Shown here piece after piece: positions 1 to 64,000 of a stretch of DNA of 64,000 bases. Source of the stretch: Dehalococcoidia bacterium (lineage in GTDB: Bacteria > Chloroflexota > Dehalococcoidia > Lucifugimonadales > UBA2985). The first letter of the stretch is position 1. Every line of letters begins with the position of its first letter. The stretch covers positions 260,663-324,662 of the forward strand of contig CBDCTU010000002.1 in the NCBI GenBank assembly GCA_965222415.1, in the 5' to 3' direction. The position numbers were made by a program, and so were the translations under genes. Below the pieces are notes generated by a model. That model saw only the letters and a program-made list of their open reading frames with translations. It made no database searches and was not told the DNA's origin.

Positions 1-123
1 GTTGGGTTTGAGATCAGACTCTTGATGTTCACGATTTCCTCCTACGTAGACTTTCAAGCTATGCCCTCCAGTACATTTCGGCATGACGATGCGCATAGGC
101 CTCCCGACAGCTCCGGTCCACTG

Positions 124-729
124 TCATTCGTAGAGGTTCTTTCGATGCCCGCCCGTTTCACGGCCTTCTCGGACGATAGTACCTCGAATCTCGGCAGGCG
201 TCATAGGTCGCCTGGTCAATTGGAACCAGGTTGTTCCCGGAACCCCTCTGCGTGAAAGGCTCCCGGGCCCGACAGGGAGGCAGGACTCAAACACGAGTCT
301 CCAGCCCTGCGCTTGGGCGATCTCCTTCGTCGGGCGCACTGCAGGCCCGAAGTCCCAGTCCTGGCTCACGATGATGGCGGCTTCGTACTGCCTGCCGTAG
401 GTGGCTCGCGCCAGGTCCAGAGCCAGGCTCGTCCACACCCTTCTCCTACCCTCCGGCGTTCACCCTGCCCCGGTAGACGTACCCCCGCGGCTCCGCAGAT
501 ACCTGATCCCGTGCCAGAACAATTGAGAAGGGCCGGAGGCCGGATCTGGGACGCCCGTGTAGAAGCGAATCTTTGCAAGGCTGCGGTCGGGAGTGCTGGA
601 CACCAAGGCCTGCGCGAGCTTCTCCACGTCGTAGCTCGGCCAAGCATACAGAAACGACGATCCAGAGATCCAAGCTCTCCGTGCCAGATGATAGAGGTTC
701 TGGCCATCTATAAAGACGATAGTGCGCAC
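124..729 (-). pseudogene. NYN/LabA-like (DUF88) nuclease-domain gene, disrupted
   Basis: ORF 460-729 starts MRTIVFIDGQNLYH, a typical NYN/LabA N-terminus. ORF 124-438 carries LALDLARATYG..AAIIVSQDWDFGPAV. The halves are in different frames, and the junction (~430-470) holds an in-frame TAG plus frame changes. Confidence 0.6.
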
Positions 730-837
730 AAAAACACCCGCCCAAGCATACGGCCGAAGGCCACGATCCAGCGGGCGGGGAAGAACTTGGAATCAAGTTA
801 TCATCTGGAAGGCGCTACGTCAATCCTTTGTAGGGGG

Positions 838-981
838 TCAGGAGATATCGAACAAGACCTCCTTTCCCGTTGCATTAGTTTTGATCCAGTGGTGATAGAA
901 CTGGTCCGGGGTCTTGTAACCCAGGGCTTGATGGGGACGCACCGTCTCGTAAGTGCGGTTACAGGCTAGCAGCCCGTCTAA
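838..981 (-). pseudogene. C-terminal remnant of an rve-type (IS3/IS481-like) transposase, 3' piece
   Basis: The minus strand reads [47 protein letters not shown], ending at 838-840. This is the RPHxALGxxTP integrase-core tail. It is cut at 981/982 by the IS1380 element. Confidence 0.55.
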
Positions 982-1103
982 ACCCTAATCCACCGAAGGA
1001 GTGGGTCGGGTCAGCGTTCTAAAGCGGCAAGAAGGTGCTCCTCTGAATCTGGGATAATGGTTTTGTAACGGCAACCCGACCCCAGAGAAGGAGCACCCAA
1101 TAG

Positions 1104-2430
1104 ATGCTACCACGCAACCACCTCGACCGCATCCAAGTCGCCTTCGACGATCACCGCCTGGTGGACAATGCCGGCCTACTCCTCCCAGCCACCTTGGCCC
1201 TGCACCTCGGTCTTTCCCAACTGGTACAGCAGCGCCTGGACCTGGGTGATGCGCCGGGCCGGGCCAACACCGGCGACAAGATAATGACGCTGGTCGCCTC
1301 CGCGCTGGCTGGCGGCGACTGCATCGACGCCGCCGATGCGCTGCGAGCCGGTGGGACGGCCGGTGTTCTCGACTGCCTGGTCAAGGCGCCATCCACACTG
1401 GGCACTTTCCTGCGCAGCTTTCGCTGGGGCCACGTCCGCCAACTGGACCGGGTGAGCCGCGAGTTGCTGGCACGGGCATGGCAGGCCGGAGCCGGACCCG
1501 GCGACGCACCCTTGACTATCGACCTCGATCCCACCGTCTGCGAGACCTACGGACTGGACAAGGAAGGGGCGCGACACCATGGTTACACCGGCAAGCGGGG
1601 CTATCACCCACTGCTGGCTATCGCCGCCAGCACCGGAGACGTGCTGATGGCCCGGCTGCGCGAGGGCCGCGCCAACACCGCCCGCGGCGCCGCCCACTTC
1701 CTGCGTGAGACGGTGGGGCGGGTGCGCTACGCCGGGGCCAAGGGACAACTCACGGTGCGGGCCGACAGCGGCTTCTACGCTCATAGCGTGGTATCCGTCT
1801 GCCGCAAGATGGATGTCCGCTTCTCCATCACCCTCCGCCAGCACAAAAGCCTGCGCAATGTCATCGAGGCCATACCTGAAGATGCCTGGACGCCGATTCC
1901 CTACTGGATGGACGGCGCCGCCGATGTGGCAGAGACCACCTATATCCCCTTCCAGAGTGAGCCCGACGCCGCGTCGGTGCGGCTCATCGTCCGGCGGGTG
2001 AAGCCCACGCCCGGTTCCCAGTTGGCCCTTTTCGCCACCTACAGCTATCACGGCTTCATCACCGACCGCGATGGGGAGATGCTCGAACTGGAGGCTGATC
2101 ATCGCCGCCACGCCGAGATCGAGAATGCGATACGCGACCTCAAGTACGGTGTCGGACTGAACCACATGCCGTCCGGCCGCTTCGCCGCCAACGGCGCCTG
2201 GCTGGCGGTACAGGTGATGGCGCACAACCTGGCCCGCTGGACAGCCCGCATCGGCCTGGATGAGCAGATCGTGACCACCAAAGACCCTCAGACGACGGGT
2301 CTTCGCACTAGCCGGACGGCTCACCCGCTCGGCACGCCGCCTCACCCTGCATCTGCCACAGCGCTGGCCTTGGGATACCCAGTTCAGTCGCACCCTGGCC
2401 CGGCTGCGAGCCATTCCACTCCCAGCCTGA
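1104..2430 (+). pseudogene. IS1380-family DDE transposase with a +1 frameshift near 2283
   Basis: Contains HRRHAEIENAIRDLKYGVGLNHMPSGRFAANGAW. After ..IVTTK the family-typical tail TLRRRVFALAGRLTRSARRLTLHLPQRWPWDTQFSRTLARLRAIPLPA* continues one frame over and stops at 2428-2430. The 570-aa track ORF runs on in the wrong frame. Confidence 0.8.
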
Positions 2431-2646
2431 CGGCGCCCTCCGCCACTGACCCAACGTCCCCGCAAACTGAACGTCCCCGCAAACTCGCGCCAGTCCGGTC
2501 CGCGAGCGCCTCTTGCCGTGTCCTATCACGCCATCTCCCTCACCACAGCCACTGTAAGCCGCCATCGGCGCCCCCAAAAGCGCCTGCGACCGCCGCCAAC
2601 CTCCCATCTACCCGAATTCGAGCCCGGACCATCGCTTGTGTAACTT

Positions 2647-2691
2647 CCTCACCCTCCTTCCAGTGTCCTCACCCTCCTTCCAGTGTCCTCA
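2647..2691. repeat. Perfect 20-bp tandem repeat, 2.25 copies (CCTCACCCTCCTTCCAGTGT)
   Basis: Read directly: 2647-2666 equals 2667-2686, then CCTCA. It lies in the 3' non-coding part of the IS1380 element. Confidence 0.95.
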
Positions 2692-2724
2692 CGCCGTCCA
2701 TCCGTGTCCATCGGTGGATTCGGG

Positions 2725-2872
2725 CTAAGGCCAAGGGTGGGATTGGTCTCCCATTGCCCGTATTCATCCTACTACTTGCCGTGGAGGCAGGAGGATTCGC
2801 CATAGCCAGCAATTGAGCAACTAACCTTAGTAACACGACACTAGGAGCAATTGCTGACTTACGCTCGGTCAT
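2725..2872 (-). pseudogene. Upstream piece of the same rve-type transposase remnant
   Basis: ORF 2669-2872 reads ..NTGNGRPIPPLAL up to the IS1380 end. Removing 982-2724 plus one CTAA copy joins it in frame to LDGLLACNRTYETVRPHQ.. at 981. Confidence 0.45.
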
Positions 2873-2914
2873 ATTGTAGGATATAACTTACTACTACAGG
2901 GTTGGAGGAGTGCC

Positions 2915-3058
2915 GTGCAAGCGTATTGTATGAAGTGCCGGTCCAAGAGGGAGATGAGCAATCCACAGGCCATTACGATGAAGAATGGCCGGCCGGCCAC
3001 TCAGGGAGTTTGCCCAGTCTGCTCCACAAGAATGTTCCGCATAGGCAAAACTCCATAG
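2915..3058 (+). CDS. Small zinc-ribbon protein, DUF5679-like (47 aa)
   Basis: GGAGGA lies 5 nt upstream of a GTG start. Translation is (M)QAYCMKCRSKREMSNPQAITMKNGRPATQGVCPVCSTRMFRIGKTP*. The CxxC...CxxC layout matches my recollection of DUF5679. It is too short to appear in the ORF track. Confidence 0.6.
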   Translation: MQAYCMKCRSKREMSNPQAITMKNGRPATQGVCPVCSTRMFRIGKTP

Positions 3059-3388
3059 TCCGCTGGTTCCCGGAGACCGCTGCCAATAGCCGTCGGAAAG
3101 AGCGTCCCGGTGGTAGGCGATGTCCCCGGCGGCTTCCAAGCGCTTGCATGAACTAATCTACCGGCCTGCTGACTCGGATTACTGCGAGTGGGAGGATACC
3201 ACGCCGATAGAGAAAGGCCGCGATGGGTGCGCCGGCATGGCACTCGGGCTGGACTCCCACCGATGGAGACGGACTGCGGCCCAAGTCATAGAAGTCAGAG
3301 TTTGCCCCATGCCGGGCAACCATTTCCGCAATAAGGGACCCAGCCGTTTGCGGGACATCAAGACATAAGACATACAAGGAGGAGCGTC

Positions 3389-5039
3389 ATGACCGGGGAA
3401 CATGACGGGATGGACCAGGGGAAGCCATCGGATTACTACCTCGAGTTCCGCAGGATGATGGACGGCGTGGGTCACGAGGGCCTTCCCCGGATGATCGAAC
3501 ATTTGACAGCGGAGATTGAGGCGAACCCTTACGACACGGAAGCCCTAGCCGCGAGGGGGCTAGCTTACAGCGAGCTGGGGGACCACCGCAAGGCGATAGA
3601 GGACAACGGCGATAGAGGACAACGGCAGGATCATAGCCCTCGATCCCGACGATGCGGGCGCCTACTTGGACAGAGCCCGCGCCCATTCCGAGCTGGGGGA
3701 GCACCGCTCGGCGGTGGAGGACTACGACAACGCCATCCGCCGGGCTCCCGGCAATGCCGTGGCGCACTACAACCGGGGGGCGTGCAACGCCGAGCTGGGC
3801 AACCTGGCCGGAGCGGTCAATGACTTTGACGTAGCCATCACCCTGGCCCCCAACGATGCCGACGCCCACTACAACAGGGGGTTGACCTATGCCTCGATGG
3901 GAGAGCTCATCCGGGCGGTGGAGGACCTCAGCAAGGCAATAGAGTGCAATCCCAGCTTTGCCGTTGCCCACTACCACAGAGGACTCGCATACCGTGACCT
4001 CGGCGAGCCGGATAAGGCGCTCAGCGATTTCGACGCCGCTATAGAGCTCGAACAGAACTACGGCCTCGCCCACTACGCCAGGGGAATCACCAAGCTCAAT
4101 CTTGGAGCATACGAAGACGCGCTCCGTGACTTCGATGCCGTCATCGGCCTTGACCCCGACAACGCCTCCGCGCTCCGCAACAGGGGCGTCGCCCTCGGCG
4201 GCCTGGGGCGTTACGACGAAGCGATTAGGGACTTCGACCGATCCCTGGGCCTCGATCCCAACAACGCTGAGACCATCACGGCCAGAGGGCTCGCCCGCAC
4301 CCGCCTGGGGCAACACGAGCTAGCGATAGAAGACTACACTAGAGTCATAGACCTTGACCCCCGCAACACAGCCGTCCTCTACAACAGGGGGATGGCCCAC
4401 ATGTACGTGGCCGGGTACGAGCGCGCAGCTGAGGACTTCAGCGCAATTATCGAGATCGACCCGGACAACGCCGCCGCGTACATGGCGAGGGGATTCGCCC
4501 GCACGGCGCTGGGGGATCACAGTGGGGCGATCAAGGACTACGACAGGCTCATCGAACTCACCCCGGAGGACCCGATGGCGTACTACACGAGGGCGTACGC
4601 TCACTCGGAGATGGGTGAGCCCCACAGGGCGGTCGAGGACTTCGGGCGGGCCATCGCCCTCGACCCGGACAACATCGAGTCCCTCCGCAACAGGGCGGCT
4701 CTGTACGGAAGCCTCGGCGAGCCGGACAAAGCGGTACAGGACTACGACGAGATCATCCGCCTCGAACCTGACGACGCGGACGCTCACCACGCAAGGGGGT
4801 CTGCGCTCTTCACCCTTCGCAGATTCAGCGAGGCGGTTGTTGACTTGGACAGGGTCATCGAGCTTGAGCCGGACTACGACGAGCCCTACTACCAGAGGGG
4901 CGTTGCCCGCATGGAGCTCGGCGAGCACCGCAGGGCGGTCGAAGATTTCGACCAGTTCATCCGCCTGAATCCCGACGACCAATTCGTCCGCCACGACAGA
5001 CAGCTCGCCATCGAGCTGGCGGAGGCGGATGAACGGTGA
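3389..5039 (+). pseudogene. Tetratricopeptide-repeat (TPR) protein, frame broken by a 16-bp tandem duplication
   Basis: AGGAGG precedes the ATG at 3389. There are more than 12 consecutive 34-aa TPR units (..A..Y.RG.AY..LG....A..D...AI.L.P..). The N-terminal frame (3389) and the main frame (3666-5039) differ by +1, exactly as a 16-bp insertion predicts. Confidence 0.8.
3593..3624. repeat. Perfect 16-bp tandem duplication GCGATAGAGGACAACG x2
   Basis: Read directly: 3593-3608 equals 3609-3624. Deleting one copy gives KAIEDNGRIIALDPDDAGAYLDRARAHSELGEH, a seamless TPR unit. Confidence 0.97.
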
Positions 5040-5174
5040 ACCGAATGGCGACGCCTTAGCACTGCCGCTCGCATGTGAGCATCGAGGTTGCACTCCCTTC
5101 TGTCCACGCCTCCAGTGTATGGAAGGCCAGTGATGGATTCGGACAACAAGAAAGCCCGCTCACATGGGCGAGCA

Positions 5175-5208
5175 GGGGCAGCCTCCCTATTCATACGATG
5201 GCTGCCCC
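5175..5208 (+). terminator. Hairpin downstream of the TPR gene (possible terminator)
   Basis: GGGGCAGCC (5175-5183) pairs with GGCTGCCCC (5200-5208). The stem is 9 bp with a 16-nt loop, followed by TGTCTCTTTG. Confidence 0.35.
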
Positions 5209-5297
5209 TGTCTCTTTGCGGCCTAGTGTCCCGGGCCGACCGGCTCATCCCCCTTACCCCACTCTTACTAAATACTGAACGCCCACCATGAAGAGGT

Positions 5298-6191
5298 TTA
5301 AGCGCCACCCGCCTCCGGCTGCGCCAACATACAAGAGATGCCAGGCGTCACGACAGGCGTAACCGACACCCGACCGCGGCTGTCGTACCCCGCACGGTAC
5401 GCATACTCCACCTTCGCGCCCCAGGGCACACGACCGCCGACCCGAATAGCGCCGCCTTGGCCCTGACCCGCCCCTTCACCGGCCCCACGCACCACCACTC
5501 CGTGCCGGTCACCCTTCTTCCAAGCCAGCACCTTCACCTCGGCGGGCACAACCCGCTCCTCTCTGGTCGGCCTAAACAGGACCCCGTGAAGCTTCTTCAG
5601 AACTCCCGCCGACGGAGTGGCCTTGCCGGACATGATGTTGGAGATGTGAGCCGAGCTGACCCCGGCCCGCCGGGCAACCTCGTTCTGGCTGATCCCATGA
5701 GCGTCCATCCGGCTCCACAGAGCTTCCTGGTCAACACAGGCGCGCTTTGCAGGAGCGACCTTGGCTGGTGCCTCCAGCGCAGACTCGACCCGCGCCTGGA
5801 CCTTGACGCCCATCCTCCTACGGCCCCGTGACACCTCCGTCATGTAGCCGTAACTCACCCCCACACGCTCGGCCAGGTCCTTCATGCTCATGCCCAACTC
5901 ACGAGCACGCTCACGAATAAAGCTGCTCTCCCCGCTCACCACGTCCCTCTGGCGGTAGACGAGTCCCTGACCGGGGGCCTCACCCAACGCTGCCAATGCC
6001 CTGTCCCGCATCCTGGTGGTCCACCGCCTGCGCCCTGATGCAAGCAGTGACAGGTATCCCCGGGTGACACCCAGTTCTGCCGCAAGCTCGCTCATCGTCA
6101 GCCCGCAGCGCCTCGCCGCGGCCCTGAGCTCACTCTCATAACCCGCTGCCGAGGTACCCTTGGTCCTATTGCTCATAGTTGCCGTTGTCAT
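5298..6191 (-). CDS. Triple helix-turn-helix (XRE-like x3) DNA-binding protein, module copy 1
   Basis: AGGAGG lies upstream of the ATG. Three HTH units are visible: LTMSELAAELGVTRGYLSLLASGRR, MSMKDLAERVGVSYGYMTEVSRGRR and ISQNEVARRAGVSSAHISNIMSGK. A beta-rich C-terminal domain follows. A full-length paralog sits at 53744-54646. Confidence 0.75.
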   Translation of the reverse strand: MTTATMSNRTKGTSAAGYESELRAAARRCGLTMSELAAELGVTRGYLSLLASGRRRWTTRMRDRALAALGEAPGQGLVYRQRDVVSGESSFIRERARELGMSMKDLAERVGVSYGYMTEVSRGRRRMGVKVQARVESALEAPAKVAPAKRACVDQEALWSRMDAHGISQNEVARRAGVSSAHISNIMSGKATPSAGVLKKLHGVLFRPTREERVVPAEVKVLAWKKGDRHGVVVRGAGEGAGQGQGGAIRVGGRVPWGAKVEYAYRAGYDSRGRVSVTPVVTPGISCMLAQPEAGGA

Positions 6192-6316
6192 CTCTACCTC
6201 CTACTTGTCTTGTTGCCTTGGATGAGCCCGTTTGCGGGCAAAGAAGAAGGGCCGACTCCGTATGGAGCCGGCCCTTGTGTATTGGGGCTATGTTGTGGTC
6301 GGGGCTTAGACGCCCG

Positions 6317-6562
6317 TCAGTGTTTGAGCCTTGGTACCCTGCGCCGAGACATCAACCTCCGGAGCAGCAGCGCACCGATGCCCAGCCCGACGAGGTGCAG
6401 TGCGAAGACCTCAACATCGCCGGTAACCGGCGGTAGTCGGAATCGCAGCACAGCGAAGCCGACCGTCATCGTCAGCCGCCTGCGCCGCGGGGCGATCCCG
6501 CCGAAGCCCGCTGGAACACTCTTGACCCTTGGAACCGTTGCCTTGATTTCTATGACGCTCAT
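6317..6562 (-). CDS. Small (81 aa) predicted membrane protein, module copy 1
   Basis: AAAGGAGA lies 6 nt upstream of the ATG at 6562. The protein MSVIEIKATVPRV... has a hydrophobic C-terminal half (VFALHLVGLGIGALLL). A paralog of identical length sits at 54773-55018. Confidence 0.6.
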   Translation of the reverse strand: MSVIEIKATVPRVKSVPAGFGGIAPRRRRLTMTVGFAVLRFRLPPVTGDVEVFALHLVGLGIGALLLRRLMSRRRVPRLKH

Positions 6563-6685
6563 TGATGTCTCCTTTCTGTTGCTGACCCGTGCAGGCATCC
6601 GTGGCGCGGGTCGTTGGTGATGAGGCTGACTAGTGACGCACTCCATCCTCGGTCGGATGCCGGAAGCGGGAGACGGAGTGTGGGT

Positions 6686-6888
6686 GAAGAAGGCGCAGCT
6701 CGCCCAGGGTCACATCACGGGAACCGTCTCAGGGGGAACTACTGAGGCGAGCGACCGGCCTGAGAGCTGGTCATAGAACAGCGCGGGCGAAAGTAGGCGC
6801 AGCTCGACCAGGGTCACATCACGGGAACCGACTCAGGAGAGCTGCTGCTACGTGGGGGATGAGGAAGACGCAGCGAGACCCGGGAGCT
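6686..6888. repeat. Iteron-like direct repeats, ~104-bp phasing (module copy 1)
   Basis: AGGCGCAGCTCG(C/A)CCAGGGTCACATCACGGGAACCG occurs at 6691-6726 and 6795-6830. A degenerate third copy, GAGGAAGACGCAGCGAGACCCGGGAGCT, lies at 6861-6888. The same repeat family occurs at 55146-55403. Confidence 0.8.
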
Positions 6889-7041
6889 AGATCGATAACG
6901 TCCTGGGATGCTGCGTGCGAGGGAAGCGGCCAGCCTGCGAAGACCTCATCGCAGACCGGCGCGTGGTGAAGCTGCGGCCAGTTCCACAGGAACCATGCCG
7001 CAGACGTGAGGAACCGGCCAGTGTGCAGGGCGCACTCCGAC

Positions 7042-7069
7042 CAGAGCCTGCCCCGTACTCGATACGGGG
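7042..7069. repeat. Conserved motif with 7-bp-stem hairpin, copy 1 of 3
   Basis: CAGAGCCTGCCCCGTACTCGATACGGGG, with stem CCCCGTA/TACGGGG and loop CTCGA. Near-identical copies lie at 13196-13223 and 55529-55555. Confidence 0.85.
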
Positions 7070-7391
7070 GTGTCCGAGGGGCCGAAGCGGGAAGCGCTTG
7101 GGCCGCTGCGAATGTGTCCCTCCGGGGCGGCCTTCGGGAGAGCGCAATGCTCGATCCCTCCGGTCAGTACCCCTGGGCGGCTATTCGGAGAGCGCGGTGC
7201 TCGATCCCATGCAGCCGGTCCCGGATTCGGGGGACGGGAACCCTCCAGGTTTCTCGGCGGGAAACACTGGAAAAGCCTGAAACTGACTCCATTATTGCCG
7301 AACGCCCGTGCGAAAGGAAGGGTTTGGCGTCGCCTGCGCCCAAAGCGTTCTGTCCAGTTCCACGAAACCCTAAGCGCGCCCCTGAAAGCGC

Positions 7392-8219
7392 CTACTGGCG
7401 CCACACATTCAGGGTGAGGATGCGCCTCGCCAACCGTCTCCAGGCCACCGCCCTTCGGACTTCGCGGAGGGTCTCCCGTCGCCAGTTGAGCTGCGAGCTC
7501 CGCCACAGGCCCGTCAGGGGCATAGTCTCCGGCGGCAGCGTCAGCCCGTGCTCCTCCAGCATGGCCACCTCCAACTCACGCACACGCAGCTCGACCTCCA
7601 GCCACGCCAGACCCCTGCCCCCGGCGGAGTGGGTCCTCCACAGCCTGCGCCACTCCTCGATGAGGGGCCACGCCTCGCCGTAGACCTGCTCGTCGTCGGG
7701 AGCCGGCTCCTTCGTCACCAGCTCGGGGTACAGTCGCCTTCCCACGGTGTGCCGCTCCGGCCTTCCGACTTCCTGCGGCGGTTCGGACACCGCCTCGGCG
7801 CCCTGGCGAGTCTTGGGCTGGTCCGCCGCACGCTCCATCCGCTTCGGCGCCCTGGTCCCCTCCTCACGCAGAGCCTGAACCGCCTCCTTCATCGCCGTGT
7901 CGGCATCTTCGAGGCCGCTTCGGAGTTCCATTTCCAACGCGTCCACCCGCCGCTCCAGGGCACTGATACGGTCGTCCGGTTGAGCGCCCGGTTCGTCACC
8001 CTCCGCCGACCGTTGCCGCTCCAGCGCCTCGCGGACCCGCCACGACATCCCCTCTCCGTCCATGCACGCCCCAACCGTCCTGGGGTCCAGGCCCAGCTCC
8101 CTGGCCGCCTCCACGCGTCCCTTCTTCCTCACCATGTCGTGCAGCAGCGCCCTGAGGCTCAGAACGTGCTCCTCCTCGGCGTCCACCCCGTCGGACACTG
8201 ACCGCTCACTCGATTCCAT
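7392..8219 (-). CDS. HTH plus long coiled-coil protein, module copy 1
   Basis: Probable start is MESSERS at 8219; the track ORF extends to 8267. The N-terminal HTH-like segment is GRVEAARELGLDPRTVGACM. The middle is heptad-rich (ISALERRVDALEMELRSGLED). The paralog is 55851-56693. Confidence 0.65.
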   Translation of the reverse strand: MESSERSVSDGVDAEEEHVLSLRALLHDMVRKKGRVEAARELGLDPRTVGACMDGEGMSWRVREALERQRSAEGDEPGAQPDDRISALERRVDALEMELRSGLEDADTAMKEAVQALREEGTRAPKRMERAADQPKTRQGAEAVSEPPQEVGRPERHTVGRRLYPELVTKEPAPDDEQVYGEAWPLIEEWRRLWRTHSAGGRGLAWLEVELRVRELEVAMLEEHGLTLPPETMPLTGLWRSSQLNWRRETLREVRRAVAWRRLARRILTLNVWRQ

Positions 8220-9055
8220 ACGTTTCACCCCTTCTGCAACTTGCTGCAACCTGTGTTTCCGCCGCAACCGGCCCCTGACAAAAGGTGTTCGCCGTTCACG
8301 TCCTGTAGGGGGCCGTTCCCCCCCAAATCAGCTTTGCCGACTACCCGATCTGCAACTTGCACACAGACTCGATTCCCTGTACAGCCCCATGACATCACGG
8401 CGGCCCCTCCGTCTGTAATCCCCCGGAGGGCACCTCATCGATGTACTCCCCTCAAGGTCACTACATCCGTGTAGTGCCTTCCAGGGGATAACCCTCGGCT
8501 TCCCGACTCCCCAGACTCGATGGCAAAACAGACGGCCCCATCAGCGACGAGGAGGCGAAAACATGGGAGCGCAATCGACCGATCAACGGACCCTCGGCAG
8601 AGCCGGAGGACGCGCCAGAAGGCTTCGGCGCCTGGCCTCATGTCCTGGAGAGGACTGTCCGGTAGGGGCTGCATACCCGGGATTCCGGCCTTCTCGTCCA
8701 ATTGCTTGCTCCGATGTAGCAGCAATGCCGGCCTCCCTCTGGGCGGTCTCCCTTTCAGTGACCGGAACCAGCCCATTCACCAGAGCGCTCGCAACTACGG
8801 CTCCCACCTCCCTCTTTTGCGGCCATTTCACGTTCAAACCTGCCCCAGACCGCCCTCCTGGGAGTCGGCGCAAATCCCTGTACACGGGTATGACAGCACA
8901 TCCCGCCCATTTCCGCCCATGGCCCCAAAAGGGAGGACTCGCGCGTCCTCCCAAGTGCGGCATGGTGTCCCGCCTCACGGCTCCCCACACTCGATTGCAA
9001 TCAGACGGACGGTGACAGCCCGATGCGGGCTCACGCGAGCCCGGCGAAGAGAGCG

Positions 9056-9283
9056 ATGAACGACAAGAGCAGACAGAACGGGCAACCGACGCCCGAAGAG
9101 GACCTCTCCGAGTTCGGCGTGGTCAGGGTCATCTCCAGGCCCGTCCCCGACGCCGAGGACAGGCTGCGCCGTCTCTTCACTATCCTGCTCAAGCCCCCTG
9201 ACAGTGACGGGCACGCTGCGTCCGAGAAGGACCCGCCCCCGGACGACCGGCATGTGGATAACCACCTGGAGGCTGAAATCTGA
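9056..9283 (+). CDS. Small hypothetical protein (start 9023 or 9056)
   Basis: Third-position G/C is strongly enriched. The protein reads MNDKSRQNGQPTPEEDLSEFGVVRVISRPVPDAEDRLRRLFTILLK... Its stop overlaps the next gene's start (TGATG at 9281-9285). Confidence 0.5.
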   Translation: MNDKSRQNGQPTPEEDLSEFGVVRVISRPVPDAEDRLRRLFTILLKPPDSDGHAASEKDPPPDDRHVDNHLEAEI

Positions 9284-10521
9284 TGCGGTCCGAGTCGTCC
9301 CCCGACCGTCAGAAGCCTGCGCCGAGGGATTCGGCTCTCAGCCACGACGCCCCATATCGGGCCGTCTTCGGAGACGTGTCGAAGATCATCGACGCGGCCA
9401 GGGAGACGGCCGCCCGCTCGGTGAACGCCGCCATGACCGCCGCGTACTGGCTCGTTGGGCGGCGCATCGTCGAGTTCGAGCAGTCGGGTGAGGACAGGGC
9501 CGAGTACGGAGCCGCGTTGATCGAGAGCCTGGCGCAGGACCTGACCGGGCAATTCGGACGGGGCTTCTCCCGTCAGAACCTCCAGAACATGCGACTGTTC
9601 TACCTTTCGCATCCGCCCGACCGGATTCGCCAGACACTGTCTGGCAAATTGAATCGACCCTCTCAAATGCCGATTCGCCAGAAGGCGTCTGGCATATCCG
9701 AAGCTTCCTCCGTCGAAGAGGGCTTCCACGACCTTCTGGCGGCCTTTCCGTTGCCCTGGTCGGCCTATGTACGGCTCCTGTCCGTAAGGGACGAGCACGC
9801 CCGCGAGTTCTACGAGACCGAGGCGCTGCGGGGAGGATGGTCGGTCCGCCAGCTAGACCGGCAGATCGGCTCACAGTTCTACGAGCGCACCGCCCTGTCC
9901 AAGAACAAGGCCGCCATGCTGGCGCGGGGGCAGAAGCCCAGGGCCGAAGACCTCGCGCGTCCCGAGGAGGAGGCCAAAGACCCCTTCGTCCTGGAGTTCC
10001 TTGACCTCAAGGACGAGTACTCGGAGAGCGACCTTGAAGAGGCGCTCATTCGCCACCTGGAGACCTTTCTCATGGAGCTCGGAGGCGACTTCTGCTTCAT
10101 GGGAAGGCAGAGGCGGCTGCGCATCGGCAACAGGTGGTACAGGGTAGACCTGCTCTTCTTTCACCGGACCCTGCGGTGCCTCGTGGTCATCGACCTGAAG
10201 ATCGGGGCGTTCACCCACGCCGACGCCGGGCAGATGCACCTCTACCTGAACTATGCCCGGGAGCGCTGGGCGCGGGAGGGCGAGAACCCGCCTGTCGGAC
10301 TCATCCTGTGCTCCGAGAAGGACGAGGCCCTGGCGCAGTATGCCCTCGATGGCCTGCCGAACAACGTGATGGCTGCGGAGTACCGGATCACCCTGCCGGA
10401 CGAGGCGCTCCTGGCGTCAGAGCTCGACCGGACGAGGCAGGCGATGGAGACGTACGGTTCATCAGCGGCGGGGGCTCCGACGACGACCGCCGCGTCGTCA
10501 GGTGACGAACCGGAGGATTGA
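9283..10521 (+). CDS. YhcG/DUF1016-family PDDEXK nuclease-like protein
   Basis: The N-terminal half has WLVGRRIVEFEQSGEDRAEYGAALIESLAQDL..FSRQNLQNMRLFY. The C-terminal half has FCFMGRQRRLRIGNRWYRVDLLFFHRTLRCLVVIDLKIG. Both are characteristic of DUF1016. Confidence 0.85.
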   Translation: MRSESSPDRQKPAPRDSALSHDAPYRAVFGDVSKIIDAARETAARSVNAAMTAAYWLVGRRIVEFEQSGEDRAEYGAALIESLAQDLTGQFGRGFSRQNLQNMRLFYLSHPPDRIRQTLSGKLNRPSQMPIRQKASGISEASSVEEGFHDLLAAFPLPWSAYVRLLSVRDEHAREFYETEALRGGWSVRQLDRQIGSQFYERTALSKNKAAMLARGQKPRAEDLARPEEEAKDPFVLEFLDLKDEYSESDLEEALIRHLETFLMELGGDFCFMGRQRRLRIGNRWYRVDLLFFHRTLRCLVVIDLKIGAFTHADAGQMHLYLNYARERWAREGENPPVGLILCSEKDEALAQYALDGLPNNVMAAEYRITLPDEALLASELDRTRQAMETYGSSAAGAPTTTAASSGDEPED

Positions 10522-10739
10522 GCGGGACACTGTGGGGAACGCTGGCAGAACGGGAACGCGTCTTGACGCCCCACATTCATAGTGGCGACCTCGCGAGCGT
10601 CGGACCGCCGTAGACTTCTACGTCAGTGCGTCCTACTATGAATAGCAATCGAGGGTAGTGTCTCAGTTTGGGTGTGGTGGAGTACGCCTACGGGTGGGAG
10701 TGGATTCTTGAGGAAATCGAGAAAGGATAGGAGGTTACT

Positions 10740-11312
10740 ATGGCCCTTGACACACCGGATATCTACATAATTGAGTCGGTTGACTTGGAAAACGAGGCCA
10801 AGGGTGAACGAGAGGGAGAGGCGCTTACGGAGATTCTCAAGCTGTCGGGTAAGTCCCCGCGATACGTTTACATTCGAACGAAGCGGGAACTAATACACTT
10901 CTTGGAGGACTTTCAAGAAAGCGGATATCGTTACTTGCACTTATCCTGCCACGGGAATAGTCGAGCCATCGGAACCACATTCGACACGATCTCGTTCCAA
11001 GAGCTAGGCGACCTTCTTAGGCCATACTTACAAGATAAACGGCTGTTCATCTCGGCTTGTAGTGTGGTGAACGACCAATTTCGACAAGCCGTGATGACTG
11101 GCTCGGGATGCCTATCAACGATAGGTCCTAGCAAGGATGTTGATTTCGATCAAGCCGCGATCTTTTGGGCCTCGTTTTACTACCTGATGTTCGACACCGA
11201 CACGAGGCGTATGAAGCGTGACGACATCCTGCCAACCGTCAAAAAATTGGCGCGGTTGTTCGAGCTGCCGATAACCTACTGCTCTCGAACACGAACTCAT
11301 GAGATAGGCTGA
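10740..11312 (+). CDS. Hypothetical 190-aa protein with caspase/CHAT-like His-Cys dyad
   Basis: GGAGG precedes the ATG. The gene is visibly AT-richer than its neighbours. YRYLHLSCHGN and KRLFISACS lie in the order and spacing of the caspase-fold catalytic His and Cys. Confidence 0.55.
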   Translation: MALDTPDIYIIESVDLENEAKGEREGEALTEILKLSGKSPRYVYIRTKRELIHFLEDFQESGYRYLHLSCHGNSRAIGTTFDTISFQELGDLLRPYLQDKRLFISACSVVNDQFRQAVMTGSGCLSTIGPSKDVDFDQAAIFWASFYYLMFDTDTRRMKRDDILPTVKKLARLFELPITYCSRTRTHEIG

Positions 11313-11498
11313 GTGAGACCTGTGGTGAGAAGGTGCTTTTGGTCAAACGAGTACACTACCGAGAGCCGCCGCGCTTTGACCCTGCCCCCCAGATCGCGGT
11401 ATCATGGGGTCAGAAAGTTGGCCCGGCGATGCTGCAAACATCCCGGGCCGTGGCGCCACCTGGTTGGACAGGTGATGCGAATAGATTGTACTACTCGC

Positions 11499-11535
11499 AG
11501 ACCCGCTCCCGACAGGAGGCGGGTCTTCTTCATTT
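11499..11535 (+). terminator. Rho-independent-type terminator after 10740-11312
   Basis: AGACCCGCTCC-CGACA-GGAGGCGGGTCT forms a GC-rich stem, followed by TCTTCATTTC. Confidence 0.55.
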
Positions 11536-11559
11536 CAGGGAATCCGAGAGGAGGGAATC

Positions 11560-13149
11560 ATGGCGATGAGAACCACCGATAGGGAGACGGGAACGAAACG
11601 GGCGGCCATATACTCCCGCGTGTCGGACAAGAGCCAGGACACGGAGGAGAAGGTCTCCATCTCCGAGCAGACCGCCGAGATGGAGGCCTACTGCGAGCGG
11701 AGGGGAATGACCATCACCGCCCGATACCAGGAGGTGGGCAGGGGCTGGTCCAAGAACCGCCCGGAGTTCCAGCGCATGCTGGCCGATGCGCGGGACGGCC
11801 GGTTCGACGTCATCGTCTGCTGGAAGATGGACAGGCTGAGCCGCGGGATGTACCCGGCAGCCGCCATGATGGAAGTCGTCGAGGCGCACCAGATTCGCCT
11901 GGAGTCGGTCATGGACCCCGTCGACATGAAGATGTTCGGGATCATGGCGGCCATCGGGAAGATAGAGCTGGACAACATCCGGGAGAGAACATCCATGGGC
12001 AGGCGCGGGAAGGCCAAGCAGGGCCGAATGCCGAATGGCTCGGTCCCCTATGGATACCGTATTGGGGAGGACGGCAAGCCGGTGGTATACGAGCCGGAGG
12101 CCGAGATCGTGAGGCGCATCTTCCGCCAGTACGTGCACGAAGGGATGGTGGGGCTGGAGATAGCCCGTCAGCTGGCCCGAGACAATGCCCCTACCTGGAG
12201 GCCCGGCTCGCGGTGGCAGAACTCCTACGTGCATTCTCTCCTCGGCAAGGAGGTCTACAAAGGCATCTGGTGGTACGGAAAGGCCCGCTGGGTGGCCACG
12301 GAGGGCAGGGACCGGGTCACTAGGCAGCCGGAGGACACGTGGATAGGGGTACCCTTCCCGCCCCTGGTGGACGAGCAGACGTGGGATCGGGCGCAGGCCA
12401 TCAAGAAGCAGCGGGCCTCCCTGTCCAAGCGGAACACCAAGGTCTTCTTCCTGTTGCAGCACCTCGTAAGGTGCTCCGAGTGCGGTCTGCTCTTCGGCTG
12501 CCGGTCCAAGACCAGAGCAACCGCGAAGTACAAGGACAGGAGGTACACCTACGACCTGAAGACTCCTAACCGCTACTACCACTGCTACGGAATGCAGAGG
12601 GAGCACATGCGGTGCCGGCAACGGCCATACATCCGAGCCGACAGGTTGGAGGAGCTGGTCTGGAGAGAGGTCAGAACGGTGGTTCAGAATCCCGACCTGA
12701 TCGTGAAGGGCATGGAGTCCATGGGGGAACAGGAGGATGGCGGGCTTCAGAAGCGGATTGCCATGGCGGAGCGTGAGCTCCGTAAGGTACAGACGGAGGA
12801 GGACAGGGCTATTGGCCTGTATGTATCAGGCAAGATCTCCGAGGACCAGCTCGACCACCAACGCAAGCGTATACAGGAACGTCTGGAAGCCGCACGGGCA
12901 AGGCTCTATGACTACCGTGCTCAAGGGGCAGCGGCCACGGAGAGGAAGGTACTGACGGGGAACATTGCCGAGTGGTCCCGCAGGATTGGCGGTCGATTGG
13001 ATGACCTGCCCTCCGAGGAGCGTCGGGACATCCTGAGGCTAATCGTGGACCAGATCGCCATAGATCGTGACAATAGCGTCACTATCACCCTGGGCATCCC
13101 GACTCAGGATTTCGTGTCAATTGAGAAAGAGGGCTCTCGAACCATTTGA
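11560..13149 (+). CDS. Large serine recombinase (resolvase domain + recombinase domain + zinc ribbon + coiled coil)
   Basis: GAGGAGGG precedes the ATG. RAAIYSRVSDKSQ contains the catalytic Ser. VIVCWKMDRLSRG is present. CSECGLLFGC...YYHCYG is the zinc ribbon. The C-terminus is coiled coil. Length is 529 aa. Confidence 0.9.
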   Translation: MAMRTTDRETGTKRAAIYSRVSDKSQDTEEKVSISEQTAEMEAYCERRGMTITARYQEVGRGWSKNRPEFQRMLADARDGRFDVIVCWKMDRLSRGMYPAAAMMEVVEAHQIRLESVMDPVDMKMFGIMAAIGKIELDNIRERTSMGRRGKAKQGRMPNGSVPYGYRIGEDGKPVVYEPEAEIVRRIFRQYVHEGMVGLEIARQLARDNAPTWRPGSRWQNSYVHSLLGKEVYKGIWWYGKARWVATEGRDRVTRQPEDTWIGVPFPPLVDEQTWDRAQAIKKQRASLSKRNTKVFFLLQHLVRCSECGLLFGCRSKTRATAKYKDRRYTYDLKTPNRYYHCYGMQREHMRCRQRPYIRADRLEELVWREVRTVVQNPDLIVKGMESMGEQEDGGLQKRIAMAERELRKVQTEEDRAIGLYVSGKISEDQLDHQRKRIQERLEAARARLYDYRAQGAAATERKVLTGNIAEWSRRIGGRLDDLPSEERRDILRLIVDQIAIDRDNSVTITLGIPTQDFVSIEKEGSRTI

Positions 13150-13195
13150 GCGTGAAGACTGCGGCTTAGATTTCCCCGCTACCCTTCGACAGGCT

Positions 13196-13223
13196 CAGAG
13201 CCTGCCCCGTACTTGATACGGGG
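13196..13223. repeat. Conserved hairpin motif, copy 2 of 3, 47 nt after the recombinase stop
   Basis: CAGAGCCTGCCCCGTACTTGATACGGGG. It is immediately preceded by the perfect dyad CAGGCTC-A-GAGCCTG (13190-13204). Confidence 0.85.
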
Positions 13224-13308
13224 ATGAGCGGGTGGTATCGGCATTATCAACACACAACGAGAACAGCGCCCCTCGCTCAGCGCACGCGCTCCATGCTATA
13301 GTTCTTCC

Positions 13309-13743
13309 ATGAAAATCAACGGGACATACCGATTCGATGCCACCCCCGAACGCGTCTGGGACGCTCTCCTGGACCCCGCCGTGGTGAGCGAGTGCATCCC
13401 GGGGGCCCACAAGTTCACCACCGTCTCGCCCGACAACTACGAGGTCGAGGTAGCCGTCAAAGTGGGCGTCTTCTCAGGCTCATTCAATGGCACGCTGGTA
13501 ATCTCCGAAAAGGACGCCCTCTCTTCATACCGGATGAGGGTCAATGGCTACGGCCCGATGACGAACCTGACTGGCGAGGCCGTGGTCTCCCTCACACCGG
13601 AAGGCGACGCGACCTCCGTCACCTTCGACGGCGACGTGACGGTAACGGGCGCGCTCGTGAGAGTCGGCCAGCGGTTCATGAGCAGCGCGGCCCAGTCCCA
13701 ATTCGACCGCTTCTTTGAGCGCCTGCGTGAGAAGGTGGGGTAG
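13309..13743 (+). CDS. coxG: CoxG-like SRPBCC-fold protein
   Basis: MKINGTYRFDATPERVWDALLDPAVVSECIPG...F.G.....GP....G. This is the typical N-terminus and length (144 aa) of carbon monoxide dehydrogenase subunit G family proteins. Confidence 0.8.
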   Translation: MKINGTYRFDATPERVWDALLDPAVVSECIPGAHKFTTVSPDNYEVEVAVKVGVFSGSFNGTLVISEKDALSSYRMRVNGYGPMTNLTGEAVVSLTPEGDATSVTFDGDVTVTGALVRVGQRFMSSAAQSQFDRFFERLREKVG

Positions 13744-13874
13744 GAAGCACTAGTTCCAGACTCCAGCCGGGTCACCCAGGCAACTCCGGTTTCTTGGAAC
13801 AGTGTACAAAAGGATCCGAGGCCAAAAGAGTGCGTATGCGGGGCATACCATGTTCGCATCATAACATTTCCTAC

Positions 13875-14933
13875 CTACAGCTTCTGAGATTGCGATCGGG
13901 CTTGCTCTACTACGCCGTGTGCAAAGGAACTTAGAGATGCCTTCTGTTCTGCACTCTTCTCGGCCCGAGATCTCGATACTTTGGCGACCTCTCCTAGCAT
14001 CTTCAGCCATCCATCGTTCACTGTGGGAGGATGTACTTCTGAGTTCCACTTCATTTGTAACTTTCGGGCGTTTTTGAGTGATTCGCAGGTCCTACCAAAG
14101 ATATGCTGGCTTTTGGAGCCATGAAAATAGTCTCTGTTCAATGAACGAACCTCAAGATCACTCAAATCTCTGCCCGAGTCAATCAAGTTGGTATGTGTCT
14201 CCCAGCTGTAGACCAATACGCACCCACTGTGAATTGGCAATACTATTTGGCTGCCAGGATATACCAGACTCCTTGCATTGGCATAAGACCCGCGAATTAC
14301 CAACACGGGGGAATCCCCAATAACGAAGGACTCTTCACCTGCGGCCTTATGCGCTCGCAATCCCATATACCCGAGTATCTTGCGTGCTAGGTTGTCTTCC
14401 ATCCCCATCGCCATACTGAGGTAATCATGGCTAAAGTACTTGTTTACCAAGTCCTTTAGGAATTGTGGGTTGGCTATCCCTCCTTCCAGCTTGAGAGCAT
14501 CTATTACTTCATTGCTCACGCTACTAACGATGTCATCACGCGTTCTATCATCATTAAGCGCACTATAGGGGTCATTCCGCATCATCGCAAATACTAAGGC
14601 ATCTATTTCTTGCCTTTCGTGCTCTTGCAGTTCAAGATTCCCCTTGCGTATTCGACCAATAACTCGTGCAGTTCTAGCCTCTATGCGCTTCATTAAATTG
14701 TCGTCTAGCTCTGTCAACAGCTGTGGCTCTGAAGCTACATCCTCCACATCTCTGACTTCGATGACTCCCGTCTGTTTATGCATCTCGTATACATGGGATG
14801 CATCTCCTTTGATACCGAATCCCTTTAGCAAAAACTGTGGGACCCAGTGTTGATTCGTATCATTCCAAGTACTACGTTGCATAAGCTGTTTCCTTTGGGG
14901 AATTTTATACTTTTGTCCACTTTCGCCTAACAC
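13875..14933 (-). CDS. DUF4238-domain protein
   Basis: The N-terminal HWVPQFLLKGF matches the DUF4238 signature (H.vPq.yL..F). The gene is clearly AT-richer than the window average. Confidence 0.65.
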   Translation of the reverse strand: MLGESGQKYKIPQRKQLMQRSTWNDTNQHWVPQFLLKGFGIKGDASHVYEMHKQTGVIEVRDVEDVASEPQLLTELDDNLMKRIEARTARVIGRIRKGNLELQEHERQEIDALVFAMMRNDPYSALNDDRTRDDIVSSVSNEVIDALKLEGGIANPQFLKDLVNKYFSHDYLSMAMGMEDNLARKILGYMGLRAHKAAGEESFVIGDSPVLVIRGSYANARSLVYPGSQIVLPIHSGCVLVYSWETHTNLIDSGRDLSDLEVRSLNRDYFHGSKSQHIFGRTCESLKNARKLQMKWNSEVHPPTVNDGWLKMLGEVAKVSRSRAEKSAEQKASLSSFAHGVVEQARSQSQKL

Positions 14934-14972
14934 ACTATAGTATGGTCCGCAAAGAGTCGATTCGTAACAAGA

Positions 14973-15001
14973 AAGCCCGCCCTCGAATTGAGAGCGGGCT
15001 T
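14973..15001 (-). terminator. Hairpin between the split membrane-protein gene and the DUF4238 gene
   Basis: AAGCCCGC (14973-14980) pairs with GCGGGCTT (14994-15001). On the minus strand it is followed by TCTTGTT. Confidence 0.4.
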
Positions 15002-15095
15002 GGTGTTTAAGGGTTCAGTTGTTGTCAGGAGGGGGTTATACAGGTGGAGGAGGTTCTTTCGGAATCTCTAATTACTACCCGGTCGATAGCTTATC

Positions 15096-15344
15096 CTACT
15101 TCTCTGAACGTTCTTTTGATTCCCCTGATTTTCCCGATACAGAAGCTACAATCCCAGCCCATATTCCAGCGGGCCAGAAGAAAAAGCCTGTCAACCAAAT
15201 GATCCTCAGCCAACCCTTCACCCCGTCATACACCGTCACACATGCGTAAGAGGGAGCGTAGTCCTCCGTACATTTAAGTGTGGGGTCTCGCCCATACGCA
15301 AACGCGGAAGCGGGTATCTCATACACGTTTGGATCCATGTAGCC
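15096..15344 (-). pseudogene. 3' half of a small membrane-protein gene split by IS3
   Basis: ORF 15096-15338 (MDPNVYEIP...FFFWPAGIWAGIVASV...) is in frame with 16675-16899 once the IS and one GCC copy are removed. Confidence 0.6.
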
Positions 15345-15434
15345 TGAGGTGGACCCAGGAAACTGGACAGGTGGCTAAGTGAGAGTCCTGCTCCTAAACT
15401 AAGGGCAGTTGTTGCTGTCTGGAAGGAGAAGGAC

Positions 15435-15719
15435 ATGGCGCAAGGAAGAAGGAAACATAGCCCGGCCTTCAAGGCGAGGGTGGCCCTGGATGCGGTGAAG
15501 GGGGAGGAGACCGTGGCCCAACTGGCCGTCCGGTACGAAGTCCACCCGGGGCAGATTCAAGCTTGGAAGAAGGCCCTGACCGAGGGAGCCGCCGGTGTGT
15601 TCGGCAATGGTCAGCACCAGAAGGCCAAGAGCGACGCCGCTCTGGTCGCCCGGTTGTACCAGGAGATCGGGCAGTTGAAGGTGGAGCGGGATTTCTTGGC
15701 CGAGAGGTCCGGTCCATGA
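15435..15719 (+). CDS. IS3-family transposase OrfA (HTH)
   Basis: [42 protein letters not shown], followed by a leucine-zipper-like tail. Confidence 0.85.
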
Positions 15720-16609
15720 ACCCGGCCCGGCGGCGGGAGATGGTGGACCGGGAGCATCCCTCGTTGCCGATAGTGGGGCAATGCGCCCTGCTGGGGGTGA
15801 GCCGCTCCAGCATATACTATCGTCCCAAGGGGGTTTCGGAAGAGGACCTGTCGCTGATGCGGGAGATAGATCGGCAATACCTGGCGACCCCCTTCTACGG
15901 GTCACGGCGGATGCGGGCCTGGCTGAACCGGCAGGGGTTCCCGGTAAGCCGGAAGCGGGTGCAGCGGCTGATGCGGGTCATGGGGCTGCGGGCCATCTAC
16001 CGGCGACCCAGGACCAGCCAACCGGCGCCGCAACGTCGGGTGTATCCCTATCTGTTGGGGAAGGCCAAAATCACCCGTCCCAATCAGGTTTGGGCCGCCG
16101 ACATCACCTACCTGCCAATGGCCCGGGGATTCCTCTACCTGGTGGCGGTCATGGACTGGCACAGCCGGTACGTGGTGTCCTGGCGCCTGTCCAACACTCT
16201 TGAGGCAGGATTCTGCATCGAGGCCCTGTCCGAGGCGATGGACAGGGGGAGGCCGGAGGTGTTCAATACCGACCAAGGGAGCCAGTTCACCAGCCAGGAA
16301 TTCACCCAGGTCCTACAGGACCACGGAGTGAAGATCAGTATGGATGGGAAAGGTAGGTATGCCGACAACATCTTCGTGGAGCGGTTGTGGCGGACGGTGA
16401 AGTATGAAGAGGTCTACCTGAAAGCCTATGCCAACTCTAGTGAGGCCCGCAGGGAACTGGGAGCCTATTTCCGGTTTTACAATGACCAGAGACCCCATCA
16501 GGCGTTGGGCTACCAGACCCCGGCCGAAGTGTTCCACGGAGGGCCGGCCCTCCGGAAGGAAGAATCAAAGGCGAGGAGGTGCACACCGGAAGCAGTCTTG
16601 GTATCATAG
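15716..16609 (+). CDS. IS3-family transposase OrfB (rve integrase core)
   Basis: The ATGA overlap with orfA is at 15716-15719. [17 protein letters not shown] and [15 protein letters not shown] form the DDE triad context. [15 protein letters not shown] is also present. The orfB frame is open from 15563, so an OrfAB fusion by -1 frameshifting is possible. Confidence 0.85.
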
Positions 16610-16674
16610 GCAGGAGTGGCGGGACCCTCACCTAACTCCGCATTGATTCTGTCCAACTAACCGGGTCCATCTCA

Positions 16675-16899
16675 GCCAAATAACCACGCCACACTAATCC
16701 CCAAAGTGGATAGACATCCAAGGACAAGAATACCTATGAATACTCGATAACCGTCCAACACCCCTTGAACCATGACCGCAAAGAACAATACATATATGGC
16801 TAAGGCGGCTAGTAACCAAAACACTGGCAAGCCTTCCTGTGGCGAAGGATGTGCTAGACAATCTATCCCAAAGTCGCCCGTAATCCAGCATGGAACCAC
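16675..16899 (-). pseudogene. 5' half of the membrane-protein gene split by IS3
   Basis: ORF 16672-16899 reads MVPCWITGDF...LLAALAIYVLFFAVMVQ...GISVAWLFG. Its stop codon (16672-16674) is supplied by the IS terminus. Confidence 0.6.
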
Positions 16900-16995
16900 G
16901 GGAGTATAGCATCGCAGGTTATGAGAGCGTCAAGTCTTGACTGCATACTACGATGCAGCTAGGGTTTGAGCCAACTCACCCAAAGGAGATTCTTC

Positions 16996-17286
16996 ATGTC
17001 CGCAGAAGACCATCTACGGCAACTAGAGCGAATACAGCGAATCATTGCAGACATCCGAGCCATTATAGATAGAGCAAGACGCGACCGCCTACTATCCCAA
17101 ACTAAAGTGTGGATTACCATCAGTCCTGAAGAACATCCAGTTTTTCACGTATACGTGGATTGCCCCCAAAAGGAAAATATAGAATGCCATAATCTGCTCA
17201 CAGTATCGCTTCCACAGGCACTGAGAGACGGACGCGACCTCTGCGAAGTGTGTGAAGACGCGCTTATCGGAGAGCTTCGCGGATAG
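16996..17286 (+). CDS. Hypothetical protein (96 aa from the ATG with AAGGAG RBS)
   Basis: AAGGAG lies 8 nt upstream of the ATG at 16996. The protein begins MSAEDHLRQLERIQRIIADIRA and ends in a Cys/His-containing tail (HVYVDCP...LCEVCE). Confidence 0.4.
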   Translation: MSAEDHLRQLERIQRIIADIRAIIDRARRDRLLSQTKVWITISPEEHPVFHVYVDCPQKENIECHNLLTVSLPQALRDGRDLCEVCEDALIGELRG

Positions 17287-17598
17287 CTACCCTCTCCTCC
17301 GTAATCTTACGGGTAGAAGCGACGGACTCCACTTGGAATACTCCTTTGGAACGGAGAGGTAGCCCCACCTGCAAGAAAGCTCGTCCACGGCGTGAAGACG
17401 AGACCAAGCAAAATCCCGTACCAGCGTCACCACCCGCTCACCTTCACCGTCGCCTCCATCAAAATAGATGACGGGGTTACTCCCCCGACTCCATTCAGGA
17501 TTCACTACAACCTGTTCTACCCCTTGCTCCTTTAGGAACGCCACAATCTCCTGCAACCCCTGTTCAATGTCAGCATCCGTTATCCCCATCACGACCAC
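17287..17598 (-). CDS. Hypothetical protein (103 aa)
   Basis: A clean ORF convergent with 16996-17286. I recognised no family. Confidence 0.35.
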   Translation of the reverse strand: MVVMGITDADIEQGLQEIVAFLKEQGVEQVVVNPEWSRGSNPVIYFDGGDGEGERVVTLVRDFAWSRLHAVDELSCRWGYLSVPKEYSKWSPSLLPVRLRRRG

Positions 17599-17732
17599 TC
17601 TCCTTTAGTGTACACACAATTCCCTTATGTTTGCCCGGCATCGCATTCGATGTGCCTACCGTCGGGCTGCTGAAACGAATCTTAAAAGCGAGGAGACTAA
17701 GCCGCCACTAGCTGTACCACCATCAATCAAAG

Positions 17733-17805
<73 letters not shown>

Positions 17806-17870
17806 AATGTAGAGAAAAAAGGAGCCGGAGAATCATCTCACCACTTCATAGCCCGCGACCGACTACTCCC

Positions 17871-18275
17871 TCACTCGAAGGGATTCAGTGTAGGGACTCC
17901 CGTCGGCTCGAAGTGGCGGGCATTGCGGGTAACGACTGTCAGGCCGTGTTCCAGAGCCGTAGCTGCAATCAACAGGTCTGCGCCGTCGTGCCCAAGAGTC
18001 GCCGGCAACTGTCCCCATCTACGCGCCGTAGCCGCATCTACGATAAGAATCCAGTCGCTGTACCAGGCCAGCACCCGGTCCAACCAGAGAGCCAGCTCCC
18101 CGGCAAAAGATGGATCGCGTGGCTGCTGTTGCGTAATGCCGCGCTCTATCTCCCCCACGGTAACAACGCTTATGTACAAATCCGCTGTGCGCTGGGTCTC
18201 CACCCAACGGACAGCCCCAGGATGCCGTTCACGCCTGCGGAGCGCCGACAGCACGTCGGTGTCCAGGAGAAACAT
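17871..18275 (-). CDS. vapC: PIN-domain toxin VapC
   Basis: MFLLDTDVLSALRR... and LIAATALEHGLTVVTRNARHF are typical of VapC/FitB. The start overlaps the antitoxin stop (TGATG). Confidence 0.85.
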   Translation of the reverse strand: MFLLDTDVLSALRRRERHPGAVRWVETQRTADLYISVVTVGEIERGITQQQPRDPSFAGELALWLDRVLAWYSDWILIVDAATARRWGQLPATLGHDGADLLIAATALEHGLTVVTRNARHFEPTGVPTLNPFE

Positions 18276-18529
18276 CACAGGTCGAATGACCGGGCGGTAA
18301 TAGACAGCCGCTTGAACTCCTGGTCGTCCTGCGGGATTTCAAGAAGCAGCTCCCCCAGAGTTGGAGCGTCGGACCTCTCCAGGCGACAGAGTCGTTCGTA
18401 CTCCTCCGCCGCCAGCACGACCACGGCGGGCTGTCCCCGGCGAGTAACTCGCTGCGGTTCACCGGCTAGCGCGGCATTGACCAGGGCGCTGAACTTGTTC
18501 TTTGCATCTTGTAGAGGCCACTCTGCCAT
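18275..18529 (-). CDS. Phd/YefM-type antitoxin
   Basis: WPLQDAKNKFSALVNAALAGEPQRVTRRGQPAVVVLAAEEYERL is typical of Phd/YefM. It lies immediately upstream of vapC. Confidence 0.8.
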   Translation of the reverse strand: MAEWPLQDAKNKFSALVNAALAGEPQRVTRRGQPAVVVLAAEEYERLCRLERSDAPTLGELLLEIPQDDQEFKRLSITARSFDL

Positions 18530-18712
18530 TACAAACTCCGGCTAGATGTTCTGGCTAGATTATACAGAAACTTGTAGATGGTCATCAAGCCGGCGTCAAT
18601 CAGGGCTATCCTTATCGGTTTCGGGTTGGGTTGTGAAAATAGAAGCAAAAAACCAGCACTTAGTCCATCTTCCTGTTATGATGGTGTGTCATTGTATTTG
18701 AGGAGATTAGAT

Positions 18713-20551
18713 TTGACCGTCTGCCAAAACAACGCCATTCGCAACCTGGCCATCATAGCCCACGTCGACCACGGCAAGACCACTCTGGTCGACGCTCTGT
18801 TGAAACAAGGCCAGGTCTTTCGGGACCACCAACAGGTGGGCGCTTTGATTATGGACACCAACCCCCTGGAACGAGAGCGCGGCATTACGATCCTAGCCAA
18901 GAACGCCTCGGTCTCCTACGGCGGTGTCCGGATCAACATTATCGACACGCCGGGCCACGCCGATTTCAGCGGCGAGGTGGAACGTGTCATGAATATGGCC
19001 GATGGCTGCCTGCTGTTGGTGGACGCCGTTGACGGCCCCATGCCCCAGACTACCTACGTGTTGCGCCAAGCCCTCCAGCAGAACGTTAGACCAATTGTCG
19101 TCATCAACAAGATTGACCGCCCTGAGGCCCGCGTGACTGAGGTGGTCGCGATGGTCCAGGACCTGTTCCTGAACGTTGTTACGAGGGATGACCAACTGGA
19201 TTATCCGGTGCTGTACACCTCGGCCCGCCAGGGCTGCGCCACCACGGACCCCAACGTGCCAGGGGTGGATATGCAGCCTCTTTTCCAGGCGGTATTGGAC
19301 TCGGTGCCGCCGCCCACCGGCGACCCCGGCGCACCGCTGCAAATGCTGGTGGCGGCCCTGGACTACGACAACTATATGGGCCAAGTGTCCGTGGGCCGCA
19401 TCTCCAATGGCACGCTCCGGCTACGGGATGCCGTGGCTCTGCTGGGCCGCGACGGTCAGGCGACCACCCACTACCTCGAGCGCATCTTTGTGTTCCGCGG
19501 CATGGAGCGAGTTGAAACACCCGAAGCCCACGCCGGGGACATCGTGGCTGTGACTGGCCCTGAAGACGTGTCCATCGGCGACACCATTGCTTCGCCGGAA
19601 TGCCCGGAGGCCCTGCCGACTATCGACATCAACGAACCCACGGTGCGCATGACCTTCGGCGTGAGCAATTCTCCCTTCATGGGGCGGGAGGGTGACCACT
19701 GCACTTCCCGCAATCTTCACGAACGGCTGGTTAGAGAACTGCGGACCAACGTCAGCCTGCGAGTGGATCCCACCCCCAGCGCGGACGTGTTCGTAGTCGC
19801 AGGACGGGGTGAGTTGCACCTGTCCATTCTGGTCGAGACAATGCGCCGTGAACAATTCGAGTTTCAGGTGTCCCGTCCCACACCCGTCACCAAGGTAATC
19901 GACGGCAAAGTATACGAGCCCTACGAAATTCTGAATATCAGCACTCACGAAGAGTATGTGGGTGTGCTGACCGAGTATCTCTCCGCCCATCTGGCTCAGC
20001 TCCGGGACATGCGGTACGACGAGAACGGTTACGTCCACATGGAGTACAAGATACCTACCCGGGGACTGATAGGATTCAACGCCTTCTTTCTTCGGACCAC
20101 CCGGGGCGATGGAGTGAAGAGCAGCTTCTTCACCTCCTACGAGCCTATGGAAGGTGAAATTAGGTCCCAGCGCGACGGTTCACTCGTGGCGTCCGAGGGC
20201 GGCGTGGCTGTCACTTACGGCTTGCTCAACGCACAAGGTCGGGGCGACACCTTCATCGATCCAGGCATTATGGTCTATGCAGGGATGATTGTCGGCTCCC
20301 ACCGCCGCGAGGGCGACATTGAGATCAACGTCTGCAAGGAAAAGAAGCTGACCAACATGCGGTCGTCGACGTCTGAAGTGACCAAGCGCCTCAACGCCAC
20401 TGTGAGGATGAGCCTGGAGGAGGCCCTGTCGTTCATCTCTGACGATGAACTGCTGGAAGTCACACCCCTGAATCTTCGTCTTCGCAAGGCAGAACTCTCT
20501 GCCTTGGACCGTAAGCGTAAACGCCGAGACGGGGTCCGAAGCCGGGATTAA
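18713..20551 (+). CDS. typA: Translational GTPase TypA/BipA
   Basis: [22 protein letters not shown] is G1, DTPGHADF is G3 and NKIDR is G4. The length is ~612 aa from a TTG at 18713, which has AGGAG 7 nt upstream. The track ORF starts further upstream at 18578. Confidence 0.9.
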
Positions 20552-20766
20552 GCCATCCGTTTGCGCTCCGCCTTGAACACTCAAGAAACGGACTCCCAGA
20601 CCGAGGGGACGCTTCCTGATATGGGCGCTGCTGACAGCGTCCTGCGCCTACCAGATCCTCCTCCCGCTCCAGGCTAAAAGCTCGCTCGAAGAGGGACGTG
20701 GTGACGGGCTTCGGCTTCACCGGCTCCTCGACCATTGACTCCGTTATCGTTGCTGCACGGAGTGGC

Positions 20767-21903
20767 TCAGCTCAAAGTTGCGAGAACTCCCCTCAGCGCC
20801 GAGCTGAACTCGCGCTTCTGCCAGCTCCGGACCTCAGGGCTATCGAGTTCGGAGTGCAAGCCACCTGGGCGCCGAGCCAGGCGCTCCAGACTCACCGCTG
20901 GCCACAGCAGGGCCGAGTCCATAGCTAGTTCCTTTCCCAACTGGCTGCGCCACGTCTTGAGACTCCTGGAGCGAGTCCTGACCTTCTCTCGCTCTGCTGG
21001 ACTCAATTTCTCTTCACTCCGCGCCCGCCTCGGCCGAGTCACGGGGCCAGAGCTGAGCCCTTGGTGGATGGCGGCTTTCAGGCCTCTATTTGCAGGGGTA
21101 TGACCGTACCTGCCCAGCCCTTTGACGGCCGAGAGGTCGGCCTCGGGCTCGGACGACAGCTGCACCAGCGCGGAATCCGGTATCACCCTGAAGAACGAAC
21201 GGTCGAGATGCTTGGCCTCTTGTTCGCGGAATTGGTACAGGGAGCGCAGGATAGCCAAACTCCTCCCGTCCAGATCACGGCTACCCTTGATCGAAAGGAA
21301 GGCCAACTCGCGTTCGGGAGGAGTATGCCTCACGGTCTCCTGACGTGCGAACTCCTCCTCCGCCCATGCAAGCCGCGATAGCGTCTCTAGCCGCGCCGAA
21401 AGTGATTCGCGGACCTGCAGAAGGTGCAGGACATCGTCTGCTGCGTACTTCAGCGCTTCAGGGCTTAGGGGCCGCGTCGTCCAGTCTGACCTCTGGAGGT
21501 TCCGGTCTTTGACCAGTTCCACCCCCGTGTGCTCCTCCACCACGGACTGCAAGCCCAGCTGCTCGGAGCCAACCAAGGCGGCGGCAATACCGGTGTCGAA
21601 CAGGTTGTTTACCCGGAATCCCCAGTCCCTGTCGAGGCTACGGAGGTCGTAGTCGGCGGCATGGAACACCTTCTCCACCGATGGGTCACCGAGAAGATTA
21701 CCAAGGGGTCGGACATCGTCTATTGCCAACGGATCGATGATGAAGGCGGTTTCGGCTGATGCGAGCTGCACGAGGCAGACGCGCTCGTGATACCTGAAGA
21801 ACCCGTTCGACTCGATGTCGACTGCTACTCGCGGCGTCCTCGATATATGATCGACGACTTCGGCGAGGCGTGATTCCTCAGTTACGAACTCAATTTGGCT
21901 CAT
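20767..21903 (-). CDS. rnd: Ribonuclease D (DEDDy 3'-5' exonuclease + HRDC)
   Basis: VAVDIESNG, HAADYDL and YAADDVLHL are the exonuclease motifs. An HRDC-like region lies at the C-terminus. Confidence 0.85.
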   Translation of the reverse strand: MSQIEFVTEESRLAEVVDHISRTPRVAVDIESNGFFRYHERVCLVQLASAETAFIIDPLAIDDVRPLGNLLGDPSVEKVFHAADYDLRSLDRDWGFRVNNLFDTGIAAALVGSEQLGLQSVVEEHTGVELVKDRNLQRSDWTTRPLSPEALKYAADDVLHLLQVRESLSARLETLSRLAWAEEEFARQETVRHTPPERELAFLSIKGSRDLDGRSLAILRSLYQFREQEAKHLDRSFFRVIPDSALVQLSSEPEADLSAVKGLGRYGHTPANRGLKAAIHQGLSSGPVTRPRRARSEEKLSPAEREKVRTRSRSLKTWRSQLGKELAMDSALLWPAVSLERLARRPGGLHSELDSPEVRSWQKREFSSALRGVLATLS

Positions 21904-21990
21904 CTACGTAGCCAGTAGCGTAAGTTATAAGAGGTAGCTCAGTCAAATGCCAGCGCCGCGATCAACCGGCCCGCCGCCGCGGTCGATGTG

Positions 21991-22098
21991 TTAGTAGACA
22001 AATTCCCGCAGGCCCAAGTGTTCTGCGCAGGCGAGCGGGCCGGCATTAGCCACAAGGCGGTGGTCGTCAAAGACGATGCGGATTATGCCGTAGCGCCC
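21991..22098 (-). pseudogene. N-terminal scrap of a second IS1380-family transposase
   Basis: The minus strand reads GRYGIIRIVFDDHRLVANAGPLACAEHLGLREFVY*. Compare LDRIQVAFDDHRLVDNAGLLLPATLALHLGLSQLV in the 1104 transposase. Confidence 0.5.
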
Positions 22099-22121
22099 TC
22101 AAACGATATTCGACCTGATAG

Positions 22122-23366
22122 CTAACTTCCCGTGCCGTATCTTTCGTCAAACGCTCGTAATGCTTCAGTGAAGCATTCCATTGGGGGACGGGAAAGCCCG
22201 CCACCTATGATTGGGTACCCCGGGTCCTTATGCGCTATGGCCGTGTCTACTATAGGAAGAATACCGGTTTGAACCACTTTCCGGATATCTATCCCCACAG
22301 CCGGTCCTTCGAAGTCGAGGGCCGGTATCGGAAACTCTGGACTCAGGTCCACTGTAATTTCGCGCATGGCATGGGTGTAGCCCATTGCTTCTTCCAGCGT
22401 TCCGCCAACCAGGGGGAGAATTCCTGGGGCGCTGCCCAGCAAGAACCCGCCCAAACCCAACGTCTCAATAATGGCAGAATCTCCCATATCCCGGCCGGCG
22501 TCACTTTGGCCGAATCCGGGCAGAAAAAGCCCATCAAGCTCCGGAGCGCGAGCGACAAACCATTCAGAGTCCAGGCCACTGACCTGGATACCAACCTGGT
22601 AACCGTTCCTGGACATTACTGTCACCACAGTGGAGTAGGGAATCCCCTTCGCGGTGTCCGCTGTAGCTTTTGCAGAGGCCATAACCATCCCCATATAGAG
22701 CAACTCGTGGCTGGCCATAAAATCGATGGTACTGAACAGGTCATCCTGAGGAACATCCGCTTTGATCATGGGAGCGACAATCGCATTCGCAAACATAGAA
22801 GTCGCCGCAGTCGTGCGGTTGTGCAACTCATCGCCCATCTGCAGCGCTTTGGCTGTCAGCGGTTTCAAGTCCAGACCGCCGATGTGCCTAATCCCTTTGG
22901 CGATTGAGGGCGCCCAGACGTCTCGCCACATTCGCAGCTCTTGAACGGCTTCCTCATCGAACGCGCCAAACTGCTGTCTGTCCTCTACCAGTCGACAGTA
23001 AGCCCTGTTCCCAAAGGCCCGGTTCTCCACGACATAGACCGGCAGCGATTTGGTGATAGTACCGGCCATTGGGCCCACGGCGGAGTGGTGATGATTGCTA
23101 TCCAGCCCAATGTCTCCGCTGCTCAAGAGTCGCTCAGCCTCCTCTCTGGAGGAAGCCCACTCCTCGAATAGCACCATTGCAATGCAGGCGCCTTTCTGGG
23201 CCCCGCTCATGTGCTCCCAGTCAACCGGGGGTCCAGAGTGCAGAACCATACGGTCGTCCAGCCCCGGTACAACATCTCCCGCCTGGCATACATCAAGGAG
23301 GACCGGATCGGCCCGGTTGATTCGGTCAAACGCTTCGCGGTTCGCCTTTTCTATCTTCTCTTCCAT
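22122..23366 (-). CDS. DUF1116-family protein (YlbE/AllG-like)
   Basis: At 414 aa it has the size of E. coli YlbE. Segments match my recollection of that family: ..NREAF.RI....P.L.DV..A..V.PG... and DxGDSxIxET.GLGGF. This rests on recognition, not alignment. Confidence 0.65.
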   Translation of the reverse strand: MEEKIEKANREAFDRINRADPVLLDVCQAGDVVPGLDDRMVLHSGPPVDWEHMSGAQKGACIAMVLFEEWASSREEAERLLSSGDIGLDSNHHHSAVGPMAGTITKSLPVYVVENRAFGNRAYCRLVEDRQQFGAFDEEAVQELRMWRDVWAPSIAKGIRHIGGLDLKPLTAKALQMGDELHNRTTAATSMFANAIVAPMIKADVPQDDLFSTIDFMASHELLYMGMVMASAKATADTAKGIPYSTVVTVMSRNGYQVGIQVSGLDSEWFVARAPELDGLFLPGFGQSDAGRDMGDSAIIETLGLGGFLLGSAPGILPLVGGTLEEAMGYTHAMREITVDLSPEFPIPALDFEGPAVGIDIRKVVQTGILPIVDTAIAHKDPGYPIIGGGLSRPPMECFTEALRAFDERYGTGS

Positions 23367-23552
23367 AGTAATAGCGCCGTACCTCCTGTCCTCAAGTTTA
23401 TTTCAAGCCATCAACATTCCGTTCGACTGTCTTACGCGAGTATCCTGCCATCGTGCGGCGCGAATCCTGGTTATTGCAAAGTAGCGGCCATGTCGTCGGG
23501 CCGATCTCCCTCTGCCGGATTGCGACCTAGTGGACCGCCATACCGGGGAAGG

Positions 23553-25052
23553 TCACGTCTGGGATTCAAGTGCGGATGCCAAGGCCAAAAGGATGCCATC
23601 ATCAAAGGGATAGGCTACCATCTGAGCGCCAACCGGCAGGCCGTCCGGCGTAAGGCCGCTGGGCACTGAAATCGCCGGGACTCCTATGAAGCTCCAGGGA
23701 ATACAGTTGGTGGAGAGAATTATCAGATATGCGTCTGCCTCCTCCAACTTTGGGGCCGCAACCTTGGTGGTGGGCATGATGAGAGCGTCAAACCCTGCCA
23801 GGTGGGCTAATATGCGTTCCTGAAACTCGGACCGGAAACGCTGCGCGTTTATATAGTCCATGGCCTTAACCTTGGACGCCTCATCCAACTGCTCAAAGAC
23901 CGGACGGGTGTATTGAGACCTTGCATCGGAGAAGGAGTGGTGGTAGGCCGCTGCTTCACTTCGACTCACGATGAGCCCGAGAGATGTCGCCAGGCGATAA
24001 TCCTCTGCCGACGGAATCTCAGTTTCTACCACTTCCACACCCAGTGAGGATAGGGCTTCCACGGTCTTGCTGAAAGCTGCAAGCACGTCCGGATCAACAT
24101 CATTCAAGCCGTTTACCGCCAAACCCACTCGTAGCCCGCGTACATCGCGGTGCAGGTAGTCCGTGTAGTCGTCCTTGGGACGGTCCAAAGACGCAGGGTC
24201 CTTGGGATCAACTCCCTGAAGCGCGTTCATCATGTGCGCCACGTCCTGAGCGGTCTTCGCCTGAAGGCCGGCGTGATCCATGCTCCAGGAGAGTGTAATA
24301 ATGCCGTCTGTGGACACGAGTCCAAAGGTTGGCTTGTAACCCACAATGCCGCACAGCGCTGCGGGGACGCGGATGGATGCCCTGGTGTCAGAGCCCAGGC
24401 TCAGAAAGCTCATCCCGGACGCAATAGATATGGCGGAACCTCCGCTGGACCCGCCCGGGTCTCTGGTTGTATCCCAGGGATTCCGGCTTTGGGAAGTGGT
24501 CACGCCCAGGGCAAACTCGTGAGTGTGGACCTTGCCCATCACAATCGCGCCCGCCTCTTTGAGGAGCCGTACCGGGGTGCCATCGTCCTCCGGCATATAG
24601 CCCGCCAGGACCTTGGAACTCGCTGTGGTGGGCATTCCCTTAACATGCACAATGTCCTTAATGGATATTGGAATGCCATGCAGAGGCCCCCGCAGCCCTC
24701 CCCTTTCCCGTTCCCGGTCGAGCGCGTTTGCCTCCGCCAATAACGCAGCAGCAGGAGCTACGTGAACAAAGGCGTTGAGCGACTTGTCCTTGGATTCGAT
24801 AGCGGCCAACGCTTCTTGTACCAGCTGTGATGCAGAAGTCGAACCCGCTGCCATGCGAGTTGCGGCATCGGCCAGGGTTCCCTCCTTGGCATGGCCAGGC
24901 GTAACTCTTGGTAGGGCCCTCACGTCGCGGCGATTGGTGTCCTCATGTCTCGCCAAGGAGTATATGAATGCAGGCCGACGGGAAAGGCCATCGACTTGAT
25001 ATGCCTGAAGATCGGCCAACGCAGCTTGAAAATCGTCTCGTGCAGACATCAA
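23553..25052 (-). CDS. Amidase-signature family amidase
   Basis: GGSSGGSAISIASGMSFLSLGSDTRASIRVPAALCGIVGYKPTFG is the AS signature with the Ser-cisSer-Lys context. The ATG lies at 25047-25049, one codon after the TTG. Confidence 0.85.
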   Translation of the reverse strand: MMSARDDFQAALADLQAYQVDGLSRRPAFIYSLARHEDTNRRDVRALPRVTPGHAKEGTLADAATRMAAGSTSASQLVQEALAAIESKDKSLNAFVHVAPAAALLAEANALDRERERGGLRGPLHGIPISIKDIVHVKGMPTTASSKVLAGYMPEDDGTPVRLLKEAGAIVMGKVHTHEFALGVTTSQSRNPWDTTRDPGGSSGGSAISIASGMSFLSLGSDTRASIRVPAALCGIVGYKPTFGLVSTDGIITLSWSMDHAGLQAKTAQDVAHMMNALQGVDPKDPASLDRPKDDYTDYLHRDVRGLRVGLAVNGLNDVDPDVLAAFSKTVEALSSLGVEVVETEIPSAEDYRLATSLGLIVSRSEAAAYHHSFSDARSQYTRPVFEQLDEASKVKAMDYINAQRFRSEFQERILAHLAGFDALIMPTTKVAAPKLEEADAYLIILSTNCIPWSFIGVPAISVPSGLTPDGLPVGAQMVAYPFDDGILLALASALESQT

Positions 25053-25059
25053 ATGCTCC

Positions 25060-25752
25060 CTATGTTGTTTTGCCCAGCGCTGCCAGGAATTGCCTGGAAT
25101 CAGCTACAGCGCCAAAGACTCCGCCCTGCATCTTGATCATCTTCAACGATGATTCATAGTTCCCTTCGTCAGTGGCCCCAGTACAATCGGAAAGAAGAAG
25201 ACACTCGTAGCCGCGGTCATTTCCTTCTCGCATCGTGGTATGGACGCAGACGTCCGTAGTGATGCCTGTCAGCACCAGGTGTGTGATGCCGCGGTTCCGC
25301 AACACCAGGTCCAGGTCTGTCGCGGTGAAAGCGCCCTTAGTGGGCTTGTCTATGACCATCTCCCCTTCTATAGGAGCAAGTTCATCAATTATCTCCCAAC
25401 CCTTTTCACCGCGGATCAGAATACGACCACAGGGGCCTTGGTCGCCGATACCTGCGCCAATCTGCTTTGACCGCCAAAGTTTGTTGGGCGGGCAATCGGA
25501 CAGGTCCGGCTTATGGCCTTCCCGAGTGTGAATCACGGTAAATCCCTGGATAGCGCGACAGGCTTCCAACACATTCCGGGTCGGAGCTACACCGCGACGA
25601 GTTGCACTTATATCGTAGCCCATAGTGTCGACGTACCCACCGGGGCCACAGAAGTCATGTTGCCAATCTATCAAGATAAGCGCTGTTTTGGCAGGGTCGA
25701 TATCGCCATCATATGGCCAGAGATAAGGATCTGCGCCAACTACCTGCGCCAT
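25060..25752 (-). CDS. Isochorismatase-family cysteine hydrolase (RutB/BiuH-like)
   Basis: AAGGAGG lies 7 nt upstream of the ATG at 25752. [11 protein letters not shown] carries the Asp. K..., [15 protein letters not shown] carries the catalytic Cys. Confidence 0.8.
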
Positions 25753-25832
25753 TAGTGCCCTCCTTTGTTGACAGCTCACCGCCTCAGCCCTATATGTGGG
25801 ACTGAGACGGCGAGTGTCGTAGAATCCGCCGG

Positions 25833-27113
25833 TTAGTTCGTGCTTCCTGAAACCCCTTCGACCAGCCAGTCAATGATCTGGAGATCTTCGTCAGCCGGTG
25901 ATTCCCCGGCAGCGATGCGGACTGTACCGCTCTGGTCAGATATAGGTCCAAGGAACGGCTGTATACTGCCGTCACGCAGACCTTCAACCGTGGCCAGCAC
26001 CTCCTGCTGGATCTCCTCCGGGACGTTTGCGCCAAAGGGCGCCAGCTTTACAAACCCCTCTTCAAGGCCGCCAAAGAAGACGTTGGTCTTGTAGGTTCCA
26101 TTCTTGATTTCGGTCATCAGCTCAGAGTAGACCGGGCCCCAGTTCCAGACTGCGCCGGACAGCCACCCGTTTGGCGCTGCAGGACTGGCATCCTGGTGAT
26201 AGCCCGTAACAAAGATGTTGGCGCGTTCCGCTGCCGTGGTTATGGTGCCAGTACAGTCCTGGTGCTGGGTAATTACGTCCACCCCAGCATCCAACATGGT
26301 CTGGGCAGCCGCGGCCTGCTTGGCCGGGTCACACCAGGCACCGAGCAGCACGAATGTTGTGCTGACATCCGGATTCACAGAGAGTGCGCCCAAGTGGAAT
26401 GCATTTACGTTGAGCAGAGTCTGAGGGATGGGGAACGCAGCGACGAAACCAAGCTGGTTGGTCTCGGTGGAACGCCCCGCCGCTTGACCCATCGCGTACT
26501 CCAACTGCCAAATGTTGCCGAAGTATGCCCCGTAGTTTGGCGTGCTCTCCAAGTCCCCCTGGTGGAGGAAGATAATCCCGGGATGCTGCTCCGCAAGCTC
26601 CTTCGTGGCATCCGAGTATCCGAAGCTGGTGGCGAAAATCACCTTGGCTCCCTGCTGAATCATCCCTTCCATAACCGATTTCACCTGAGCGGTCTCCGGG
26701 ATGTTCTCAGCGTACAGTATCTCCACATCCGGGTGCTGTTGAACGAGAAACTGGCTACCTTCATAGGCGGCCTGGTTGTATCCCAGGTCCCGCTGAGAGC
26801 CTACAAAGATGAAACCAATCTTCAGTTTCTCTCCGGCGGGCAAAGGCATGGCCGCGTCGGCGTACTCGGAAGCAGCCTCGGCCGTGCTGGTGTTTATGGC
26901 GTTCTCAAATATCCTGGCGAACCCCGCAGGGGAGCCTCCGCCCAGGTCTTCGGTGGTCGGAACGTAAGCAACTGCAGACATAGTGGGAGCCGACGTCGAT
27001 GTGGCAGGCGTGGTGGGAGTGGGATCGTCACCTCCGCACGCAATCGCCAATACCAGGATGGAAATCATCGCGACCAGAAGCATGGGAACCTTGGAATTGA
27101 ATGTATGGAACAA
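25833..27113 (-). CDS. BMP-family (PnrA/Med-like) ABC substrate-binding lipoprotein
   Basis: AGGAGG lies 7 nt upstream of a TTG at 27113. The signal peptide has the lipobox [29 protein letters not shown] and [11 protein letters not shown] are typical of BMP-family binding proteins. Confidence 0.8.
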
Positions 27114-27193
27114 GCTAAATCCTCCTAACGTCAGATAATCTCTACTGCACAATTTGGTGTTGCGGTGCAACTTCAAAGGGGTACGATACCGAA

Positions 27194-28117
27194 TCACCCC
27201 CCTTCCTTCAGAACGCGTTTGAGACCCTCAGGCATAGCTCGAAGGGTCGGGCCGGTCCAGATAGCCAGCACGCCCAGGGTGGTGATGTAGGGCAGCATCT
27301 GAAGATAGAACGGCGATATCGGCGCATCTACGGTCTGGAGCTGCAACTCCAGGCCAATGGCTGCGCCGAACAGAAGCGCTCCGGCCATGGCTCGGAGCGG
27401 CGTCCACATGCCAAAAATCACCAGCGCCACCGCTATGAATCCCCTTCCGGCCGTCATCCCTTCTGACCAGGACTGTGTAAAGGCCAGGGAGAGCTGCGCA
27501 CCACCTATGCCTGCTAGGACCCCACCCATAGCAATGGCTGCATATTGCACCATCGCCGTATTGCGCCCAGCCGCGTACGCCACCTCCACGCTCTCTCCCA
27601 CCGCTCTAAGACTCATACCCCAGCGCGATCGGAAGAGCACAAACCACAGCACGGGCCCCAGAGCATAGGCAATGTAGGCGAGTATATCCTGGTTAAAAAG
27701 CGCCTCACCGATGATGGGTATTCGGGAGAGGAGCGGAATGGCTATCGGATCGAGCCCGTCTATGCTGACTCCTACATACGATCGCCCGGCCCAAGACGTA
27801 ATCCCAGCTCCAAGCATGGTTATAGCCAGCCCGGTAGCCAACTGATTAGCTCTACGGTTGATAACCATAAACGCGAACAAAAGGCTCAGACTGCCACCCG
27901 CCAGTGCCCCGGACAGCACCCCAATTGCTTCGCTCCCGGTCTCAGCCGCTGCGATGAAGCCGAAGCACGCACCCATGAGCATTGCTCCCTCAACCCCAAG
28001 GTTGATCTTGCCCGAGCGCTCGGTTATGACCTCTCCGTATGTGGCATACATCACCGAGATACCCGGACCAACCGCGCCGGTGAGCACTCCTTTGATGACA
28101 AGCCAGAAGGTGTTCAA
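27194..28117 (-). CDS. ABC transporter permease (BMP-type, YufQ/NupQ-like)
   Basis: A multi-pass hydrophobic protein whose ends overlap the neighbouring cluster genes by 4 nt. Confidence 0.8.
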   Translation of the reverse strand: MNTFWLVIKGVLTGAVGPGISVMYATYGEVITERSGKINLGVEGAMLMGACFGFIAAAETGSEAIGVLSGALAGGSLSLLFAFMVINRRANQLATGLAITMLGAGITSWAGRSYVGVSIDGLDPIAIPLLSRIPIIGEALFNQDILAYIAYALGPVLWFVLFRSRWGMSLRAVGESVEVAYAAGRNTAMVQYAAIAMGGVLAGIGGAQLSLAFTQSWSEGMTAGRGFIAVALVIFGMWTPLRAMAGALLFGAAIGLELQLQTVDAPISPFYLQMLPYITTLGVLAIWTGPTLRAMPEGLKRVLKEGG

Positions 28118-29172
28118 TGGCTGGTCGCCGCACGATAACCGAATCCCAGGACCATAAAGAGGATCAACGCAATGAGAATGTTGGAAGCCCCGGAGGGGAC
28201 GTCCGCACTGAACTGAAGCAGGTCTCCACCAACCACCACGAGCGCCAGCAAGAAACCGGCGCCAATTATAGCGACGGGGTTATGTCGAGCCAGCCAACTC
28301 GCCAGGAAACCCAGGAACCCAAGGTTGTTGGATATCTCAGGCCGCAGGTGGTGCTGCACGCCGGCAACCTCTACCATTCCTGCAACCCCGGCTATGCCGC
28401 CGCCTGCCAGCATCGCTACCAGCAGGTACCGGCCCACGGGTATGCCCCTCCTCTGTGCCGCATCAGGGTTACCGCCAATGGCCCGGATGTTGTACCCCCA
28501 GCGTGTCTTTGCAAACACAAAGTAGAGTACCAATACGGCAATGATCGGCAGTACGAATCCCCAGTGGAACCGTGTGCCGCCAATGTCTGGAAGGATTGCG
28601 CTAGGGCTGAAGTTGGCGGTGTACGGGTAGCCGAATCCGTCCGGGTTCTTCCACGGGCCAAACACAAATACGTTGACAAGCAAGATCGCAACAAAGTTCA
28701 GCAGCAACGTTGAAATGACCTCGTTAACATTGCGCCAGTATCGGAGTAGCATCGCCACGCCGGCCCAGGCCGACCCGCCGACAAAACCCGCGAGCACCAT
28801 GAACGGGATTGTTATAAACAGAGGCCCGCCGGACGCGTAGAGCGCCACTCCAGTCGCGAGCCACGCTCCAAAGTGAAGCTGGCCTTCGCCGCCGACGTTT
28901 ATCAGACCCACACGCGCAGGAAGCGCAGTGGCAAGGCCCGCAAGCACGAAGGGGATCATCCGGACGCCAATCTCACCCAATCCGGTCTTGCTACCAAGGG
29001 TACCGTTATACACCTTGCCATAGGCGTCAAGGACATCACGGCCCATGAGCGCAAGGAACAGGCCAAAGAGAGCAATGGCAACAAGAATCAGTCCAATGTT
29101 ACGGGCCAACATGGGGAGGGCGCCCCCACTGTTGAACCAGAGCATTGGAGAGGGGAGAATGCGCTGCGTCAT
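28114..29172 (-). CDS. ABC transporter permease (BMP-type, YufP/NupP-like)
   Basis: A multi-pass hydrophobic protein lying between the ATPase and the second permease. Confidence 0.8.
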   Translation of the reverse strand: MTQRILPSPMLWFNSGGALPMLARNIGLILVAIALFGLFLALMGRDVLDAYGKVYNGTLGSKTGLGEIGVRMIPFVLAGLATALPARVGLINVGGEGQLHFGAWLATGVALYASGGPLFITIPFMVLAGFVGGSAWAGVAMLLRYWRNVNEVISTLLLNFVAILLVNVFVFGPWKNPDGFGYPYTANFSPSAILPDIGGTRFHWGFVLPIIAVLVLYFVFAKTRWGYNIRAIGGNPDAAQRRGIPVGRYLLVAMLAGGGIAGVAGMVEVAGVQHHLRPEISNNLGFLGFLASWLARHNPVAIIGAGFLLALVVVGGDLLQFSADVPSGASNILIALILFMVLGFGYRAATSH

Positions 29173-29173
29173 C

Positions 29174-30820
29174 CTAGTCCAAATGGCCGGTCATCAACAT
29201 GCCTACCTGGTGCGCAGAGGTATCAGCCGGGCTGGAATGCCCAACCACCTCCCCGCGATGCATGACCATAAGCCTGTCACTAATAGCGAATAGCTCATCC
29301 AGGTCCTCAGAGATCAGGACCGTTGCGGATCCGGCCTCCCTTGCCTTCAAGAGAAGAGCGCGGGTTATTTCTGCAGTCTTCACGTCCAGACCGCGGGTTG
29401 GGTAGTATGCAACCAGGACCCGCGGGTCTCGAGTAAGCTCCCTATTCAGCACTACACGCTGCATATTCCCACCGGAAAGTGTACCGACCTCCAAGCCGGG
29501 CTCCGGCATGGTCATAGGGAAGGCGGAAAACGAAGCATCAATCCGTTCCCGAATGGCTCCCCAATCCAGGAAGACATTCTGGTTTGCAAAGCTGTGAATC
29601 TCTCCCAACACCATGTTCTCTTCCACCCGCATGTCCGGCACAAGCGCCATTCCAATAGCGTCTTCCGGAATATACCCAACGCCCGCGTTAAGGATGGCGG
29701 AAACGGACCATCCTTCCACATTCCTGCCATGTAGTATCACAGACCCGGACTGTTTTCGATGCAGGCCCAGAAGAACTTCGCCAATCTTCTCCTGTCCATT
29801 GCCGGACACTCCTGCCACTCCCAGAATCTCACCAGGACTTACACGAAAACTAAATTGCTTGAGGCTAACTCCCTGATCCCCAGAAGGTGTAGTAACGTTA
29901 TTGAACTCCAGCGCAATCTCAGTTGCCACCTTCTCAGCTCGGTTATCCTCAGCACGCACAGCTTGTGGTGGAGCGCTGCCTATCATCATGGTTACCAACT
30001 CTGCAGTAGTTGTCTCCTTCGGTGAAACAGTGCCCACCACCGCTCCATGTCTCAGCACGGTGATTCTGTCTGCCGTGGCCATGACCTCGCGAAGCTTATG
30101 AGTTATAAAGAGGATCGCGTACCCGTCCGCCTTCAGCTCATCGAAAACCTTGAACAGCCCTTCAACCTCATGGGGCGCGAGGACGCTGGTAGGCTCGTCG
30201 CAAATAAGCAGCCGAGCATTCGCGATGATGAGTTTGATCAACTCCACCTTTTGCCGCTGGCCCATTGACAGAGATCCAACTCTTGCGCTTGGGTCAACCT
30301 CCAAGGCGTACCTGTCGGAAACCTCTTGTATCCGTGCCGAGAGGGTCTTGTGATTCAGCACCATCCCCTGGTCCGGCCAGAACAACGCTACGTTCTCTGC
30401 CACAGTCATGGCGGGCACAAGAGTGAAGTTCTGGAACACCATGCCTACTCCTGAGCGTATGCTATCCTGAGGTGAACGGAATCTGGTCTCCTTGCCGTTC
30501 ATTCGGATAGTGCCAGCGTCAGGCTGGTAGTAACCGTAGATGATTTTCATCAAGGTGCTTTTGCCTGCCCCGTTCTCTCCCAGTATGGCATGCACCTCTC
30601 CGTGTCTGAGTTCCAGATCAATGGCATCGTTAGCCGTCACACCAGGAAAGCGCTTCGTGATGCCCTGCAGAGATAGCAGGGGCACGTTTGCCAATTCTGC
30701 CTCCTCACTGGCACGGGGCAAAGAAACATCCTCAATGATCTGAGAGTCAGATGCCAGAGAAGGGTCAAGTTCATCGACAGTGCGCTTATTGCGCCACGGG
30801 ACGTTAATCATAACTGGCAT
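29174..30820 (-). CDS. ABC transporter ATP-binding protein, duplicated NBD
   Basis: GENGAGKST is Walker [12 protein letters not shown] and [11 protein letters not shown] are the signature motifs. LLICDEPT and LISEDLDE are Walker B motifs. This gives two nucleotide-binding domains. Confidence 0.9.
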
Positions 30821-30876
30821 TCCTTAAGACATAGGATTGGATGCAAAAGCATAGTAATCGTGAAATATCTCACAAT

Positions 30877-30904
30877 TGTTACCGGCGTGTTACATTCTTG
30901 TTAC
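30877..30904. promoter_or_regulatory. Three TGTTAC hexamers phased exactly 11 bp apart upstream of the ABC operon
   Basis: TGTTAC occurs at 30877-30882, 30888-30893 and 30899-30904. This is 57-84 bp upstream of the ATPase start codon (30820, minus strand). On the coding strand the hexamer reads GTAACA. Confidence 0.3.
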
Positions 30905-31525
30905 GCGGACAATTCTCGTCCCACGTTGTCGACCAAGTGGCGTACTTGTAGAACTTCAGCGCGTTAGATTGGATGGCATGTTTACCGAGGGGGATGAATC
31001 TATAGTTTGCAGCTAACAAATCTCCCGATAGCGCCGTCTCGTTCCAGACTGCACCATTCCTGTCGAGAGTCAGGCGGGATACGCAGCATTTGTCCTGTGC
31101 ATTTCACACCTTTCTGCTGGGTTGCCCCTTAGAGCCGCTCGAAGGGGAGATGCACACGGAGGTCAGCTGGTGAGCAGCAATGTATGCGACTATGGCCCCC
31201 TACTACAGGGAGCAGTGATAACCTGAAGCTGCGTGAAGTACTGTCTGCAGTCAAGCTAGGCAGTGAAAAGTGGGCCTAAGTTGACTGAACGCAGTACCAG
31301 GTTTGAGTTGGTATTGGCTCTGTGATTGTTGGCACCGCGACCCTCGGGGGAGTTCGAGCCTCTTCGGGCAGCCGTGATAGCTTTGATGGGCAGGCCGTTG
31401 TCGATGTTGAATGCGGTGGCTCCTCCGGGAATGACTTGAGCAGCACAATCTTGGTGGAACATTCCGCCTTATCAGTTTGTAGAGAGCTTGACCAAGCGAG
31501 TTAGAAACTCTTTCGCGTCACATTC

Positions 31526-32245
31526 CTACGCTAGTAGCTCCGCAACTGATCGGACTGTGCTATCCGGGATTGTCGGACTGCTCTCGGGCAATCCTCTGCT
31601 TTTCCAGTCAACCCACACCGTGTATATGCCTTGGGACTGGGCGCCGGCGATGTCCGCTTCCAGATTGTCGCCCACCATCATGGCATCCCAAGGCTGAACC
31701 GCCAACTGCCCCAAGGCGTGCTGGAAGACCCTTGGATCCGGCTTGCCCACGCCAAACTCCTCTTCAATGACAATGCAGTCGAAGAAGGGCTCCAGCCCGA
31801 AGCGATCGATCTTGCCTCGCTGAAAATCGGAGAGGCCGTTAGTGATTAGCGCCATCCCCTTCCCCATCTCCCGAATGTGTTTCAGGGTACCCATAGTGCC
31901 TGGGAATACCTCTAGCGACGCCTCTATAATCTCGGCGTAGGCACTGGCGACCTCATCGGCTGTCTCCCCGGCATTCACGCCGATGTGAGAAAAGACCAGG
32001 GCAACCAGCTCACGGCGGGAAGCTTCCATGTTTAGACGCGCCCACTGGTCCCAAACCGGGTCTCCCTGGAGCCGAGGGCGTATTTCGTTCATTGCATCGG
32101 CAAACCGCTGGACGTCCAAGCCGCCTAGCTGGGATGCGAATCTCGCGAAGGCCCGTTCCCAACTCTTGGGAGATACTCTCTCCTGGGCCAGAATGGTGTT
32201 ATCCATGTCGAAGAGTATTGCTCTGGGTCGCCGAATGTTCACCAT
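31526..32245 (-). CDS. HAD-superfamily hydrolase
   Basis: AILFDMDNT is HAD motif I (DxD). LITNG is motif II. GVGKPDP and MVGDNLEADIAGA are motifs III/IV. The start is taken at MVNIRRPRA (32245), not at the longer track ORF. Confidence 0.8.
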   Translation of the reverse strand: MVNIRRPRAILFDMDNTILAQERVSPKSWERAFARFASQLGGLDVQRFADAMNEIRPRLQGDPVWDQWARLNMEASRRELVALVFSHIGVNAGETADEVASAYAEIIEASLEVFPGTMGTLKHIREMGKGMALITNGLSDFQRGKIDRFGLEPFFDCIVIEEEFGVGKPDPRVFQHALGQLAVQPWDAMMVGDNLEADIAGAQSQGIYTVWVDWKSRGLPESSPTIPDSTVRSVAELLA

Positions 32246-32436
32246 CTTTCCTCGCCGATAAGAGACGCCAAATGGGAAACTCTCCTCCCGCATTGTTGGG
32301 GCGTAGCCATCGTCGACGGCGGATCCCCACTCCGGCGTCGCCAGAGTGAACGCCCACGATAGTTGTACCACAGATTGGGAGATACAGGTAGGTCCAGATG
32401 GGACAGTCCTAACTGCTACAAGATTTGAGGAGTTGC

Positions 32437-32523
32437 ATGGAAGCGTATTGTGTGAAATGCCGTTCCAAGAGAGAGATGAGCAACTCACATGTCATTACGG
32501 GGCAGACCAAGCAGAAAGAATAA
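32437..32523 (+). pseudogene. Truncated paralog of the DUF5679-like zinc-ribbon gene
   Basis: MEAYCVKCRSKREMSNSHVIT then diverges (GQTKQKE*). About 95 bp including the RBS region is near-identical to 2895-2990. The second CxxC half is missing. Confidence 0.5.
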
Positions 32524-32568
32524 TCATCGACTTCGAGAATCTCGGCTTCCTGCTTACAGTTAGAGCAC

Positions 32569-32778
32569 TTAAACACTTCGTCGATAATCATCCGTGACCT
32601 CACCTTCAACAGGAGCTAGGTTCCTCAACCCAACGGCATAAGGCTTGCCATCCACTTCCACCACAGCCACAGTATACCCCAGGAACTTTCCGGTCGCACC
32701 TGGGACTTGTCCGTGTTCAGTCCCGACCTTGACCTTATCACCTTCTCTAAACGCCCCACTCTTGTCTAGCTTCTCCAT
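32569..32778 (-). CDS. Hypothetical small protein (69 aa)
   Basis: GGGAGG lies 7 nt upstream of the ATG at 32778. The protein reads MEKLDKSGAFREGDKVKVGTEHGQVPG.., which looks SH3/KOW-like. The family is unknown. Confidence 0.4.
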   Translation of the reverse strand: MEKLDKSGAFREGDKVKVGTEHGQVPGATGKFLGYTVAVVEVDGKPYAVGLRNLAPVEGEVTDDYRRSV

Positions 32779-32780
32779 AT

Positions 32781-33155
32781 CTAACCTCCCATAAGGCATC
32801 CCCTACGCAGTGTTTCCAACGCCGTTTCATAGTCGATTAGCTCTCGCTGAAATCTATCCCAAGCATCAGAGTCGTTCTTATATTCCTCGTACCATCGACG
32901 GGCATAGGCAACATCCGCAATCCATTGAGGCGCATTCCCACACATAGCCTGTACCTCACGAGCATCAATCAGGCCATCAGCGTTGACCGCAATAGTGAAT
33001 ACCCTGATGGCCTCGAAATCGTCCACCATATCCTGATACCCCTCTAATTCCCAGGGCTCTTTCTTGTCGGCATTGGACAGCACAGAGAGCAGGATTATGG
33101 CCGCGGCAATAGCCATACCAGCGATAGTCAGAGTGGGGACAAGGTTCACTCGCAA
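32781..33155 (-). CDS. Hypothetical membrane-anchored protein (124 aa)
   Basis: An N-terminal TM segment (LTIAGMAIAAAIILLSVL) is followed by a soluble acidic domain. Confidence 0.45.
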   Translation of the reverse strand: MRVNLVPTLTIAGMAIAAAIILLSVLSNADKKEPWELEGYQDMVDDFEAIRVFTIAVNADGLIDAREVQAMCGNAPQWIADVAYARRWYEEYKNDSDAWDRFQRELIDYETALETLRRGCLMGG

Positions 33156-33293
33156 AATGGACGCCCCTTTCAGGCTAGGTTAGCGACTTACATACGGTCT
33201 TATGTCATTGAAGCTCTTCACATACCCATTCTCCCAAGGGCTCCCCGGTATACAGAAGAGGGTGAGAAGACCCAATGGAGATCGGGACACCGG

Positions 33294-34343
33294 CTAGCGT
33301 AATTTCAAGCCTGATTTACCTGGCCATGGAGAACCCGTGTCTTTGCGCTTGAATGAAACTATCTGATCGGGAAGCGCCTTTTCCAGAATCGAGAGGATGA
33401 ATCGACCATTCTTGGTAAGATCACGGGTCTTACCCGGAATGAAGCCATCCTTTTCGCTGACGATGAATCCTCTGTCCCACAGGTAGCTGTAAACTCCCCA
33501 GACATCTTCTCTCTTTGCCGAGGTCTTCATTATCCCGGTCTTTGGGTCCACTCTCTTTGCGGTGCTCTCCGTAACCTCGCTGATCTTGCTTGGCTCCCCT
33601 CTTTCTAAAGTCTCAACTGTAGAGCCTTCAAGAGCCTTCACCCTGTCCCAAAGTTCGCCTTCAGATAACTGTCTCATGGCATCCTCCAAAGTGTTTGTTA
33701 GTGCCTCAGCTTCCAATGGGAAGCCTCTGTGCTTACGTGGCAGGCATCGCGGATTGGGGTCTTCCGGGCCCAATCCCAAGGCGCTCCAACGGCCACGCCA
33801 CGAAGTGAGGGCTGACTCGAAGATACTCGTGTCCAACGAGCCGTGCTTGGACCCCGGCCGATGGCCACCCCGCTCTCGCAGATACTTGATGTGAGGCTGT
33901 CGAATCATCTCGCCCCGCACGGTGTCGTCTGGGACTATCCAGTATTGCAGCTCCTCCAGAGAGACGAAGACCCAGTAGTGGTCTGACTTACTCTCCGCTT
34001 CCCGCAAGGTCAACAGGTCGGTGGCATCTCGGTGATGCGGATGAGTTGGGAACTTTCCTGACGCCTCGGCGCAGCGAGCAGCCTTGCATGTATCAAGGCA
34101 AAGGCACTCCGGCACGTTCTTAGGTATATCCCATGCATGACGCAAGGAAGCCGGCCAACGTTGCCTTGAAAAACGCTTGGTTTTGACTTGAGTGTAAGCC
34201 ATGCGCTTCTGTTAGGCGTCGGTCTCCACTATGTCGATGCCGGGGACATTGCCGGAAAAGGGCGACGCGTAGGCCCCACGCCTGTTGAGCTCGGCCGCAA
34301 CGTAGTGTTCCCCAGCCCGTCCTATTCTGTCTGTTAGAGCCAT
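33294..34343 (-). pseudogene. PD-(D/E)XK nuclease-like gene interrupted by one in-frame TAA
   Basis: GGGAGG lies 5 nt upstream of the ATG at 34343. The reading is MALTDRIGRAGEHYVAAELNRRGAYASPFSGNVPGIDIVETDA-TAA(34212-34214)-QKRMAYTQVKTKRF..., all in one frame with ORF 33294-34202. The stop lies between the GxxGE...D(IDIV) and QVK motifs. Confidence 0.55.
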
Positions 34344-34454
34344 TAGGCCTCCCTGCAAACTCTCAATTTAGACACCTTTCCCAGCACCAGGCCAGTCTGC
34401 GCCGTGGTCCCACCACTTTCAGTCCAACGGCGCATCAGTGGGCTGGGAGTGGCG

Positions 34455-34739
34455 CTACTGACGCCGCCGTCTGAGATCATCGATGATCCGTTGCAAGCTG
34501 TCCAAGAGCATATCCGTGAGCTCGAGGGCACGCTCATGCTCCGCATAGCCCCACGCGAGAGCCGCGGTGAGAAGCATGACCAATAGAACGCAGACAAGAA
34601 GCCATCGGCGTTTCGACTTCCTTGCCCTGATCGGAGGAAGGTATCTTATCTCCCGCCGTATAACCTGGCGCACATTGCCCCTGCATCGCCAGCACGTACA
34701 CCCTTGGGGATGGCGGTGGGACCAAGTGGTCCGCTGCAT
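34455..34739 (-). CDS. Hypothetical small protein with Cys cluster and one TM segment
   Basis: GAGGA lies 7 nt upstream of the ATG. It has HPQGCTCWRC, a basic stretch, then WLLVCVLLVMLLTAALAW. Confidence 0.35.
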   Translation of the reverse strand: MQRTTWSHRHPQGCTCWRCRGNVRQVIRREIRYLPPIRARKSKRRWLLVCVLLVMLLTAALAWGYAEHERALELTDMLLDSLQRIIDDLRRRRQ

Positions 34740-34813
34740 CAGTTAGTCCTCAACCCATTCTAAAGGTCACTTCTTGAGGTGGTGGCGCGGGCAGTTGGCC
34801 TGGCGGCTCACTC

Positions 34814-35452
34814 TTACGTTATGCGGAAGTGCTTGCCGGAGGCGCTTTCTTGCCTTCGGTCCGCATCCCAGCGGCTGACCACCAATCGGGGGTATGGCAC
34901 TGGCAACTCAAGCCAGACTGGAACACCGGCGCGCTTCATCCAATCAGGCCATTGGTCATAAAGCAGGCGCTCCGGCCGGCGCGGCGACATAAGGCAGTAG
35001 TCAACCTTCGCTCCTGAACGCTTCTCGCCGTCCTTGCCGAATATACCTCCCAAGCGCCTCGCCTTCGACAGTGCTTGACTGTTGTCCCAGGATTCGTACC
35101 CCTTCGCCTCAACGCCCACTAGGCGATAGTCGCCGTCCTTCTTGAACGCGATAAGCAGGTCCAGGTCCTCCTGATTTCCGTGCACCAAGTCCCCATTGGG
35201 GAAAACGTCGTTTCCGGACGGTTCGTGCCATTTGGCAATGGCTGCGGCCAGCCAATCCAGATGATAGTCCATCCAGACGCGGGCGTCGGTTGGGATGGTG
35301 ATGTCAAGCATTGCCCCCAAACTCTCGCGGAACTCCTCGGAAAGCGAGAACCTGTCCAGACCTAGCGCATGGCAAACGAGGAAGTACCGCTCTTTCCTGT
35401 TGAACTGGTCCAGCAACTCTATCAAATCCTGCGCACCCTCAGAGATGGCCAT
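34814..35452 (-). CDS. Hypothetical protein, possible PD-(D/E)XK fold
   Basis: 212 aa. EDLDLLIAF...YRLVGVEAKGY has the D...E.K spacing of restriction-endonuclease-like folds. I recognised no family. Confidence 0.45.
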   Translation of the reverse strand: MAISEGAQDLIELLDQFNRKERYFLVCHALGLDRFSLSEEFRESLGAMLDITIPTDARVWMDYHLDWLAAAIAKWHEPSGNDVFPNGDLVHGNQEDLDLLIAFKKDGDYRLVGVEAKGYESWDNSQALSKARRLGGIFGKDGEKRSGAKVDYCLMSPRRPERLLYDQWPDWMKRAGVPVWLELPVPYPRLVVSRWDADRRQESASGKHFRIT

Positions 35453-35871
35453 TGTCGTATCTCCTCCTTCGTGTAAGGTGTTGAGCCGTATATCAAGGCC
35501 TCCGGATCGTAGATCTCGCGTCAGCCCCCTGCTTGCGACTCGGCGCTGGGCTTCGTACAGCCGCCCGGTTCGTCGTCCGGCTTTGATGGCGTCAGCACGG
35601 CGGCGTTAGCAGGTAATGACCCAAGGCCAGCGGTTGATGCTGTCCTGGGGGAGGCCTGCTCCGCACTTCGGGCAAGACACAGCCGTGACTCCGAGTCACG
35701 GCGCCAGCACAAGCGAGGGGCTGCGCACTCAAGACCGGCCCAGTCTCAAGATTGATGCACCCCAGCATCGATGGCGGCCATGGCGTTCTAGTTGCTTTGC
35801 TCATGTTCCTCGCGATGTCGGCCCTCCCATGCGCAGGCCAACTCGAGGACGCGCCTGTACTCCAGCTCACG

Positions 35872-38800
35872 CTACCCGCCTACATCGATCACCGTGATCT
35901 CCACGACGGCGGTATCCGCCTGGCCCTCAGGGTCGATGGCCACCACCCGCAGGCGGTAGAAGGGGGTCGTCTCGTAGTCCAAGGGCCCCCTCACCGTGAT
36001 GGCCCCGGTGACCTGGTCGACGGCGAAGTGGAAGGCCTCGTTCCCCCCGGTGATGACGTACCCTACCGTGTCCCCCGGGTCCCTATCCGTGGCGGTGACG
36101 CTGCCCACCGTCACACCCAGCCCGGCGTCCTCCGCCACGCTGAAGGCGTACTCCTCCTGGTCGAAGGCTGGCGCCAGGTTGCAGGGCTCCGTGGTCACCA
36201 GTGCCGTGGCAGACTCCCGGCCCCACGCCGCGGCGTAGGTCGCGCCGTCCCCGTAGGCCCGCACCTGGAACTGGTAGATGGCGCCGCAGGCGAGTCCCCT
36301 CTCGGGGGTGTAGGTCTGGGAGGTTTCCGTGGTTGTCGCCAAGGCGCTCCACATCCCCGGAGGACTTCCCGCCCGCCACTCGGCCTCGTACCTGGTCGCT
36401 CCCCTCAGGGCCGTCCAGGTGAGGGTGAAGGCTCCCTCCGCCAGGGTGACACTGAGATTCTCCGGCGCCGGCGGCGCGTCCTCCCCCACGTCCGTCACCC
36501 TGATGATAACCGTCGCCGTGTCCGTCCCCCCCTTTCGGTCGTCGACCCTGATCATCAGCGTGTACTCGTCCGTAGTCTCGTAGTCCAGGGGCCCCGCCAC
36601 CAAGGAGAGGGTTCCAGCGCTCGGGTTCATCCCGAACCGCCGCTCTCCATTGCCGCCCGTGATCCGGTAGGTCAGCGCGTCCCCGTCCGGGTCCGTGGCC
36701 GACACCGCCCCCACCTCCACCACCGCCTCGGCGTCCTCGGCTACCTCGAAGGCGTAGGGGGCCTGGTCGAAGGCCGGGGGCCGGTTGCAGGGGTCGGTGG
36801 TTACCGACTCCACGGCGGACTCCTGGCCCCAGCCAGGTACGTACGTCGTCCCATCCCCGTAGGCCCTCACCCTGAAGTCGTAGGTCGTCTCGCACTGGAC
36901 GCCGTCGGCAGGAATATACGCCAGCGTCGTTTCCTCAGCGGTATCCGCTACGGCCCACTCCTCTCCGGACCCCTCTACCCGGTACTGCACCTCGTACGAG
37001 CCAGCCCCGGTCACCGCGGTCCATGCGATGGAGAATGCATCCTCCGCCAGGGATGCGCTGAGGCCTTCCGGCGCCGGTACAGGACCCGCCTGAGTGCAGA
37101 ACGGCAGCCCCAGTTCGTCAAAGTCGTTGTTGACCACATCCTCCAACGCCGGCGGCACGCAGCCCTCCAGCAGGTTGCCGGACAATTGGAGTATCGACAG
37201 ACCGGTAAGGTTCCCCATCTGCCACGGTATAGCTCCGCTCAATCGGTTGTTGTGTAGCCGAAGGCTCTGCATGTTCGACAACTCCCCCAACTCTGGCGGG
37301 ACGACGCCCGTCAAGTCGTTGGAGCCCAACTGCAACAACGCCAGCCCTGTTAGGCCGCGCAGCCCTACCGGTATGGAACCCGTCAGCCTGCGGCTACCCA
37401 GGGTCAGCCTATTGACACGCTTCGGAGTTCCTCCTATCGTGACTCCGTCCCAACTCGACATCGCCGTGCCCGTGCTCCAGTTGAGCCTGGCCGTGCCCGC
37501 CAACTGGTCTTTCAGCCCCAGCAGTGTCTCGCAGTCGCTTACCAGACCGGTATTGTTGGCGGGATCAGGTACCGCTATCCCGCCGGAGCACACGGCCTCC
37601 ACCACCGCTATCGTCACTGTCACGGTGGCCGTCTCACCATTCCCGTCGTCCACCTCCACAGTTAGGGTGTAAGTGTCCGCGGTCTCGCGGTCCAGCGCTC
37701 CCTCCACCGTGATCTCCCCCGTCGTACCGTCGATGGTGAACTTGCCGTCCTCGTTGCCCGATATGATGGAGTAGGTCAGCGTGTCGCCCGAGTCAGGGTC
37801 GGTGGCGGAGACTGTTCCCACAGCGCCAACTGTAGTAGCGTCCTCGGAGACCAAGAAGGCGTAGCTGGACTGGTCGAACGCCGGGGGCTGGATGCACGAC
37901 TCCGTTTCCACAGGCGTCGGCTCTGAGGGGTCGCTCCAAAGGGCTGCAAAGGTAACGGCGTCGCCGTAAGCCCTCACCCTGAACTCGTAGGTCGAACCGC
38001 AGGGGGGTCCATCGGCAGGGCTGTACGTCGACGTGGTGGTAGTGGTGGCCTCCAAAGCTGCCCAGTCCTCCCCGGAGTCTCTGAGCATGTACTGAACCTC
38101 GTACTTGCTCGCCCCTGTCACAGCTTCCCATGTTATGGTGAAGGTACTGTCAGTCAGGGATGCGCCGACCGGCGTCGGCACAGGCGGGGCGTCCTCAGGC
38201 ACGTCCGTGACGCTGATGGAAACCGTGACCGTGTCCTTCTGGTCGTTGCCGTCGTCCGCCTCCACTGTCAGGCTGTAGGTTGCAGCGGTCTCATGGTCCA
38301 GGGCGACAGCCACCGTGATATCCCCGGTCTCATCGTCGATATCGAAGGCGTTCCCCGTGTTACCCGCTGTGATGGCGTAGCTCACCTCGTCGTCCTCGTC
38401 CGGGTCGGTGGCCGACACCGTCCCAACCACGTCATCCACCTCCGCATCCTCCGCCACGTCGAAGGCGTAGCTCGTCTCGCCGAAGACCGGCGGGCACGAC
38501 GCTGTCTCCACCGTCTCCGCATCCGACTCCGTCCCCCACATAGCGGTGTAGGTGTCGCCGTCCCCGAAGGCCCGCACCCGGAACCTGTACGCGGTGCTGC
38601 AGGTCACCCCATCCGCCGGCGTGTAGTCCTGGGTCGTCCCCGTGGTCTCCGCCAGCGCCGTCCACGTCACCGTCGCCGCATCCGCAGCATTAGTGGTGTG
38701 CTGCGCCTCGTAATTGGCGGCGCCACTCACCGCATTCCACATGATGGTGAATGTATCGTCCGTCAGCGACGCACTCACTCCCGTCGGAGCGAGCGTTCCG

Positions 38801-41622
38801 CCCTCCCGCAGGCAATCCAGCAGGCTCATCTCGTCAAGGTCGTTGTGTCTGACCCTACGCAACGCGGGAGGCACGCAGCCCTCCAACTGGTTATAGGCAA
38901 TCGACAGATCTCCAAGGTTCGTCAGGGTCCCAAATTGCCACGGCACTACACCGGTGAGCTGGTTCCTGGATAGCCACAAAAATTCAAGCTCTGTCAGGTC
39001 GCCTATCTCCGGCGGTATGGAACCGGTGAGTTGGTTGCTATGCAGGAACAGCCTGGTAAGGTTGGAGAGGTCGCCCAACTCCGGCGGAATGGGGCCCGTC
39101 AGCTGGTTGTAGCGGAGGTACAGCCAGTTGAGGTTGGTCAAACTGCCCAGCTCCTTCGGAATCCCGCCCGTCAGCCGATTTTGGCCCAGCAGCAGCTCCT
39201 CCAGACCGGTCAACTCCGACAACTCCGGCGGAACGCTGCCCGTCAGCTCACGGATCTCCAGGTCCAGGACCGTCACGCGGCTGGGCGTCCCTCCTACGGT
39301 CACGCCGTCCCAGCTAGTCATCGCCGTACTCGCGCTCCAGTTCAGCGTCGCCGTGCCCGCCAGGACGCTCTGCAGCCCCAGAAGAGTCTTGCAGTCCGAC
39401 ACCAGCCCGGCGTTGGACGACGGACTCGGCATCGCCGTCCCGCTGTCGCACGTCTCAGTGATGGTTATCATTACGGGTACGGTTGCCTCCCCGCCTATGT
39501 CTTTTCTGGCCGCCACAATCAGAGTCACCGTCGTCCCTGCCTCACCCCTCAGGTCGGCTGCCACCGTGATATCCCCGCTGCTCTCCCCGACCGCAAAGAG
39601 ACTGTCATCGTTGCCCGCCGTGATGGCGTACGTAACCGCGCTACTACCGGCGTCCGTTGCCGAGACGGTACCCACGACCACATCCAGTGCCGCGTCCCCC
39701 ACGACATTAAAGCTGTATGACGTGGCGCCGAACACTGGCGGCACGCACATCCCCGTGGTCTCCGACTTTATGCTCGAGGGATCGCTCCAGGCGGCCGCGT
39801 AGGTAGTCCCGCTTCCGTAGGCGCTCACACGGAATAGGTACTCCGTCTCGCAGAGCAGCCCGTCCACCGTGTGGGTCGTGCCGGTTAGCGTCTCGTCGTC
39901 TACCGTCCACCCAAAGGCTCCCGCTTCCCGGTACTCCACCCGGTACTTGCTGGTGTTGGACACCGCCGTCCAGCTCAATGGGGTGCTTGTCATCCCCACA
40001 GTCCCCGCCGTGGGCGCACCCGGCACAGGGGGTTGACAGTACAGGAGGTTGAGTGAGCTTAGGTCGTTGGTGGCCACGTCCTCCAGCGCTATCGGTATGC
40101 AGCCCGTGAGGGAGTTCCCCGACAGCCTGATCTCCGTCAGGTTGTACAGCCAACCCAGCTCGCTGGGTATGTCCCCGGTCAGCGAGTTGGAGCTCAGGTC
40201 CAGCAAGGTCAACTCGAACAGGTTGCCAAGCTCCCCCGGGATGCTCCCAGTGAGGCTCTCGCTCGACAGGTCCAGCTCTGTAACGCGGCTGGGCGTTCCG
40301 CTTGTAGTCACGCCGTCCCAGCTTGCGATGGCAGTGTCAGCGCTCCAATTCAGCGAGGCCGTGCCCGCAAGGGTCACTTCATTGTCCAGAAGCGCCTCGC
40401 AGTCGTGGACTAAGCCACGGTTGGTCCCTGGGTTGGTGACGGCCGTGCCGTCGGCGCAGGTGAGCGCCGCTGGGGGCAGCGACGGCGTGAATGTCGCGGT
40501 CTGCCCGTCGTCCGGGGTGATATCCCCGTAGGCCCCTATGTCCCGGTAGTACTGCGTCAGCCCGCTGGCATTCTCAATCCTGTCGTCGGCGAAGTCGTCT
40601 GTGGTCGACGCCGTGGTGACGCGGCTCTTCAGGTTCGCCAAGGTCTGTGTGTACTCCGGGTCCCCTTCCGGCACGCCGTAGCGCACGGCATGCACAACGT
40701 CATCATCGTCCGTCTGTAGGTCCCACTGCTCCACAACCTGCCACGCCTCCACCGCTATGGCGTTATGAGCACCCATAGGCGCGAGGAATACAACGCTCTC
40801 ACGGTTGCCGATAAGGTCGGCAAGGGACACCTCGGTTATGCTGACCAACTCAAGAAGCGAACTCTCATATTCGCCCCGAGTCTGCAGAGGCTCATCCCCA
40901 AATCGTCCGGCATCGTGCTCTCTCCGGTACAATTCATAGGAAGACACCTCATCTATCCTGTCGTACGCCACGCTTAGCTTGTTGGGACTGAGGGGACCTG
41001 CACCCAATAGATACTCGCTGACGGTGTAGTCAGCAAAGCAAGTCAAAGTCAGTCTATCGACTGATAACCCGCCGCGCGCGAGCGGCATATACAGAGCCTT
41101 TACATATTCAAGGTATTGAGGAGACACTCCGCTAAGGTATGACATGAACTCAGTTTCTACCTGCGCGGGAGAGGGCAGAAGTACGTCATCGTCCTTGCCG
41201 AGCCAGAACCGTATCTCCTGTCCTCTCTGCGCCAGGGTTCTGGCAGACCCTCGCCAGTCACAGCGTATGCTGCTCTCATCTGCCATTCCACGAATGGCGA
41301 TGTGGGTCGGACTCGCTCCGGCGGCGTATAACCCCTTTTCCAGAACATCCTCAGTGCTGGGGCTAACGTAATCGGTATCATATGCAGCCCCGCCCGGACC
41401 GGAGAACAAACCGAACTGGCTGACGTCACGGGGGGTAGTTGATGGGGGCATGGATCCCGGTGTCGAAGGCGAAAAAGTGGCGGCGGCCGTCGCCGTAGCA
41501 TCTGACGGTAGTGATGTCGGCGTTGCATCCTGGGTAAAGACATACGCTGTAAAAAGCGCAAGGAGCGCTAGAACGACTGGAATTGGGAGGAGTTTCCCTA
41601 ATCTCTTGCCATCAACTTTCAT
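35872..41622 (-). CDS. Giant surface protein: N-terminal anchor, 3 LRR modules, about 6 FN3 and about 6 cadherin-like domains
   Basis: GGAGG lies 6 nt upstream of the ATG at 41622; the track ORF starts at a TTG at 41649. LRR units have the form L..L.L..N.LTG.IP.ELG.L..L. FN3 units resemble LSWTAV...KYRVEYR...Y.FRV.AYG. Cadherin-like units resemble Y.F.V.ED...G..VG.VSATD.D.....Y.I..GN....F.ID..TGEITV...LD.E. Confidence 0.85.
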   Translation of the reverse strand: MKVDGKRLGKLLPIPVVLALLALFTAYVFTQDATPTSLPSDATATAAATFSPSTPGSMPPSTTPRDVSQFGLFSGPGGAAYDTDYVSPSTEDVLEKGLYAAGASPTHIAIRGMADESSIRCDWRGSARTLAQRGQEIRFWLGKDDDVLLPSPAQVETEFMSYLSGVSPQYLEYVKALYMPLARGGLSVDRLTLTCFADYTVSEYLLGAGPLSPNKLSVAYDRIDEVSSYELYRREHDAGRFGDEPLQTRGEYESSLLELVSITEVSLADLIGNRESVVFLAPMGAHNAIAVEAWQVVEQWDLQTDDDDVVHAVRYGVPEGDPEYTQTLANLKSRVTTASTTDDFADDRIENASGLTQYYRDIGAYGDITPDDGQTATFTPSLPPAALTCADGTAVTNPGTNRGLVHDCEALLDNEVTLAGTASLNWSADTAIASWDGVTTSGTPSRVTELDLSSESLTGSIPGELGNLFELTLLDLSSNSLTGDIPSELGWLYNLTEIRLSGNSLTGCIPIALEDVATNDLSSLNLLYCQPPVPGAPTAGTVGMTSTPLSWTAVSNTSKYRVEYREAGAFGWTVDDETLTGTTHTVDGLLCETEYLFRVSAYGSGTTYAAAWSDPSSIKSETTGMCVPPVFGATSYSFNVVGDAALDVVVGTVSATDAGSSAVTYAITAGNDDSLFAVGESSGDITVAADLRGEAGTTVTLIVAARKDIGGEATVPVMITITETCDSGTAMPSPSSNAGLVSDCKTLLGLQSVLAGTATLNWSASTAMTSWDGVTVGGTPSRVTVLDLEIRELTGSVPPELSELTGLEELLLGQNRLTGGIPKELGSLTNLNWLYLRYNQLTGPIPPELGDLSNLTRLFLHSNQLTGSIPPEIGDLTELEFLWLSRNQLTGVVPWQFGTLTNLGDLSIAYNQLEGCVPPALRRVRHNDLDEMSLLDCLREGGTLAPTGVSASLTDDTFTIMWNAVSGAANYEAQHTTNAADAATVTWTALAETTGTTQDYTPADGVTCSTAYRFRVRAFGDGDTYTAMWGTESDAETVETASCPPVFGETSYAFDVAEDAEVDDVVGTVSATDPDEDDEVSYAITAGNTGNAFDIDDETGDITVAVALDHETAATYSLTVEADDGNDQKDTVTVSISVTDVPEDAPPVPTPVGASLTDSTFTITWEAVTGASKYEVQYMLRDSGEDWAALEATTTTTSTYSPADGPPCGSTYEFRVRAYGDAVTFAALWSDPSEPTPVETESCIQPPAFDQSSYAFLVSEDATTVGAVGTVSATDPDSGDTLTYSIISGNEDGKFTIDGTTGEITVEGALDRETADTYTLTVEVDDGNGETATVTVTIAVVEAVCSGGIAVPDPANNTGLVSDCETLLGLKDQLAGTARLNWSTGTAMSSWDGVTIGGTPKRVNRLTLGSRRLTGSIPVGLRGLTGLALLQLGSNDLTGVVPPELGELSNMQSLRLHNNRLSGAIPWQMGNLTGLSILQLSGNLLEGCVPPALEDVVNNDFDELGLPFCTQAGPVPAPEGLSASLAEDAFSIAWTAVTGAGSYEVQYRVEGSGEEWAVADTAEETTLAYIPADGVQCETTYDFRVRAYGDGTTYVPGWGQESAVESVTTDPCNRPPAFDQAPYAFEVAEDAEAVVEVGAVSATDPDGDALTYRITGGNGERRFGMNPSAGTLSLVAGPLDYETTDEYTLMIRVDDRKGGTDTATVIIRVTDVGEDAPPAPENLSVTLAEGAFTLTWTALRGATRYEAEWRAGSPPGMWSALATTTETSQTYTPERGLACGAIYQFQVRAYGDGATYAAAWGRESATALVTTEPCNLAPAFDQEEYAFSVAEDAGLGVTVGSVTATDRDPGDTVGYVITGGNEAFHFAVDQVTGAITVRGPLDYETTPFYRLRVVAIDPEGQADTAVVEITVIDVGG

Positions 41623-41651
41623 CACGATCCTCCAAAACCTCCGAATCAAAG

Positions 41652-42803
41652 CTACGGTAGCGGCCTGCCATTCGCCGGTACTAGGCCGTCCTTCCCTTGC
41701 TCAACTAGAACTCTTCTGTCCAGGCCGTCCGGCCCCGCGGTATAGAGCACGATATCAGTGCGGTCGCTGGCATAGATCGCTATTCTGGAACCATCGGGAG
41801 ACCACGCAGTTTGGCCGTCTGACCAGGCAAGGCTCCTCTCCGTGGAACCGTCTGCCTTGACGACGTATCCCCTGAACTGTATCGTTGAGCCGTCGGGAGA
41901 CCACGAGATACTATCTGTCCGGCTAACTGTTTGGATGGGCAGTGATGCAACTTTACGTAGCCCAGCGCCGTCTGGATCAACGGTAAATACCCCGGAGTCA
42001 GACCCATCCTTCACAAACGCTATGCGACGTCCGTCCGGAGACCACGCTGGCACGCTTGTCCCATCCCCCATCCCATCTGCTACCCTCGTCTGATTCGACC
42101 CACCCACTTCAACAACAAAAATGTCCTCCCCTCGTCTACCAGACTCGCCAGCGATGGCAATGTGGTTTCCATCGGGCGACCACGACGGTGCCCCAGCAAT
42201 GGAGGACCAAATTACTGGCAGGTTAACTGCAGATTGCAATTCGGAGCCGTCTGCTCTCATAACGCTGATTACATACTCCCGCGGCCCAACAAAGGCAATG
42301 CGGATTCCATCGGGCGACCAGACAGGATTGATGTCCAACTGGTTGTTCCCAGTGATCCTGTGCTTGTCAGAGCCGTCTGCCTTAGCAGTAACTACCCCCC
42401 AGCCCTTCCCCTTGGCCCAAGTCCAAGGAAACCATCCAGGTCGCCCGTAGGCAGAGTAAGCTATTCGAGAGCCGTCGGGAGATACGCTTGGAGCGTAAGC
42501 TAAATCCCATCCACTACCGCCGCCGTCAATCAACTCCAAGCGTGAGCCTGCCGAGTCGACCACGTATACCCCACCTGCGTGGCTGAATGCTATGCGGCCT
42601 CCCTCGGGGAACCATTGAGGAGTCCGTGACTCCGATGCCACCCATCTGGCATACCCAGCTGTGTCAGTCTCACTCGGGTCCCGGGGTTCGATATTCACAA
42701 CAGCGCAGAACGAGACGAGGAAAAATAGATTCACAAAGATAGAGAACACCCCGAGGACGGCCAATACACGCACAGCAACCCTGAAGACAGTTCTGTTCAG
42801 CAT
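41652..42803 (-). CDS. TolB-like beta-propeller (PD40/WD40-like repeats) with N-terminal TM anchor
   Basis: Repeated SWSPDG.RIAF / SVSPDGSRIAY units follow a hydrophobic N-terminus. Confidence 0.8.
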   Translation of the reverse strand: MLNRTVFRVAVRVLAVLGVFSIFVNLFFLVSFCAVVNIEPRDPSETDTAGYARWVASESRTPQWFPEGGRIAFSHAGGVYVVDSAGSRLELIDGGGSGWDLAYAPSVSPDGSRIAYSAYGRPGWFPWTWAKGKGWGVVTAKADGSDKHRITGNNQLDINPVWSPDGIRIAFVGPREYVISVMRADGSELQSAVNLPVIWSSIAGAPSWSPDGNHIAIAGESGRRGEDIFVVEVGGSNQTRVADGMGDGTSVPAWSPDGRRIAFVKDGSDSGVFTVDPDGAGLRKVASLPIQTVSRTDSISWSPDGSTIQFRGYVVKADGSTERSLAWSDGQTAWSPDGSRIAIYASDRTDIVLYTAGPDGLDRRVLVEQGKDGLVPANGRPLP

Positions 42804-43008
42804 GATCCGAACCCTCGTTGACAGTTCATCGCAGTCCCATCACCCACTCCAGATTATTCCTTGGCTAACCAAGTATCTGAGAACGTAGAACGCGAGGGCT
42901 TCAACAATAAGGACCAACCCCATGAAGGCTAGTGCGCCCTCTACAACAATCCCCAGCTTCGTTCTCTTTTTAGGTGGCTTACCGTTACTGAAACTCAATT
43001 CACATCTC

Positions 43009-46000
43009 TCACGGAATCACCAACTGGTACAAGGCTTGGATGGCCATTATGTCGAAGGGGTGCGGCGAGCAGTCAGGCTCATTAAACCCCTCAGGTACAA
43101 TCGCCTGAGATAAAAGAGTGTCATAGTTCATCACTGCATCAGGAATAGTGGGATGGGACGGCAGATTGCTCACCCATGACCGGACGGGGACATACCCTGA
43201 TAGCCCCAAAGCGTGTCCGGCTTCGTGCACCATCATTCTGTAGTTTCGATATGAGAAATTGTCAGTTTGGCCCCTACATGTATTGAAATGAGTATCTGAA
43301 TCATGCACATGCACATCACCACCAGGTATGTCTTTGTCTCTGCTCTGGCGAATAGCGTTCACTAATATGTCCACGCTCCCGTCGTCCAAGACGGAGATCT
43401 CCTGCCTAGAATCAGTGTACCGAGTGGAGATGACGCAAGCCGTTCCTTCTCTTATGATTGGTGCGCCTTGTACGCACGCAAAGAGCCAGTTATGATGGAC
43501 AAAAGGAAGTATTCTATCCGTCCAGTCGCTGGTATCAACCATATAGACCTCGTTGTTTCCATTGAACAGTGCTGTAACCAGAGTGACTGGAACCGCGTTA
43601 TCAATAGGAACGCCATCAGACGTGCAACTCCCAGGCACGTGTGTCACTGTTACGCGGTCCGGAACAGCCTCTTCCCATTGCTCGAACGCATGCTCGATGA
43701 GATCTACCCACTCGGACGACTCGTCATAACTTGGACTGTCTGAGTCATCGAAAGTGCCGGCGCAAATAGTATAGTCATATCTCCCACCATCCCAGTATCC
43801 GAAAAACGGATAGGTGCCTACCCTCCGTGAAGGAACTTCTCCCGACGGCCACACAAAGGCATCCCTTGCAGAGAACACCTCCTCGCCGCTTGCAGTTGTA
43901 TAGCTGACGCGGAAAGCGTAAATCTCGCCCGTCTGAAGTCCCGGGATAGGCTCTGTAATAGTAGTTGTACCTCGCTGCGATAACCGCTGCTCCATTTCAC
44001 TCTGATAGTAGGGCCAACTTGCATCTTCCGGCCACCTCTCATGCCAATGCGGATACTTGGTGCCTAGCGCGCCTTGTAGAGTGCGTTCACCCAACATCCT
44101 GTACTTGATGACGTACTCATTAACTCCCGATATCCTCTGCCATTGGAGAGTCGCTTCGTTGCTGCCGCTTCCATATGCGCTGCCACCATCTAGGAGCAGA
44201 GGATTGTCAATGAGCCTGACGGAACTGCTGTAAGAGCTGTCGAAATCAGAGGTGCTTGCTTGCCTTGCTCTAACCTGAAACACGAAACTTGTGGGATCCG
44301 CTAAACCTTTTGATCCGATGATAGCGTCGAGGTTGATCTCGTAGCTGTTGTCTGAAGTTCCAGTCTTGACTTCTCTCCATGGCCCGCTTAGATTTTCACT
44401 TACTTGGACGTCGTAGATGATGCTGCCGGGGCCAGAAACGGCCCCCCAACTGAGCTCGGCCTTGCGTAACGGCATAGGCGTCACGTCGAAGCTGGTGGGC
44501 GCTGCTAATGGTAGGTTAGTATCCCACCGCGCCGGGGACGACTCTCCCGAAACGTTCGTACTGGTGACTCGGTGTGAGTAGGCGACCCCGTTAGTCAGGC
44601 CACTGATGGTGGCGCTTAATCCTGAGATGGTGACTGGGTACTGGCCCTGGGGGGTTCCAAGCACCCAGACAATCCCGTTCCATTGGTATACCTTATATCC
44701 TGTGGCATGGTCGGCTCTATCCCACGTTAAAGTGATCGTCCCATCCCCGGTCGTATTGTTCAGGCCCGTCGGTGTAGCAGGAGGCAGCACGGGACAGGAA
44801 TCATCGTCGGTGATGGTGAGCCTGGAGGTGGATGGCGAACCCGCGATAACCCCCGCCGGCAGGGTGCCGAAGCCGAGGTTCACCGTCTCGACGTAACAGT
44901 CGGAGTCCTGTTTAGACGTGATGGAGAAGTCGAGGGAAGTGGTGCCTGGGCTGAAGGTCAGGTTTCCGGAGGGAAGTCCGGATACAGAGTAGTCGGCGCT
45001 CTCCGCAGTGCCGTTCGACAGCGTCACAGGTATCGTCAGGGTCTGACTTGTCGAGCGGCTCAGTCCGACGGAAATGGTTCTGGCGGACCCTTCGTTCACC
45101 GAGTAGGACGACGATCCGAAGCTGACGCATATGTCGTCGGTGACGTTGATTGTCGAGGTGGATGGCGAACCCTTGACCACCCCCGTCGGCAGCGTGCCGA
45201 ATCCGAGACTCACCGTCTCGTTGTTACAGTCCGGGTCCTGTGCAGAGTAGGAGAACGTTCCAGACGTGCTGGTGCTGCTGAAGGTAACCGTCCGGTTGGT
45301 CCCTGGGTTCACTGTGACCGGTATACTCAGGGACCGGCCCGGCGCCTTACTGAGGCGCACGGTAATCGTAACACTGTTCCCCTCGTTCACCGAATAGGAC
45401 GACGAGCCGAAGCTGACGCATATGTCGTCGTCGGTGACGTTGATTGTCGAGGTGGATGGCAAACCCGTGCCCACTCTCGTCGGCAGCGTGCCGAATCCGA
45501 GACTCACCGTCTCGTTGTTACAGTCGTTGTCCTGGGGTGCAGAGTAGGTGAAGGTTCGAGACGTGCTGGTGCTGCTGAAGGTGACCGTCCGGTTGGTACC
45601 TGGGTTCACTGTGACCGGTATACTCAGGGACCGGCCCGGTGCCTCGCTGAGGCGTACGGTAATCGTAACGCTGCTCCCCTCGTTCACCGAGTAGGACGAC
45701 GAGCCAAAGCTGACAAGGATGGGACATGGGTCATCGTCGGTGATGGTGAGCGTGGAGGTGGATGGTGAACCCGCGATTACCCCCGCCGGCAGGGTGCTGA
45801 AGCCGAGACTCACCGTCTCGTTGTTGCAGTCGTTGTCCTGGGGTGCAGAGTAGGTGAAGGTTCGAGACGTGCTGGTGCTGCTGAAGGTGACCGTCCGGTT
45901 GGTACCTGGGTTCACTGTGACCGGTATACTCAGGGACCGGCCCGGTGCCTCGCTGAGGAGTACGGTAATCGTAACGCTGCTCCCCTCGTTCACCGAGTAG

Positions 46001-48144
46001 GACGACGAGCCAAAGCTGACAAGGATGGGACATGGGTCATCGTCGGTGATGGTGAGCGTGGAGGTGGATGGTGAACCCGCGATTACCCCCGCCGGCAGGG
46101 TGCTGAAGCCGAGACTCACCGTCTCGTTGTTGCAGTCCGGGTCCTGTGCAGAGTAGGTGAAGGTTCGAGACGTGCTGGTGCTGCTGAAGGTGACCGTCCG
46201 ATTGGTTCCTGGGTTCACTGTGACGGGTATACTCAAGGACCGGCCCGGCGCCTCGCTGAGGAGTACGGTAATCGTAACGCTGCTCCCCTCGTTCCCAGAA
46301 TAGGACGACGAGCCGAACCTGACGCATATGTCGTCGGTGACGTTGATTGTCGAGGTGGATGGCGAACCCTTGACCACCCCCGTCGGCAGGGTGCCGAATC
46401 CGAGACTCACCGTCTCGTTGTTACAATCCGGGTCCTGTGCAGAGTAGGAGAAGGTTTCAGACGTGCTGGTGCTGCTGAAGGTAACCGTCCGGTTGGTCCC
46501 TGGGTTCACTGTGACCGGTATACTAAGGGATTGGCCCGGCGCCTCGCTGAGGAGTACGGTAATCGTAACACTGCTCCCCTCGTTCACCGAGTAGTACGAC
46601 GAGCCGAAGCTGACAAGGATGGGACATGGGTCATCGTCGGTGACGTTGATTGTCGAGGTGGATGGCGAACCTCTGGTCACGCCCGACGGCAGGTCGTCGA
46701 AGCTCAGGTCGACAATTTCGTCTACGCAGTCAGCGTCGTGGCCAAGGCTCAATCTTAGCGTCTCAGACGTGTCTCCACTGTCGAACGTGACACGCTGGTT
46801 TGTTCCGGGAGTAACGGTAATCGGTATGGTCACGTCCCCGGACAAGGCGCCGCTCAAGAGCACTCCAATGTCGACGTACGATCCCTCACGTCCTGTGTAA
46901 TTGTCAGGGCTGAAGGAAACTGTAACGACCGGCGTGGGCGTAGGCGTAGGCGTGGGCTGACAGTCTGGGCCAGGGGTTGTTGCGGACACTTCACTGGAGT
47001 AGGGACCCCACTCGGTAGCATATCGCGGCCCAACTCCGCGGGGAGTTATCGAGCCGTCTCCCCTGGCACCGACCCTGTAGGTATAGGTGGTGTCGCACGA
47101 TAGTCCGGTGTCAGTGTAGCTGTCGCTGCTGCCGGGGATGGCTGTCCTTATTGTTCTCCATGACCCTCCCCCTGACTTCCGCTGAATTCTAAAGTGGCTG
47201 ACTCTATCCATGGAGTTCCAACTGACTGTGATACTGGTATCACTGTCGGCCTCGGCCGTTACCCCCTCTGGCTCCGGCGGCGGGCACGGCCCTGTCTTTG
47301 CGTTATCTTGATCTGAAAGGGCACCCCATCCCGCCGACGCGTCTGTGCCATTGCCATACGCCTTGACCTGGAAGTAGTATGTGGTAGCGCAGGTGAGATC
47401 TGGCACTGTGTAGGATGTGCCTGAGACTTCAGTGTCGTCCCAGGGGCCTGAAGAGCTTTTGCTCCACTGGATTTCATACTTGGCTGCACCTGGCACCTTC
47501 TTCCAACTGACGTTAACGGTGGTCTGGCTGGTGGGTATGGCGGTGACGCGGGTAGGCTTTGAGGGCAACATGGGCGTAGGCGTGTTGGTAGGCGGGTCAC
47601 AACATGGTGGTTCCGTGGGTGGGACCGTGGGTGGGACCGTGGGTGGGACCGTAGGTGGGACCGTAGGTGGGACCGTAGGTGGGACCGTGGGTGGGACCGT
47701 AGGTGGAACCGTGGGTGGGACCGTAGGCTCCGGTGTAGGGTCGTCACAGCCGGGGTCGGGGCGTTGGGGATGGCATTGGATCGTGGGCTCAGGCGTAGGC
47801 GGTTCCGTAGGCACCGGTGTAGGGTCATCACATACCTCGTCATTTGGGTCGCAATTGTCTGGTGGTGGAGGCGGGTCTGTCGGCTCGGGCGTAGGCGTGT
47901 AACATATTTCTGGTTCTTCATCACATTCATTATAATTAGGGACAACGGAACCGCCGCCCTTATCTTGACCTGAGCCTTCGCCTTCGCTGGAAGACAGGTC
48001 CTCCTCCTGCGGAGGGGGCGTAGGGACCGGTTCCGGCGTGGGCTCTTGGCCATGAGCCACTGCCACAGTGATGAGGGCAAGGAGAATCGCTATGCCAACT
48101 ATGAAGTGAAGCCTGAATGTCGCTTTAGACGCCATACTATTCAT
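43009..48144 (-). CDS. Giant secreted protein: signal peptide, Pro/Thr linker, FN3 domains, 7 Calx-beta-like repeats, C-terminal HEXXH (metzincin-like) domain
   Basis: The signal peptide is FIVGIAILLALITVAVAHG. A (PTVP)n linker follows. FN3 units carry KYEIQW/FRIQR motifs. There are seven ~100-aa units (VSFGSSSYSVNEGSSVTITV.LSEAPG.SLSIPVTV...DC..ETV.LGF). HEAGHALGL lies at 43213-43227, followed by AVMNY. Confidence 0.85.
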   Translation of the reverse strand: MNSMASKATFRLHFIVGIAILLALITVAVAHGQEPTPEPVPTPPPQEEDLSSSEGEGSGQDKGGGSVVPNYNECDEEPEICYTPTPEPTDPPPPPDNCDPNDEVCDDPTPVPTEPPTPEPTIQCHPQRPDPGCDDPTPEPTVPPTVPPTVPPTVPPTVPPTVPPTVPPTVPPTVPPTEPPCCDPPTNTPTPMLPSKPTRVTAIPTSQTTVNVSWKKVPGAAKYEIQWSKSSSGPWDDTEVSGTSYTVPDLTCATTYYFQVKAYGNGTDASAGWGALSDQDNAKTGPCPPPEPEGVTAEADSDTSITVSWNSMDRVSHFRIQRKSGGGSWRTIRTAIPGSSDSYTDTGLSCDTTYTYRVGARGDGSITPRGVGPRYATEWGPYSSEVSATTPGPDCQPTPTPTPTPVVTVSFSPDNYTGREGSYVDIGVLLSGALSGDVTIPITVTPGTNQRVTFDSGDTSETLRLSLGHDADCVDEIVDLSFDDLPSGVTRGSPSTSTINVTDDDPCPILVSFGSSYYSVNEGSSVTITVLLSEAPGQSLSIPVTVNPGTNRTVTFSSTSTSETFSYSAQDPDCNNETVSLGFGTLPTGVVKGSPSTSTINVTDDICVRFGSSSYSGNEGSSVTITVLLSEAPGRSLSIPVTVNPGTNRTVTFSSTSTSRTFTYSAQDPDCNNETVSLGFSTLPAGVIAGSPSTSTLTITDDDPCPILVSFGSSSYSVNEGSSVTITVLLSEAPGRSLSIPVTVNPGTNRTVTFSSTSTSRTFTYSAPQDNDCNNETVSLGFSTLPAGVIAGSPSTSTLTITDDDPCPILVSFGSSSYSVNEGSSVTITVRLSEAPGRSLSIPVTVNPGTNRTVTFSSTSTSRTFTYSAPQDNDCNNETVSLGFGTLPTRVGTGLPSTSTINVTDDDICVSFGSSSYSVNEGNSVTITVRLSKAPGRSLSIPVTVNPGTNRTVTFSSTSTSGTFSYSAQDPDCNNETVSLGFGTLPTGVVKGSPSTSTINVTDDICVSFGSSSYSVNEGSARTISVGLSRSTSQTLTIPVTLSNGTAESADYSVSGLPSGNLTFSPGTTSLDFSITSKQDSDCYVETVNLGFGTLPAGVIAGSPSTSRLTITDDDSCPVLPPATPTGLNNTTGDGTITLTWDRADHATGYKVYQWNGIVWVLGTPQGQYPVTISGLSATISGLTNGVAYSHRVTSTNVSGESSPARWDTNLPLAAPTSFDVTPMPLRKAELSWGAVSGPGSIIYDVQVSENLSGPWREVKTGTSDNSYEINLDAIIGSKGLADPTSFVFQVRARQASTSDFDSSYSSSVRLIDNPLLLDGGSAYGSGSNEATLQWQRISGVNEYVIKYRMLGERTLQGALGTKYPHWHERWPEDASWPYYQSEMEQRLSQRGTTTITEPIPGLQTGEIYAFRVSYTTASGEEVFSARDAFVWPSGEVPSRRVGTYPFFGYWDGGRYDYTICAGTFDDSDSPSYDESSEWVDLIEHAFEQWEEAVPDRVTVTHVPGSCTSDGVPIDNAVPVTLVTALFNGNNEVYMVDTSDWTDRILPFVHHNWLFACVQGAPIIREGTACVISTRYTDSRQEISVLDDGSVDILVNAIRQSRDKDIPGGDVHVHDSDTHFNTCRGQTDNFSYRNYRMMVHEAGHALGLSGYVPVRSWVSNLPSHPTIPDAVMNYDTLLSQAIVPEGFNEPDCSPHPFDIMAIQALYQLVIP
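44790..46915. repeat. Tandem ~294-306-bp coding repeats (Calx-beta-like units), some nearly identical
   Basis: Shadow ORFs starting at 45727 and 46033 translate to an identical 69-aa string. That means at least 207 bp is identical at a 306-bp offset. A third related unit starts at 46327. Confidence 0.85.
47609..47728. repeat. 12-bp coding minisatellite, about 9-10 units (GGGACCGT(G/A)GGT), encoding (PTVP)n
   Basis: Read directly on the plus strand. The protein shows PTVPPTVPPTVPP... repeated. Confidence 0.9.
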
Positions 48145-48554
48145 TTCCGGATCTCCGCACGGAAAGTGGCAGCCTTAGATTCCACTTGTCTTCTCTTTCT
48201 TGCTACCCATGGTAAACACTAGAGACTCTACATCGTGTTTGTAAGTGCCTAATCACACTTCTTGAGAGCCAATTTGTTTGCTCTGGGAGAGTGTGTTTTT
48301 GCAATGCGGCAGGTATAAAGTGCTATTGCGGACACAAACAATAGTGGCTAGATTAGTAGCAATGTATCCACGGCCGTGACCACCAGACACGCCACGTGCT
48401 CACGCGCATTCCGGAGAGAAGAGTTGTCTCGGGCGCCTCGCCAGAGCCCGGGCCTTCATCCAATCAGGGCCGTCGCCAGCGTCTTTCGGATGAGTGACTC
48501 GGCGCTCATCCGGCTCGACCCGGACGTGGTCCAGTAAGCCGCAAGAGTTTCGGT

Positions 48555-49135
48555 CTGGGGCCGCTGGTTCATCTCGGTTGTCGCCCTGTTCCAGTTTGCC
48601 TACCGGCCGCTCTTCTGGTTTCCCGACAACATCGGACCCAACAACGTCGAATACGCGCTGCTGCTTGTGCTGCTCGTGACGCTCAATGGCCTGGTCCACT
48701 ACCGGCTCATGACGAACAGGCCTGTTACGTGGCGCTGGTCATGGCGGACGGGCGGCGCATCATCCAGGTGCTGAACAACCTCCTAACCAACGCGGCCTGG
48801 AACTCTCACGAGGCGTCCGCCATCGGGGTGTCCGCCGTGCGAGAGGGCTACCACGTGGCCGTCTCCGTCACGGACGAGGGCAGAGGGATAGCCGCCGAGC
48901 GGCTGCCGCACCTGTTTCGGAAGTTCTCCCGGCTGGAAGGCGAGGACCGAAGACGGGACATCGCGGGGTCGGGCCTGGGTCTCGCCATCTGCAAAAGGAT
49001 AGTGGAGACCCACGGCGGTCGGATATGGGCCGAGAGCGACAGGCCGGGCCTGGGGGCGCGGTTCACCTTCACGATTCCGGTGGCTGGGGATGCCGCAGCC
49101 GGCGTTCCCCGGCTCTCCGACCGCTCCCGGCGGTC
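48555..49135 (+). pseudogene. Sensor histidine kinase remnant (TM segment fused to HATPase_c; DHp/H-box missing)
   Basis: One frame gives FISVVALFQFAYRPLFWFPDN...LLLVLLVTLNGLVHY (membrane part). Another gives ADGRRIIQVLNNLLTNA...DEGRGI...GSGLGLAICKRIVETHGGRIW (N, G1 and G2 boxes). No H-box lies between them. Confidence 0.6.
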
Positions 49136-49805
49136 GGAGAGGGAGCGGACGCGGATTCTCTGCGTGGACGACGACCCGCAGACGCTCAGGTATGTCCGGG
49201 ACGCGCTCGCCAGGGCGGGCTACGCCCCGATTGTGACCGGTGACCCGCAGGAGGCGACGAGCCTCGTGGAGGCGAACGACCCCCACCTGGTGCTGCTGGA
49301 CCTGATGTGCCGGGGACCGACGGAATCGAGCTGATGGGGGACATCCTGGATATGGCCGAGATATGGCCGACGTTCCGGTGACCTTTCTGTCCGCCTACAG
49401 CCAAGACGAGATTATCGCCAGGGCCTTCGACAATGGGGCCGCCGACTACGTGGTCAAGCCCTTCTCACCGACTGAGCTTGTGGCGAGGATCAGGGCGGCC
49501 CTGCGCAAGCGGGAAGCGCCCGAATGGGCCGAGCCGTCGGAACCCTACGTGTTTGGAGACCTGACCATCGACTACGCCGAGCGTCGCGTGACGATGGGCG
49601 GGCGTCCCGTGCATCTGACCGCCATCGAGTACGGGCCACTCTTCGAGCTATCGGCCAACGCCGGCCGCGTGATGACCTACGACCGGCTGCTGCAACGCCG
49701 CGACAAGCTGGGCGACGACGCCAGCAACTCGCCTACATCCTCAACGAGCCCCGCGTCGGCTATCGGATGCCAAGGGGGGAGACGCCGGGAGCAGAGGAAT
49801 CGTGA
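49136..49805 (+). pseudogene. OmpR-family response regulator, multiply frameshifted
   Basis: RILCVDDDPQTLRYVRDAL..HLVLLDLM, then a 1-nt loss (~49306). GIELMGDILDMA is followed by the 11-bp duplication. Next come DVPVTFLSAYSQDEIIARAFDNGAADYVVKPFSPTELVARI and the winged helix LTAIEYGPLFELS.. The final YILNEPRVGYRMPRGE* is in another frame, with its stop at 49803-49805. Confidence 0.7.
49349..49370. repeat. Perfect 11-bp tandem duplication GATATGGCCGA x2
   Basis: Read directly: 49349-49359 equals 49360-49370. Removing one copy restores ..GDILDMADVPVTFLSAY. Confidence 0.97.
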
Positions 49806-50021
49806 GTGCCGAGCCTGTGTCCTCTCCGTTCGTGGCACGCCTCGCCCGACGGGTCGGGGTGGGGCCCCTAACTACATCGCCAGCTTGAACCTCAAGGTGA
49901 AGGTTTTAGACTCTGTCCAGGATGGTGGGCTTTCAAGAGGCGGCACTCTTGAGTCTATTTTGTGTACGTGGCTGTCATAGGGAATGAGACTGTGACCTTA
50001 CCCCGTTATTAGTATCAGAGG

Positions 50022-50100
50022 CTAGTAGAGTGCAGCTACCGCTTCAGCATACTCCTTCGGCGACCTGCCGTTCAACGAGCTGTGGGGTCTGACCTCATTG
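50022..50100 (-). pseudogene. C-terminal scrap of an rve-type transposase
   Basis: The minus strand reads NEVRPHSSLNGRSPKEYAEAVAALY*, with its stop at 50022-50024. It abuts and overlaps the stop of the restriction-modification gene. Confidence 0.5.
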
Positions 50101-53100
50101 TAGTCCTGTCGCCACCAGCCCCAAAATGCCGGCTATCCGCCGGGCGGTGTCCGTGAGGTCCTGCACCTCCTCAGGTCGCAGCGCCCTGCCCAATACGCCG
50201 CGCTCTCGGTAGGAGAGCCACTTCTTGAGCACCTGGTACCCGCCCAGCTTGTAGCTCCAGACCGCCGACGGGACGTTCCGCCAGTAGGCGCGGTCGTTGA
50301 GGTGGATGTCGAAGGTGGTATCGCCGAGGGCGTTTTCCGCGCTGCCCAGGGCGGCGCGCTCCTCAGATGTGTACGGGCGCTCGACGACGCGCCCCTGGCC
50401 TGGCATGACGGCCTCTCCCTGCCCGAAGTGCCCCCAGCCAGCCGTCACCGAGAAGTCGTCTCCGGCCATGTTGCCGCCGTCCGTGGTTGTCGGCACGGCA
50501 ACCGACGCAATCTCCGGCCGCAGCGCGCCCGTCGTGACGCCGGGTACGGGCGTCTCCGAGTCAAGCAGCGCGGCAAGTTCCCGTCCCCTGGAGGCCGAGG
50601 CCTTCAGCTCCTCCGCCGCTCCGGTGGCGTCGCCGTCCGGCCAGCCCGGCAGCGGAATGCGAGGCCACTCCATCCTGAGGGCGCCGGCGTTGGCCTCCCG
50701 GTAGGAGGGGTCATGCAGCACGGACAGGACGTGATGGAATAGGTCCTCCACGCCCAGGCCAAGGCGGTCCAGGTAGCCTTGGGCCGCGTCCGACAGGTTG
50801 GGACGTCGCTGCTCTCCGCCGCCGTCAAGTGCCATGCCCTCTTCATGGAGCCAGGCCGGAATACAAGTGGCACCTCTATCTATCAAGTCCAGGCAACCCA
50901 GGCTGGAGATAACCTGCGGAGGAGACCATTCTCTACGTGGTTTATGCTGTGCGACCATCCAAAGATTATTCTCGAATAGGTGCGGTTTGTAGTCTGGAAC
51001 TGGACGACCAAGCAGACCGTGTCCTGTTTCCCAATATAGCCATCTTGTATCAAACGGTCTGTAGGAATGTCGGACAAAGTTGTCATCAATCGGGCCACCA
51101 CGGGTGAGCAATGAGTTCCTCACCTTCTGAGCATCGGATACCACAAACCCCGATGAGCTCTTCATTGCGGAAGGGTACTTCGTTTCCACCTCAGTGCTAC
51201 TGACGGAGGGATCGAAGTATTCGCCCACCCTGGCCTTGAGTTTGTTGAGTTCTATGTCAATAAGAAACGCATCTCGTTTGCTCTGTACCCCTGGAAAAGA
51301 TACGGGAAACAAGTCCGGCAGCGCAGGCCAGGCAGACCATCCACCGCTGACCGCAACCGGGGTAAAGGGCAAACCCAGCGGTAAGCTCGGCTCAACGTTG
51401 CCATACAGAGTATTCGAACCCGTTTCGGCAGTCGCCGTCAAGTCGGAGAGCTTGGCCTGTCCCCACAGATGGCGGAAGCCGACTTCCTTGGCGGGTTGGT
51501 GGTCGGCTTTGCGCACAAGGGTCGTAATCGCCGTACCCACCTGGATGCCCACCGGATCGCCTAGCGTGGAGAAGATGCTTGGGTCGGGCGCGCCATCGGG
51601 AGTCGTCTTACCGGTCTTGTACTTGTCGCCGTTGAGGTTGTCTATGCGGATAGAGTCAAAGGCCTCCAGGTAGCGCTCCCTCATGCCCGTGAAGGAGAGG
51701 CCGTCCAGCCAGGAGTAGTTGGAGATGAAGCAGACCACGCCCCGGCCCGTCTTCTCGGCAATGCGACGCTCCGCCATGCGGAAGAAACGCACGTACAGGT
51801 CGTTCAGCCCCTGGCCCTCCGGTCTCCGCACCCGCCTGGTGGTCCGATAGGCCGTGGAGAGCTCCCGCTCCTCATCGACAGCCATCCCCGCAAAGCCGTT
51901 GTAGGGCGGATTGCCCAGGATGACCAGGACCGGCGTCTCCTGCTTCACCCTATCGGCGCGGTCGCGCTCCTCCTCCAGCTCCGGGAATGGCAGCGGCTTC
52001 TGCACGCTTGGCTCCCAGCCGGTGAGGGCGTTGGTGAGGTACACCCCGGCCCGCTCCGTCTCGTCATCGGACAGGGGGGCGTCCAGCGCCTGCATTGTCA
52101 GGCCAACCTGCAGATGGGAGACGACGAATGGCGCAGGCATGATCTCGAACCCGAACACCCTTTGAGTGGCCGCCCTCTTCACCTGCGCTCCGGTGAGTGC
52201 GCCGAGGCCCTTGCCCTGGAGGTTGGCGGCGATGCGACGCAGCACCTCGGCGAGGTACGTCCCCGTGCCGCAGCATGGGTCGAGGACGTATACGTTCTCA
52301 GCGGCCAGGCCGTCGGCGATGCCCAGGTCCTCCTTCAACGCCATGTCCACGCGGGCGACCATGTAGCGCGCCACCTCGGCGGGCGTGTACCAGACGCCCA
52401 GCTGCTTGCGAAGGTCGGGGTCGAAGGCCTCAAGGAACGGCTCGTAGAAGTAGGGCACGGCCTCGCCTGCGTCGAAGCGGTCGAAGAAGGCCGCGCGGTC
52501 GACCCGGTCCAGGGCCGCCGACGTCCAGTCCAACAGCTCGACTAGGCCCAGGGGCTGAAGCTGTGCGGGTGAAGACAGCTGCTGGAAGAGGGCGCGCAGG
52601 ACGGGTGCTCTCAGGTGCCAGACGGAGGTGCGCCAGTCGAATGGTCCGGTGGGCGGCGGCGTCTGGCGGGCCCAGAGCACCCATGCGGAGAAGACGCCGT
52701 AGAAGAGGGTCTGCACCAGCGTAGAGCGGAAGAAGGCCGCGCCACGCTCGCCCTCGAAGCGCACGCCCAGCGCCTCCTCCAGGGCGGAGCGCACGGCATG
52801 AAGGGATGGCTCGTCGCCCGCGGCCTCTACCCTTGCCAGCCCGTCCCTGGCGTAGGAGGCCAGCAGCCAAGCCAGGTCCCTGGGTTCGACTATCGACGCG
52901 CTGTGGGAGAGCGCACGGCACAGGTACTCCCCCAGCCCCGCTCCCACGTCGCTTGCGAACTTCCGCGGCTGCTCAAGCCGGGCGTGGAACGCCTGCTCCG
53001 ACTCTGCTACTCGGAAGGTCTCCAGCTTCACCGGGTTGCCCTGCCCGTCCTCCCCCACCAGCACGAAGTCGCGGGTGTTGGTGACCAGCACCAGCCTGTA

Positions 53101-53451
53101 GCGGCCCCAGTATCGGCTGACCTGGTCGCTGTCTGCGGTAAGCCAGGCGTCGTCGCCGGCGGGCTTGACCTCCACAACGCCCCGCTCAGGGACCTGGCCG
53201 GGGCGCGGCTTGCCCTTCTGCACCTGCTTCCTGGCGTACAAACCGAGGTCCGGGTGGCCCGCGCCCTGCTCGGCAAGCTCGCTTACGCAGAACACCTGGG
53301 GCTTGAGCGTGTTGCCTACGGCGTTCAGCAGGTTGGTCAGAGCCGGATAGTAAGATTTTTCCCCCGTTGCGCCGCCGGATGCTCGTATACTCCGTAGGTT
53401 GGCGAAGTACTCCTCGACTGCTGCGGTTAGCTTTGCTGTGGTTACTGGCAT
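50095..53451 (-). CDS. Single-polypeptide type IIG/IIL-like restriction-modification enzyme (N-terminal PD-(D/E)XK-like nuclease, gamma-class N6-adenine methyltransferase, C-terminal specificity region)
   Basis: GHPDLGLY...GVVEVKP is a D..EXK motif. VLDPCCGTGTYL is the SAM motif I. ILGNPPYNGF is motif IV (NPPY). The C-terminal WSYKLGGYQVLKKWLSYRE is what I recall from type ISP/IIG specificity domains. No helicase domain is present. Length is 1118 aa. Confidence 0.7.
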   Translation of the reverse strand: MPVTTAKLTAAVEEYFANLRSIRASGGATGEKSYYPALTNLLNAVGNTLKPQVFCVSELAEQGAGHPDLGLYARKQVQKGKPRPGQVPERGVVEVKPAGDDAWLTADSDQVSRYWGRYRLVLVTNTRDFVLVGEDGQGNPVKLETFRVAESEQAFHARLEQPRKFASDVGAGLGEYLCRALSHSASIVEPRDLAWLLASYARDGLARVEAAGDEPSLHAVRSALEEALGVRFEGERGAAFFRSTLVQTLFYGVFSAWVLWARQTPPPTGPFDWRTSVWHLRAPVLRALFQQLSSPAQLQPLGLVELLDWTSAALDRVDRAAFFDRFDAGEAVPYFYEPFLEAFDPDLRKQLGVWYTPAEVARYMVARVDMALKEDLGIADGLAAENVYVLDPCCGTGTYLAEVLRRIAANLQGKGLGALTGAQVKRAATQRVFGFEIMPAPFVVSHLQVGLTMQALDAPLSDDETERAGVYLTNALTGWEPSVQKPLPFPELEEERDRADRVKQETPVLVILGNPPYNGFAGMAVDEERELSTAYRTTRRVRRPEGQGLNDLYVRFFRMAERRIAEKTGRGVVCFISNYSWLDGLSFTGMRERYLEAFDSIRIDNLNGDKYKTGKTTPDGAPDPSIFSTLGDPVGIQVGTAITTLVRKADHQPAKEVGFRHLWGQAKLSDLTATAETGSNTLYGNVEPSLPLGLPFTPVAVSGGWSAWPALPDLFPVSFPGVQSKRDAFLIDIELNKLKARVGEYFDPSVSSTEVETKYPSAMKSSSGFVVSDAQKVRNSLLTRGGPIDDNFVRHSYRPFDTRWLYWETGHGLLGRPVPDYKPHLFENNLWMVAQHKPRREWSPPQVISSLGCLDLIDRGATCIPAWLHEEGMALDGGGEQRRPNLSDAAQGYLDRLGLGVEDLFHHVLSVLHDPSYREANAGALRMEWPRIPLPGWPDGDATGAAEELKASASRGRELAALLDSETPVPGVTTGALRPEIASVAVPTTTDGGNMAGDDFSVTAGWGHFGQGEAVMPGQGRVVERPYTSEERAALGSAENALGDTTFDIHLNDRAYWRNVPSAVWSYKLGGYQVLKKWLSYRERGVLGRALRPEEVQDLTDTARRIAGILGLVATGLQ

Positions 53452-53631
53452 AGACCTATTCTACGCCATAGTCGAGCGTGACAGAATCCCCGCGCTAGAC
53501 TCGCGTCAATCCATGCGAATGTTATTGACGGCGGGATTTGGACGGAGCGACAGCAGCAGGAAGATCTGGCAACGCAAGAGAATGGACTCGATCTGTCTCA
53601 AATGTCGGAGAGGTCCCGTAAACGGTCGTGA

Positions 53632-53666
53632 GGGGTGATGACACCGAATGTAGGTGTCATCACCCC
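53632..53666. other. Perfect 14-bp-stem hairpin at the left edge of module copy 2
   Basis: GGGGTGATGACACC-GAATGTA-GGTGTCATCACCCC lies 78 nt beyond the stop of 53744-54646. No T-tract flanks it on either strand. Confidence 0.9.
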
Positions 53667-53743
53667 GTCTTGCGCTCTACCGTCCGCGCCAATCACCCCC
53701 GTCTCATGATACTTCCCAAGGCCAAGCTCCTACTAGAAGAGGT

Positions 53744-54646
53744 CTAAGCACCATCCGGCTCCGGCTGTGTCAACATGCAGGAGTAACCCAGATTTACAAC
53801 GGGAGTCACCGACACCCGGCCCCGGTTGTCGTACCCCGCACGATACGCATACTCCACCTCCGCGCCCCAGGGCACACGTCCGCCGACCCGAATAGCGCCC
53901 TCTCCAATCTGACCCGCACCTCCACAGGCCCCACACACGACAACCCCGCGCCGGTCACCCTTCTTCCAAGCCAGAACCTTCACCTCCGCAGGCACAACCC
54001 GCTCCTCCTTCGCCGGCTGGAACAGGACCCCGTGCAGCTTCTTCAGAACTCCCGCCGACGGAATGGCCTTGCCGGACATGATGTTGGAGAGATGAGCGGA
54101 GCTTATCCCGGACCTCCGGGCTACCTCGTTCTGGCTGATCCCGTGAGCGTCCATTCGACTCCACAGAGCTCCCTGGTCAACACAGGCGCGCTTTGCAGGA
54201 GCGACCTTGGCCGGAGCCTCCAGGATGGACTCGACCCGCGCCTGGACCTTCACGCCCATTCTCCTGCGGCCACGGGACACCTCCGACATGTAGCCGTAAC
54301 TAACCCCCACACGCTCAGCCAGGTCCTTCATGTTCATACCAAGTTCACGAGCACGCTCCCGGATGTAGCTACTCTCTCCGCTAACACTGTCTCTCTGCCG
54401 GTAGACAACTCCTTGTCCCGGGGCCTCTCCCAACACCGCCACGGCCTTGTCACGCATCTTCGGAGTCCATCGCCTGCGCCCCGAGGCAAGCTCCGACAGG
54501 TAGCCCGCAGATACACCCATCTTCGCCGCAAGCTCCTTCATCGTGAGTCCGCAGCGCCTTGCCGCGGCCCTGAGCTCAGTCTCACATCCTGCTGCTGCCG
54601 TATCCTTGGTCCTATTGCTCATCGTTGCCGTTGCAGTCGTCATCAC
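53744..54646 (-). CDS. Triple-HTH DNA-binding protein, module copy 2
   Basis: A full-length paralog of 5298-6191. It has the same three HTH units and C-terminal domain, and most positions are identical. Confidence 0.75.
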   Translation of the reverse strand: MMTTATATMSNRTKDTAAAGCETELRAAARRCGLTMKELAAKMGVSAGYLSELASGRRRWTPKMRDKAVAVLGEAPGQGVVYRQRDSVSGESSYIRERARELGMNMKDLAERVGVSYGYMSEVSRGRRRMGVKVQARVESILEAPAKVAPAKRACVDQGALWSRMDAHGISQNEVARRSGISSAHLSNIMSGKAIPSAGVLKKLHGVLFQPAKEERVVPAEVKVLAWKKGDRRGVVVCGACGGAGQIGEGAIRVGGRVPWGAEVEYAYRAGYDNRGRVSVTPVVNLGYSCMLTQPEPDGA

Positions 54647-54772
54647 GACCTCCTTCTCTTGTTGTGTTGCCTTGGGTGGTGCCCGATTTCGGGCAAAGAA
54701 GAAGGGCCGGCTCCATATGGAGCCGGCCCTTGTGTATTGGAGACCAGTTGAAAGCGGTGGGTTAGACGCCCG

Positions 54773-55018
54773 TCAGTGTTTGTGCCTCGTTACCTTGTGC
54801 CGAGACATGATCCGCCGGAGCAGCAGCGCACAGATGCCCAGCCCGATGAGGTGCAGTGCGAAGACCTCCATGCCGCCGGCCAGCAGCAGTTGCCAGGCCA
54901 GCAGTGCAGCGAAGCCGACCGCCATCGTCAGCCGCCTGCGCCACGGGGCGAGCCCGCCAATGACCACAGGGATGATCTCGACCCTTGGAACCGTTGCCTT
55001 GATTTCTATGACGCTCAT
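54773..55018 (-). CDS. Small (81 aa) membrane protein, module copy 2
   Basis: MSVIEIKATVPRV... has the same length and RBS context as 6317-6562. Confidence 0.6.
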   Translation of the reverse strand: MSVIEIKATVPRVEIIPVVIGGLAPWRRRLTMAVGFAALLAWQLLLAGGMEVFALHLIGLGICALLLRRIMSRHKVTRHKH

Positions 55019-55145
55019 TGATATCTCCTTTCTATTGCTGACCCGCGCTGGCATCCGTAACGCGGTTCTTTGTTCTTGGGTTCGGTTGACGCTGGACACA
55101 CTACGCCCACGGTCGGGTGCCGGACGCGTGAGACGGAGGGGGGTT

Positions 55146-55403
55146 GAAGAAGACGCAGCTCGCCCAGGGTCACATCACAGGGAACGGACTTAGGGGGAGC
55201 TACTGAGGGGAGCGATCGGCCTGGGAGCTGGTCACAGGACGACGCGATGAAGAAGACGCAACTCGGCCAGGGTAATGAGACAGGAATTCTTATGGTGTGG
55301 GCTGCTATCTAAGAAACGTCTGACCTACGAGATGGTCATAGGGCGACGCAGGTGAAGAAAGGCGCAGCTTGGCTTGGGCCAGAAACGTCCAGGTGGGAAC
55401 CGC
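55146..55403. repeat. Iteron-like direct repeats, ~103-106-bp phasing (module copy 2)
   Basis: GAAGAAGACGCAGCTCGCCCAGGGTCACATCACAGGGAACGG lies at 55146-55187. Degenerate copies lie at 55249-55286 and 55355-55403. This is the same family as 6686-6888. Confidence 0.8.
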
Positions 55404-55528
55404 GTGGAATGAAGCGACTGGCCTGTCCATAACTGCAGACCAGTGCGTGTTGAAGCTGCGGTATGTGGCAGTTGGTAGCAAACCGCAGGCATGTGGAACC
55501 GATCGGAGTCACAGACGCACTCCGAGCA

Positions 55529-55555
55529 AGAGCCTGTCCCATACTCGATACGGGG
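55529..55555. repeat. Conserved hairpin motif, copy 3 of 3
   Basis: AGAGCCTGTCCCATACTCGATACGGGG. The stem has one A-C mismatch relative to copy 1. Confidence 0.8.
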
Positions 55556-55850
55556 AAATCCCGGCTTTCAAAGCGACACTTGGGGGAGCAATGCTCAACC
55601 CCTCCACCGCATCACGCAGCCAGAAGGCGATTGTCCCTCATGGGCGGACCGTTCGGAGAGCAACGCTCGATCCTAAGCGGCCTGTCCCGGGTCGGGGACC
55701 GGACCCTCCAGGTTTCTCGGCACGAAATCCTGGAAAAGCCTGACAATGGAACCAATTATTGCCGGACAATCATTGCGAATCAAGTGTTCTGCCCCAATTG
55801 ATTACTCCGATGTGACAACCTGGCTAATCTACGACTTCCAAACCACACAC

Positions 55851-56693
55851 TTAAACAAAGGTCCGCCACAGTCCGAAGGTCAAAAACCTGCGCAGCCTCT
55901 GCATCAGCTGAAGCCTGCCCCACTCCGATTGACTCTCCTCCATCGCTTTGACTCGCCTCTGAAGCTCATCTCTTTTCTGAATCTGGTCCCAAGGATGCGT
56001 CGCCGGCGGAAGCGTCATCCCGTACTCATCTATCAATGCAATCTCCAGCTCCCGCAGCCGAGCCTCGGCCTGTGCCTTCTGCATTGCGCCTCCGCCAGCC
56101 AGGAACCCGCTCCGAACATGCCTCCACTCCACAATCAGCGGCAGCGCAGCGCCGTATATCTGCTCCTCACCAGGCTCCGGCTCAAGGGTCACAAGTTCTG
56201 AGTACTGCCTCCACGCCGGCTTCACAGGCGGTCTCTTCGGCACATTGCTAGTAGCTTCCGACCTGCCCCTAGCTTCCTGGACTGATTCCAGCGCTGCCAA
56301 TCTCTTCTCAATAAGCCGAATGGCCTGTGCATAATCCTCCCGCAGTCCAGCAATCCCGTCCTCCAGTGCCCTGCGCAACTCAGCGTGGCCGGCCTTTACC
56401 GCTGCCTCCAACGACGCCATGCGTTTCTCCAAAGCCTCGATACGCTCCCTGTGCTTGGCAGTCTCCGGGTCAGCCCCCGTCAGAAGTGCAAACTCCAAGG
56501 CCCCTCGAACCCGCCTCGACAGCCTGTCTCCTTCGATGCTGGCTGCCACGGTCCTGTGGTCTACACCCAGCGCCCTGGCAGCTCCTCTGCGTCCCTTTTC
56601 CTTCACCAGATCCTGCAACAGGGACATCAGCCTAAGCTCGTATTGGTCCTCTGTGTTACGACGCTGCTCCATTATCTCTGCGCCTTGCTTCAT
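55851..56693 (-). CDS. HTH plus coiled-coil protein, module copy 2
   Basis: GRRGAARALGVDHRTVAASI is the HTH-like segment. A long heptad-rich middle follows. The C-terminal ..YGMTLPPATHPW.. parallels ..HGLTLPPETMPL.. in 7392-8219. Confidence 0.65.
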   Translation of the reverse strand: MKQGAEIMEQRRNTEDQYELRLMSLLQDLVKEKGRRGAARALGVDHRTVAASIEGDRLSRRVRGALEFALLTGADPETAKHRERIEALEKRMASLEAAVKAGHAELRRALEDGIAGLREDYAQAIRLIEKRLAALESVQEARGRSEATSNVPKRPPVKPAWRQYSELVTLEPEPGEEQIYGAALPLIVEWRHVRSGFLAGGGAMQKAQAEARLRELEIALIDEYGMTLPPATHPWDQIQKRDELQRRVKAMEESQSEWGRLQLMQRLRRFLTFGLWRTFV

Positions 56694-57288
56694 GTCCTAC
56701 GCCCCCTCCCAAGGACTTGCCTCTCTCAGCCCAGGCAATCTGGTCAATCTCGCCGGCAGTATCCCGTGGTGAGAAACCACTCCTCTCCTGCATGATAGCC
56801 CAGCCACTGGATCAGCCCAACCACCGGATGTCACTGGTAGTCGCCTCTCCCGTTCCACCCAACGATTGTAGAAGTGCAATTCTCAGCTTGACCGCTGTCC
56901 AACGGCCTCCATTCCCTCAGGTGACAACTTGTACATTCTGAACACACGACTTGTACCACCCCACCGGGACTGGCTCTTTACTCTAAGTGCTTACTGTGAT
57001 GTGCCTGAACCTTAACAGACTTGCAGTCTTGCTCGCCCCCGCACGCTTGGCACTGGCCTACATTGTTCCACTTACCTTCTTCCACCCCAAACCTCATTCT
57101 CTGTACTACCCCCGCAAGGCACGCGCCCACTCGGAAAATGCACTTTACAAGAGACGGCTTGGACGGTCTGTCATGAGACGCCGGCGGAACACCGGGTCAA
57201 TCTACACCGCATACCACGCGGTTCTTGGGAGGGCATTCCCCGGACACTGACATCAGGGACTTGGGCAACTATCCTACTGCAATCTACT

Positions 57289-59001
57289 ATGAGCATCAAA
57301 GGCTCAGTCTCAGTTTCTGTAGGTCAACACCTTTATGGATCAGGACGTACCGTGAGCGCAACAGATCCTAAATTCCACCCTCTACGGCTCATCGCCGAGA
57401 TGCCATTCCTGGACCGGCTGGAGCTGTCAGCGGTATCCGGCAGACGCCAGCAGAGGGTCTACGAGGAGACAGCCATGCTCAGACGCACGGGTCTGGTGAG
57501 CACGGTACCCCACGCAACGGCGCTCATGTCGCCTACCAGCCGTCTCTACCTTACCCGGGAAGGGTTGCGCCAGCTTGCCGAGGATGAGGGTATTGGCATT
57601 GAGGAGCTGCTTCACAAGTACCCCGTATCCCGCCACTCGCGGTCACTTCTGCTGGAGAGGCTGGACGCCGTAGGCATCATCTACAGGGTGGCGTCGTCTG
57701 TTGCCTGGGCTACGGGGCCGGTGAGTCTTAGGTGGTACAGGAGCGAGCCCTTGGATGCAGTTCTCACGCTCTCCGATGGCAGGACATTGGGCGTCCTTCG
57801 CCAGGGAGCCACCTCGGACAGGACGGGCTTCTCCCACAGGATATGGAGGCTTCTGGAGGGAAAAGTCCCCGGAGGGTTGCTGGTCATCGTCCCGGACGCG
57901 GTACGCCTGCGCCACACTAGCAGGCTGTTGCAGAGTGCCACCGGCCTAGTCCTCATGACTCTGGAGGAGCAGGTCGCCTACCCATCAACTCAAGACACAG
58001 ACTGGCGTACACCCTCCGGCGGTTCCTATCTTGCCTTGGGCAACGCGCTATCCTACGTGAAAGCAGGAAGTGTGGTACCCGTAGAGGATCCCCTGGCAAG
58101 ACCCCGTGTGCCGAGAGACCTTGCGCTCCCCAAGACTGGGCTGGACGTACCCGACCACATGCTGCCCGCTCTGCTGAAGCCGGGGGAGAAGCGGGTGATG
58201 GATATCTTGGCTGACTGGCCCTGGGTTACTACCAACGACCTCGGAGGGGTCCTGGGCGTGTCCAGGATGCGAGTCTCCCAGCTCCTAGACAGGTTGGTTG
58301 AGGGCAATCTCGTCTCCCGTGTAACTTTGGGAAAGCGCAGTCACCTAGCCCTCACCGACTGGGGGCTTGCAATCCTCGCCCGCCGGGACAGGACGGCCGT
58401 AGGCAGGCTGAGGAAGCAGTGGAGTGCGGAGCCGTCAAAGGCAGGCGGTCCCGTAGACTGGCGAAACATCTCCGGCAGGCGAAGCGGCCAGCTGGCCCGG
58501 AACATGGAGCATACAGAGGCTGTGCACTGGTTCATCTCCCATGTAGCGGTTCAGGCCAGGGAGCAGGGATTTCGAGTCGTTCAGTTTGATCCTCCACACA
58601 GGGCGTCAAGACACTTCTGGCATCGTGACAAGCTTCGCTCCATTCACCCCGACGCGTTCGGCAAGCTTAGAAAGGACGGGAAGAACACACCCTTCTTTCT
58701 GGAGTGGGAAAGGCGTGCCGTGAGGCCGAGTACTATGACCGCCAGGCTCGCTCCCTACCTGCGCTATTACTCATCCCACAACCCAGTGGATGATCACGGA
58801 GTGCAGCCGCTGGTCCTGATGGTGTTCGACGATCCTCTGGTGGAGGCGCGGTTCCTCGGCGTGGCCCGCTCGGAGATTGCAAGGACGAAGGTGCAGTTGC
58901 CCCTGTGGGTATCCAGTAGGGATGTACTGAAGATGCACGGGCCTCTAGGACCAGCTTGGCGTAATCCGGACACTATGGGGCCGGCACCGGTCTTCAGGTG
59001 A
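57289..59001 (+). CDS. Replication-relaxation (Replic_Relax) family protein with extra winged-helix domains
   Basis: The C-terminal HTEAVHWFISHVA...IHPDAFGKLRKDGKNTPFFLEWERRAVRPSTMTARLAPYLRYY matches my recollection of the Replic_Relax core (H..., PDA, F.E.D/E). Two MarR-like wHTH segments lie upstream. Confidence 0.65.
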   Translation: MSIKGSVSVSVGQHLYGSGRTVSATDPKFHPLRLIAEMPFLDRLELSAVSGRRQQRVYEETAMLRRTGLVSTVPHATALMSPTSRLYLTREGLRQLAEDEGIGIEELLHKYPVSRHSRSLLLERLDAVGIIYRVASSVAWATGPVSLRWYRSEPLDAVLTLSDGRTLGVLRQGATSDRTGFSHRIWRLLEGKVPGGLLVIVPDAVRLRHTSRLLQSATGLVLMTLEEQVAYPSTQDTDWRTPSGGSYLALGNALSYVKAGSVVPVEDPLARPRVPRDLALPKTGLDVPDHMLPALLKPGEKRVMDILADWPWVTTNDLGGVLGVSRMRVSQLLDRLVEGNLVSRVTLGKRSHLALTDWGLAILARRDRTAVGRLRKQWSAEPSKAGGPVDWRNISGRRSGQLARNMEHTEAVHWFISHVAVQAREQGFRVVQFDPPHRASRHFWHRDKLRSIHPDAFGKLRKDGKNTPFFLEWERRAVRPSTMTARLAPYLRYYSSHNPVDDHGVQPLVLMVFDDPLVEARFLGVARSEIARTKVQLPLWVSSRDVLKMHGPLGPAWRNPDTMGPAPVFR

Positions 59002-59239
59002 TTTCTGCACTGGACTCATGGACACCTGTTGAAAAACAAACTGCTGCTTCTCTGTGCCAATTCTGCAGTGCTGATCGTCTCTGCTGAAGCCGTCTTGTGA
59101 CCCCTTATTAACTTATAGGGGACCGGCCTATTGGAAATCATGGTGAAAGGGTAAACTATCATTCATGAATTACTGAATTCGGCCGACAGATTTGCGCGCG
59201 TGCGCAGTGGAGACATTGGACAAATGAAAGGAGAAATGC

Positions 59240-60070
59240 ATGATACAGGTCAGGGAGAGACTCGAAGCGCTGTACGAAGAGTGTTCGGAGTTGTGCTATC
59301 AGACTGGACAAATAGGTCCTGAAACAGGACACCCGAATTTCCGGCTCATTTACTCTAGTGTGGAGACCTTTGAGAGTAGCAATGGGTTCGCTATGGTTGG
59401 GCTCAATCCGGCAGGGCAGTCATCGGATGCCGACCGAGACAGGGGCCGCCGCCGTCCATTTGATGAAAAGAGTTATTCTGCCTATGTGGACGATACATGG
59501 GCCGATGACCGTGGCCAAGACCGATTTCAACGTGCTGTGCAAGGAATCGCAATGATTCTCAATGGGGCAACTTGGACTGAAACGAAGAAGGCAATTACAG
59601 CAACTAATGAGCGAAAGCCAGAAGAGCGGCTAGGGACCGAGACAGCCGACTTGCTGAGAAATACGCCATCCCAGAATATCATCCCTTTTCGAGGCTCCAC
59701 GCTCAACAAACTTCCACTTGTGCTGCGGCAGCGTGGTGAAGAGATTGGCTGGGAGTTGCTCTGTTTGATAAGACCCAAACCGCGATTCATTGTAACGATC
59801 TCAAACGGCTCACCTTCTCCTTGGAGGACTATTCTCAAGAACAGTGGTCTGCAACGCGCTACTGACAGGGAGGGCGATTGGACAAGAATGCTTGCAGGGC
59901 GAACAGATCGTACTTATCGTGACGTTAGATTGCCCGAAGGCCCTCTCGAAGGAGCTGTGGTATTCGGCCTTCCGGCAGTTGTATTTGACAAGTTACAGGA
60001 GTATGGAACTACCCCACCAATGCTTGCAACGCTTTCCGAAAGGCTAGGGTACTACGAAGCGATCAGCTAA
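59240..60070 (+). CDS. Hypothetical protein (276 aa), possibly uracil-DNA-glycosylase-fold-like
   Basis: GGAG precedes the ATG and the gene is AT-richer. FAMVGLNPAG resembles the G.NPG motif of UDG-superfamily enzymes. No HPS-type second motif was seen. Confidence 0.45.
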   Translation: MIQVRERLEALYEECSELCYQTGQIGPETGHPNFRLIYSSVETFESSNGFAMVGLNPAGQSSDADRDRGRRRPFDEKSYSAYVDDTWADDRGQDRFQRAVQGIAMILNGATWTETKKAITATNERKPEERLGTETADLLRNTPSQNIIPFRGSTLNKLPLVLRQRGEEIGWELLCLIRPKPRFIVTISNGSPSPWRTILKNSGLQRATDREGDWTRMLAGRTDRTYRDVRLPEGPLEGAVVFGLPAVVFDKLQEYGTTPPMLATLSERLGYYEAIS

Positions 60071-60324
60071 GATCAACTGAGTCAAAGCTTGACCATCGGA
60101 TAGGCAATGTACGGAACACAGAGTGACTGGGAGCTTTGATGCCAAATACGCCATTAAGGTCCTTGAGAGTGCCCGAGAGTAAGGCACGGGTACGGCTGCG
60201 TGGACATGCGGACAGCATTGGCTCCCTCAGGCTTATGGCACTTTGTCCGTTCCGGGACATCGGCATCCTGCGTGATGTATATTCGGAGCAATAGGATTTC
60301 AGGAAGGCCCGTTAGGAGAACAGC

Positions 60325-60790
60325 ATGAACCGGCAACTACAACCCCCTGACTCCCGCGGCTCTGTATGCCAGAGTGTCCAGCGACCGGCAGGACGTGGAC
60401 CTCTTTGTCGCAGCACGGATGAGGGCCCTCAGAGCATATGCCGAGGCCAACGGCTATACCAGCGCGGGAGTGCGTCGACGAGGCCGAGAGCGGCCGAATA
60501 GCCGACAGGCCCTAGTTCCATAGGATGCTTGACGAGGCAAGCAAGCCCAATGACCTCTTCCAGGATATCTCGGTGTGGAAGTGTTCCCGCTGCACAAGGA
60601 AGAGAGAGCACGCCCCAGCCTTCAAGTCCATGCTCAGGAAAGAAGGCATCAAGGTGGTCTTCATAACGGAGCACGCAGATGACACTCCATCAGCTTTCCT
60701 GTTGGAGTGTCATCATCGAGAGCGTGGATGAGTTCTACTCTGAGAACTTGGCCAAAGAAGTCGCCAGAGGAATGCAAGAGGTTGCATCAA
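60325..60790 (+). pseudogene. Serine recombinase N-terminal domain, decayed and 3'-truncated
   Basis: Across three frames it reads ALYARVSSDRQDVDL..RALRAYAEANGYT / VDEAESGRIADRP-TAG-FHRMLDEASKPNDLFQDISVWK..RKREHA.AFKSMLRKEGIKVVFITEHADDTPS / IIESVDEFYSENLAKEVARGMQEVAS. It ends at the 3' end of the MFS gene. Confidence 0.7.
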
Positions 60791-61845
60791 GTGATCTTCG
60801 ACCTTATCGGCAACCTCGCTAGAACTGCGGCGGCGAGGCCAAAGAGCGCGGCGATGTAGTACAACGCGACGTCCACGTTTACCACCTCATATAATCCGCC
60901 GACGATGAGGGGCGATGCTGCGGCCATTATGAATTCGCTGAAGCTAAGGATGCCCAGGCCTGTCGTGGACACCTCTGGCCCCATTACATCCAAAGCCGTT
61001 GCCGTGAGTATTGGTTGGTCGGGGAAAAGGAACAGCCCCAATAGCGCCACAGTTATGGTCAGCTCAACTCCCTGGCCGTTGGGTATCAGCAATAGCGATA
61101 GAGCAGCCGACCATATTAACCCTGGCACTAGCACTTGTTTCCGGCCCCAGCGGTCTGACAAATATGCCACGAATAGCTTGGACACCAGGCCAACAGCTAA
61201 CAGTAGCCCGATGTGGAACCCTCGCATAAGGGGGTTGAGGCCCAACTCGTGGTCAAAGTAAATGGGCAATAAGGTGATCAAGGCCACTAGCGCCATAGCC
61301 CTCAGCCCAAGGACGAACGCAATCCCCCAGAGCACCCGATTTTTGAGCAAGCGACAAGTCATTTCAATCCGAGCGGCTAGGTCAGTCGTGATTGCCTCGG
61401 CTTCACGCATATGCCCGATATTCTTGAAGGACCAGACCGCCAAGAAGACCAGGAACAGCGGTGCGATTGAGTAGGCGCTGAGAATACCTTGCCATGTCAA
61501 CAATGCCAGAAGCGCCCCAGTGGTCAGGGGGCCAGCCACGTCGCCAACGCCGCCTCCAACTCCATGGAAAGCTAGGGCCATACCGCGCCGATGGGAAACG
61601 TGGTACGAGAGCGAGACTGATGCGGGAAGGTGCCAGATTGAGTGGGAAATGGCCACCGCCGCGAATCCGATGAGCAACAGGAGATAGAACGGGGAGACTC
61701 CCATTATGAGACATCCCAACCCAGATACCCCAAGGCAAGCAGTCAACAGCGCACCCCAATGTTTGCGGATGACATCTACAATGAACCCTCCGGGCAGCAA
61801 GACCAGGCCCGAAGCGAGTTCGCGGATACTGATGACTCCGCCCAC
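60787..61845 (-). CDS. MFS transporter (frame open upstream to 62007 without a canonical start)
   Basis: The protein is multi-pass hydrophobic. The same frame continues upstream as ..EQQRIWFIVCGLVVGHILFHWIIQSFIVILPEIQSTFRLNSVG, which looks like a first TM helix. No ATG, GTG or TTG occurs before the GTG at 61845. Confidence 0.7.
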   Translation of the reverse strand: MGGVISIRELASGLVLLPGGFIVDVIRKHWGALLTACLGVSGLGCLIMGVSPFYLLLLIGFAAVAISHSIWHLPASVSLSYHVSHRRGMALAFHGVGGGVGDVAGPLTTGALLALLTWQGILSAYSIAPLFLVFLAVWSFKNIGHMREAEAITTDLAARIEMTCRLLKNRVLWGIAFVLGLRAMALVALITLLPIYFDHELGLNPLMRGFHIGLLLAVGLVSKLFVAYLSDRWGRKQVLVPGLIWSAALSLLLIPNGQGVELTITVALLGLFLFPDQPILTATALDVMGPEVSTTGLGILSFSEFIMAAASPLIVGGLYEVVNVDVALYYIAALFGLAAAVLARLPIRSKIT

Positions 61846-62089
61846 GCCAACCGAGTTTAGCCGGAAAGTGCTCTGTATTTCAGGTAGAATGACAATAAAG
61901 CTCTGAATTATCCAGTGAAAGAGGATGTGGCCTACAACCAGTCCACAAACGATAAACCAGATCCTCTGCTGTTCACCAGTTCCAACTCGGATGGTACCCC
62001 TCCCGACTTATTGCCATTGCGACTCTGGTTTGACTCGCAATCTGATGTTGAGTTGAATATATATGTGATGCGCTTTACAATCTATCGAC

Positions 62090-62890
62090 ATGTTGCCAAT
62101 AAATACGCCGAACCGGACAGACCACGATCTGGTCTACCACGATGACTACGGTGCGGACGTTGATCGCCCGATAGTAATCCGGGCGGAGGAATACCCGTCG
62201 GGTTACAATACTTACGGTCACTGGCACAGGCGGAGCCAGTTGGCGTATGCCAGCTCCGGAGTAATCACAGTCACTGGTGCTAAGGGGATCTGGGTGGTGC
62301 CTCAACAGCGCGCGGTATGGATTCCCGCCGGGATAGAACACGATATCCAGACGACGGGGTCGGTGTCGATGCGAAGCGCCTACATCCGCCAGGAGGAGTT
62401 TCCCTGGCTACCAACCGATTGTTGTGTCGTCACCGTTACCCAGCTCTTGAAGGAACTTATCCTGCGGGCGGCCGATTTCCCCCAGTGGTATGAAACGGGC
62501 GGGCACCAAGAACGGATCATGACCCTGGTCTTGGACGAAATAAGGGAGCTGCCATCAATACCGTTGTATCTGCCCGAACCCAATGATTCTAGGCTCAAGG
62601 AGATTGCTGCGGTCACAAAGCAAGATCCCGCGGACCGTAGAACACTGCCAGATTGGGGAAAGGAGGTTGGGGCCAGCAGTAGGACCCTAGCTCGGCTCTT
62701 TCTGACGGATACTGGCATGACCTTTCGTCACTGGCAAAGACAGGCCCGTCTGTTGGACGGTCTGATACGCTTGGCTGAGAGACAACCGGTGACAGAAGTG
62801 GCTTTGGAATTGGGCTATGAGACTCCCAGCGCCTTCATCGCCATGTTCCGAAGGTCGTTGGGAGTTACACCTGGTCAATATTTCGTTTGA
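62090..62890 (+). CDS. AraC-family transcriptional regulator (cupin + AraC HTH)
   Basis: The N-terminal cupin segment is YGHWHRRSQLAYASSGVITV...VWIPAGIEH. The C-terminal segment is SSRTLARLFLTDTGMTFRHWQRQARL...LELGYETPSAFIAMFRRSLGVTPGQYF. Confidence 0.85.
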   Translation: MLPINTPNRTDHDLVYHDDYGADVDRPIVIRAEEYPSGYNTYGHWHRRSQLAYASSGVITVTGAKGIWVVPQQRAVWIPAGIEHDIQTTGSVSMRSAYIRQEEFPWLPTDCCVVTVTQLLKELILRAADFPQWYETGGHQERIMTLVLDEIRELPSIPLYLPEPNDSRLKEIAAVTKQDPADRRTLPDWGKEVGASSRTLARLFLTDTGMTFRHWQRQARLLDGLIRLAERQPVTEVALELGYETPSAFIAMFRRSLGVTPGQYFV

Positions 62891-63138
62891 TGGAAGTAGC
62901 CACTCAGATCGGCTGTGAGAGATTTCTATTGTAACCAGGGAGCCTGACAGTTCGATAGAATGACCCCTATATGGGTACGTAACATCTACCACTTATCGTG
63001 AATTCTTCAGGCTTGCAACCCTTTTATTGTATCTATAGCGATACTAGGTGTGGGAACACCTGTAGGAGGGAACAGAAATGAGTTATACAGAAACAGTGTT
63101 CTAAGGACACGTCGGATAGCCTGGACACAAGAGAAGGG

Positions 63139-63264
63139 ATGTTTGCGCGCCTGAATGCCGCATTGGAAGGGGATGTCGCAGGTGCAATAATGGAGGCCAT
63201 CGGGGATATGGCCCGTGCCAAGGGAATTAGGAGGGCAGCCCAGGATACAGGGTTGGGGAGGTAG
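63139..63264 (+). pseudogene. Possible remnant of a HigA-type (addiction-module antidote) antitoxin
   Basis: MFARLNAALEGDVAGAIMEAIGDMARAKGIRRAAQDTGLGR* resembles the middle of TIGR02684-type antidote proteins (..LN.ALE.GD......AL.DIARA.G....A..TGL.RE.LY..). It stops where the HTH should continue. Confidence 0.3.
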
Positions 63265-63441
63265 TGAGCTACCCCCACAATCCTTGCGAATGTAATTGAC
63301 CCTCCTCAGGTTAAGCCCATTTGTCCCCGAGGATGGCCTGAATCCAAATCGCATAACTGATAGTGGCGTTTGAGGCCGAGAGAACAATCCCCTATGCCGC
63401 AATTGAAACGCGAGAATGGTGCGCATTGAGAATTTCCTGCG

Positions 63442-64000
63442 CTATATCCTCGGCGGATTCAACTCCAGCAGCCTCTCGAACAGCCTGTGATTCTTTACCA
63501 CATCGCCGGCGGCTCGATGGGAGCTGATGCGGGAAATGGAGATGCCCAAATCCTCGCAGGCAGCAGTCAAGCCGGCCCGCAGCCCATGGGCCGGTAAAGC
63601 TATTACCCGCTGTGCATAGTCTGGATGGCTCTCCTCCGCCTCCTGGTACTCGCCCAGTTTGTAACCCTTATACAATGCGGCCGTGTCCATGAAACGCCCA
63701 ATTTGTAGGTCGATCGCCTCGTCTATGCAAAGACTGGGATATTGGCCTTTTCCCACGGCATGGCCGTGTCGGCGGGCCGCTTCCAGCAAATACGGACGAT
63801 CCGACTTGATTATGTTATGTCCCACTAGGGGCAGACCAGCCGTTTTCTCAACGAACCAAGCAAGTGCATCATCTATACCGATTCCCCCAGCAGCCAAGTC
63901 TCTATCGGTGATTCCAGTCAGCCTCACGATTCTGTTGGGAATTGGCCGGTCAATCTTAACCAAGACCCGATCAGTAACAAGGATTTGGCCTGGCAACGAT
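63442..64000 (-). CDS. DEDDh 3'-5' exonuclease (DnaQ/epsilon-like), N-terminus beyond the window
   Basis: LPLVGHNIIKSDRPYLLEAA is the Exo II region. SSHRAAGDVVKNHRLFERLL is Exo III (H-x4-D). The Exo I DxE motif is not in the window, so the gene is partial. Confidence 0.65.
   Translation of the reverse strand, partial: SLPGQILVTDRVLVKIDRPIPNRIVRLTGITDRDLAAGGIGIDDALAWFVEKTAGLPLVGHNIIKSDRPYLLEAARRHGHAVGKGQYPSLCIDEAIDLQIGRFMDTAALYKGYKLGEYQEAEESHPDYAQRVIALPAHGLRAGLTAACEDLGISISRISSHRAAGDVVKNHRLFERLLELNPPRI

Follow-up and report, generated by a model that had tools for sequence, protein, structure and literature searches.

Two probable reduced members of one integrative element family in a Dehalococcoidia contig

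The 64-kb stretch of Dehalococcoidia DNA analysed here (hereafter the window) contains two copies of the same three-gene core, and we consider it likely (probability about 0.8) that both are integrated, reduced members of one integrative conjugative element (ICE) family of uncultured Dehalococcoidia. In copy 1, a short arm encoding a DUF1016 nuclease, a candidate defence protein, has replaced the transfer operon, and an intact type 1 recombinase is kept. Copy 2 has retained a relaxase and a Type ISP enzyme, but no secretion genes and only a fragment of a type 2 recombinase. As no type IV secretion gene occurs within the window, neither copy is itself an ICE. In both copies, the core consists of three genes, for a coiled-coil protein, for a small membrane protein with two helices and for a protein with three HTH units, with a long spacer between the first two genes:

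5298..6191, minus strand: copy 1 multi-HTH protein, three Xre-type HTH units and a C-terminal beta-rich tail (Pfam)
6317..6562, minus strand: copy 1 small protein, 81 aa, two hydrophobic helices
6563..7391, minus strand: copy 1 long conserved spacer, read as leader
7392..8219, minus strand: copy 1 coiled-coil protein
53744..54646, minus strand: copy 2 multi-HTH protein, 300 aa, three units (Pfam)
54773..55018, minus strand: copy 2 small two-helix protein (homology to copy 1)
55019..55850, minus strand: copy 2 spacer, a conserved leader with promoter-like boxes
55851..56693, minus strand: copy 2 coiled-coil protein, 280 aa

The two cores are co-oriented and lie 48,446 bp apart, with housekeeping genes (TypA/BipA, RNase D and an ABC transporter) between them. 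An earlier note on this DNA had described a paralogous triplet with the same order and orientation, 48.4 kb apart; self-BLASTN and an ORF check bear this out, all six core ORFs being confirmed on the minus strand at the positions given above. Positions 5290-6814 match 53736-55273 with 82.6% identity over 1540 nt, and in each copy the similarity starts ~8 bp past the stop codon of the HTH gene, close to where the note had placed its onset. A second match joins 7174-7303 to 55641-55767 (78%); elsewhere in the spacer, and in the coiled-coil genes, divergence is too great for a DNA-level match. The HTH and 81-aa proteins had been called mostly identical; the former share 85% (251/295), the latter only 66%, less than this description suggests, although their N-terminus MSVIEIKATVPRV is identical. 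The coiled-coil proteins are indeed more diverged (38% identity). Between copies, the HTH genes show a dS of 0.53 and a dN/dS of 0.18, the latter indicating purifying selection. Copy 1 is itself a mosaic: related locus L002 shares 95.6% identity with it over 7070-8695, and L001 shares 84-85% on either side of that stretch. G+C content reaches 62-65% in the islands versus 52-58% in adjacent DNA.

The copy 1 multi-HTH protein matches Pfam HTH_3 on three stretches (E 4e-23), and its AF2 model shows three helical units and a low-confidence tail. Family members carry 3-6 such units, and we propose this protein as the master repressor. The small protein has no family match in Pfam, NCBIfam, PADLOC or PHROGs; its motif PLLTLDxELFFLNLVGLGIGALLLRRF is kept in >30 related loci. 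In the copy 1 coiled-coil protein, an N-terminal HTH-like helical bundle leads into one long helix, which a disordered linker joins to a helical domain at the C-terminus (AF2 pLDDT 69.7 overall, ~90 for residues 12-72). Its family has 828+ members and neither a Pfam domain nor a name, and a Foldseek search with the model gave no match with E below 0.9. A regulatory role for the three core proteins is suggested only by their position, their HTH content and analogy.

Within and next to the spacers, the following elements were found:

-35 at 7319-7314 and -10 (AATAAT) at 7296-7291, minus strand: copy 1 sigma-70-like promoter
-35 at 55783-55778 and -10 at 55760-55755, minus strand: copy 2 promoter-like boxes
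6687-6733 and 6791-6837: two 47-nt direct repeats, copy 1 spacer
copy 1 spacer: palindrome TCCAGnnTTTC..GAAAcCTGGA
copy 1 spacer: two GGATCGAGCnnnnGCTCTCC hairpins
7043-7069 (copy 1 spacer), 55529-55555 (copy 2 spacer) and 13197-13223 (junction segment, see below): 27-nt palindrome
6247..6276, minus strand: terminator-like hairpin in the gap between the copy 1 small-protein and HTH genes

In an 18-locus alignment, conservation is higher in the promoter and leader than in the genes on either side. RNAalifold predicts 23 pairs in the leader, with compensatory changes in 2, and the leader matches no Rfam family. The copy 2 equivalent of the terminator-like hairpin is a perfect 30-bp palindrome (54702-54731). 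Separately, the 27-nt palindrome is a dispersed sequence and merits a study of its own.

The family context comes from a VirB4-like protein scan, which returned at least 574 loci in Dehalococcoidia MAGs, several per genome. Among the best 80, which we analysed, the coiled-coil gene lies divergently upstream at a fixed position in 74, a Replic_Relax (MOB_C) homolog is present in 78, a large serine recombinase occupies the far end of the arm in 57 and the HTH protein occurs in 36, all four with fixed positions and orientations. The backbone comprises, by Pfam, T4SS_pilin, TrbL, a TraG/TraC-type P-loop ATPase, TrwB_AAD_bind, Replic_Relax and Resolvase + Recombinase + Zn_ribbon_recom, and the Replic_Relax, coiled-coil, HTH and recombinase proteins of the window all fall within backbone clusters. 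The core genes are thus linked to recombinases and Replic_Relax and are not ordinary paralogs. Comparison of the loci shows that full members consist of a leftward module (coiled-coil gene, promoter and ~700-nt leader, small membrane protein gene, multi-HTH gene) and a divergent rightward operon, which starts with VirB6/TrbL, T4SS pilin, a PrgI-like protein and VirB4 and continues with a TrwB-like coupling protein, the relaxase (Replic_Relax, MOB_C), several small HTH proteins and, last, the large serine recombinase, whose gene adjoins the element end with its 3' terminus. Past the HTH gene lies a variable arm, most often with restriction-modification genes of Type I or Type ISP, or with a TPR gene. 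We looked for an existing name, and found no established one for this element family.

The arms of copy 1 and its right end contain:

3666..5039, plus strand: TPR-repeat protein adjoining the HTH gene (Pfam, 12 TPR_1 stretches)
8520..11582, plus strand: right arm, five ORFs
8520-9059, plus strand: o8520, right arm
9023-9283, plus strand: o9023, right arm
9283-10521, plus strand: DUF1016/YhcG PD-(D/E)XK nuclease (Pfam DUF1016_N + YhcG_C)
10740-11312, plus strand: o10740, right arm
11313-11582, plus strand: o11313, right arm
11560..13149, plus strand: intact type 1 large serine recombinase, 529 aa (Pfam)
13110..13156, plus strand: candidate right att region at the recombinase 3' tail, TTTCGTGTCAATTGAGAAAGAGGGCTCTCGAACCATTTGAGCG
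13157..13251: junction segment linking the element end to native DNA; a REP-like hairpin here holds the 27-nt palindrome

In L012 and L016, the same TPR gene (66-68% aa identity) adjoins the HTH gene, and the DNA is 75-76% identical to these loci; we regard it as a variable-arm gene whose membership in the island is uncertain. The right arm accompanies the core in L001, L003, L014-L017 and L024 too, and the recombinase/DUF1016 arm recurs among 23 HTH-centred loci; 10450-11394 is missing from L001 and from one variant in the same metagenome. Pfam confirms both the DUF1016 nuclease, which PADLOC assigns to the candidate defence system PDC-S02 (E 2e-134), and the intact recombinase (Resolvase, Recombinase and Zn_ribbon_recom domains; 96% identical to that of L001), as the earlier note had described them. 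Its label "caspase-like" for the product of 10740-11312 finds no support, with zero matches in Pfam, NCBIfam, PADLOC and PHROGs.

The surroundings of the copy 2 core contain:

49872..49928, minus strand: att-like site, CCACCATCCTGGACAGAGTCTAAAACCTTCA-cct-TGAGGTTCAAGCTGG, related to type 2 recombinase 3' tails
50095..53451, minus strand: Type ISP restriction-modification enzyme, downstream of and co-directional with the HTH gene (Pfam)
56987..57250, plus strand: o56987, 87-aa ORF
57289..59001, plus strand: Replic_Relax + MarR-like protein (Pfam PF13814)
59240..60070, plus strand: o59240, 276-aa hypothetical protein
60350..60789, plus strand: type 2 large serine recombinase remnant (tblastn with the L175 recombinase)

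The Type ISP enzyme has Type_ISP_C, N6_Mtase and Eco57I domains (Pfam), and the HTH-to-Type ISP arrangement is shared with L001, L002 and L024 (80-83% aa identity). Homology to L001 and L002 stops at 49982, and the att-like site, of which only 24/31 positions fit the type 2 element-end consensus, is a candidate left end of the island. On the other side, o56987 has no relatives among the fetched loci and o59240 no family match in Pfam, NCBIfam, PADLOC or PHROGs. The Replic_Relax protein (27.4 bits for PF13814, cut-off 25.3) had been correctly recognised but wrongly counted as cargo: it clusters with the 550-aa backbone protein of 78/80 VirB4 loci, albeit at only 46-53% identity to the relaxases of sampled full elements, and is a backbone protein of the family, probably its MOB_C-type relaxase. 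Tblastn also confirmed the decayed recombinase, whose remnant covers residues 33-179 only, in three frames with two frameshifts and one in-frame stop, and is cut off at 60789, the 3' two-thirds being deleted. Type 1 and type 2 recombinases are ~26% identical.

Several comparisons bear on the ends of these elements. Among 14 full copies, pairwise homology always ends at the recombinase 3' end. L014, L015 and L017, from three MAGs, have in common an 18.3-kb island that carries the same core. Its ends are sharp, with inverted GCCAATCGACAC / GTGTCGATTGGC motifs just within them, and directly outside the flanks differ in all three. For copy 1, homology to L001 and L024 stops at 13110..13156, the last 21 nt of which match the right half of a dispersed palindrome, REP-X (L062, L079, L114, L136). 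Six related genomes lack the block of at least 13 kb left of CoxG that carries copy 1; they have instead 6 kb of conserved sequence upstream of CoxG, which the window lacks, and synteny with them picks up again at ~13252. Together with the linkage to VirB4 loci and the discrete ends, these six relatives support the reading as an integrative mobile-element family. A search for an att-site pair of copy 1 found none; its left end lies outside the window or was destroyed by an IS1380 element. The limits first proposed (5298-13149 and 53744-60790) are too narrow, because the restriction-modification or TPR genes past the HTH gene travel with the element in relatives. The HTH stop codon marks a junction of modules and is no proven element end. 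The search for circular junctions was negative: with the strain at ~35x, the recombinase end shows no branch, alternative or excision junction in two metagenome runs, searched as assembled unitigs, from which rare circles could escape.

An unlikely alternative, though the best surviving one, is that the core controls defence genes, the multi-HTH protein being a C-protein-like regulator of the adjacent restriction-modification and DUF1016 genes, and that the islands are defence islands which just happen to lie near recombinases. A Type ISP or Type I system does directly follow the HTH gene in copy 2 (290 nt downstream and co-directional), L001, L002, L024 and L014-L017, the nuclease fits PDC-S02, and the HTH protein has weak PADLOC matches to HTH_VI, capH and control-protein models. 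However, these matches span only single generic HTH units, the genes past that for the HTH protein differ from locus to locus (TPR, Type I, Type ISP or other genes, in some cases convergent, not co-directional), and the coiled-coil gene accompanies the secretion operon in 74 of the best 80 loci regardless of them. Somewhat less probable still are integrated-plasmid remnants, with Replic_Relax as replication initiator and the coiled-coil and HTH proteins as a KfrA/KorA-like partition or maintenance pair. The Pfam family is named Replication-relaxation, the spacer direct repeats could be iterons, and the modelled coiled-coil protein has an HTH-like bundle followed by a long helix, which we take to be the general KfrA shape. 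Yet there are no relatives in 72,556 plasmid records or in viral contigs, all fetched relatives sit on megabase-size contigs with a terminal recombinase, element depth equals that of the chromosomal flanks in metagenome unitigs, and a partition ATPase is absent. Finally, an ordinary chromosomal paralog pair or one locus duplicated in assembly, to which two co-oriented copies around housekeeping genes in 64 kb might point, is refuted by the divergence, which the note had already cited against an assembly duplication, the differing arms with recombinases of two types, the mosaicism of copy 1 and the even unitig depth of the unique parts in two metagenome runs.

Among known systems, the ICE family proposed here resembles monoderm-type ICEs with a serine integrase (for example Tn5397, with TndX) and regulatory layouts like that of ICEBs1 (immR-immA/xis): an Xre-type repressor module diverges from a transfer operon with VirB4, coupling protein, VirB6 and pilin, an integrase lies at one end, and members are multi-copy with flanks that vary by copy. 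It differs in its repressor (a tandem array of 3-6 HTH units), its coiled-coil HTH protein and small membrane protein (both without family assignment), its ~700-nt leader between genes and its Replic_Relax/MOB_C-type relaxase. The ssrA genomic islands of Dehalococcoides (McMurdie et al. 2011, PMC3146451) are integrative mobilisable elements whose serine integrase is DsiB. They occur in the same bacterial class, several per genome, and combine a conserved module and discordant, exchangeable cargo with a ~530-540 aa large serine recombinase at the island edge, whose 3' end overlaps the att site (PMC3146451). In contrast, a search of the window gave neither a tmRNA gene nor an ssrA repeat, the module described here lacks DsiA, RecF-like protein, ParB and Mom, and ssrA islands have no secretion system or relaxase (PMC3146451), whereas full members of our family have a type IV secretion system and a relaxase. 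PF13814 has been equated with MOB_C relaxases (PMC5357655); the window protein (27.4 bits) and the family backbone protein (33.6 bits) both exceed its cut-off, if marginally, and in family loci the relaxase gene directly follows the coupling protein gene, but these proteins are ~550-570 aa long with extra N-terminal winged-helix regions, and no nicking site or oriT was identified. SCCmec-type cassettes (CcrAB serine recombinases; PMC3146451) are the closest functional analogue of copy 1, as non-conjugative islands of ~8-20 kb that a large serine recombinase moves and that hold accessory cargo, although copy 1 has a single recombinase instead of a CcrA/CcrB pair, lacks an orfX-type unique target and derives from an ICE backbone.

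We suggest that the shared triplet is the control switch of the element. The multi-HTH protein would be an ImmR/cI-like repressor and the coiled-coil protein a further regulator that binds DNA; the divergent promoters and the repeat-rich leader would be the targets of both. The recombinase would integrate a circular form at a quasi-palindromic site overlapping its own 3' end. Copy 1 could then at most be excised and mobilised in trans, and copy 2 would be fixed in place. The copies in the window are thus real, yet a fairly ordinary kind of mobile-element remnant; the family to which they probably belong is widespread, self-transmissible and multi-copy in Dehalococcoidia MAGs, and is so far unnamed.

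Self-comparison of the window returned one long direct repeat (5290-6814 versus 53736-55273, 82.6% identity over 1540 nt) and a second matching stretch (7174-7303 versus 55641-55767, 78% identity), both located in a core of three genes and a long spacer that is present twice. The six ORFs attributed to the two cores in the earlier note are all there, on the minus strand. In both copies, similarity starts about 8 bp past the HTH stop codon. At the protein level, copies 1 and 2 are 85% identical for the triple-HTH proteins, 66% for the small proteins (whose N-termini are identical), and 38% for the coiled-coil proteins. Housekeeping genes lie between the copies (TypA/BipA, RNase D, an amidase, and an ABC transporter), and the window is therefore chromosomal.

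Features of the two copies (window coordinates)
5298-6191, minus strand: multi-HTH gene, copy 1
6317-6562, minus strand: small gene, copy 1
6563-7391, minus strand: leader (spacer), copy 1
7319-7314 and 7296-7291, minus strand: -35 and -10 boxes of the copy 1 promoter
7392-8219, minus strand: coiled-coil gene, copy 1
11560-13149, plus strand: large serine recombinase, copy 1 (type 1)
49872-49928: inverted copy of the type 2 recombinase end, about 170 bp past the Type ISP gene and near the end of homology with the relative loci L001 and L002
53744-54646, minus strand: multi-HTH gene, copy 2
54773-55018, minus strand: small gene, copy 2
55019-55850, minus strand: spacer, copy 2
55851-56693, minus strand: coiled-coil gene, copy 2

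The HTH gene, with a dN/dS of 0.18 between the window copies, is under purifying selection. Its product belongs to a large and unnamed family (1979 matches among the candidates scored), the members of which carry 3, 4, 5, or 6 HTH units of about 73 aa each; the structure model of the protein is poor (pLDDT 53). The coiled-coil protein has at least 828 relatives, with neither a Pfam domain nor a name. Its predicted structure consists of an HTH-like bundle, one 50-residue helix, a disordered linker, and three C-terminal helices, for which a Foldseek search of the PDB gave no match with E below 0.9 and no structural neighbor. As for the small gene, dN/dS between the window copies is about 1 and dS is low (0.19, versus 0.53 in the adjacent HTH gene), a pattern that could stem from recent gene conversion of this patch or from constraint on the nucleotide sequence. 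Such a dN/dS value also hints at a non-coding ORF, an explanation ruled out by protein-level conservation in more than 30 distant loci.

The leader between the coiled-coil and small genes has a recurrent layout. A sigma-70-like promoter (a TTGACA-like -35 box, 17 nt, and an AATAAT -10 box) lies about 75-100 nt past the coiled-coil stop codon and is kept in all 18 aligned loci. It is followed by the palindrome TCCAGnnTTTC..GAAAcCTGGA and then by two or three GGATCGAGCnnnnGCTCTCC hairpins, and in these 18 loci this stretch is more conserved than the proteins. About 730 nt separate the promoter from the start of the small gene, and a terminator-like hairpin lies between that gene and the HTH gene. 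RNAalifold backs the leader hairpins, with compensatory changes in only 2 of 23 pairs, that is, with thin covariation. Two simple accounts of the spacer were rejected: it has no Rfam match, at gathering or permissive thresholds, that would make it a known RNA, and the number of HTH units shows no relation to the count of GGATCGAGC or of 47-nt repeats.

A genome scan based on the HTH protein identified 23 loci, nearly all in MAGs of uncultured Dehalococcoidia and up to four per genome, in which the order coiled-coil gene, spacer, small gene, HTH gene recurs. On the coiled-coil side, these relatives carry either the arm of copy 1 (o8520, o9023, DUF1016, o11313, and the recombinase, ORFs being named by their start in the window) or type IV secretion genes (VirB4/TraC-like ATPase and TrbL/VirB6). 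On the HTH side, some match copy 2 with a Type ISP enzyme, others copy 1 with a TPR gene, and a Type I restriction-modification operon is also found. This operon, co-mobile with the element in relatives, has a DUF2442/DUF4160 pair between hsdS and hsdM (L017 17453-18020 and equivalents in L014-L016). The window is itself a mosaic of its closest relative, OZ244718.1: positions 7070-8695 are 95.6% identical to one OZ244718.1 locus, and the flanking parts are 84-85% identical to another. Variants without 10450-11436 or without 7284-8872, as in the layouts of loci L001 and L024, occur in the same metagenome. Paired cores also recur, at distances of 48 kb in the window (5298/53744), 90 kb in CBDBNN010000003.1 (L014, L016), 38 kb in OZ244831.1 (L008, L020), and 47 kb in OZ241990.1 (L009, L011); such pairs, 38-90 kb apart, may mark an integration-prone region.

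Full relatives are conjugative elements. Scanning with the VirB4-like protein retrieved at least 574 loci at 84-100% protein identity, with at least three in several single genomes, and ORF clustering of the best 80 of these loci delineated a backbone. One strand carries the HTH array, the small protein, and the coiled-coil gene. The other strand encodes a 206-aa protein, VirB6/TrbL, a T4SS pilin, a 574-aa protein with a PrgI-like N-terminus, and VirB4, followed by a TrwB-like coupling protein, a 550-aa Replic_Relax protein, small HTH proteins, and frequently a PAPS-reductase-like protein; the arm terminates in a large serine recombinase. The suggested linkage of the core to recombinase and Replic_Relax genes is borne out, as these best 80 VirB4 loci contain the coiled-coil gene in 74 cases, Replic_Relax in 78, the recombinase in 57, and the HTH gene in 36 (the last two counts being limited by locus length and divergence). 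The family can thus be classed among monoderm-type ICEs that have a serine integrase and a probable MOB_C relaxase.

The two window copies are reduced in different ways. On its right side, copy 1 has a DUF1016/YhcG nuclease, assigned by PADLOC to the candidate defense system PDC-S02, and an intact recombinase (11560-13149) with all three large-serine-recombinase domains in Pfam: Resolvase catalytic (PF00239, E 1.9e-28), Recombinase (PF07508, E 1.7e-15), and zinc-ribbon (PF13408, E 2.1e-9). The 'caspase-like' label previously given to 10740-11312 found no support in four libraries. The recombinases of the family form two types, one sharing about 60% identity with the copy 1 enzyme and the other about 26%, and the copy 2 remnant belongs to the second. 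It had been described as decayed, and only a frameshifted N-terminal part of this type 2 enzyme is indeed left, residues 33-179, in three frames with one stop and cut at 60789. Copy 2 also encodes a putative relaxase, a Replic_Relax protein that scores just over the cut-off (27.4 bits) and falls in the backbone cluster of the family; copy 1 has none. This gene had been taken for cargo. It is instead assigned to the backbone, because PF13814 is the domain of the MOB_C relaxase class (PMC5357655) and is so regularly found in the VirB4 loci. The putative copy 2 relaxase is only 46-53% identical to those sampled, and its branch of the family is therefore a more distant one.

Mating-pore genes (VirB4 ATPase, coupling protein, and VirB6), present in full relatives, are found in neither window copy, and both are therefore ICE derivatives, not ICEs. 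An IME combines a functional integrase with its own relaxase or oriT and has no mating pore; copy 1 has an integrase and no relaxase, and copy 2 has a putative relaxase and a dead integrase. Because each is without part of the machinery, the two copies fall into neither class, and "ICE-derived islands" is the most fitting name for them. Copy 1 is reminiscent of an SCC-like recombinase cassette carrying a candidate defense nuclease, and copy 2 is a fixed remnant. This genome holds two horizontally acquired islands, and one recombinase may still be active.

Where these islands end was examined in 14 full copies, among which pairwise homology always stops at the recombinase gene's 3' end. At the opposite side, homology often stops exactly at the HTH stop codon, followed by one of at least three alternative terminator hairpins. 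The clearest discrete unit is an 18.3-kb island in three MAGs (L014, L015, and L017), made up of the recombinase, DUF1016, the core, and a Type I restriction-modification operon, in that order. Both of its ends are sharp, with three unrelated flanks immediately outside and an inverted 10-12-mer 15-22 nt inside each end. Genes past the HTH gene can therefore belong to the mobile unit, and the HTH stop codon is a junction between exchangeable modules, not the end of the element.

For copy 2, a candidate left end comes from the recombinases themselves. In type 2 recombinase genes, the final codons form a quasi-palindrome, CCACCAGACTTGACAAAATCAAGAACCTTCA-cgc-TGAGGTTCAGGCTGG, which is also found elsewhere in the loci; judging by sequence, its inverted copy at 49872-49928 may be the left end of the copy 2 island, which would then include the Type ISP enzyme. 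Two fragments of a hybrid histidine kinase/response regulator (48729-49334 and 49363-49980, plus strand) adjoin this site. The first ORF starts inside HATPase_c and the receiver domain is divided across both ORFs, indicating 5' truncation and frameshift of the histidine kinase.

For copy 1, the type 1 recombinase tail is common to the window, L001, and L024 up to 13156, where the sequences diverge. The right end is thus sharp, at 13156 relative to L001 and L024 and at about 13252 relative to six genomes without the block. The last 21 nt of the tail are the right half of a dispersed palindrome, REP-X, a coincidence seen in all three loci. REP-X (TTCCCGCTCATGGTGAGCCTGTCGAACCATTTGAGCGGGAA) was located at 2697-2716 in L062, at 4797-4816 in L079, and in L114 and L136, and matches the window at 13137-13156 with its right half; it may serve as the target for integration or else belong to the end of the element. 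As marks of the left end we considered an inverted copy of CAATTGACAC or the left half of REP-X, neither of which was found at the far side of copy 1 within the window.

Comparison with empty sites, as the earlier note had advised, supports an insertion. The 6 kb conserved upstream of CoxG in six related genomes are absent from window positions 1-13250, and synteny with these relatives is restored at about 13252 and, a second time, at 17729. The inserted DNA left of CoxG therefore amounts to at least 13.2 kb and comprises IS1380, the TPR gene, and copy 1, its left end lying outside the window. The low-G+C segment (52%) at 13750-17728, between CoxG and tRNA-Arg (17732-17805), is a separate insertion beside the tRNA gene: it carries a DUF4238 gene (13875-14933, minus strand) as well as an IS3-type integrase-core transposase (15563-16609), and stands where OZ244718.1 has 1.66 kb of unrelated sequence. 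The circular junctions also sought did not appear: in unitigs of two metagenome runs (X1 and X2), assemblies of a kind that drops rare variants, no alternative junction was seen at the recombinase end and the recombinase-bearing unitig is unbranched through the end region. In the two runs with this strain, element depth equals flank depth, at about 30-40x.

Of the systems described in the same class, the nearest to this family are the Dehalococcoides ssrA islands (PMC3146451). As here, a serine integrase, about 540 aa long, marks the island edge and overlaps the att site with its 3' end, and exchangeable cargo is combined with conserved modules (PMC3146451). However, ssrA islands integrate in the tmRNA gene and have a 20-bp ssrA direct repeat, neither of which is in the window, where ARAGORN and Rfam yield only the tRNA-Arg gene and no tmRNA gene. 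They also have a six-gene module (DsiB, DsiA, RecF-like, ParB, Mom, and one more), whereas the window copies have a single recombinase and no ParB, Mom, or small resolvase genes. Finally, ssrA islands are without transfer genes (PMC3146451), unlike full members of this family, which have type IV secretion. A prophage is a poorer description, as 10 proteins have no PHROG match and IMG/VR contigs gave one marginal match, to a single HTH. As for a plasmid, a tblastn search of PLSDB gave no match, and the element depth, equal to that of the flanks, speaks against a raised copy number. We found no paper describing this family, or any ICE family in Dehalococcoidia or other Chloroflexota. The earlier observation of two related modules is confirmed and their interpretation as mobile elements is supported; the boundaries and the assignment of cargo had to be revised.

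Considering its content and its position divergent from the transfer operon, we infer that the triplet would be the control module of the element and the multi-HTH protein its repressor, by analogy with ICEBs1 and phage-type switches. A more specific proposal, which we regard as unlikely though worth stating, is that core and leader form an undescribed ICE decision switch, in which 3-6 Xre-type HTH units read the repeated hairpin/operator units of the ~700-nt leader, and that the recombinases target dispersed REP-type palindromes, not one chromosomal site. If such targeting were true, an ICE could multiply in transposon-like fashion to at least three copies per 3-Mb genome, leaving reduced copies as here.

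The most unusual item encountered, a 27-nt palindrome (AGAGCCTGCCCCGTACTNGATACGGGG; unit AGAGCCTGCCCCGTACT[C/T/G]GATACGGGG, 7-bp stem, 5-nt loop), is not part of the element finding. It occurs at 7043-7069, 13197-13223, and 55529-55555 (three occurrences versus 0 expected) and in at least 118 stretches of the genome scan (L025-L142), with 131 different flanks among the 144 hits listed. Hosts include Dehalococcoidia, Pseudoxanthomonas isolates, Methylococcales, Syntrophaceae, Nitrospira, Brocadiaceae, and Entotheonella. The palindrome occupies loops of other palindromes and lies in frame inside IS630-, IS66-, and IS1380-type transposase ORFs and VirB4 (L163, L179, L184, L213, L214, and L220, near 11650-11703), where EAGD-RDPESSSGQAL-ARLL replaces the EAGD-PGL-ARLL of genes without it; its stem shows compensatory changes. 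Its unitig depth reaches about 24,000x, versus 36x in the flanks, and it has no Rfam family and no paper that we found containing the sequence. It has the look of a very small, promiscuous insertion of palindromic form, similar to RPE/REP elements. The copies at 7043 and 13197 were ruled out as an att pair of the recombinase, because the motif is found in so many stretches of many phyla, inside transposase and VirB4 ORFs, and unlinked to recombinase ends; apparent 7072->13199 joints in unitigs result from the shared motif.

Other repeated sequences were noted in the window. The 570-aa ORF at 1104-2816 (plus strand), considered as a Replic_Relax paralog of 57289-59001 on account of its equal length, is actually an IS1380-type DDE transposase gene (DDE_Tnp_1_4). 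Its unitig depth is about 100,000-196,000x in four metagenome runs, versus about 35x for unique DNA, and the IS is therefore extremely abundant in these communities. In the metagenome, the 27-nt palindrome is present in some copies, at the position matching window 1580-1584. Two giant ORFs (35872-41649 and 43009-48144, minus strand; 1925 and 1711 aa) contain long internal DNA repeats with periods of about 300-600 nt (for example 44804-46398 versus 45134-46701, 84%) and probably encode repeat-rich surface proteins.

Placement in an ICE gives three core protein families without annotation a testable role, and makes them a marker with which to search for such elements in the Dehalococcoidia and other Chloroflexota, which have hardly been explored for conjugative elements. 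The abundance of VirB4 loci, at least 574 and several per genome, suggests that genes flow actively among these uncultured bacteria, which are probably host-associated and for which the family is a vehicle of restriction-modification and other defense genes. Its recombinases and their predicted att sequences are a possible genetic tool in a group without a genetic system.

Follow-up and report, generated by a model that had tools for sequence, protein, structure and literature searches.

Our results indicate that the spacer between a coiled-coil gene and a small membrane-protein gene of a Dehalococcoidia bacterium probably gives rise to a conserved structured RNA read from the minus strand. 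The spacer is present in two copies in the 64,000-nt stretch of DNA analysed (the window), and each would consist of a promoter followed by a highly structured, modular 5′ leader of about 720 nt, belonging to a predicted minus-strand transcript. It is non-coding, has a defined strand and a conserved secondary structure, keeps a fixed position and is accompanied by consensus promoter and terminator sequences. The likelihood given here applies to the structured minus-strand RNA only, and the mechanism is judged separately below. In copy 1 the conserved non-coding stretch (6563-7330) is longer than the one delimited in an earlier note on this DNA and extends to the membrane ORF, which starts at 6562. 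Read on the minus strand, the layout is promoter, leader, an ORF with two predicted transmembrane (TM) helices that is often absent, an intrinsic terminator and regulator genes. The earlier note had preferred an iteron-type origin or an oriT, with a structured regulatory RNA as its alternative. Every feature that it listed is present in both copies, at or within a few bases of the positions assigned, and it is the alternative that gains support, from the promoter, the single-strand covariance-model matches, the compensatory changes, the excess of G-U over A-C and the GNRA loops.

The promoter of the leader sits just after the coiled-coil gene. In copy 1, the consensus predicts a minus-strand promoter at 7291..7320, with a −10 box AATAAT (7296->7291), a weak −35 box CTTCCT (7320->7315) and a transcription start at about 7284, a few nucleotides before the beginning of the RNA model. 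The copy-2 promoter (TTGATT-17-AATAAT, 55755..55783, minus strand) was called by a strict promoter scan, which did not call the copy-1 site. Of the 49 homologues, 45 carry a sigma-70-like −35/−10 pair whose end lies 10-12 nt ahead of the first position of the RNA model, and many of these promoters read TTGACA-17/18-TAxxxT. The covariance models point to the same strand: all matches of models R1 and R2 with E < 0.06 lie on one strand, only a single marginal match beyond that value falling on the other, and the 50 matches of R1 share it without exception. G-U/U-G combinations outnumber A-C/C-A by 68:15 in the repeat units and, only about two-fold, by 49:26 in the 5′ domain. GNRA tetraloops (GAAA, GAGA) cap variable insertions in three loci (L051, L059 and L043). 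Together, the promoter, the strand of the model matches, the G-U excess and the GNRA loops argue for transcription from the minus strand of the window.

The 5′ domain of the leader, comprising helices P1, P2, P3 and P3a, spans 7176..7280 on the minus strand in copy 1 (R1, 109 bits, E = 3e-19) and 55644..55743 on the same strand in copy 2 (97.7 bits, E = 6e-17). Register shifts between clades left RNAalifold with a poor consensus when it was run on the raw MAFFT core alignment; the helices were instead derived by hand and then realigned with a covariance model. In alignment A6 (49 distinct sequences), pairing reaches 94.1% of the cells, compared with 35-48% in slid controls, and double-sided changes occur at 17 of 28 pairs; covariation scores 0.240, the shuffles 0.101, and 0 of 500 shuffles reach the observed values, figures to be read with the knowledge that A6, like A8, is fitted to the model structure and that the relatedness of the sequences makes shuffle controls overstate significance. 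The MAFFT alignment A5, which is not model-fitted, gives 96.3% paired cells and eight double-sided pairs, and again neither value is reached by any of 500 shuffles.

P1 (7245..7270, minus strand) is the hairpin that had been noted as CCAGGTTTC...GAAACCTGG at 7245-7270 and 55708-55733. It is formed by CCAG(U)GUUUC, a loop with a conserved GCC, and GAAACCUGG, and one A-U pair becomes G-C in five sequences. An extension of P1 by UUUU/AGGG was rejected, since those G residues belong to the covarying P2. P2 (7223..7243, minus strand) pairs GGGUUC with GAAUCC around the loop CCGUCCCCC; double-sided changes are seen at four of its six pairs, with G-C, A-U and G-U all occurring at one pair. The earlier note had drawn a GTCCC/GGGAC hairpin here (7218-7235 and 55684-55699). 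The sequence is present, but as the main helix covariation favours GGGTTC/GAATCC at 7223-7243, and GTCCC/GGGAC can pair only as a pseudoknot with the P2 loop (7218..7235, minus strand; loop GUCCC 7235->7231 with GGGAC 7222->7218). For this candidate pseudoknot, 98.6% of the A5 cells are compatible with pairing and the loop CCC and flanking GGG occur together in 34 of 49 sequences, but there are zero double-sided changes.

P3 (7217->7212 with 7183->7178, hence 7178..7217, minus strand) encloses P3a (7207->7187, minus strand; GGAUCGAGC-loop-GCUCUCC), and double-sided changes affect all six pairs of P3 and five of the seven pairs of P3a. This module is the first copy of a second repeat described in the earlier note, which is indeed found at 7122-7158 and 7172-7208 (81% identity), with copy-2 counterparts at 55583-55602 and 55655-55673. 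The other copy constitutes P4/P4a (7122..7158, minus strand; hairpin 7136-7158), a duplicate of the P3/P3a module; in 12 of 34 sequences, G-C here replaces an A-U pair. The loops of P1 and P2 carry invariant bases. Two candidate tertiary contacts, between a 5′ GGC and the P1-loop GCC and between the P2-loop UCCC and a 3′ GGGA, are compatible with the sequences and involve invariant bases.

The middle domain (6932..7069, minus strand) contains four hairpins in the minimum free energy fold, at 7051-7069, 7016-7042, 6972-7003 and 6932-6957. The first, CCCCGUA..., is the CCCCGTA/TACGGGG hairpin of the earlier note, located at 55538-55554 in copy 2. Compensatory differences between the copies were seen by inspection, for example CUGCGGC/GCCGCAG against CUGCGGU/ACCGCAG.

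Next come the elements that had been taken for iterons. The repeat of about 36 bp is recovered at 6687-6733 and 6791-6837 in copy 1 (94% identity, 104 bp apart) and at 55145-55181 and 55248-55284 in copy 2 (81% identity, 103 bp apart). The degenerate third repeats were found with nhmmer and the covariance model, which returned units at 6860-6965 and 6789-6859 in copy 1 and at 55354-55449 and 55247-55364 in copy 2. The spacing of 103-106 bp holds for the 104- and 103-bp pairs, but not as a general rule, the distance being 104 and 66 within copy 1 and 66 to about 129 nt among loci. With model R2, three tandem units are laid out on the minus strand of copy 1 (6685..6965: 6860-6965, 6789-6859 and 6685-6787) and of copy 2 (55145..55449: 55354-55449, about 55249-55353 and 55145-55248). 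Each unit is made of a hairpin Ha, a hairpin Hb and a CU-rich tail, GUCUUCUUCA. Over 35 model-aligned units, pairing amounts to 89.9% of the cells and double-sided changes affect 13 of 20 pairs, values reached by 0 of 500 shuffles; in the 15-sequence MAFFT unit alignment A7 covariation is not above shuffles, so that the signal is clear only with the 35 model-aligned units. The supposed iterons appear, then, to be tandem two-hairpin RNA modules, that is, folded domains of the leader RNA.

At its 3′ end (6563..6684, minus strand), the leader has hairpins at 6639-6680 and 6584-6612 and a Shine-Dalgarno sequence, AGGAGA, at 6568-6573. By inspection, these stems also show compensatory differences between the two copies. 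By eye, CU-rich tracts of the leader are complementary to the Shine-Dalgarno site, which raises the idea of an anti-Shine-Dalgarno pairing. The thermodynamic stability of the 722-nt leader relative to shuffles is weak, with z = −1.3 on the minus and −1.0 on the plus strand.

The conservation of the spacer is far above chance. With nhmmer, the core was recovered from 15 metagenome contigs and from all but one of the 32 related loci of Dehalococcoidia; in the exception (L002), the upstream DNA ends after 678 nt and one repeat unit is still present. The leader is better conserved between the two copies than the adjacent coiled-coil gene, with 73-81% identity in the spacer compared with 68% (DNA) and 38% (protein) in the gene. 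The order of coiled-coil gene, RNA, optional TM ORF, optional F3 gene and HTH gene is kept in every locus, and also in contigs retrieved by the RNA pattern alone. The cassette of coiled-coil gene, RNA, optional membrane ORF, optional terminator and regulators adjoins a type IV secretion operon, in divergent orientation, and the host element would represent a family of integrative conjugative elements of Dehalococcoidia. A blastn search of the spacer against plasmids and phages gave no match; scanning IMG/VR with the RNA pattern gave none either, and nothing thus points to a viral element.

At Rfam 15 gathering thresholds, only a tRNA elsewhere in the window was matched; permissive thresholds on 6200-7700 returned noise only, up to E = 10, and a search of 11 related loci found no match, riboswitches, ribozymes, OLE, GOLLD, ROOL and HEARO included. 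Nothing on the leader RNA or its element was found in full-text literature searches. With no Rfam family match, the leader is a candidate new RNA class, previously undescribed and kept by a family of Dehalococcoidia conjugative elements in their control region. Structured leader RNAs as such are known regulators; leaders of this length, with whole domains duplicated in tandem and with this covariation, are rare, and as far as Rfam 15 and the full-text searches show, none is described for Dehalococcoidia or their mobile elements. Because the RNA marks the control region of the elements, it offers a handle on the regulation of gene transfer in abundant, mostly uncultured soil and sediment bacteria. 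It is also a well-aligned new candidate for structural and mechanistic RNA work.

Downstream of the leader, a small ORF of 81 aa with two predicted TM helices and a basic C-terminus (6317..6562, minus strand; 54773..55018, minus strand, in copy 2) is predicted to be co-transcribed with it. Its product is very basic, arginine-rich and fast-evolving. A profile HMM finds the ORF after the RNA in 16 loci, and it is absent or degenerate in many others, roughly half; the ribosome-binding-site context that follows the RNA is conserved whichever gene comes next. About 40 nt after the membrane ORF of copy 1 there is an intrinsic terminator (6276->6237, minus strand; 13-bp stem and tail CUUCUUCUUUG), located 46 nt before the start codon of a triple-HTH gene (6191), and its copy-2 equivalent is at 54731->54692 on the minus strand. 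At least 14 loci keep the terminator, its stem showing compensatory changes. No promoter was found between terminator and HTH gene in either copy. The regulator genes after the terminator are the triple-HTH gene here and, in most relatives, an extra gene of about 150 aa as well.

These features suggest that the leader may act in cis, setting the level at which the genes downstream are transcribed or translated. It is non-coding, has a structure with compensatory changes and runs on a defined strand from a promoter to a 3′ ribosome-binding site, as expected of a structured cis-regulatory leader; promoter-proximal structured RNA and downstream intrinsic terminator(s) lie, as with put and EAR, in the same predicted transcription unit. 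The most likely route would be control of read-through at the conserved terminator, as antitermination or attenuation, and the repeated hairpin modules may offer a protein encoded by the element several places to bind. Such read-through control by a leader acting in cis is a proposal that we put forward tentatively, its chances being short of even. More speculative is the idea, which we consider possible but doubtful, that this large modular RNA class (about 0.5-0.75 kb) is the decision element of an uncharacterised, widespread conjugative-element family of Dehalococcoidia. The 5′ domain, with its possible pseudoknot, and the hairpin arrays would reprogramme RNA polymerase or titrate an element protein, deciding on passage of the terminator into the regulator genes, with the number of modules, two to four, setting the threshold. 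In the clade of L007, L010, L019, L021, L022, L025, L029 and L030, of which only L022 was read by eye, the HMM finds no membrane ORF and the strict terminator-tail pattern no match; control through the terminator, if it exists, may thus not extend to all loci.

Leaders of comparable layout are known from other conjugative elements. In the pCF10 prgQ leader with its IRS1 terminator and in the tet(M) leader attenuator of Tn916, a promoter-proximal leader is also followed by an intrinsic terminator, and read-through of the terminator is needed for the downstream regulatory or transfer genes of the element. The pCF10 leader has an ORF for a small hydrophobic peptide, as the present one has a small membrane ORF. 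There is no sequence or structural similarity between them; the leader described here, from another host phylum, is far longer, at about 720 nt, and has tandem structured modules, and neither a counter-transcript promoter nor a leader peptide with regulatory codons was seen in it. The put sites of phage HK022, the EAR element of the Bacillus eps operon and the nut-site/N system share with it a conserved structured RNA right after the promoter of a mobile-element operon and an intrinsic terminator hundreds of nucleotides downstream, before the genes that matter. However, put and EAR measure 70-120 nt and the RNA here is about six times longer; it has no Rfam match, antitermination is only a candidate role for it, and the clade in which no terminator was detected keeps the RNA.

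A different reading is that of a stand-alone large non-coding RNA or ribonucleoprotein with a function of its own and no role in gene control, either with the 2-TM protein as partner, as OapA is for OLE RNA, or as a multivalent protein sponge. Large functional RNAs typically show such a length, modular repeats and invariant loop bases, 16 loci have a gene for a small and very basic membrane protein immediately downstream, and the RNA is wider spread and better conserved than that protein. OLE, GOLLD, ROOL and raiA likewise have several hundred nucleotides, many covarying helices and invariant loop nucleotides, and the context is similar too, GOLLD and ROOL being linked to mobile elements and OLE to the small membrane protein gene oapA. 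In contrast to these classes, the present RNA has no match in Rfam 15, is contiguous with a ribosome-binding site in the manner of a 5′ UTR, and shows a tandem duplication of whole domains that is unusual for them. Many loci keep the RNA with the membrane ORF missing or degenerate, in every case the RNA continues into the next gene's ribosome-binding site, whose context is conserved, and no terminator separates RNA and ORF, which makes a stand-alone RNA unlikely.

Less probable again is a leader of the type I toxin-antitoxin kind, in which a folded 5′ UTR would keep a small membrane toxin untranslated, for post-segregational killing. The ORF is indeed small and fast-evolving, with two TM helices, and on its mobile element it is placed between a long structured UTR and a terminator. 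Yet no promoter-like site for an antisense RNA occurs on either strand of the leader-ORF region in 13 loci, roughly half of the loci keep the leader although their ORF is absent or degenerate, the ORF being found in 16 only, and 81 aa exceeds the size of typical type I toxins. A type III system with ToxI-like repeats was rejected: such systems place a terminator between their tandem RNA repeats and the gene of an endoribonuclease toxin downstream, and here no terminator lies between repeats and ORF and the 2-TM ORF matches nothing in Pfam, PHROGs or NCBIfam.

In the origin or oriT preferred in the earlier note, an initiator or relaxase would bind the repeats as duplex DNA, and the hairpins would be nick-site or unwinding elements. 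The direct repeats about 104 bp apart in both copies are in keeping with this, the element family is conjugative and encodes a Replic_Relax protein, and that gene lies about 1.4 kb from copy 2. In intact elements (L061, L062), however, it is about 10 kb away, and it is absent near copy 1; we know of no nick-site consensus for Replic_Relax proteins. Theta-type plasmid iteron origins such as those of pPS10 and RK2 (oriV) resemble the spacer in having several direct repeats in a non-coding stretch of a mobile element, but their iterons are short (about 17-22 bp) and regularly spaced on the helix, whereas the units here measure about 70-130 nt and are irregularly spaced (66 to about 129 nt). An AT-rich stretch is lacking (lowest GC in 40-nt windows 0.425 in copy 1 and 0.40 in copy 2), as are a DnaA box (TTATCCACA with at most one mismatch is absent from both spacers) and a Rep initiator gene beside the repeats, whose neighbours are always the coiled-coil gene and TM, F3 or HTH genes. 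The conserved positions of the repeats are those of covarying helices, with a preference of 68:15 for G-U over A-C that is meaningless for duplex DNA; the hairpins span 700 nt and covary, far beyond a typical oriT. Plasmid and phage records do not share the spacer DNA, and the conserved promoter reads straight into the region. An origin or oriT is thus very improbable, and phased direct repeats beside hairpins on a mobile element need not be annotated as an origin. A DNA-level role overlapping the structured leader, such as operator sites, is possible.

That the region encodes a protein, through the plus-strand ORF 6915-7280 that the earlier note had considered as a possible real gene or the minus-strand ORF 6946-7506 (121 and 186 codons), has a negligible probability and is refuted as far as sequence comparison allows: copy 2 carries a similar C-terminal peptide, but the substitutions, counted in the plus-strand ORF's frame, are spread 30/29/28 over the three codon positions, with no codon bias, most indels are not multiples of three and break the frame (25 of 31 against copy 2, 29 of 34 against L006), neither ORF has a threshold-passing Pfam match, and long spurious ORFs are expected at 63-68% GC.

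The coiled-coil, TM and F3 proteins encoded around the leader had no match in Pfam, PHROGs, NCBIfam or a PDB sequence search, and the same searches returned only generic XRE HTH matches for the HTH protein. An AlphaFold2 model of the coiled-coil protein (pLDDT 72) found no significant match in the PDB with Foldseek, and its N-terminus gave a weak XRE or lambda-cII-like hint (E ~1). Unnamed and lacking a Pfam domain, the coiled-coil protein occurs in at least 828 sequence clusters.

The window carries one module in two diverged copies, both on the minus strand, in which a coiled-coil (CC) gene (7392-8267 in copy 1; 55851-56693 in copy 2) is followed by a non-coding stretch, a small membrane ORF and a triple-HTH gene with three HTH_3 domains (5298-6191; 53744-54646). 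In copy 1 the most likely start codon of the membrane ORF is the ATG at 6562, behind AGGAGA, which makes the non-coding stretch 6563-7391. DNA identity between the copies is 73-81% in this stretch and 83-84% in the membrane and HTH genes, and only 68% in the CC gene (38% in its protein). The repeats and hairpins listed in an earlier note, made from the sequence alone, were all recovered in place in the window.

A protein-guided scan with the HTH protein yielded 32 loci, all from Dehalococcoidia or Chloroflexota metagenome-assembled genomes (MAGs), often three or four per genome. Blastn and nhmmer placed the spacer core (window 7114-7301) 5' of the HTH gene in every locus with sufficient upstream DNA, and twice in tandem in some. 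A degenerate DNA pattern built from the core matched 28 metagenome contigs, 15 of which carry the core by HMM, and gave no match in IMG/VR. Nothing similar to the spacer was found in plasmid and phage collections, and no Rfam 15 family matched the window or 11 relatives; the sequence basis is MAGs and metagenomes.

Four helices of the 5' domain were derived from a multi-clade alignment: P1 (CCAG(U)GUUUC/GAAACCUGG, 7270 to 7245), P2 (GGGUUC/GAAUCC, 7243 to 7223), P3 (7217 to 7212 with 7183 to 7178) and P3a (GGA-UC-GAGC/GCUC-UCC, 7207 to 7187), all on the minus strand. R1, a covariance model of this domain built from 17 sequences (MAFFT seed alignment A5), found 50 instances, on a single strand throughout. 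In the R1-derived alignment, which like other covariance-model alignments leans towards the model structure and consists of phylogenetically related sequences, 94.1% of cells are paired, 17 of the 28 pairs change on both sides, and the covariation score is 0.240 against 0.101 in shuffles; only 35-48% of cells were paired when partners were slid by 1-3 columns. The seed alignment, which is not model-fitted, has 96.3% of cells paired and 8 double-sided pairs. Divergent members (L060, L042) have GGU/ACC and GAGU/ACUC in place of GGA/UCC and GAGC/GCUC. The whole P3 arm is swapped for a GNRA-capped hairpin in L059 (CACC-GAAA-GGUG) and L043 (GAGA), and L051 has an insertion, CCCUG-GAAA-CAGGG. Such helix replacements, swaps and insertions are typical of structured RNAs, and they fix the strand. 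In this domain G-U/U-G combinations number 49 against 26 A-C/C-A; folding-energy z-scores, computed for the whole leader, were uninformative.

The hairpin noted earlier at 7245-7270 is real and corresponds to P1. Likewise, the GGGCGG-type 'second repeat' proved to be the P3/P3a module with its duplicate P4/P4a (7122-7158), where one A-U pair is replaced by G-C in 12 of 34 sequences; some relatives have a third copy of the module. GTCCC/GGGAC at 7218-7235 can pair (98.6% paired, with zero double-sided changes), but it does not stand as a simple hairpin: since it shares bases with the loop of P2, which is better supported, it could only be a candidate pseudoknot.

The tandem units, which had been taken for ~36-bp 'iterons', consist in minus-strand reading of a hairpin Ha (...GCGCCGUCCUG...CAGGCCGGUCGC), a hairpin Hb (GCAGCUCCCC...GGG-C-GAGCUGC) and a CU-rich tail (GUCUUCUUCA); the 36-mer corresponds to the 3' strand of Hb together with the hairpin inside Hb. 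A search with R2, the covariance model of the units, found 36 of them in tandem arrays of 2-4. They lie at 6965 to 6860, 6859 to 6789 and 6787 to 6685 in copy 1 (R2/nhmmer) and at 55449 to 55354 and 55248 to 55145 in copy 2 (R2), where nhmmer added 55364 to 55247; there are three in L001 and four in L006. Among 35 distinct units 89.9% of cells are paired (31-44% in slid controls) and 13 of 20 pairs are double-sided. Covariation was not significant in a small MAFFT alignment of the units alone, so their support leans on the model-fitted alignment. The covariation check on homologues that the earlier note proposed gave values reached by 0 of 500 shuffles, both for the 5' domain and for the model-aligned units.

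In every locus the HTH gene was set to the plus strand, which is equivalent to the minus strand of the window. In this orientation the consensus predicts a sigma-70-like promoter 5' of the core: TTGACA-17/18-TAxxxx in L009, L013, L016, L017, L024 and L028, TTGTCA-17-AATAAT in L001, TTGATT-17-AATAAT in copy 2 (55783 to 55755) and, in copy 1, AATAAT (7296 to 7291) behind a weak -35. In 45 of 49 cases the -10 hexamer ends 10-12 nt ahead of the RNA model's first position, and the copy 1 transcript would start near 7284. Between core and units are minus-strand hairpins at 7051-7069, 7016-7042, 6972-7003 and 6932-6957; by inspection, the middle hairpins differ compensatorily between the copies, as in CUGCGGC/GCCGCAG against CUGCGGU/ACCGCAG. 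Two further hairpins follow the units, then a Shine-Dalgarno site and the 81-aa membrane ORF, arginine-rich with two TM helices. About 40 nt past its stop stands an intrinsic terminator of textbook form (6276 to 6237; 54731 to 54692, minus strand), conserved in no fewer than 14 loci, where the stem varies by compensatory changes and the tail, CUUCUUCUUUGCCCG, is invariant; it was found in the window copies and in L003, L005, L006, L011, L012, L014, L015, L020, L023, L026 and L027. This tail resembles the CU-rich tail of the units. The next start codon follows after 46-60 nt, that of the HTH gene in the window and of F3, an extra gene, in most relatives, and no promoter-like sites were found in between. 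Taken together, our comparisons show a conserved, non-coding, strand-specific and structured sequence in a fixed place between a predicted consensus promoter and a ribosome-binding site (RBS), with a conserved predicted terminator 3' of it, before regulator genes without a promoter-like site.

We infer that this leader RNA acts in cis on the expression of the downstream genes. It may control read-through of the terminator by antitermination or attenuation, a mechanism that we propose tentatively. Read-through control is favoured because the best-conserved domain would be made first, a few nucleotides past the predicted transcription start, because the regulator genes are apparently reachable only via the terminator, and because each unit, a hairpin with a CU-rich tail, echoes the tail of the real terminator. 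An element protein (CC, F3 or HTH) could have several binding sites in the repeated modules. One clade lacks the terminator, so read-through control cannot be a complete explanation. The pCF10 prgQ leader with IRS1 and the Tn916 tet(M) leader are read-through switches of conjugative elements, built from a leader and a terminator, and HK022 put and Bacillus EAR are promoter-proximal antitermination RNAs. All four are nearest in working logic, while OLE, GOLLD and ROOL are alike in size and ornateness; none of the seven showed similarity to the leader by sequence or by model. We rate the leader as a putative new family, outside Rfam, among the structured leader and non-coding RNAs of mobile elements.

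Alternatively, the RNA could be free-standing or part of an RNP, perhaps partnered with the basic membrane protein, a pairing that can be likened to that of OLE RNA with OapA. The order CC, RNA, optional membrane ORF, optional terminator, optional F3 and HTH holds in all loci and in the contigs found by the RNA pattern alone. The membrane ORF is detectable in 16 loci, degenerate in L012, and undetected by HMM in L003, L005, L011 and L023, though the terminator is present there, and in the clade of L007, L010, L019, L021, L022, L025, L029 and L030; in L022 the F3 gene follows the leader immediately, and the RBS context is unchanged. Judged by gene content, the constant partners of the RNA are its upstream CC gene and its downstream regulator genes, and the membrane protein is not one, since its ORF is degenerate or undetected in many loci that keep the cassette. 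Between the copies, this ORF (6317-6562 and 54773-55018, minus strand) has 41 substitutions, at codon positions 16/13/12 (28/28/89 in the HTH gene), with identity of 83% in DNA and only 67% in protein, zero indels and intact frames; the pattern looks like that of a small membrane protein which is evolving fast or diversifying, or of one under weak constraint. A leader in the style of type I toxins is a weakened alternative: no antisense promoter was found in 13 loci, and the ORF is lost in many loci.

The evidence argues against a DNA origin or oriT, the iteron reading put forward in the earlier note. Spacing of the units from start to start is irregular, from 66 to ~129 nt, and regular phasing at about ten helical turns is not general. 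Both spacers lack a DnaA box, and neither is AT-rich anywhere (minimum GC in a 40-nt window, 0.40-0.43). In the units, G-U/U-G exceed A-C/C-A by 68 to 15, an asymmetry that would be meaningless for duplex DNA. The structured RNA considered as the other option is supported by the covarying helices, the one-strand R1 matches and this G-U excess. The interval 56694-57288, between the divergent CC and Replic_Relax genes of copy 2, would be a more natural place for an oriT. A protein gene is refuted, as 18-34 of 26-44 internal indels per comparison (copy 1 against copy 2 and six close relatives) are non-triplet and substitutions relative to copy 2, counted by the reading frame of plus-strand ORF 6915-7280, are spread flatly over codon positions (30/29/28, against 28/28/89 in the adjoining HTH gene); the codon-type pattern that the earlier note named as a refuting result was not seen.

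In two contigs with a CC homologue the cassette diverges from a T4SS operon (TrbL, two pilins, VirB4/TraC, TrwB-type coupling protein, Replic_Relax), and the RNA 5' domain comes directly after the CC gene. These T4SS genes are also found upstream of the CC gene in L003, L006, L013, L014, L020, L026, L027 and L038; in other loci, among them copy 1, that side instead carries a YhcG nuclease plus a large serine recombinase. T4SS genes beside the cassette in some loci and the recombinase in others indicate, at the level of gene content, that the element family is integrative and conjugative. The surroundings of the two window copies differ. Copy 1 is flanked in one direction by a DDE transposase accompanied by a TPR gene, and in the other by a YhcG PDDEXK nuclease, a large serine recombinase and a tRNA gene; copy 2 is bounded by a type ISP restriction-modification gene and, at its opposite end, a Replic_Relax gene. 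Flanking genes and features are at 1104-2816 (+), 9283-10521 (+), 11560-13149 (+), 17733-17805 (-), 50095-53451 (-) and 57289-59001 (+). T4SS genes of the intact-element type were found nowhere in the window, and both copies therefore look like remnants, or rearranged or truncated elements.

Public metagenomes contain at least 828 clusters of the CC family, which is unnamed and without a Pfam domain. An AlphaFold2 model of the protein (pLDDT 72) begins at the N-terminus with an HTH-like helical domain, continues through a coiled coil of ~50 residues and a linker that is disordered, and ends in a C-terminal helical domain; it has no significant match in the PDB. F3 (~150 aa, motif RRSLEELVDRL, no Pfam or NCBIfam match) lies between terminator and HTH gene in most relatives (among L003-L030, for example, L012:5208-5660 and L022:5211-5714) and neither window copy has it. 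F3 and the window HTH gene have the N-terminal peptide MTTAT... and the RBS context in common, which suggests modular recombination at this point. In the metagenome contig L038 (2433-5768), the membrane-ORF homologue lies ~2.8 kb 3' of the 5' domain, where 0.5-0.7 kb is usual, and a partial second core (2541-2633) follows the first. Promoter and 5' domain are tandemly duplicated in L009 (3590-4340), L016 (3046/3992), L017 (3538/4025), L028 (913/1397), L032 (2258/4255, together with the CC gene) and L058. The duplicates fall into two sequence types, 'a' and 'b', as though leaders from different elements had been nested or recombined.
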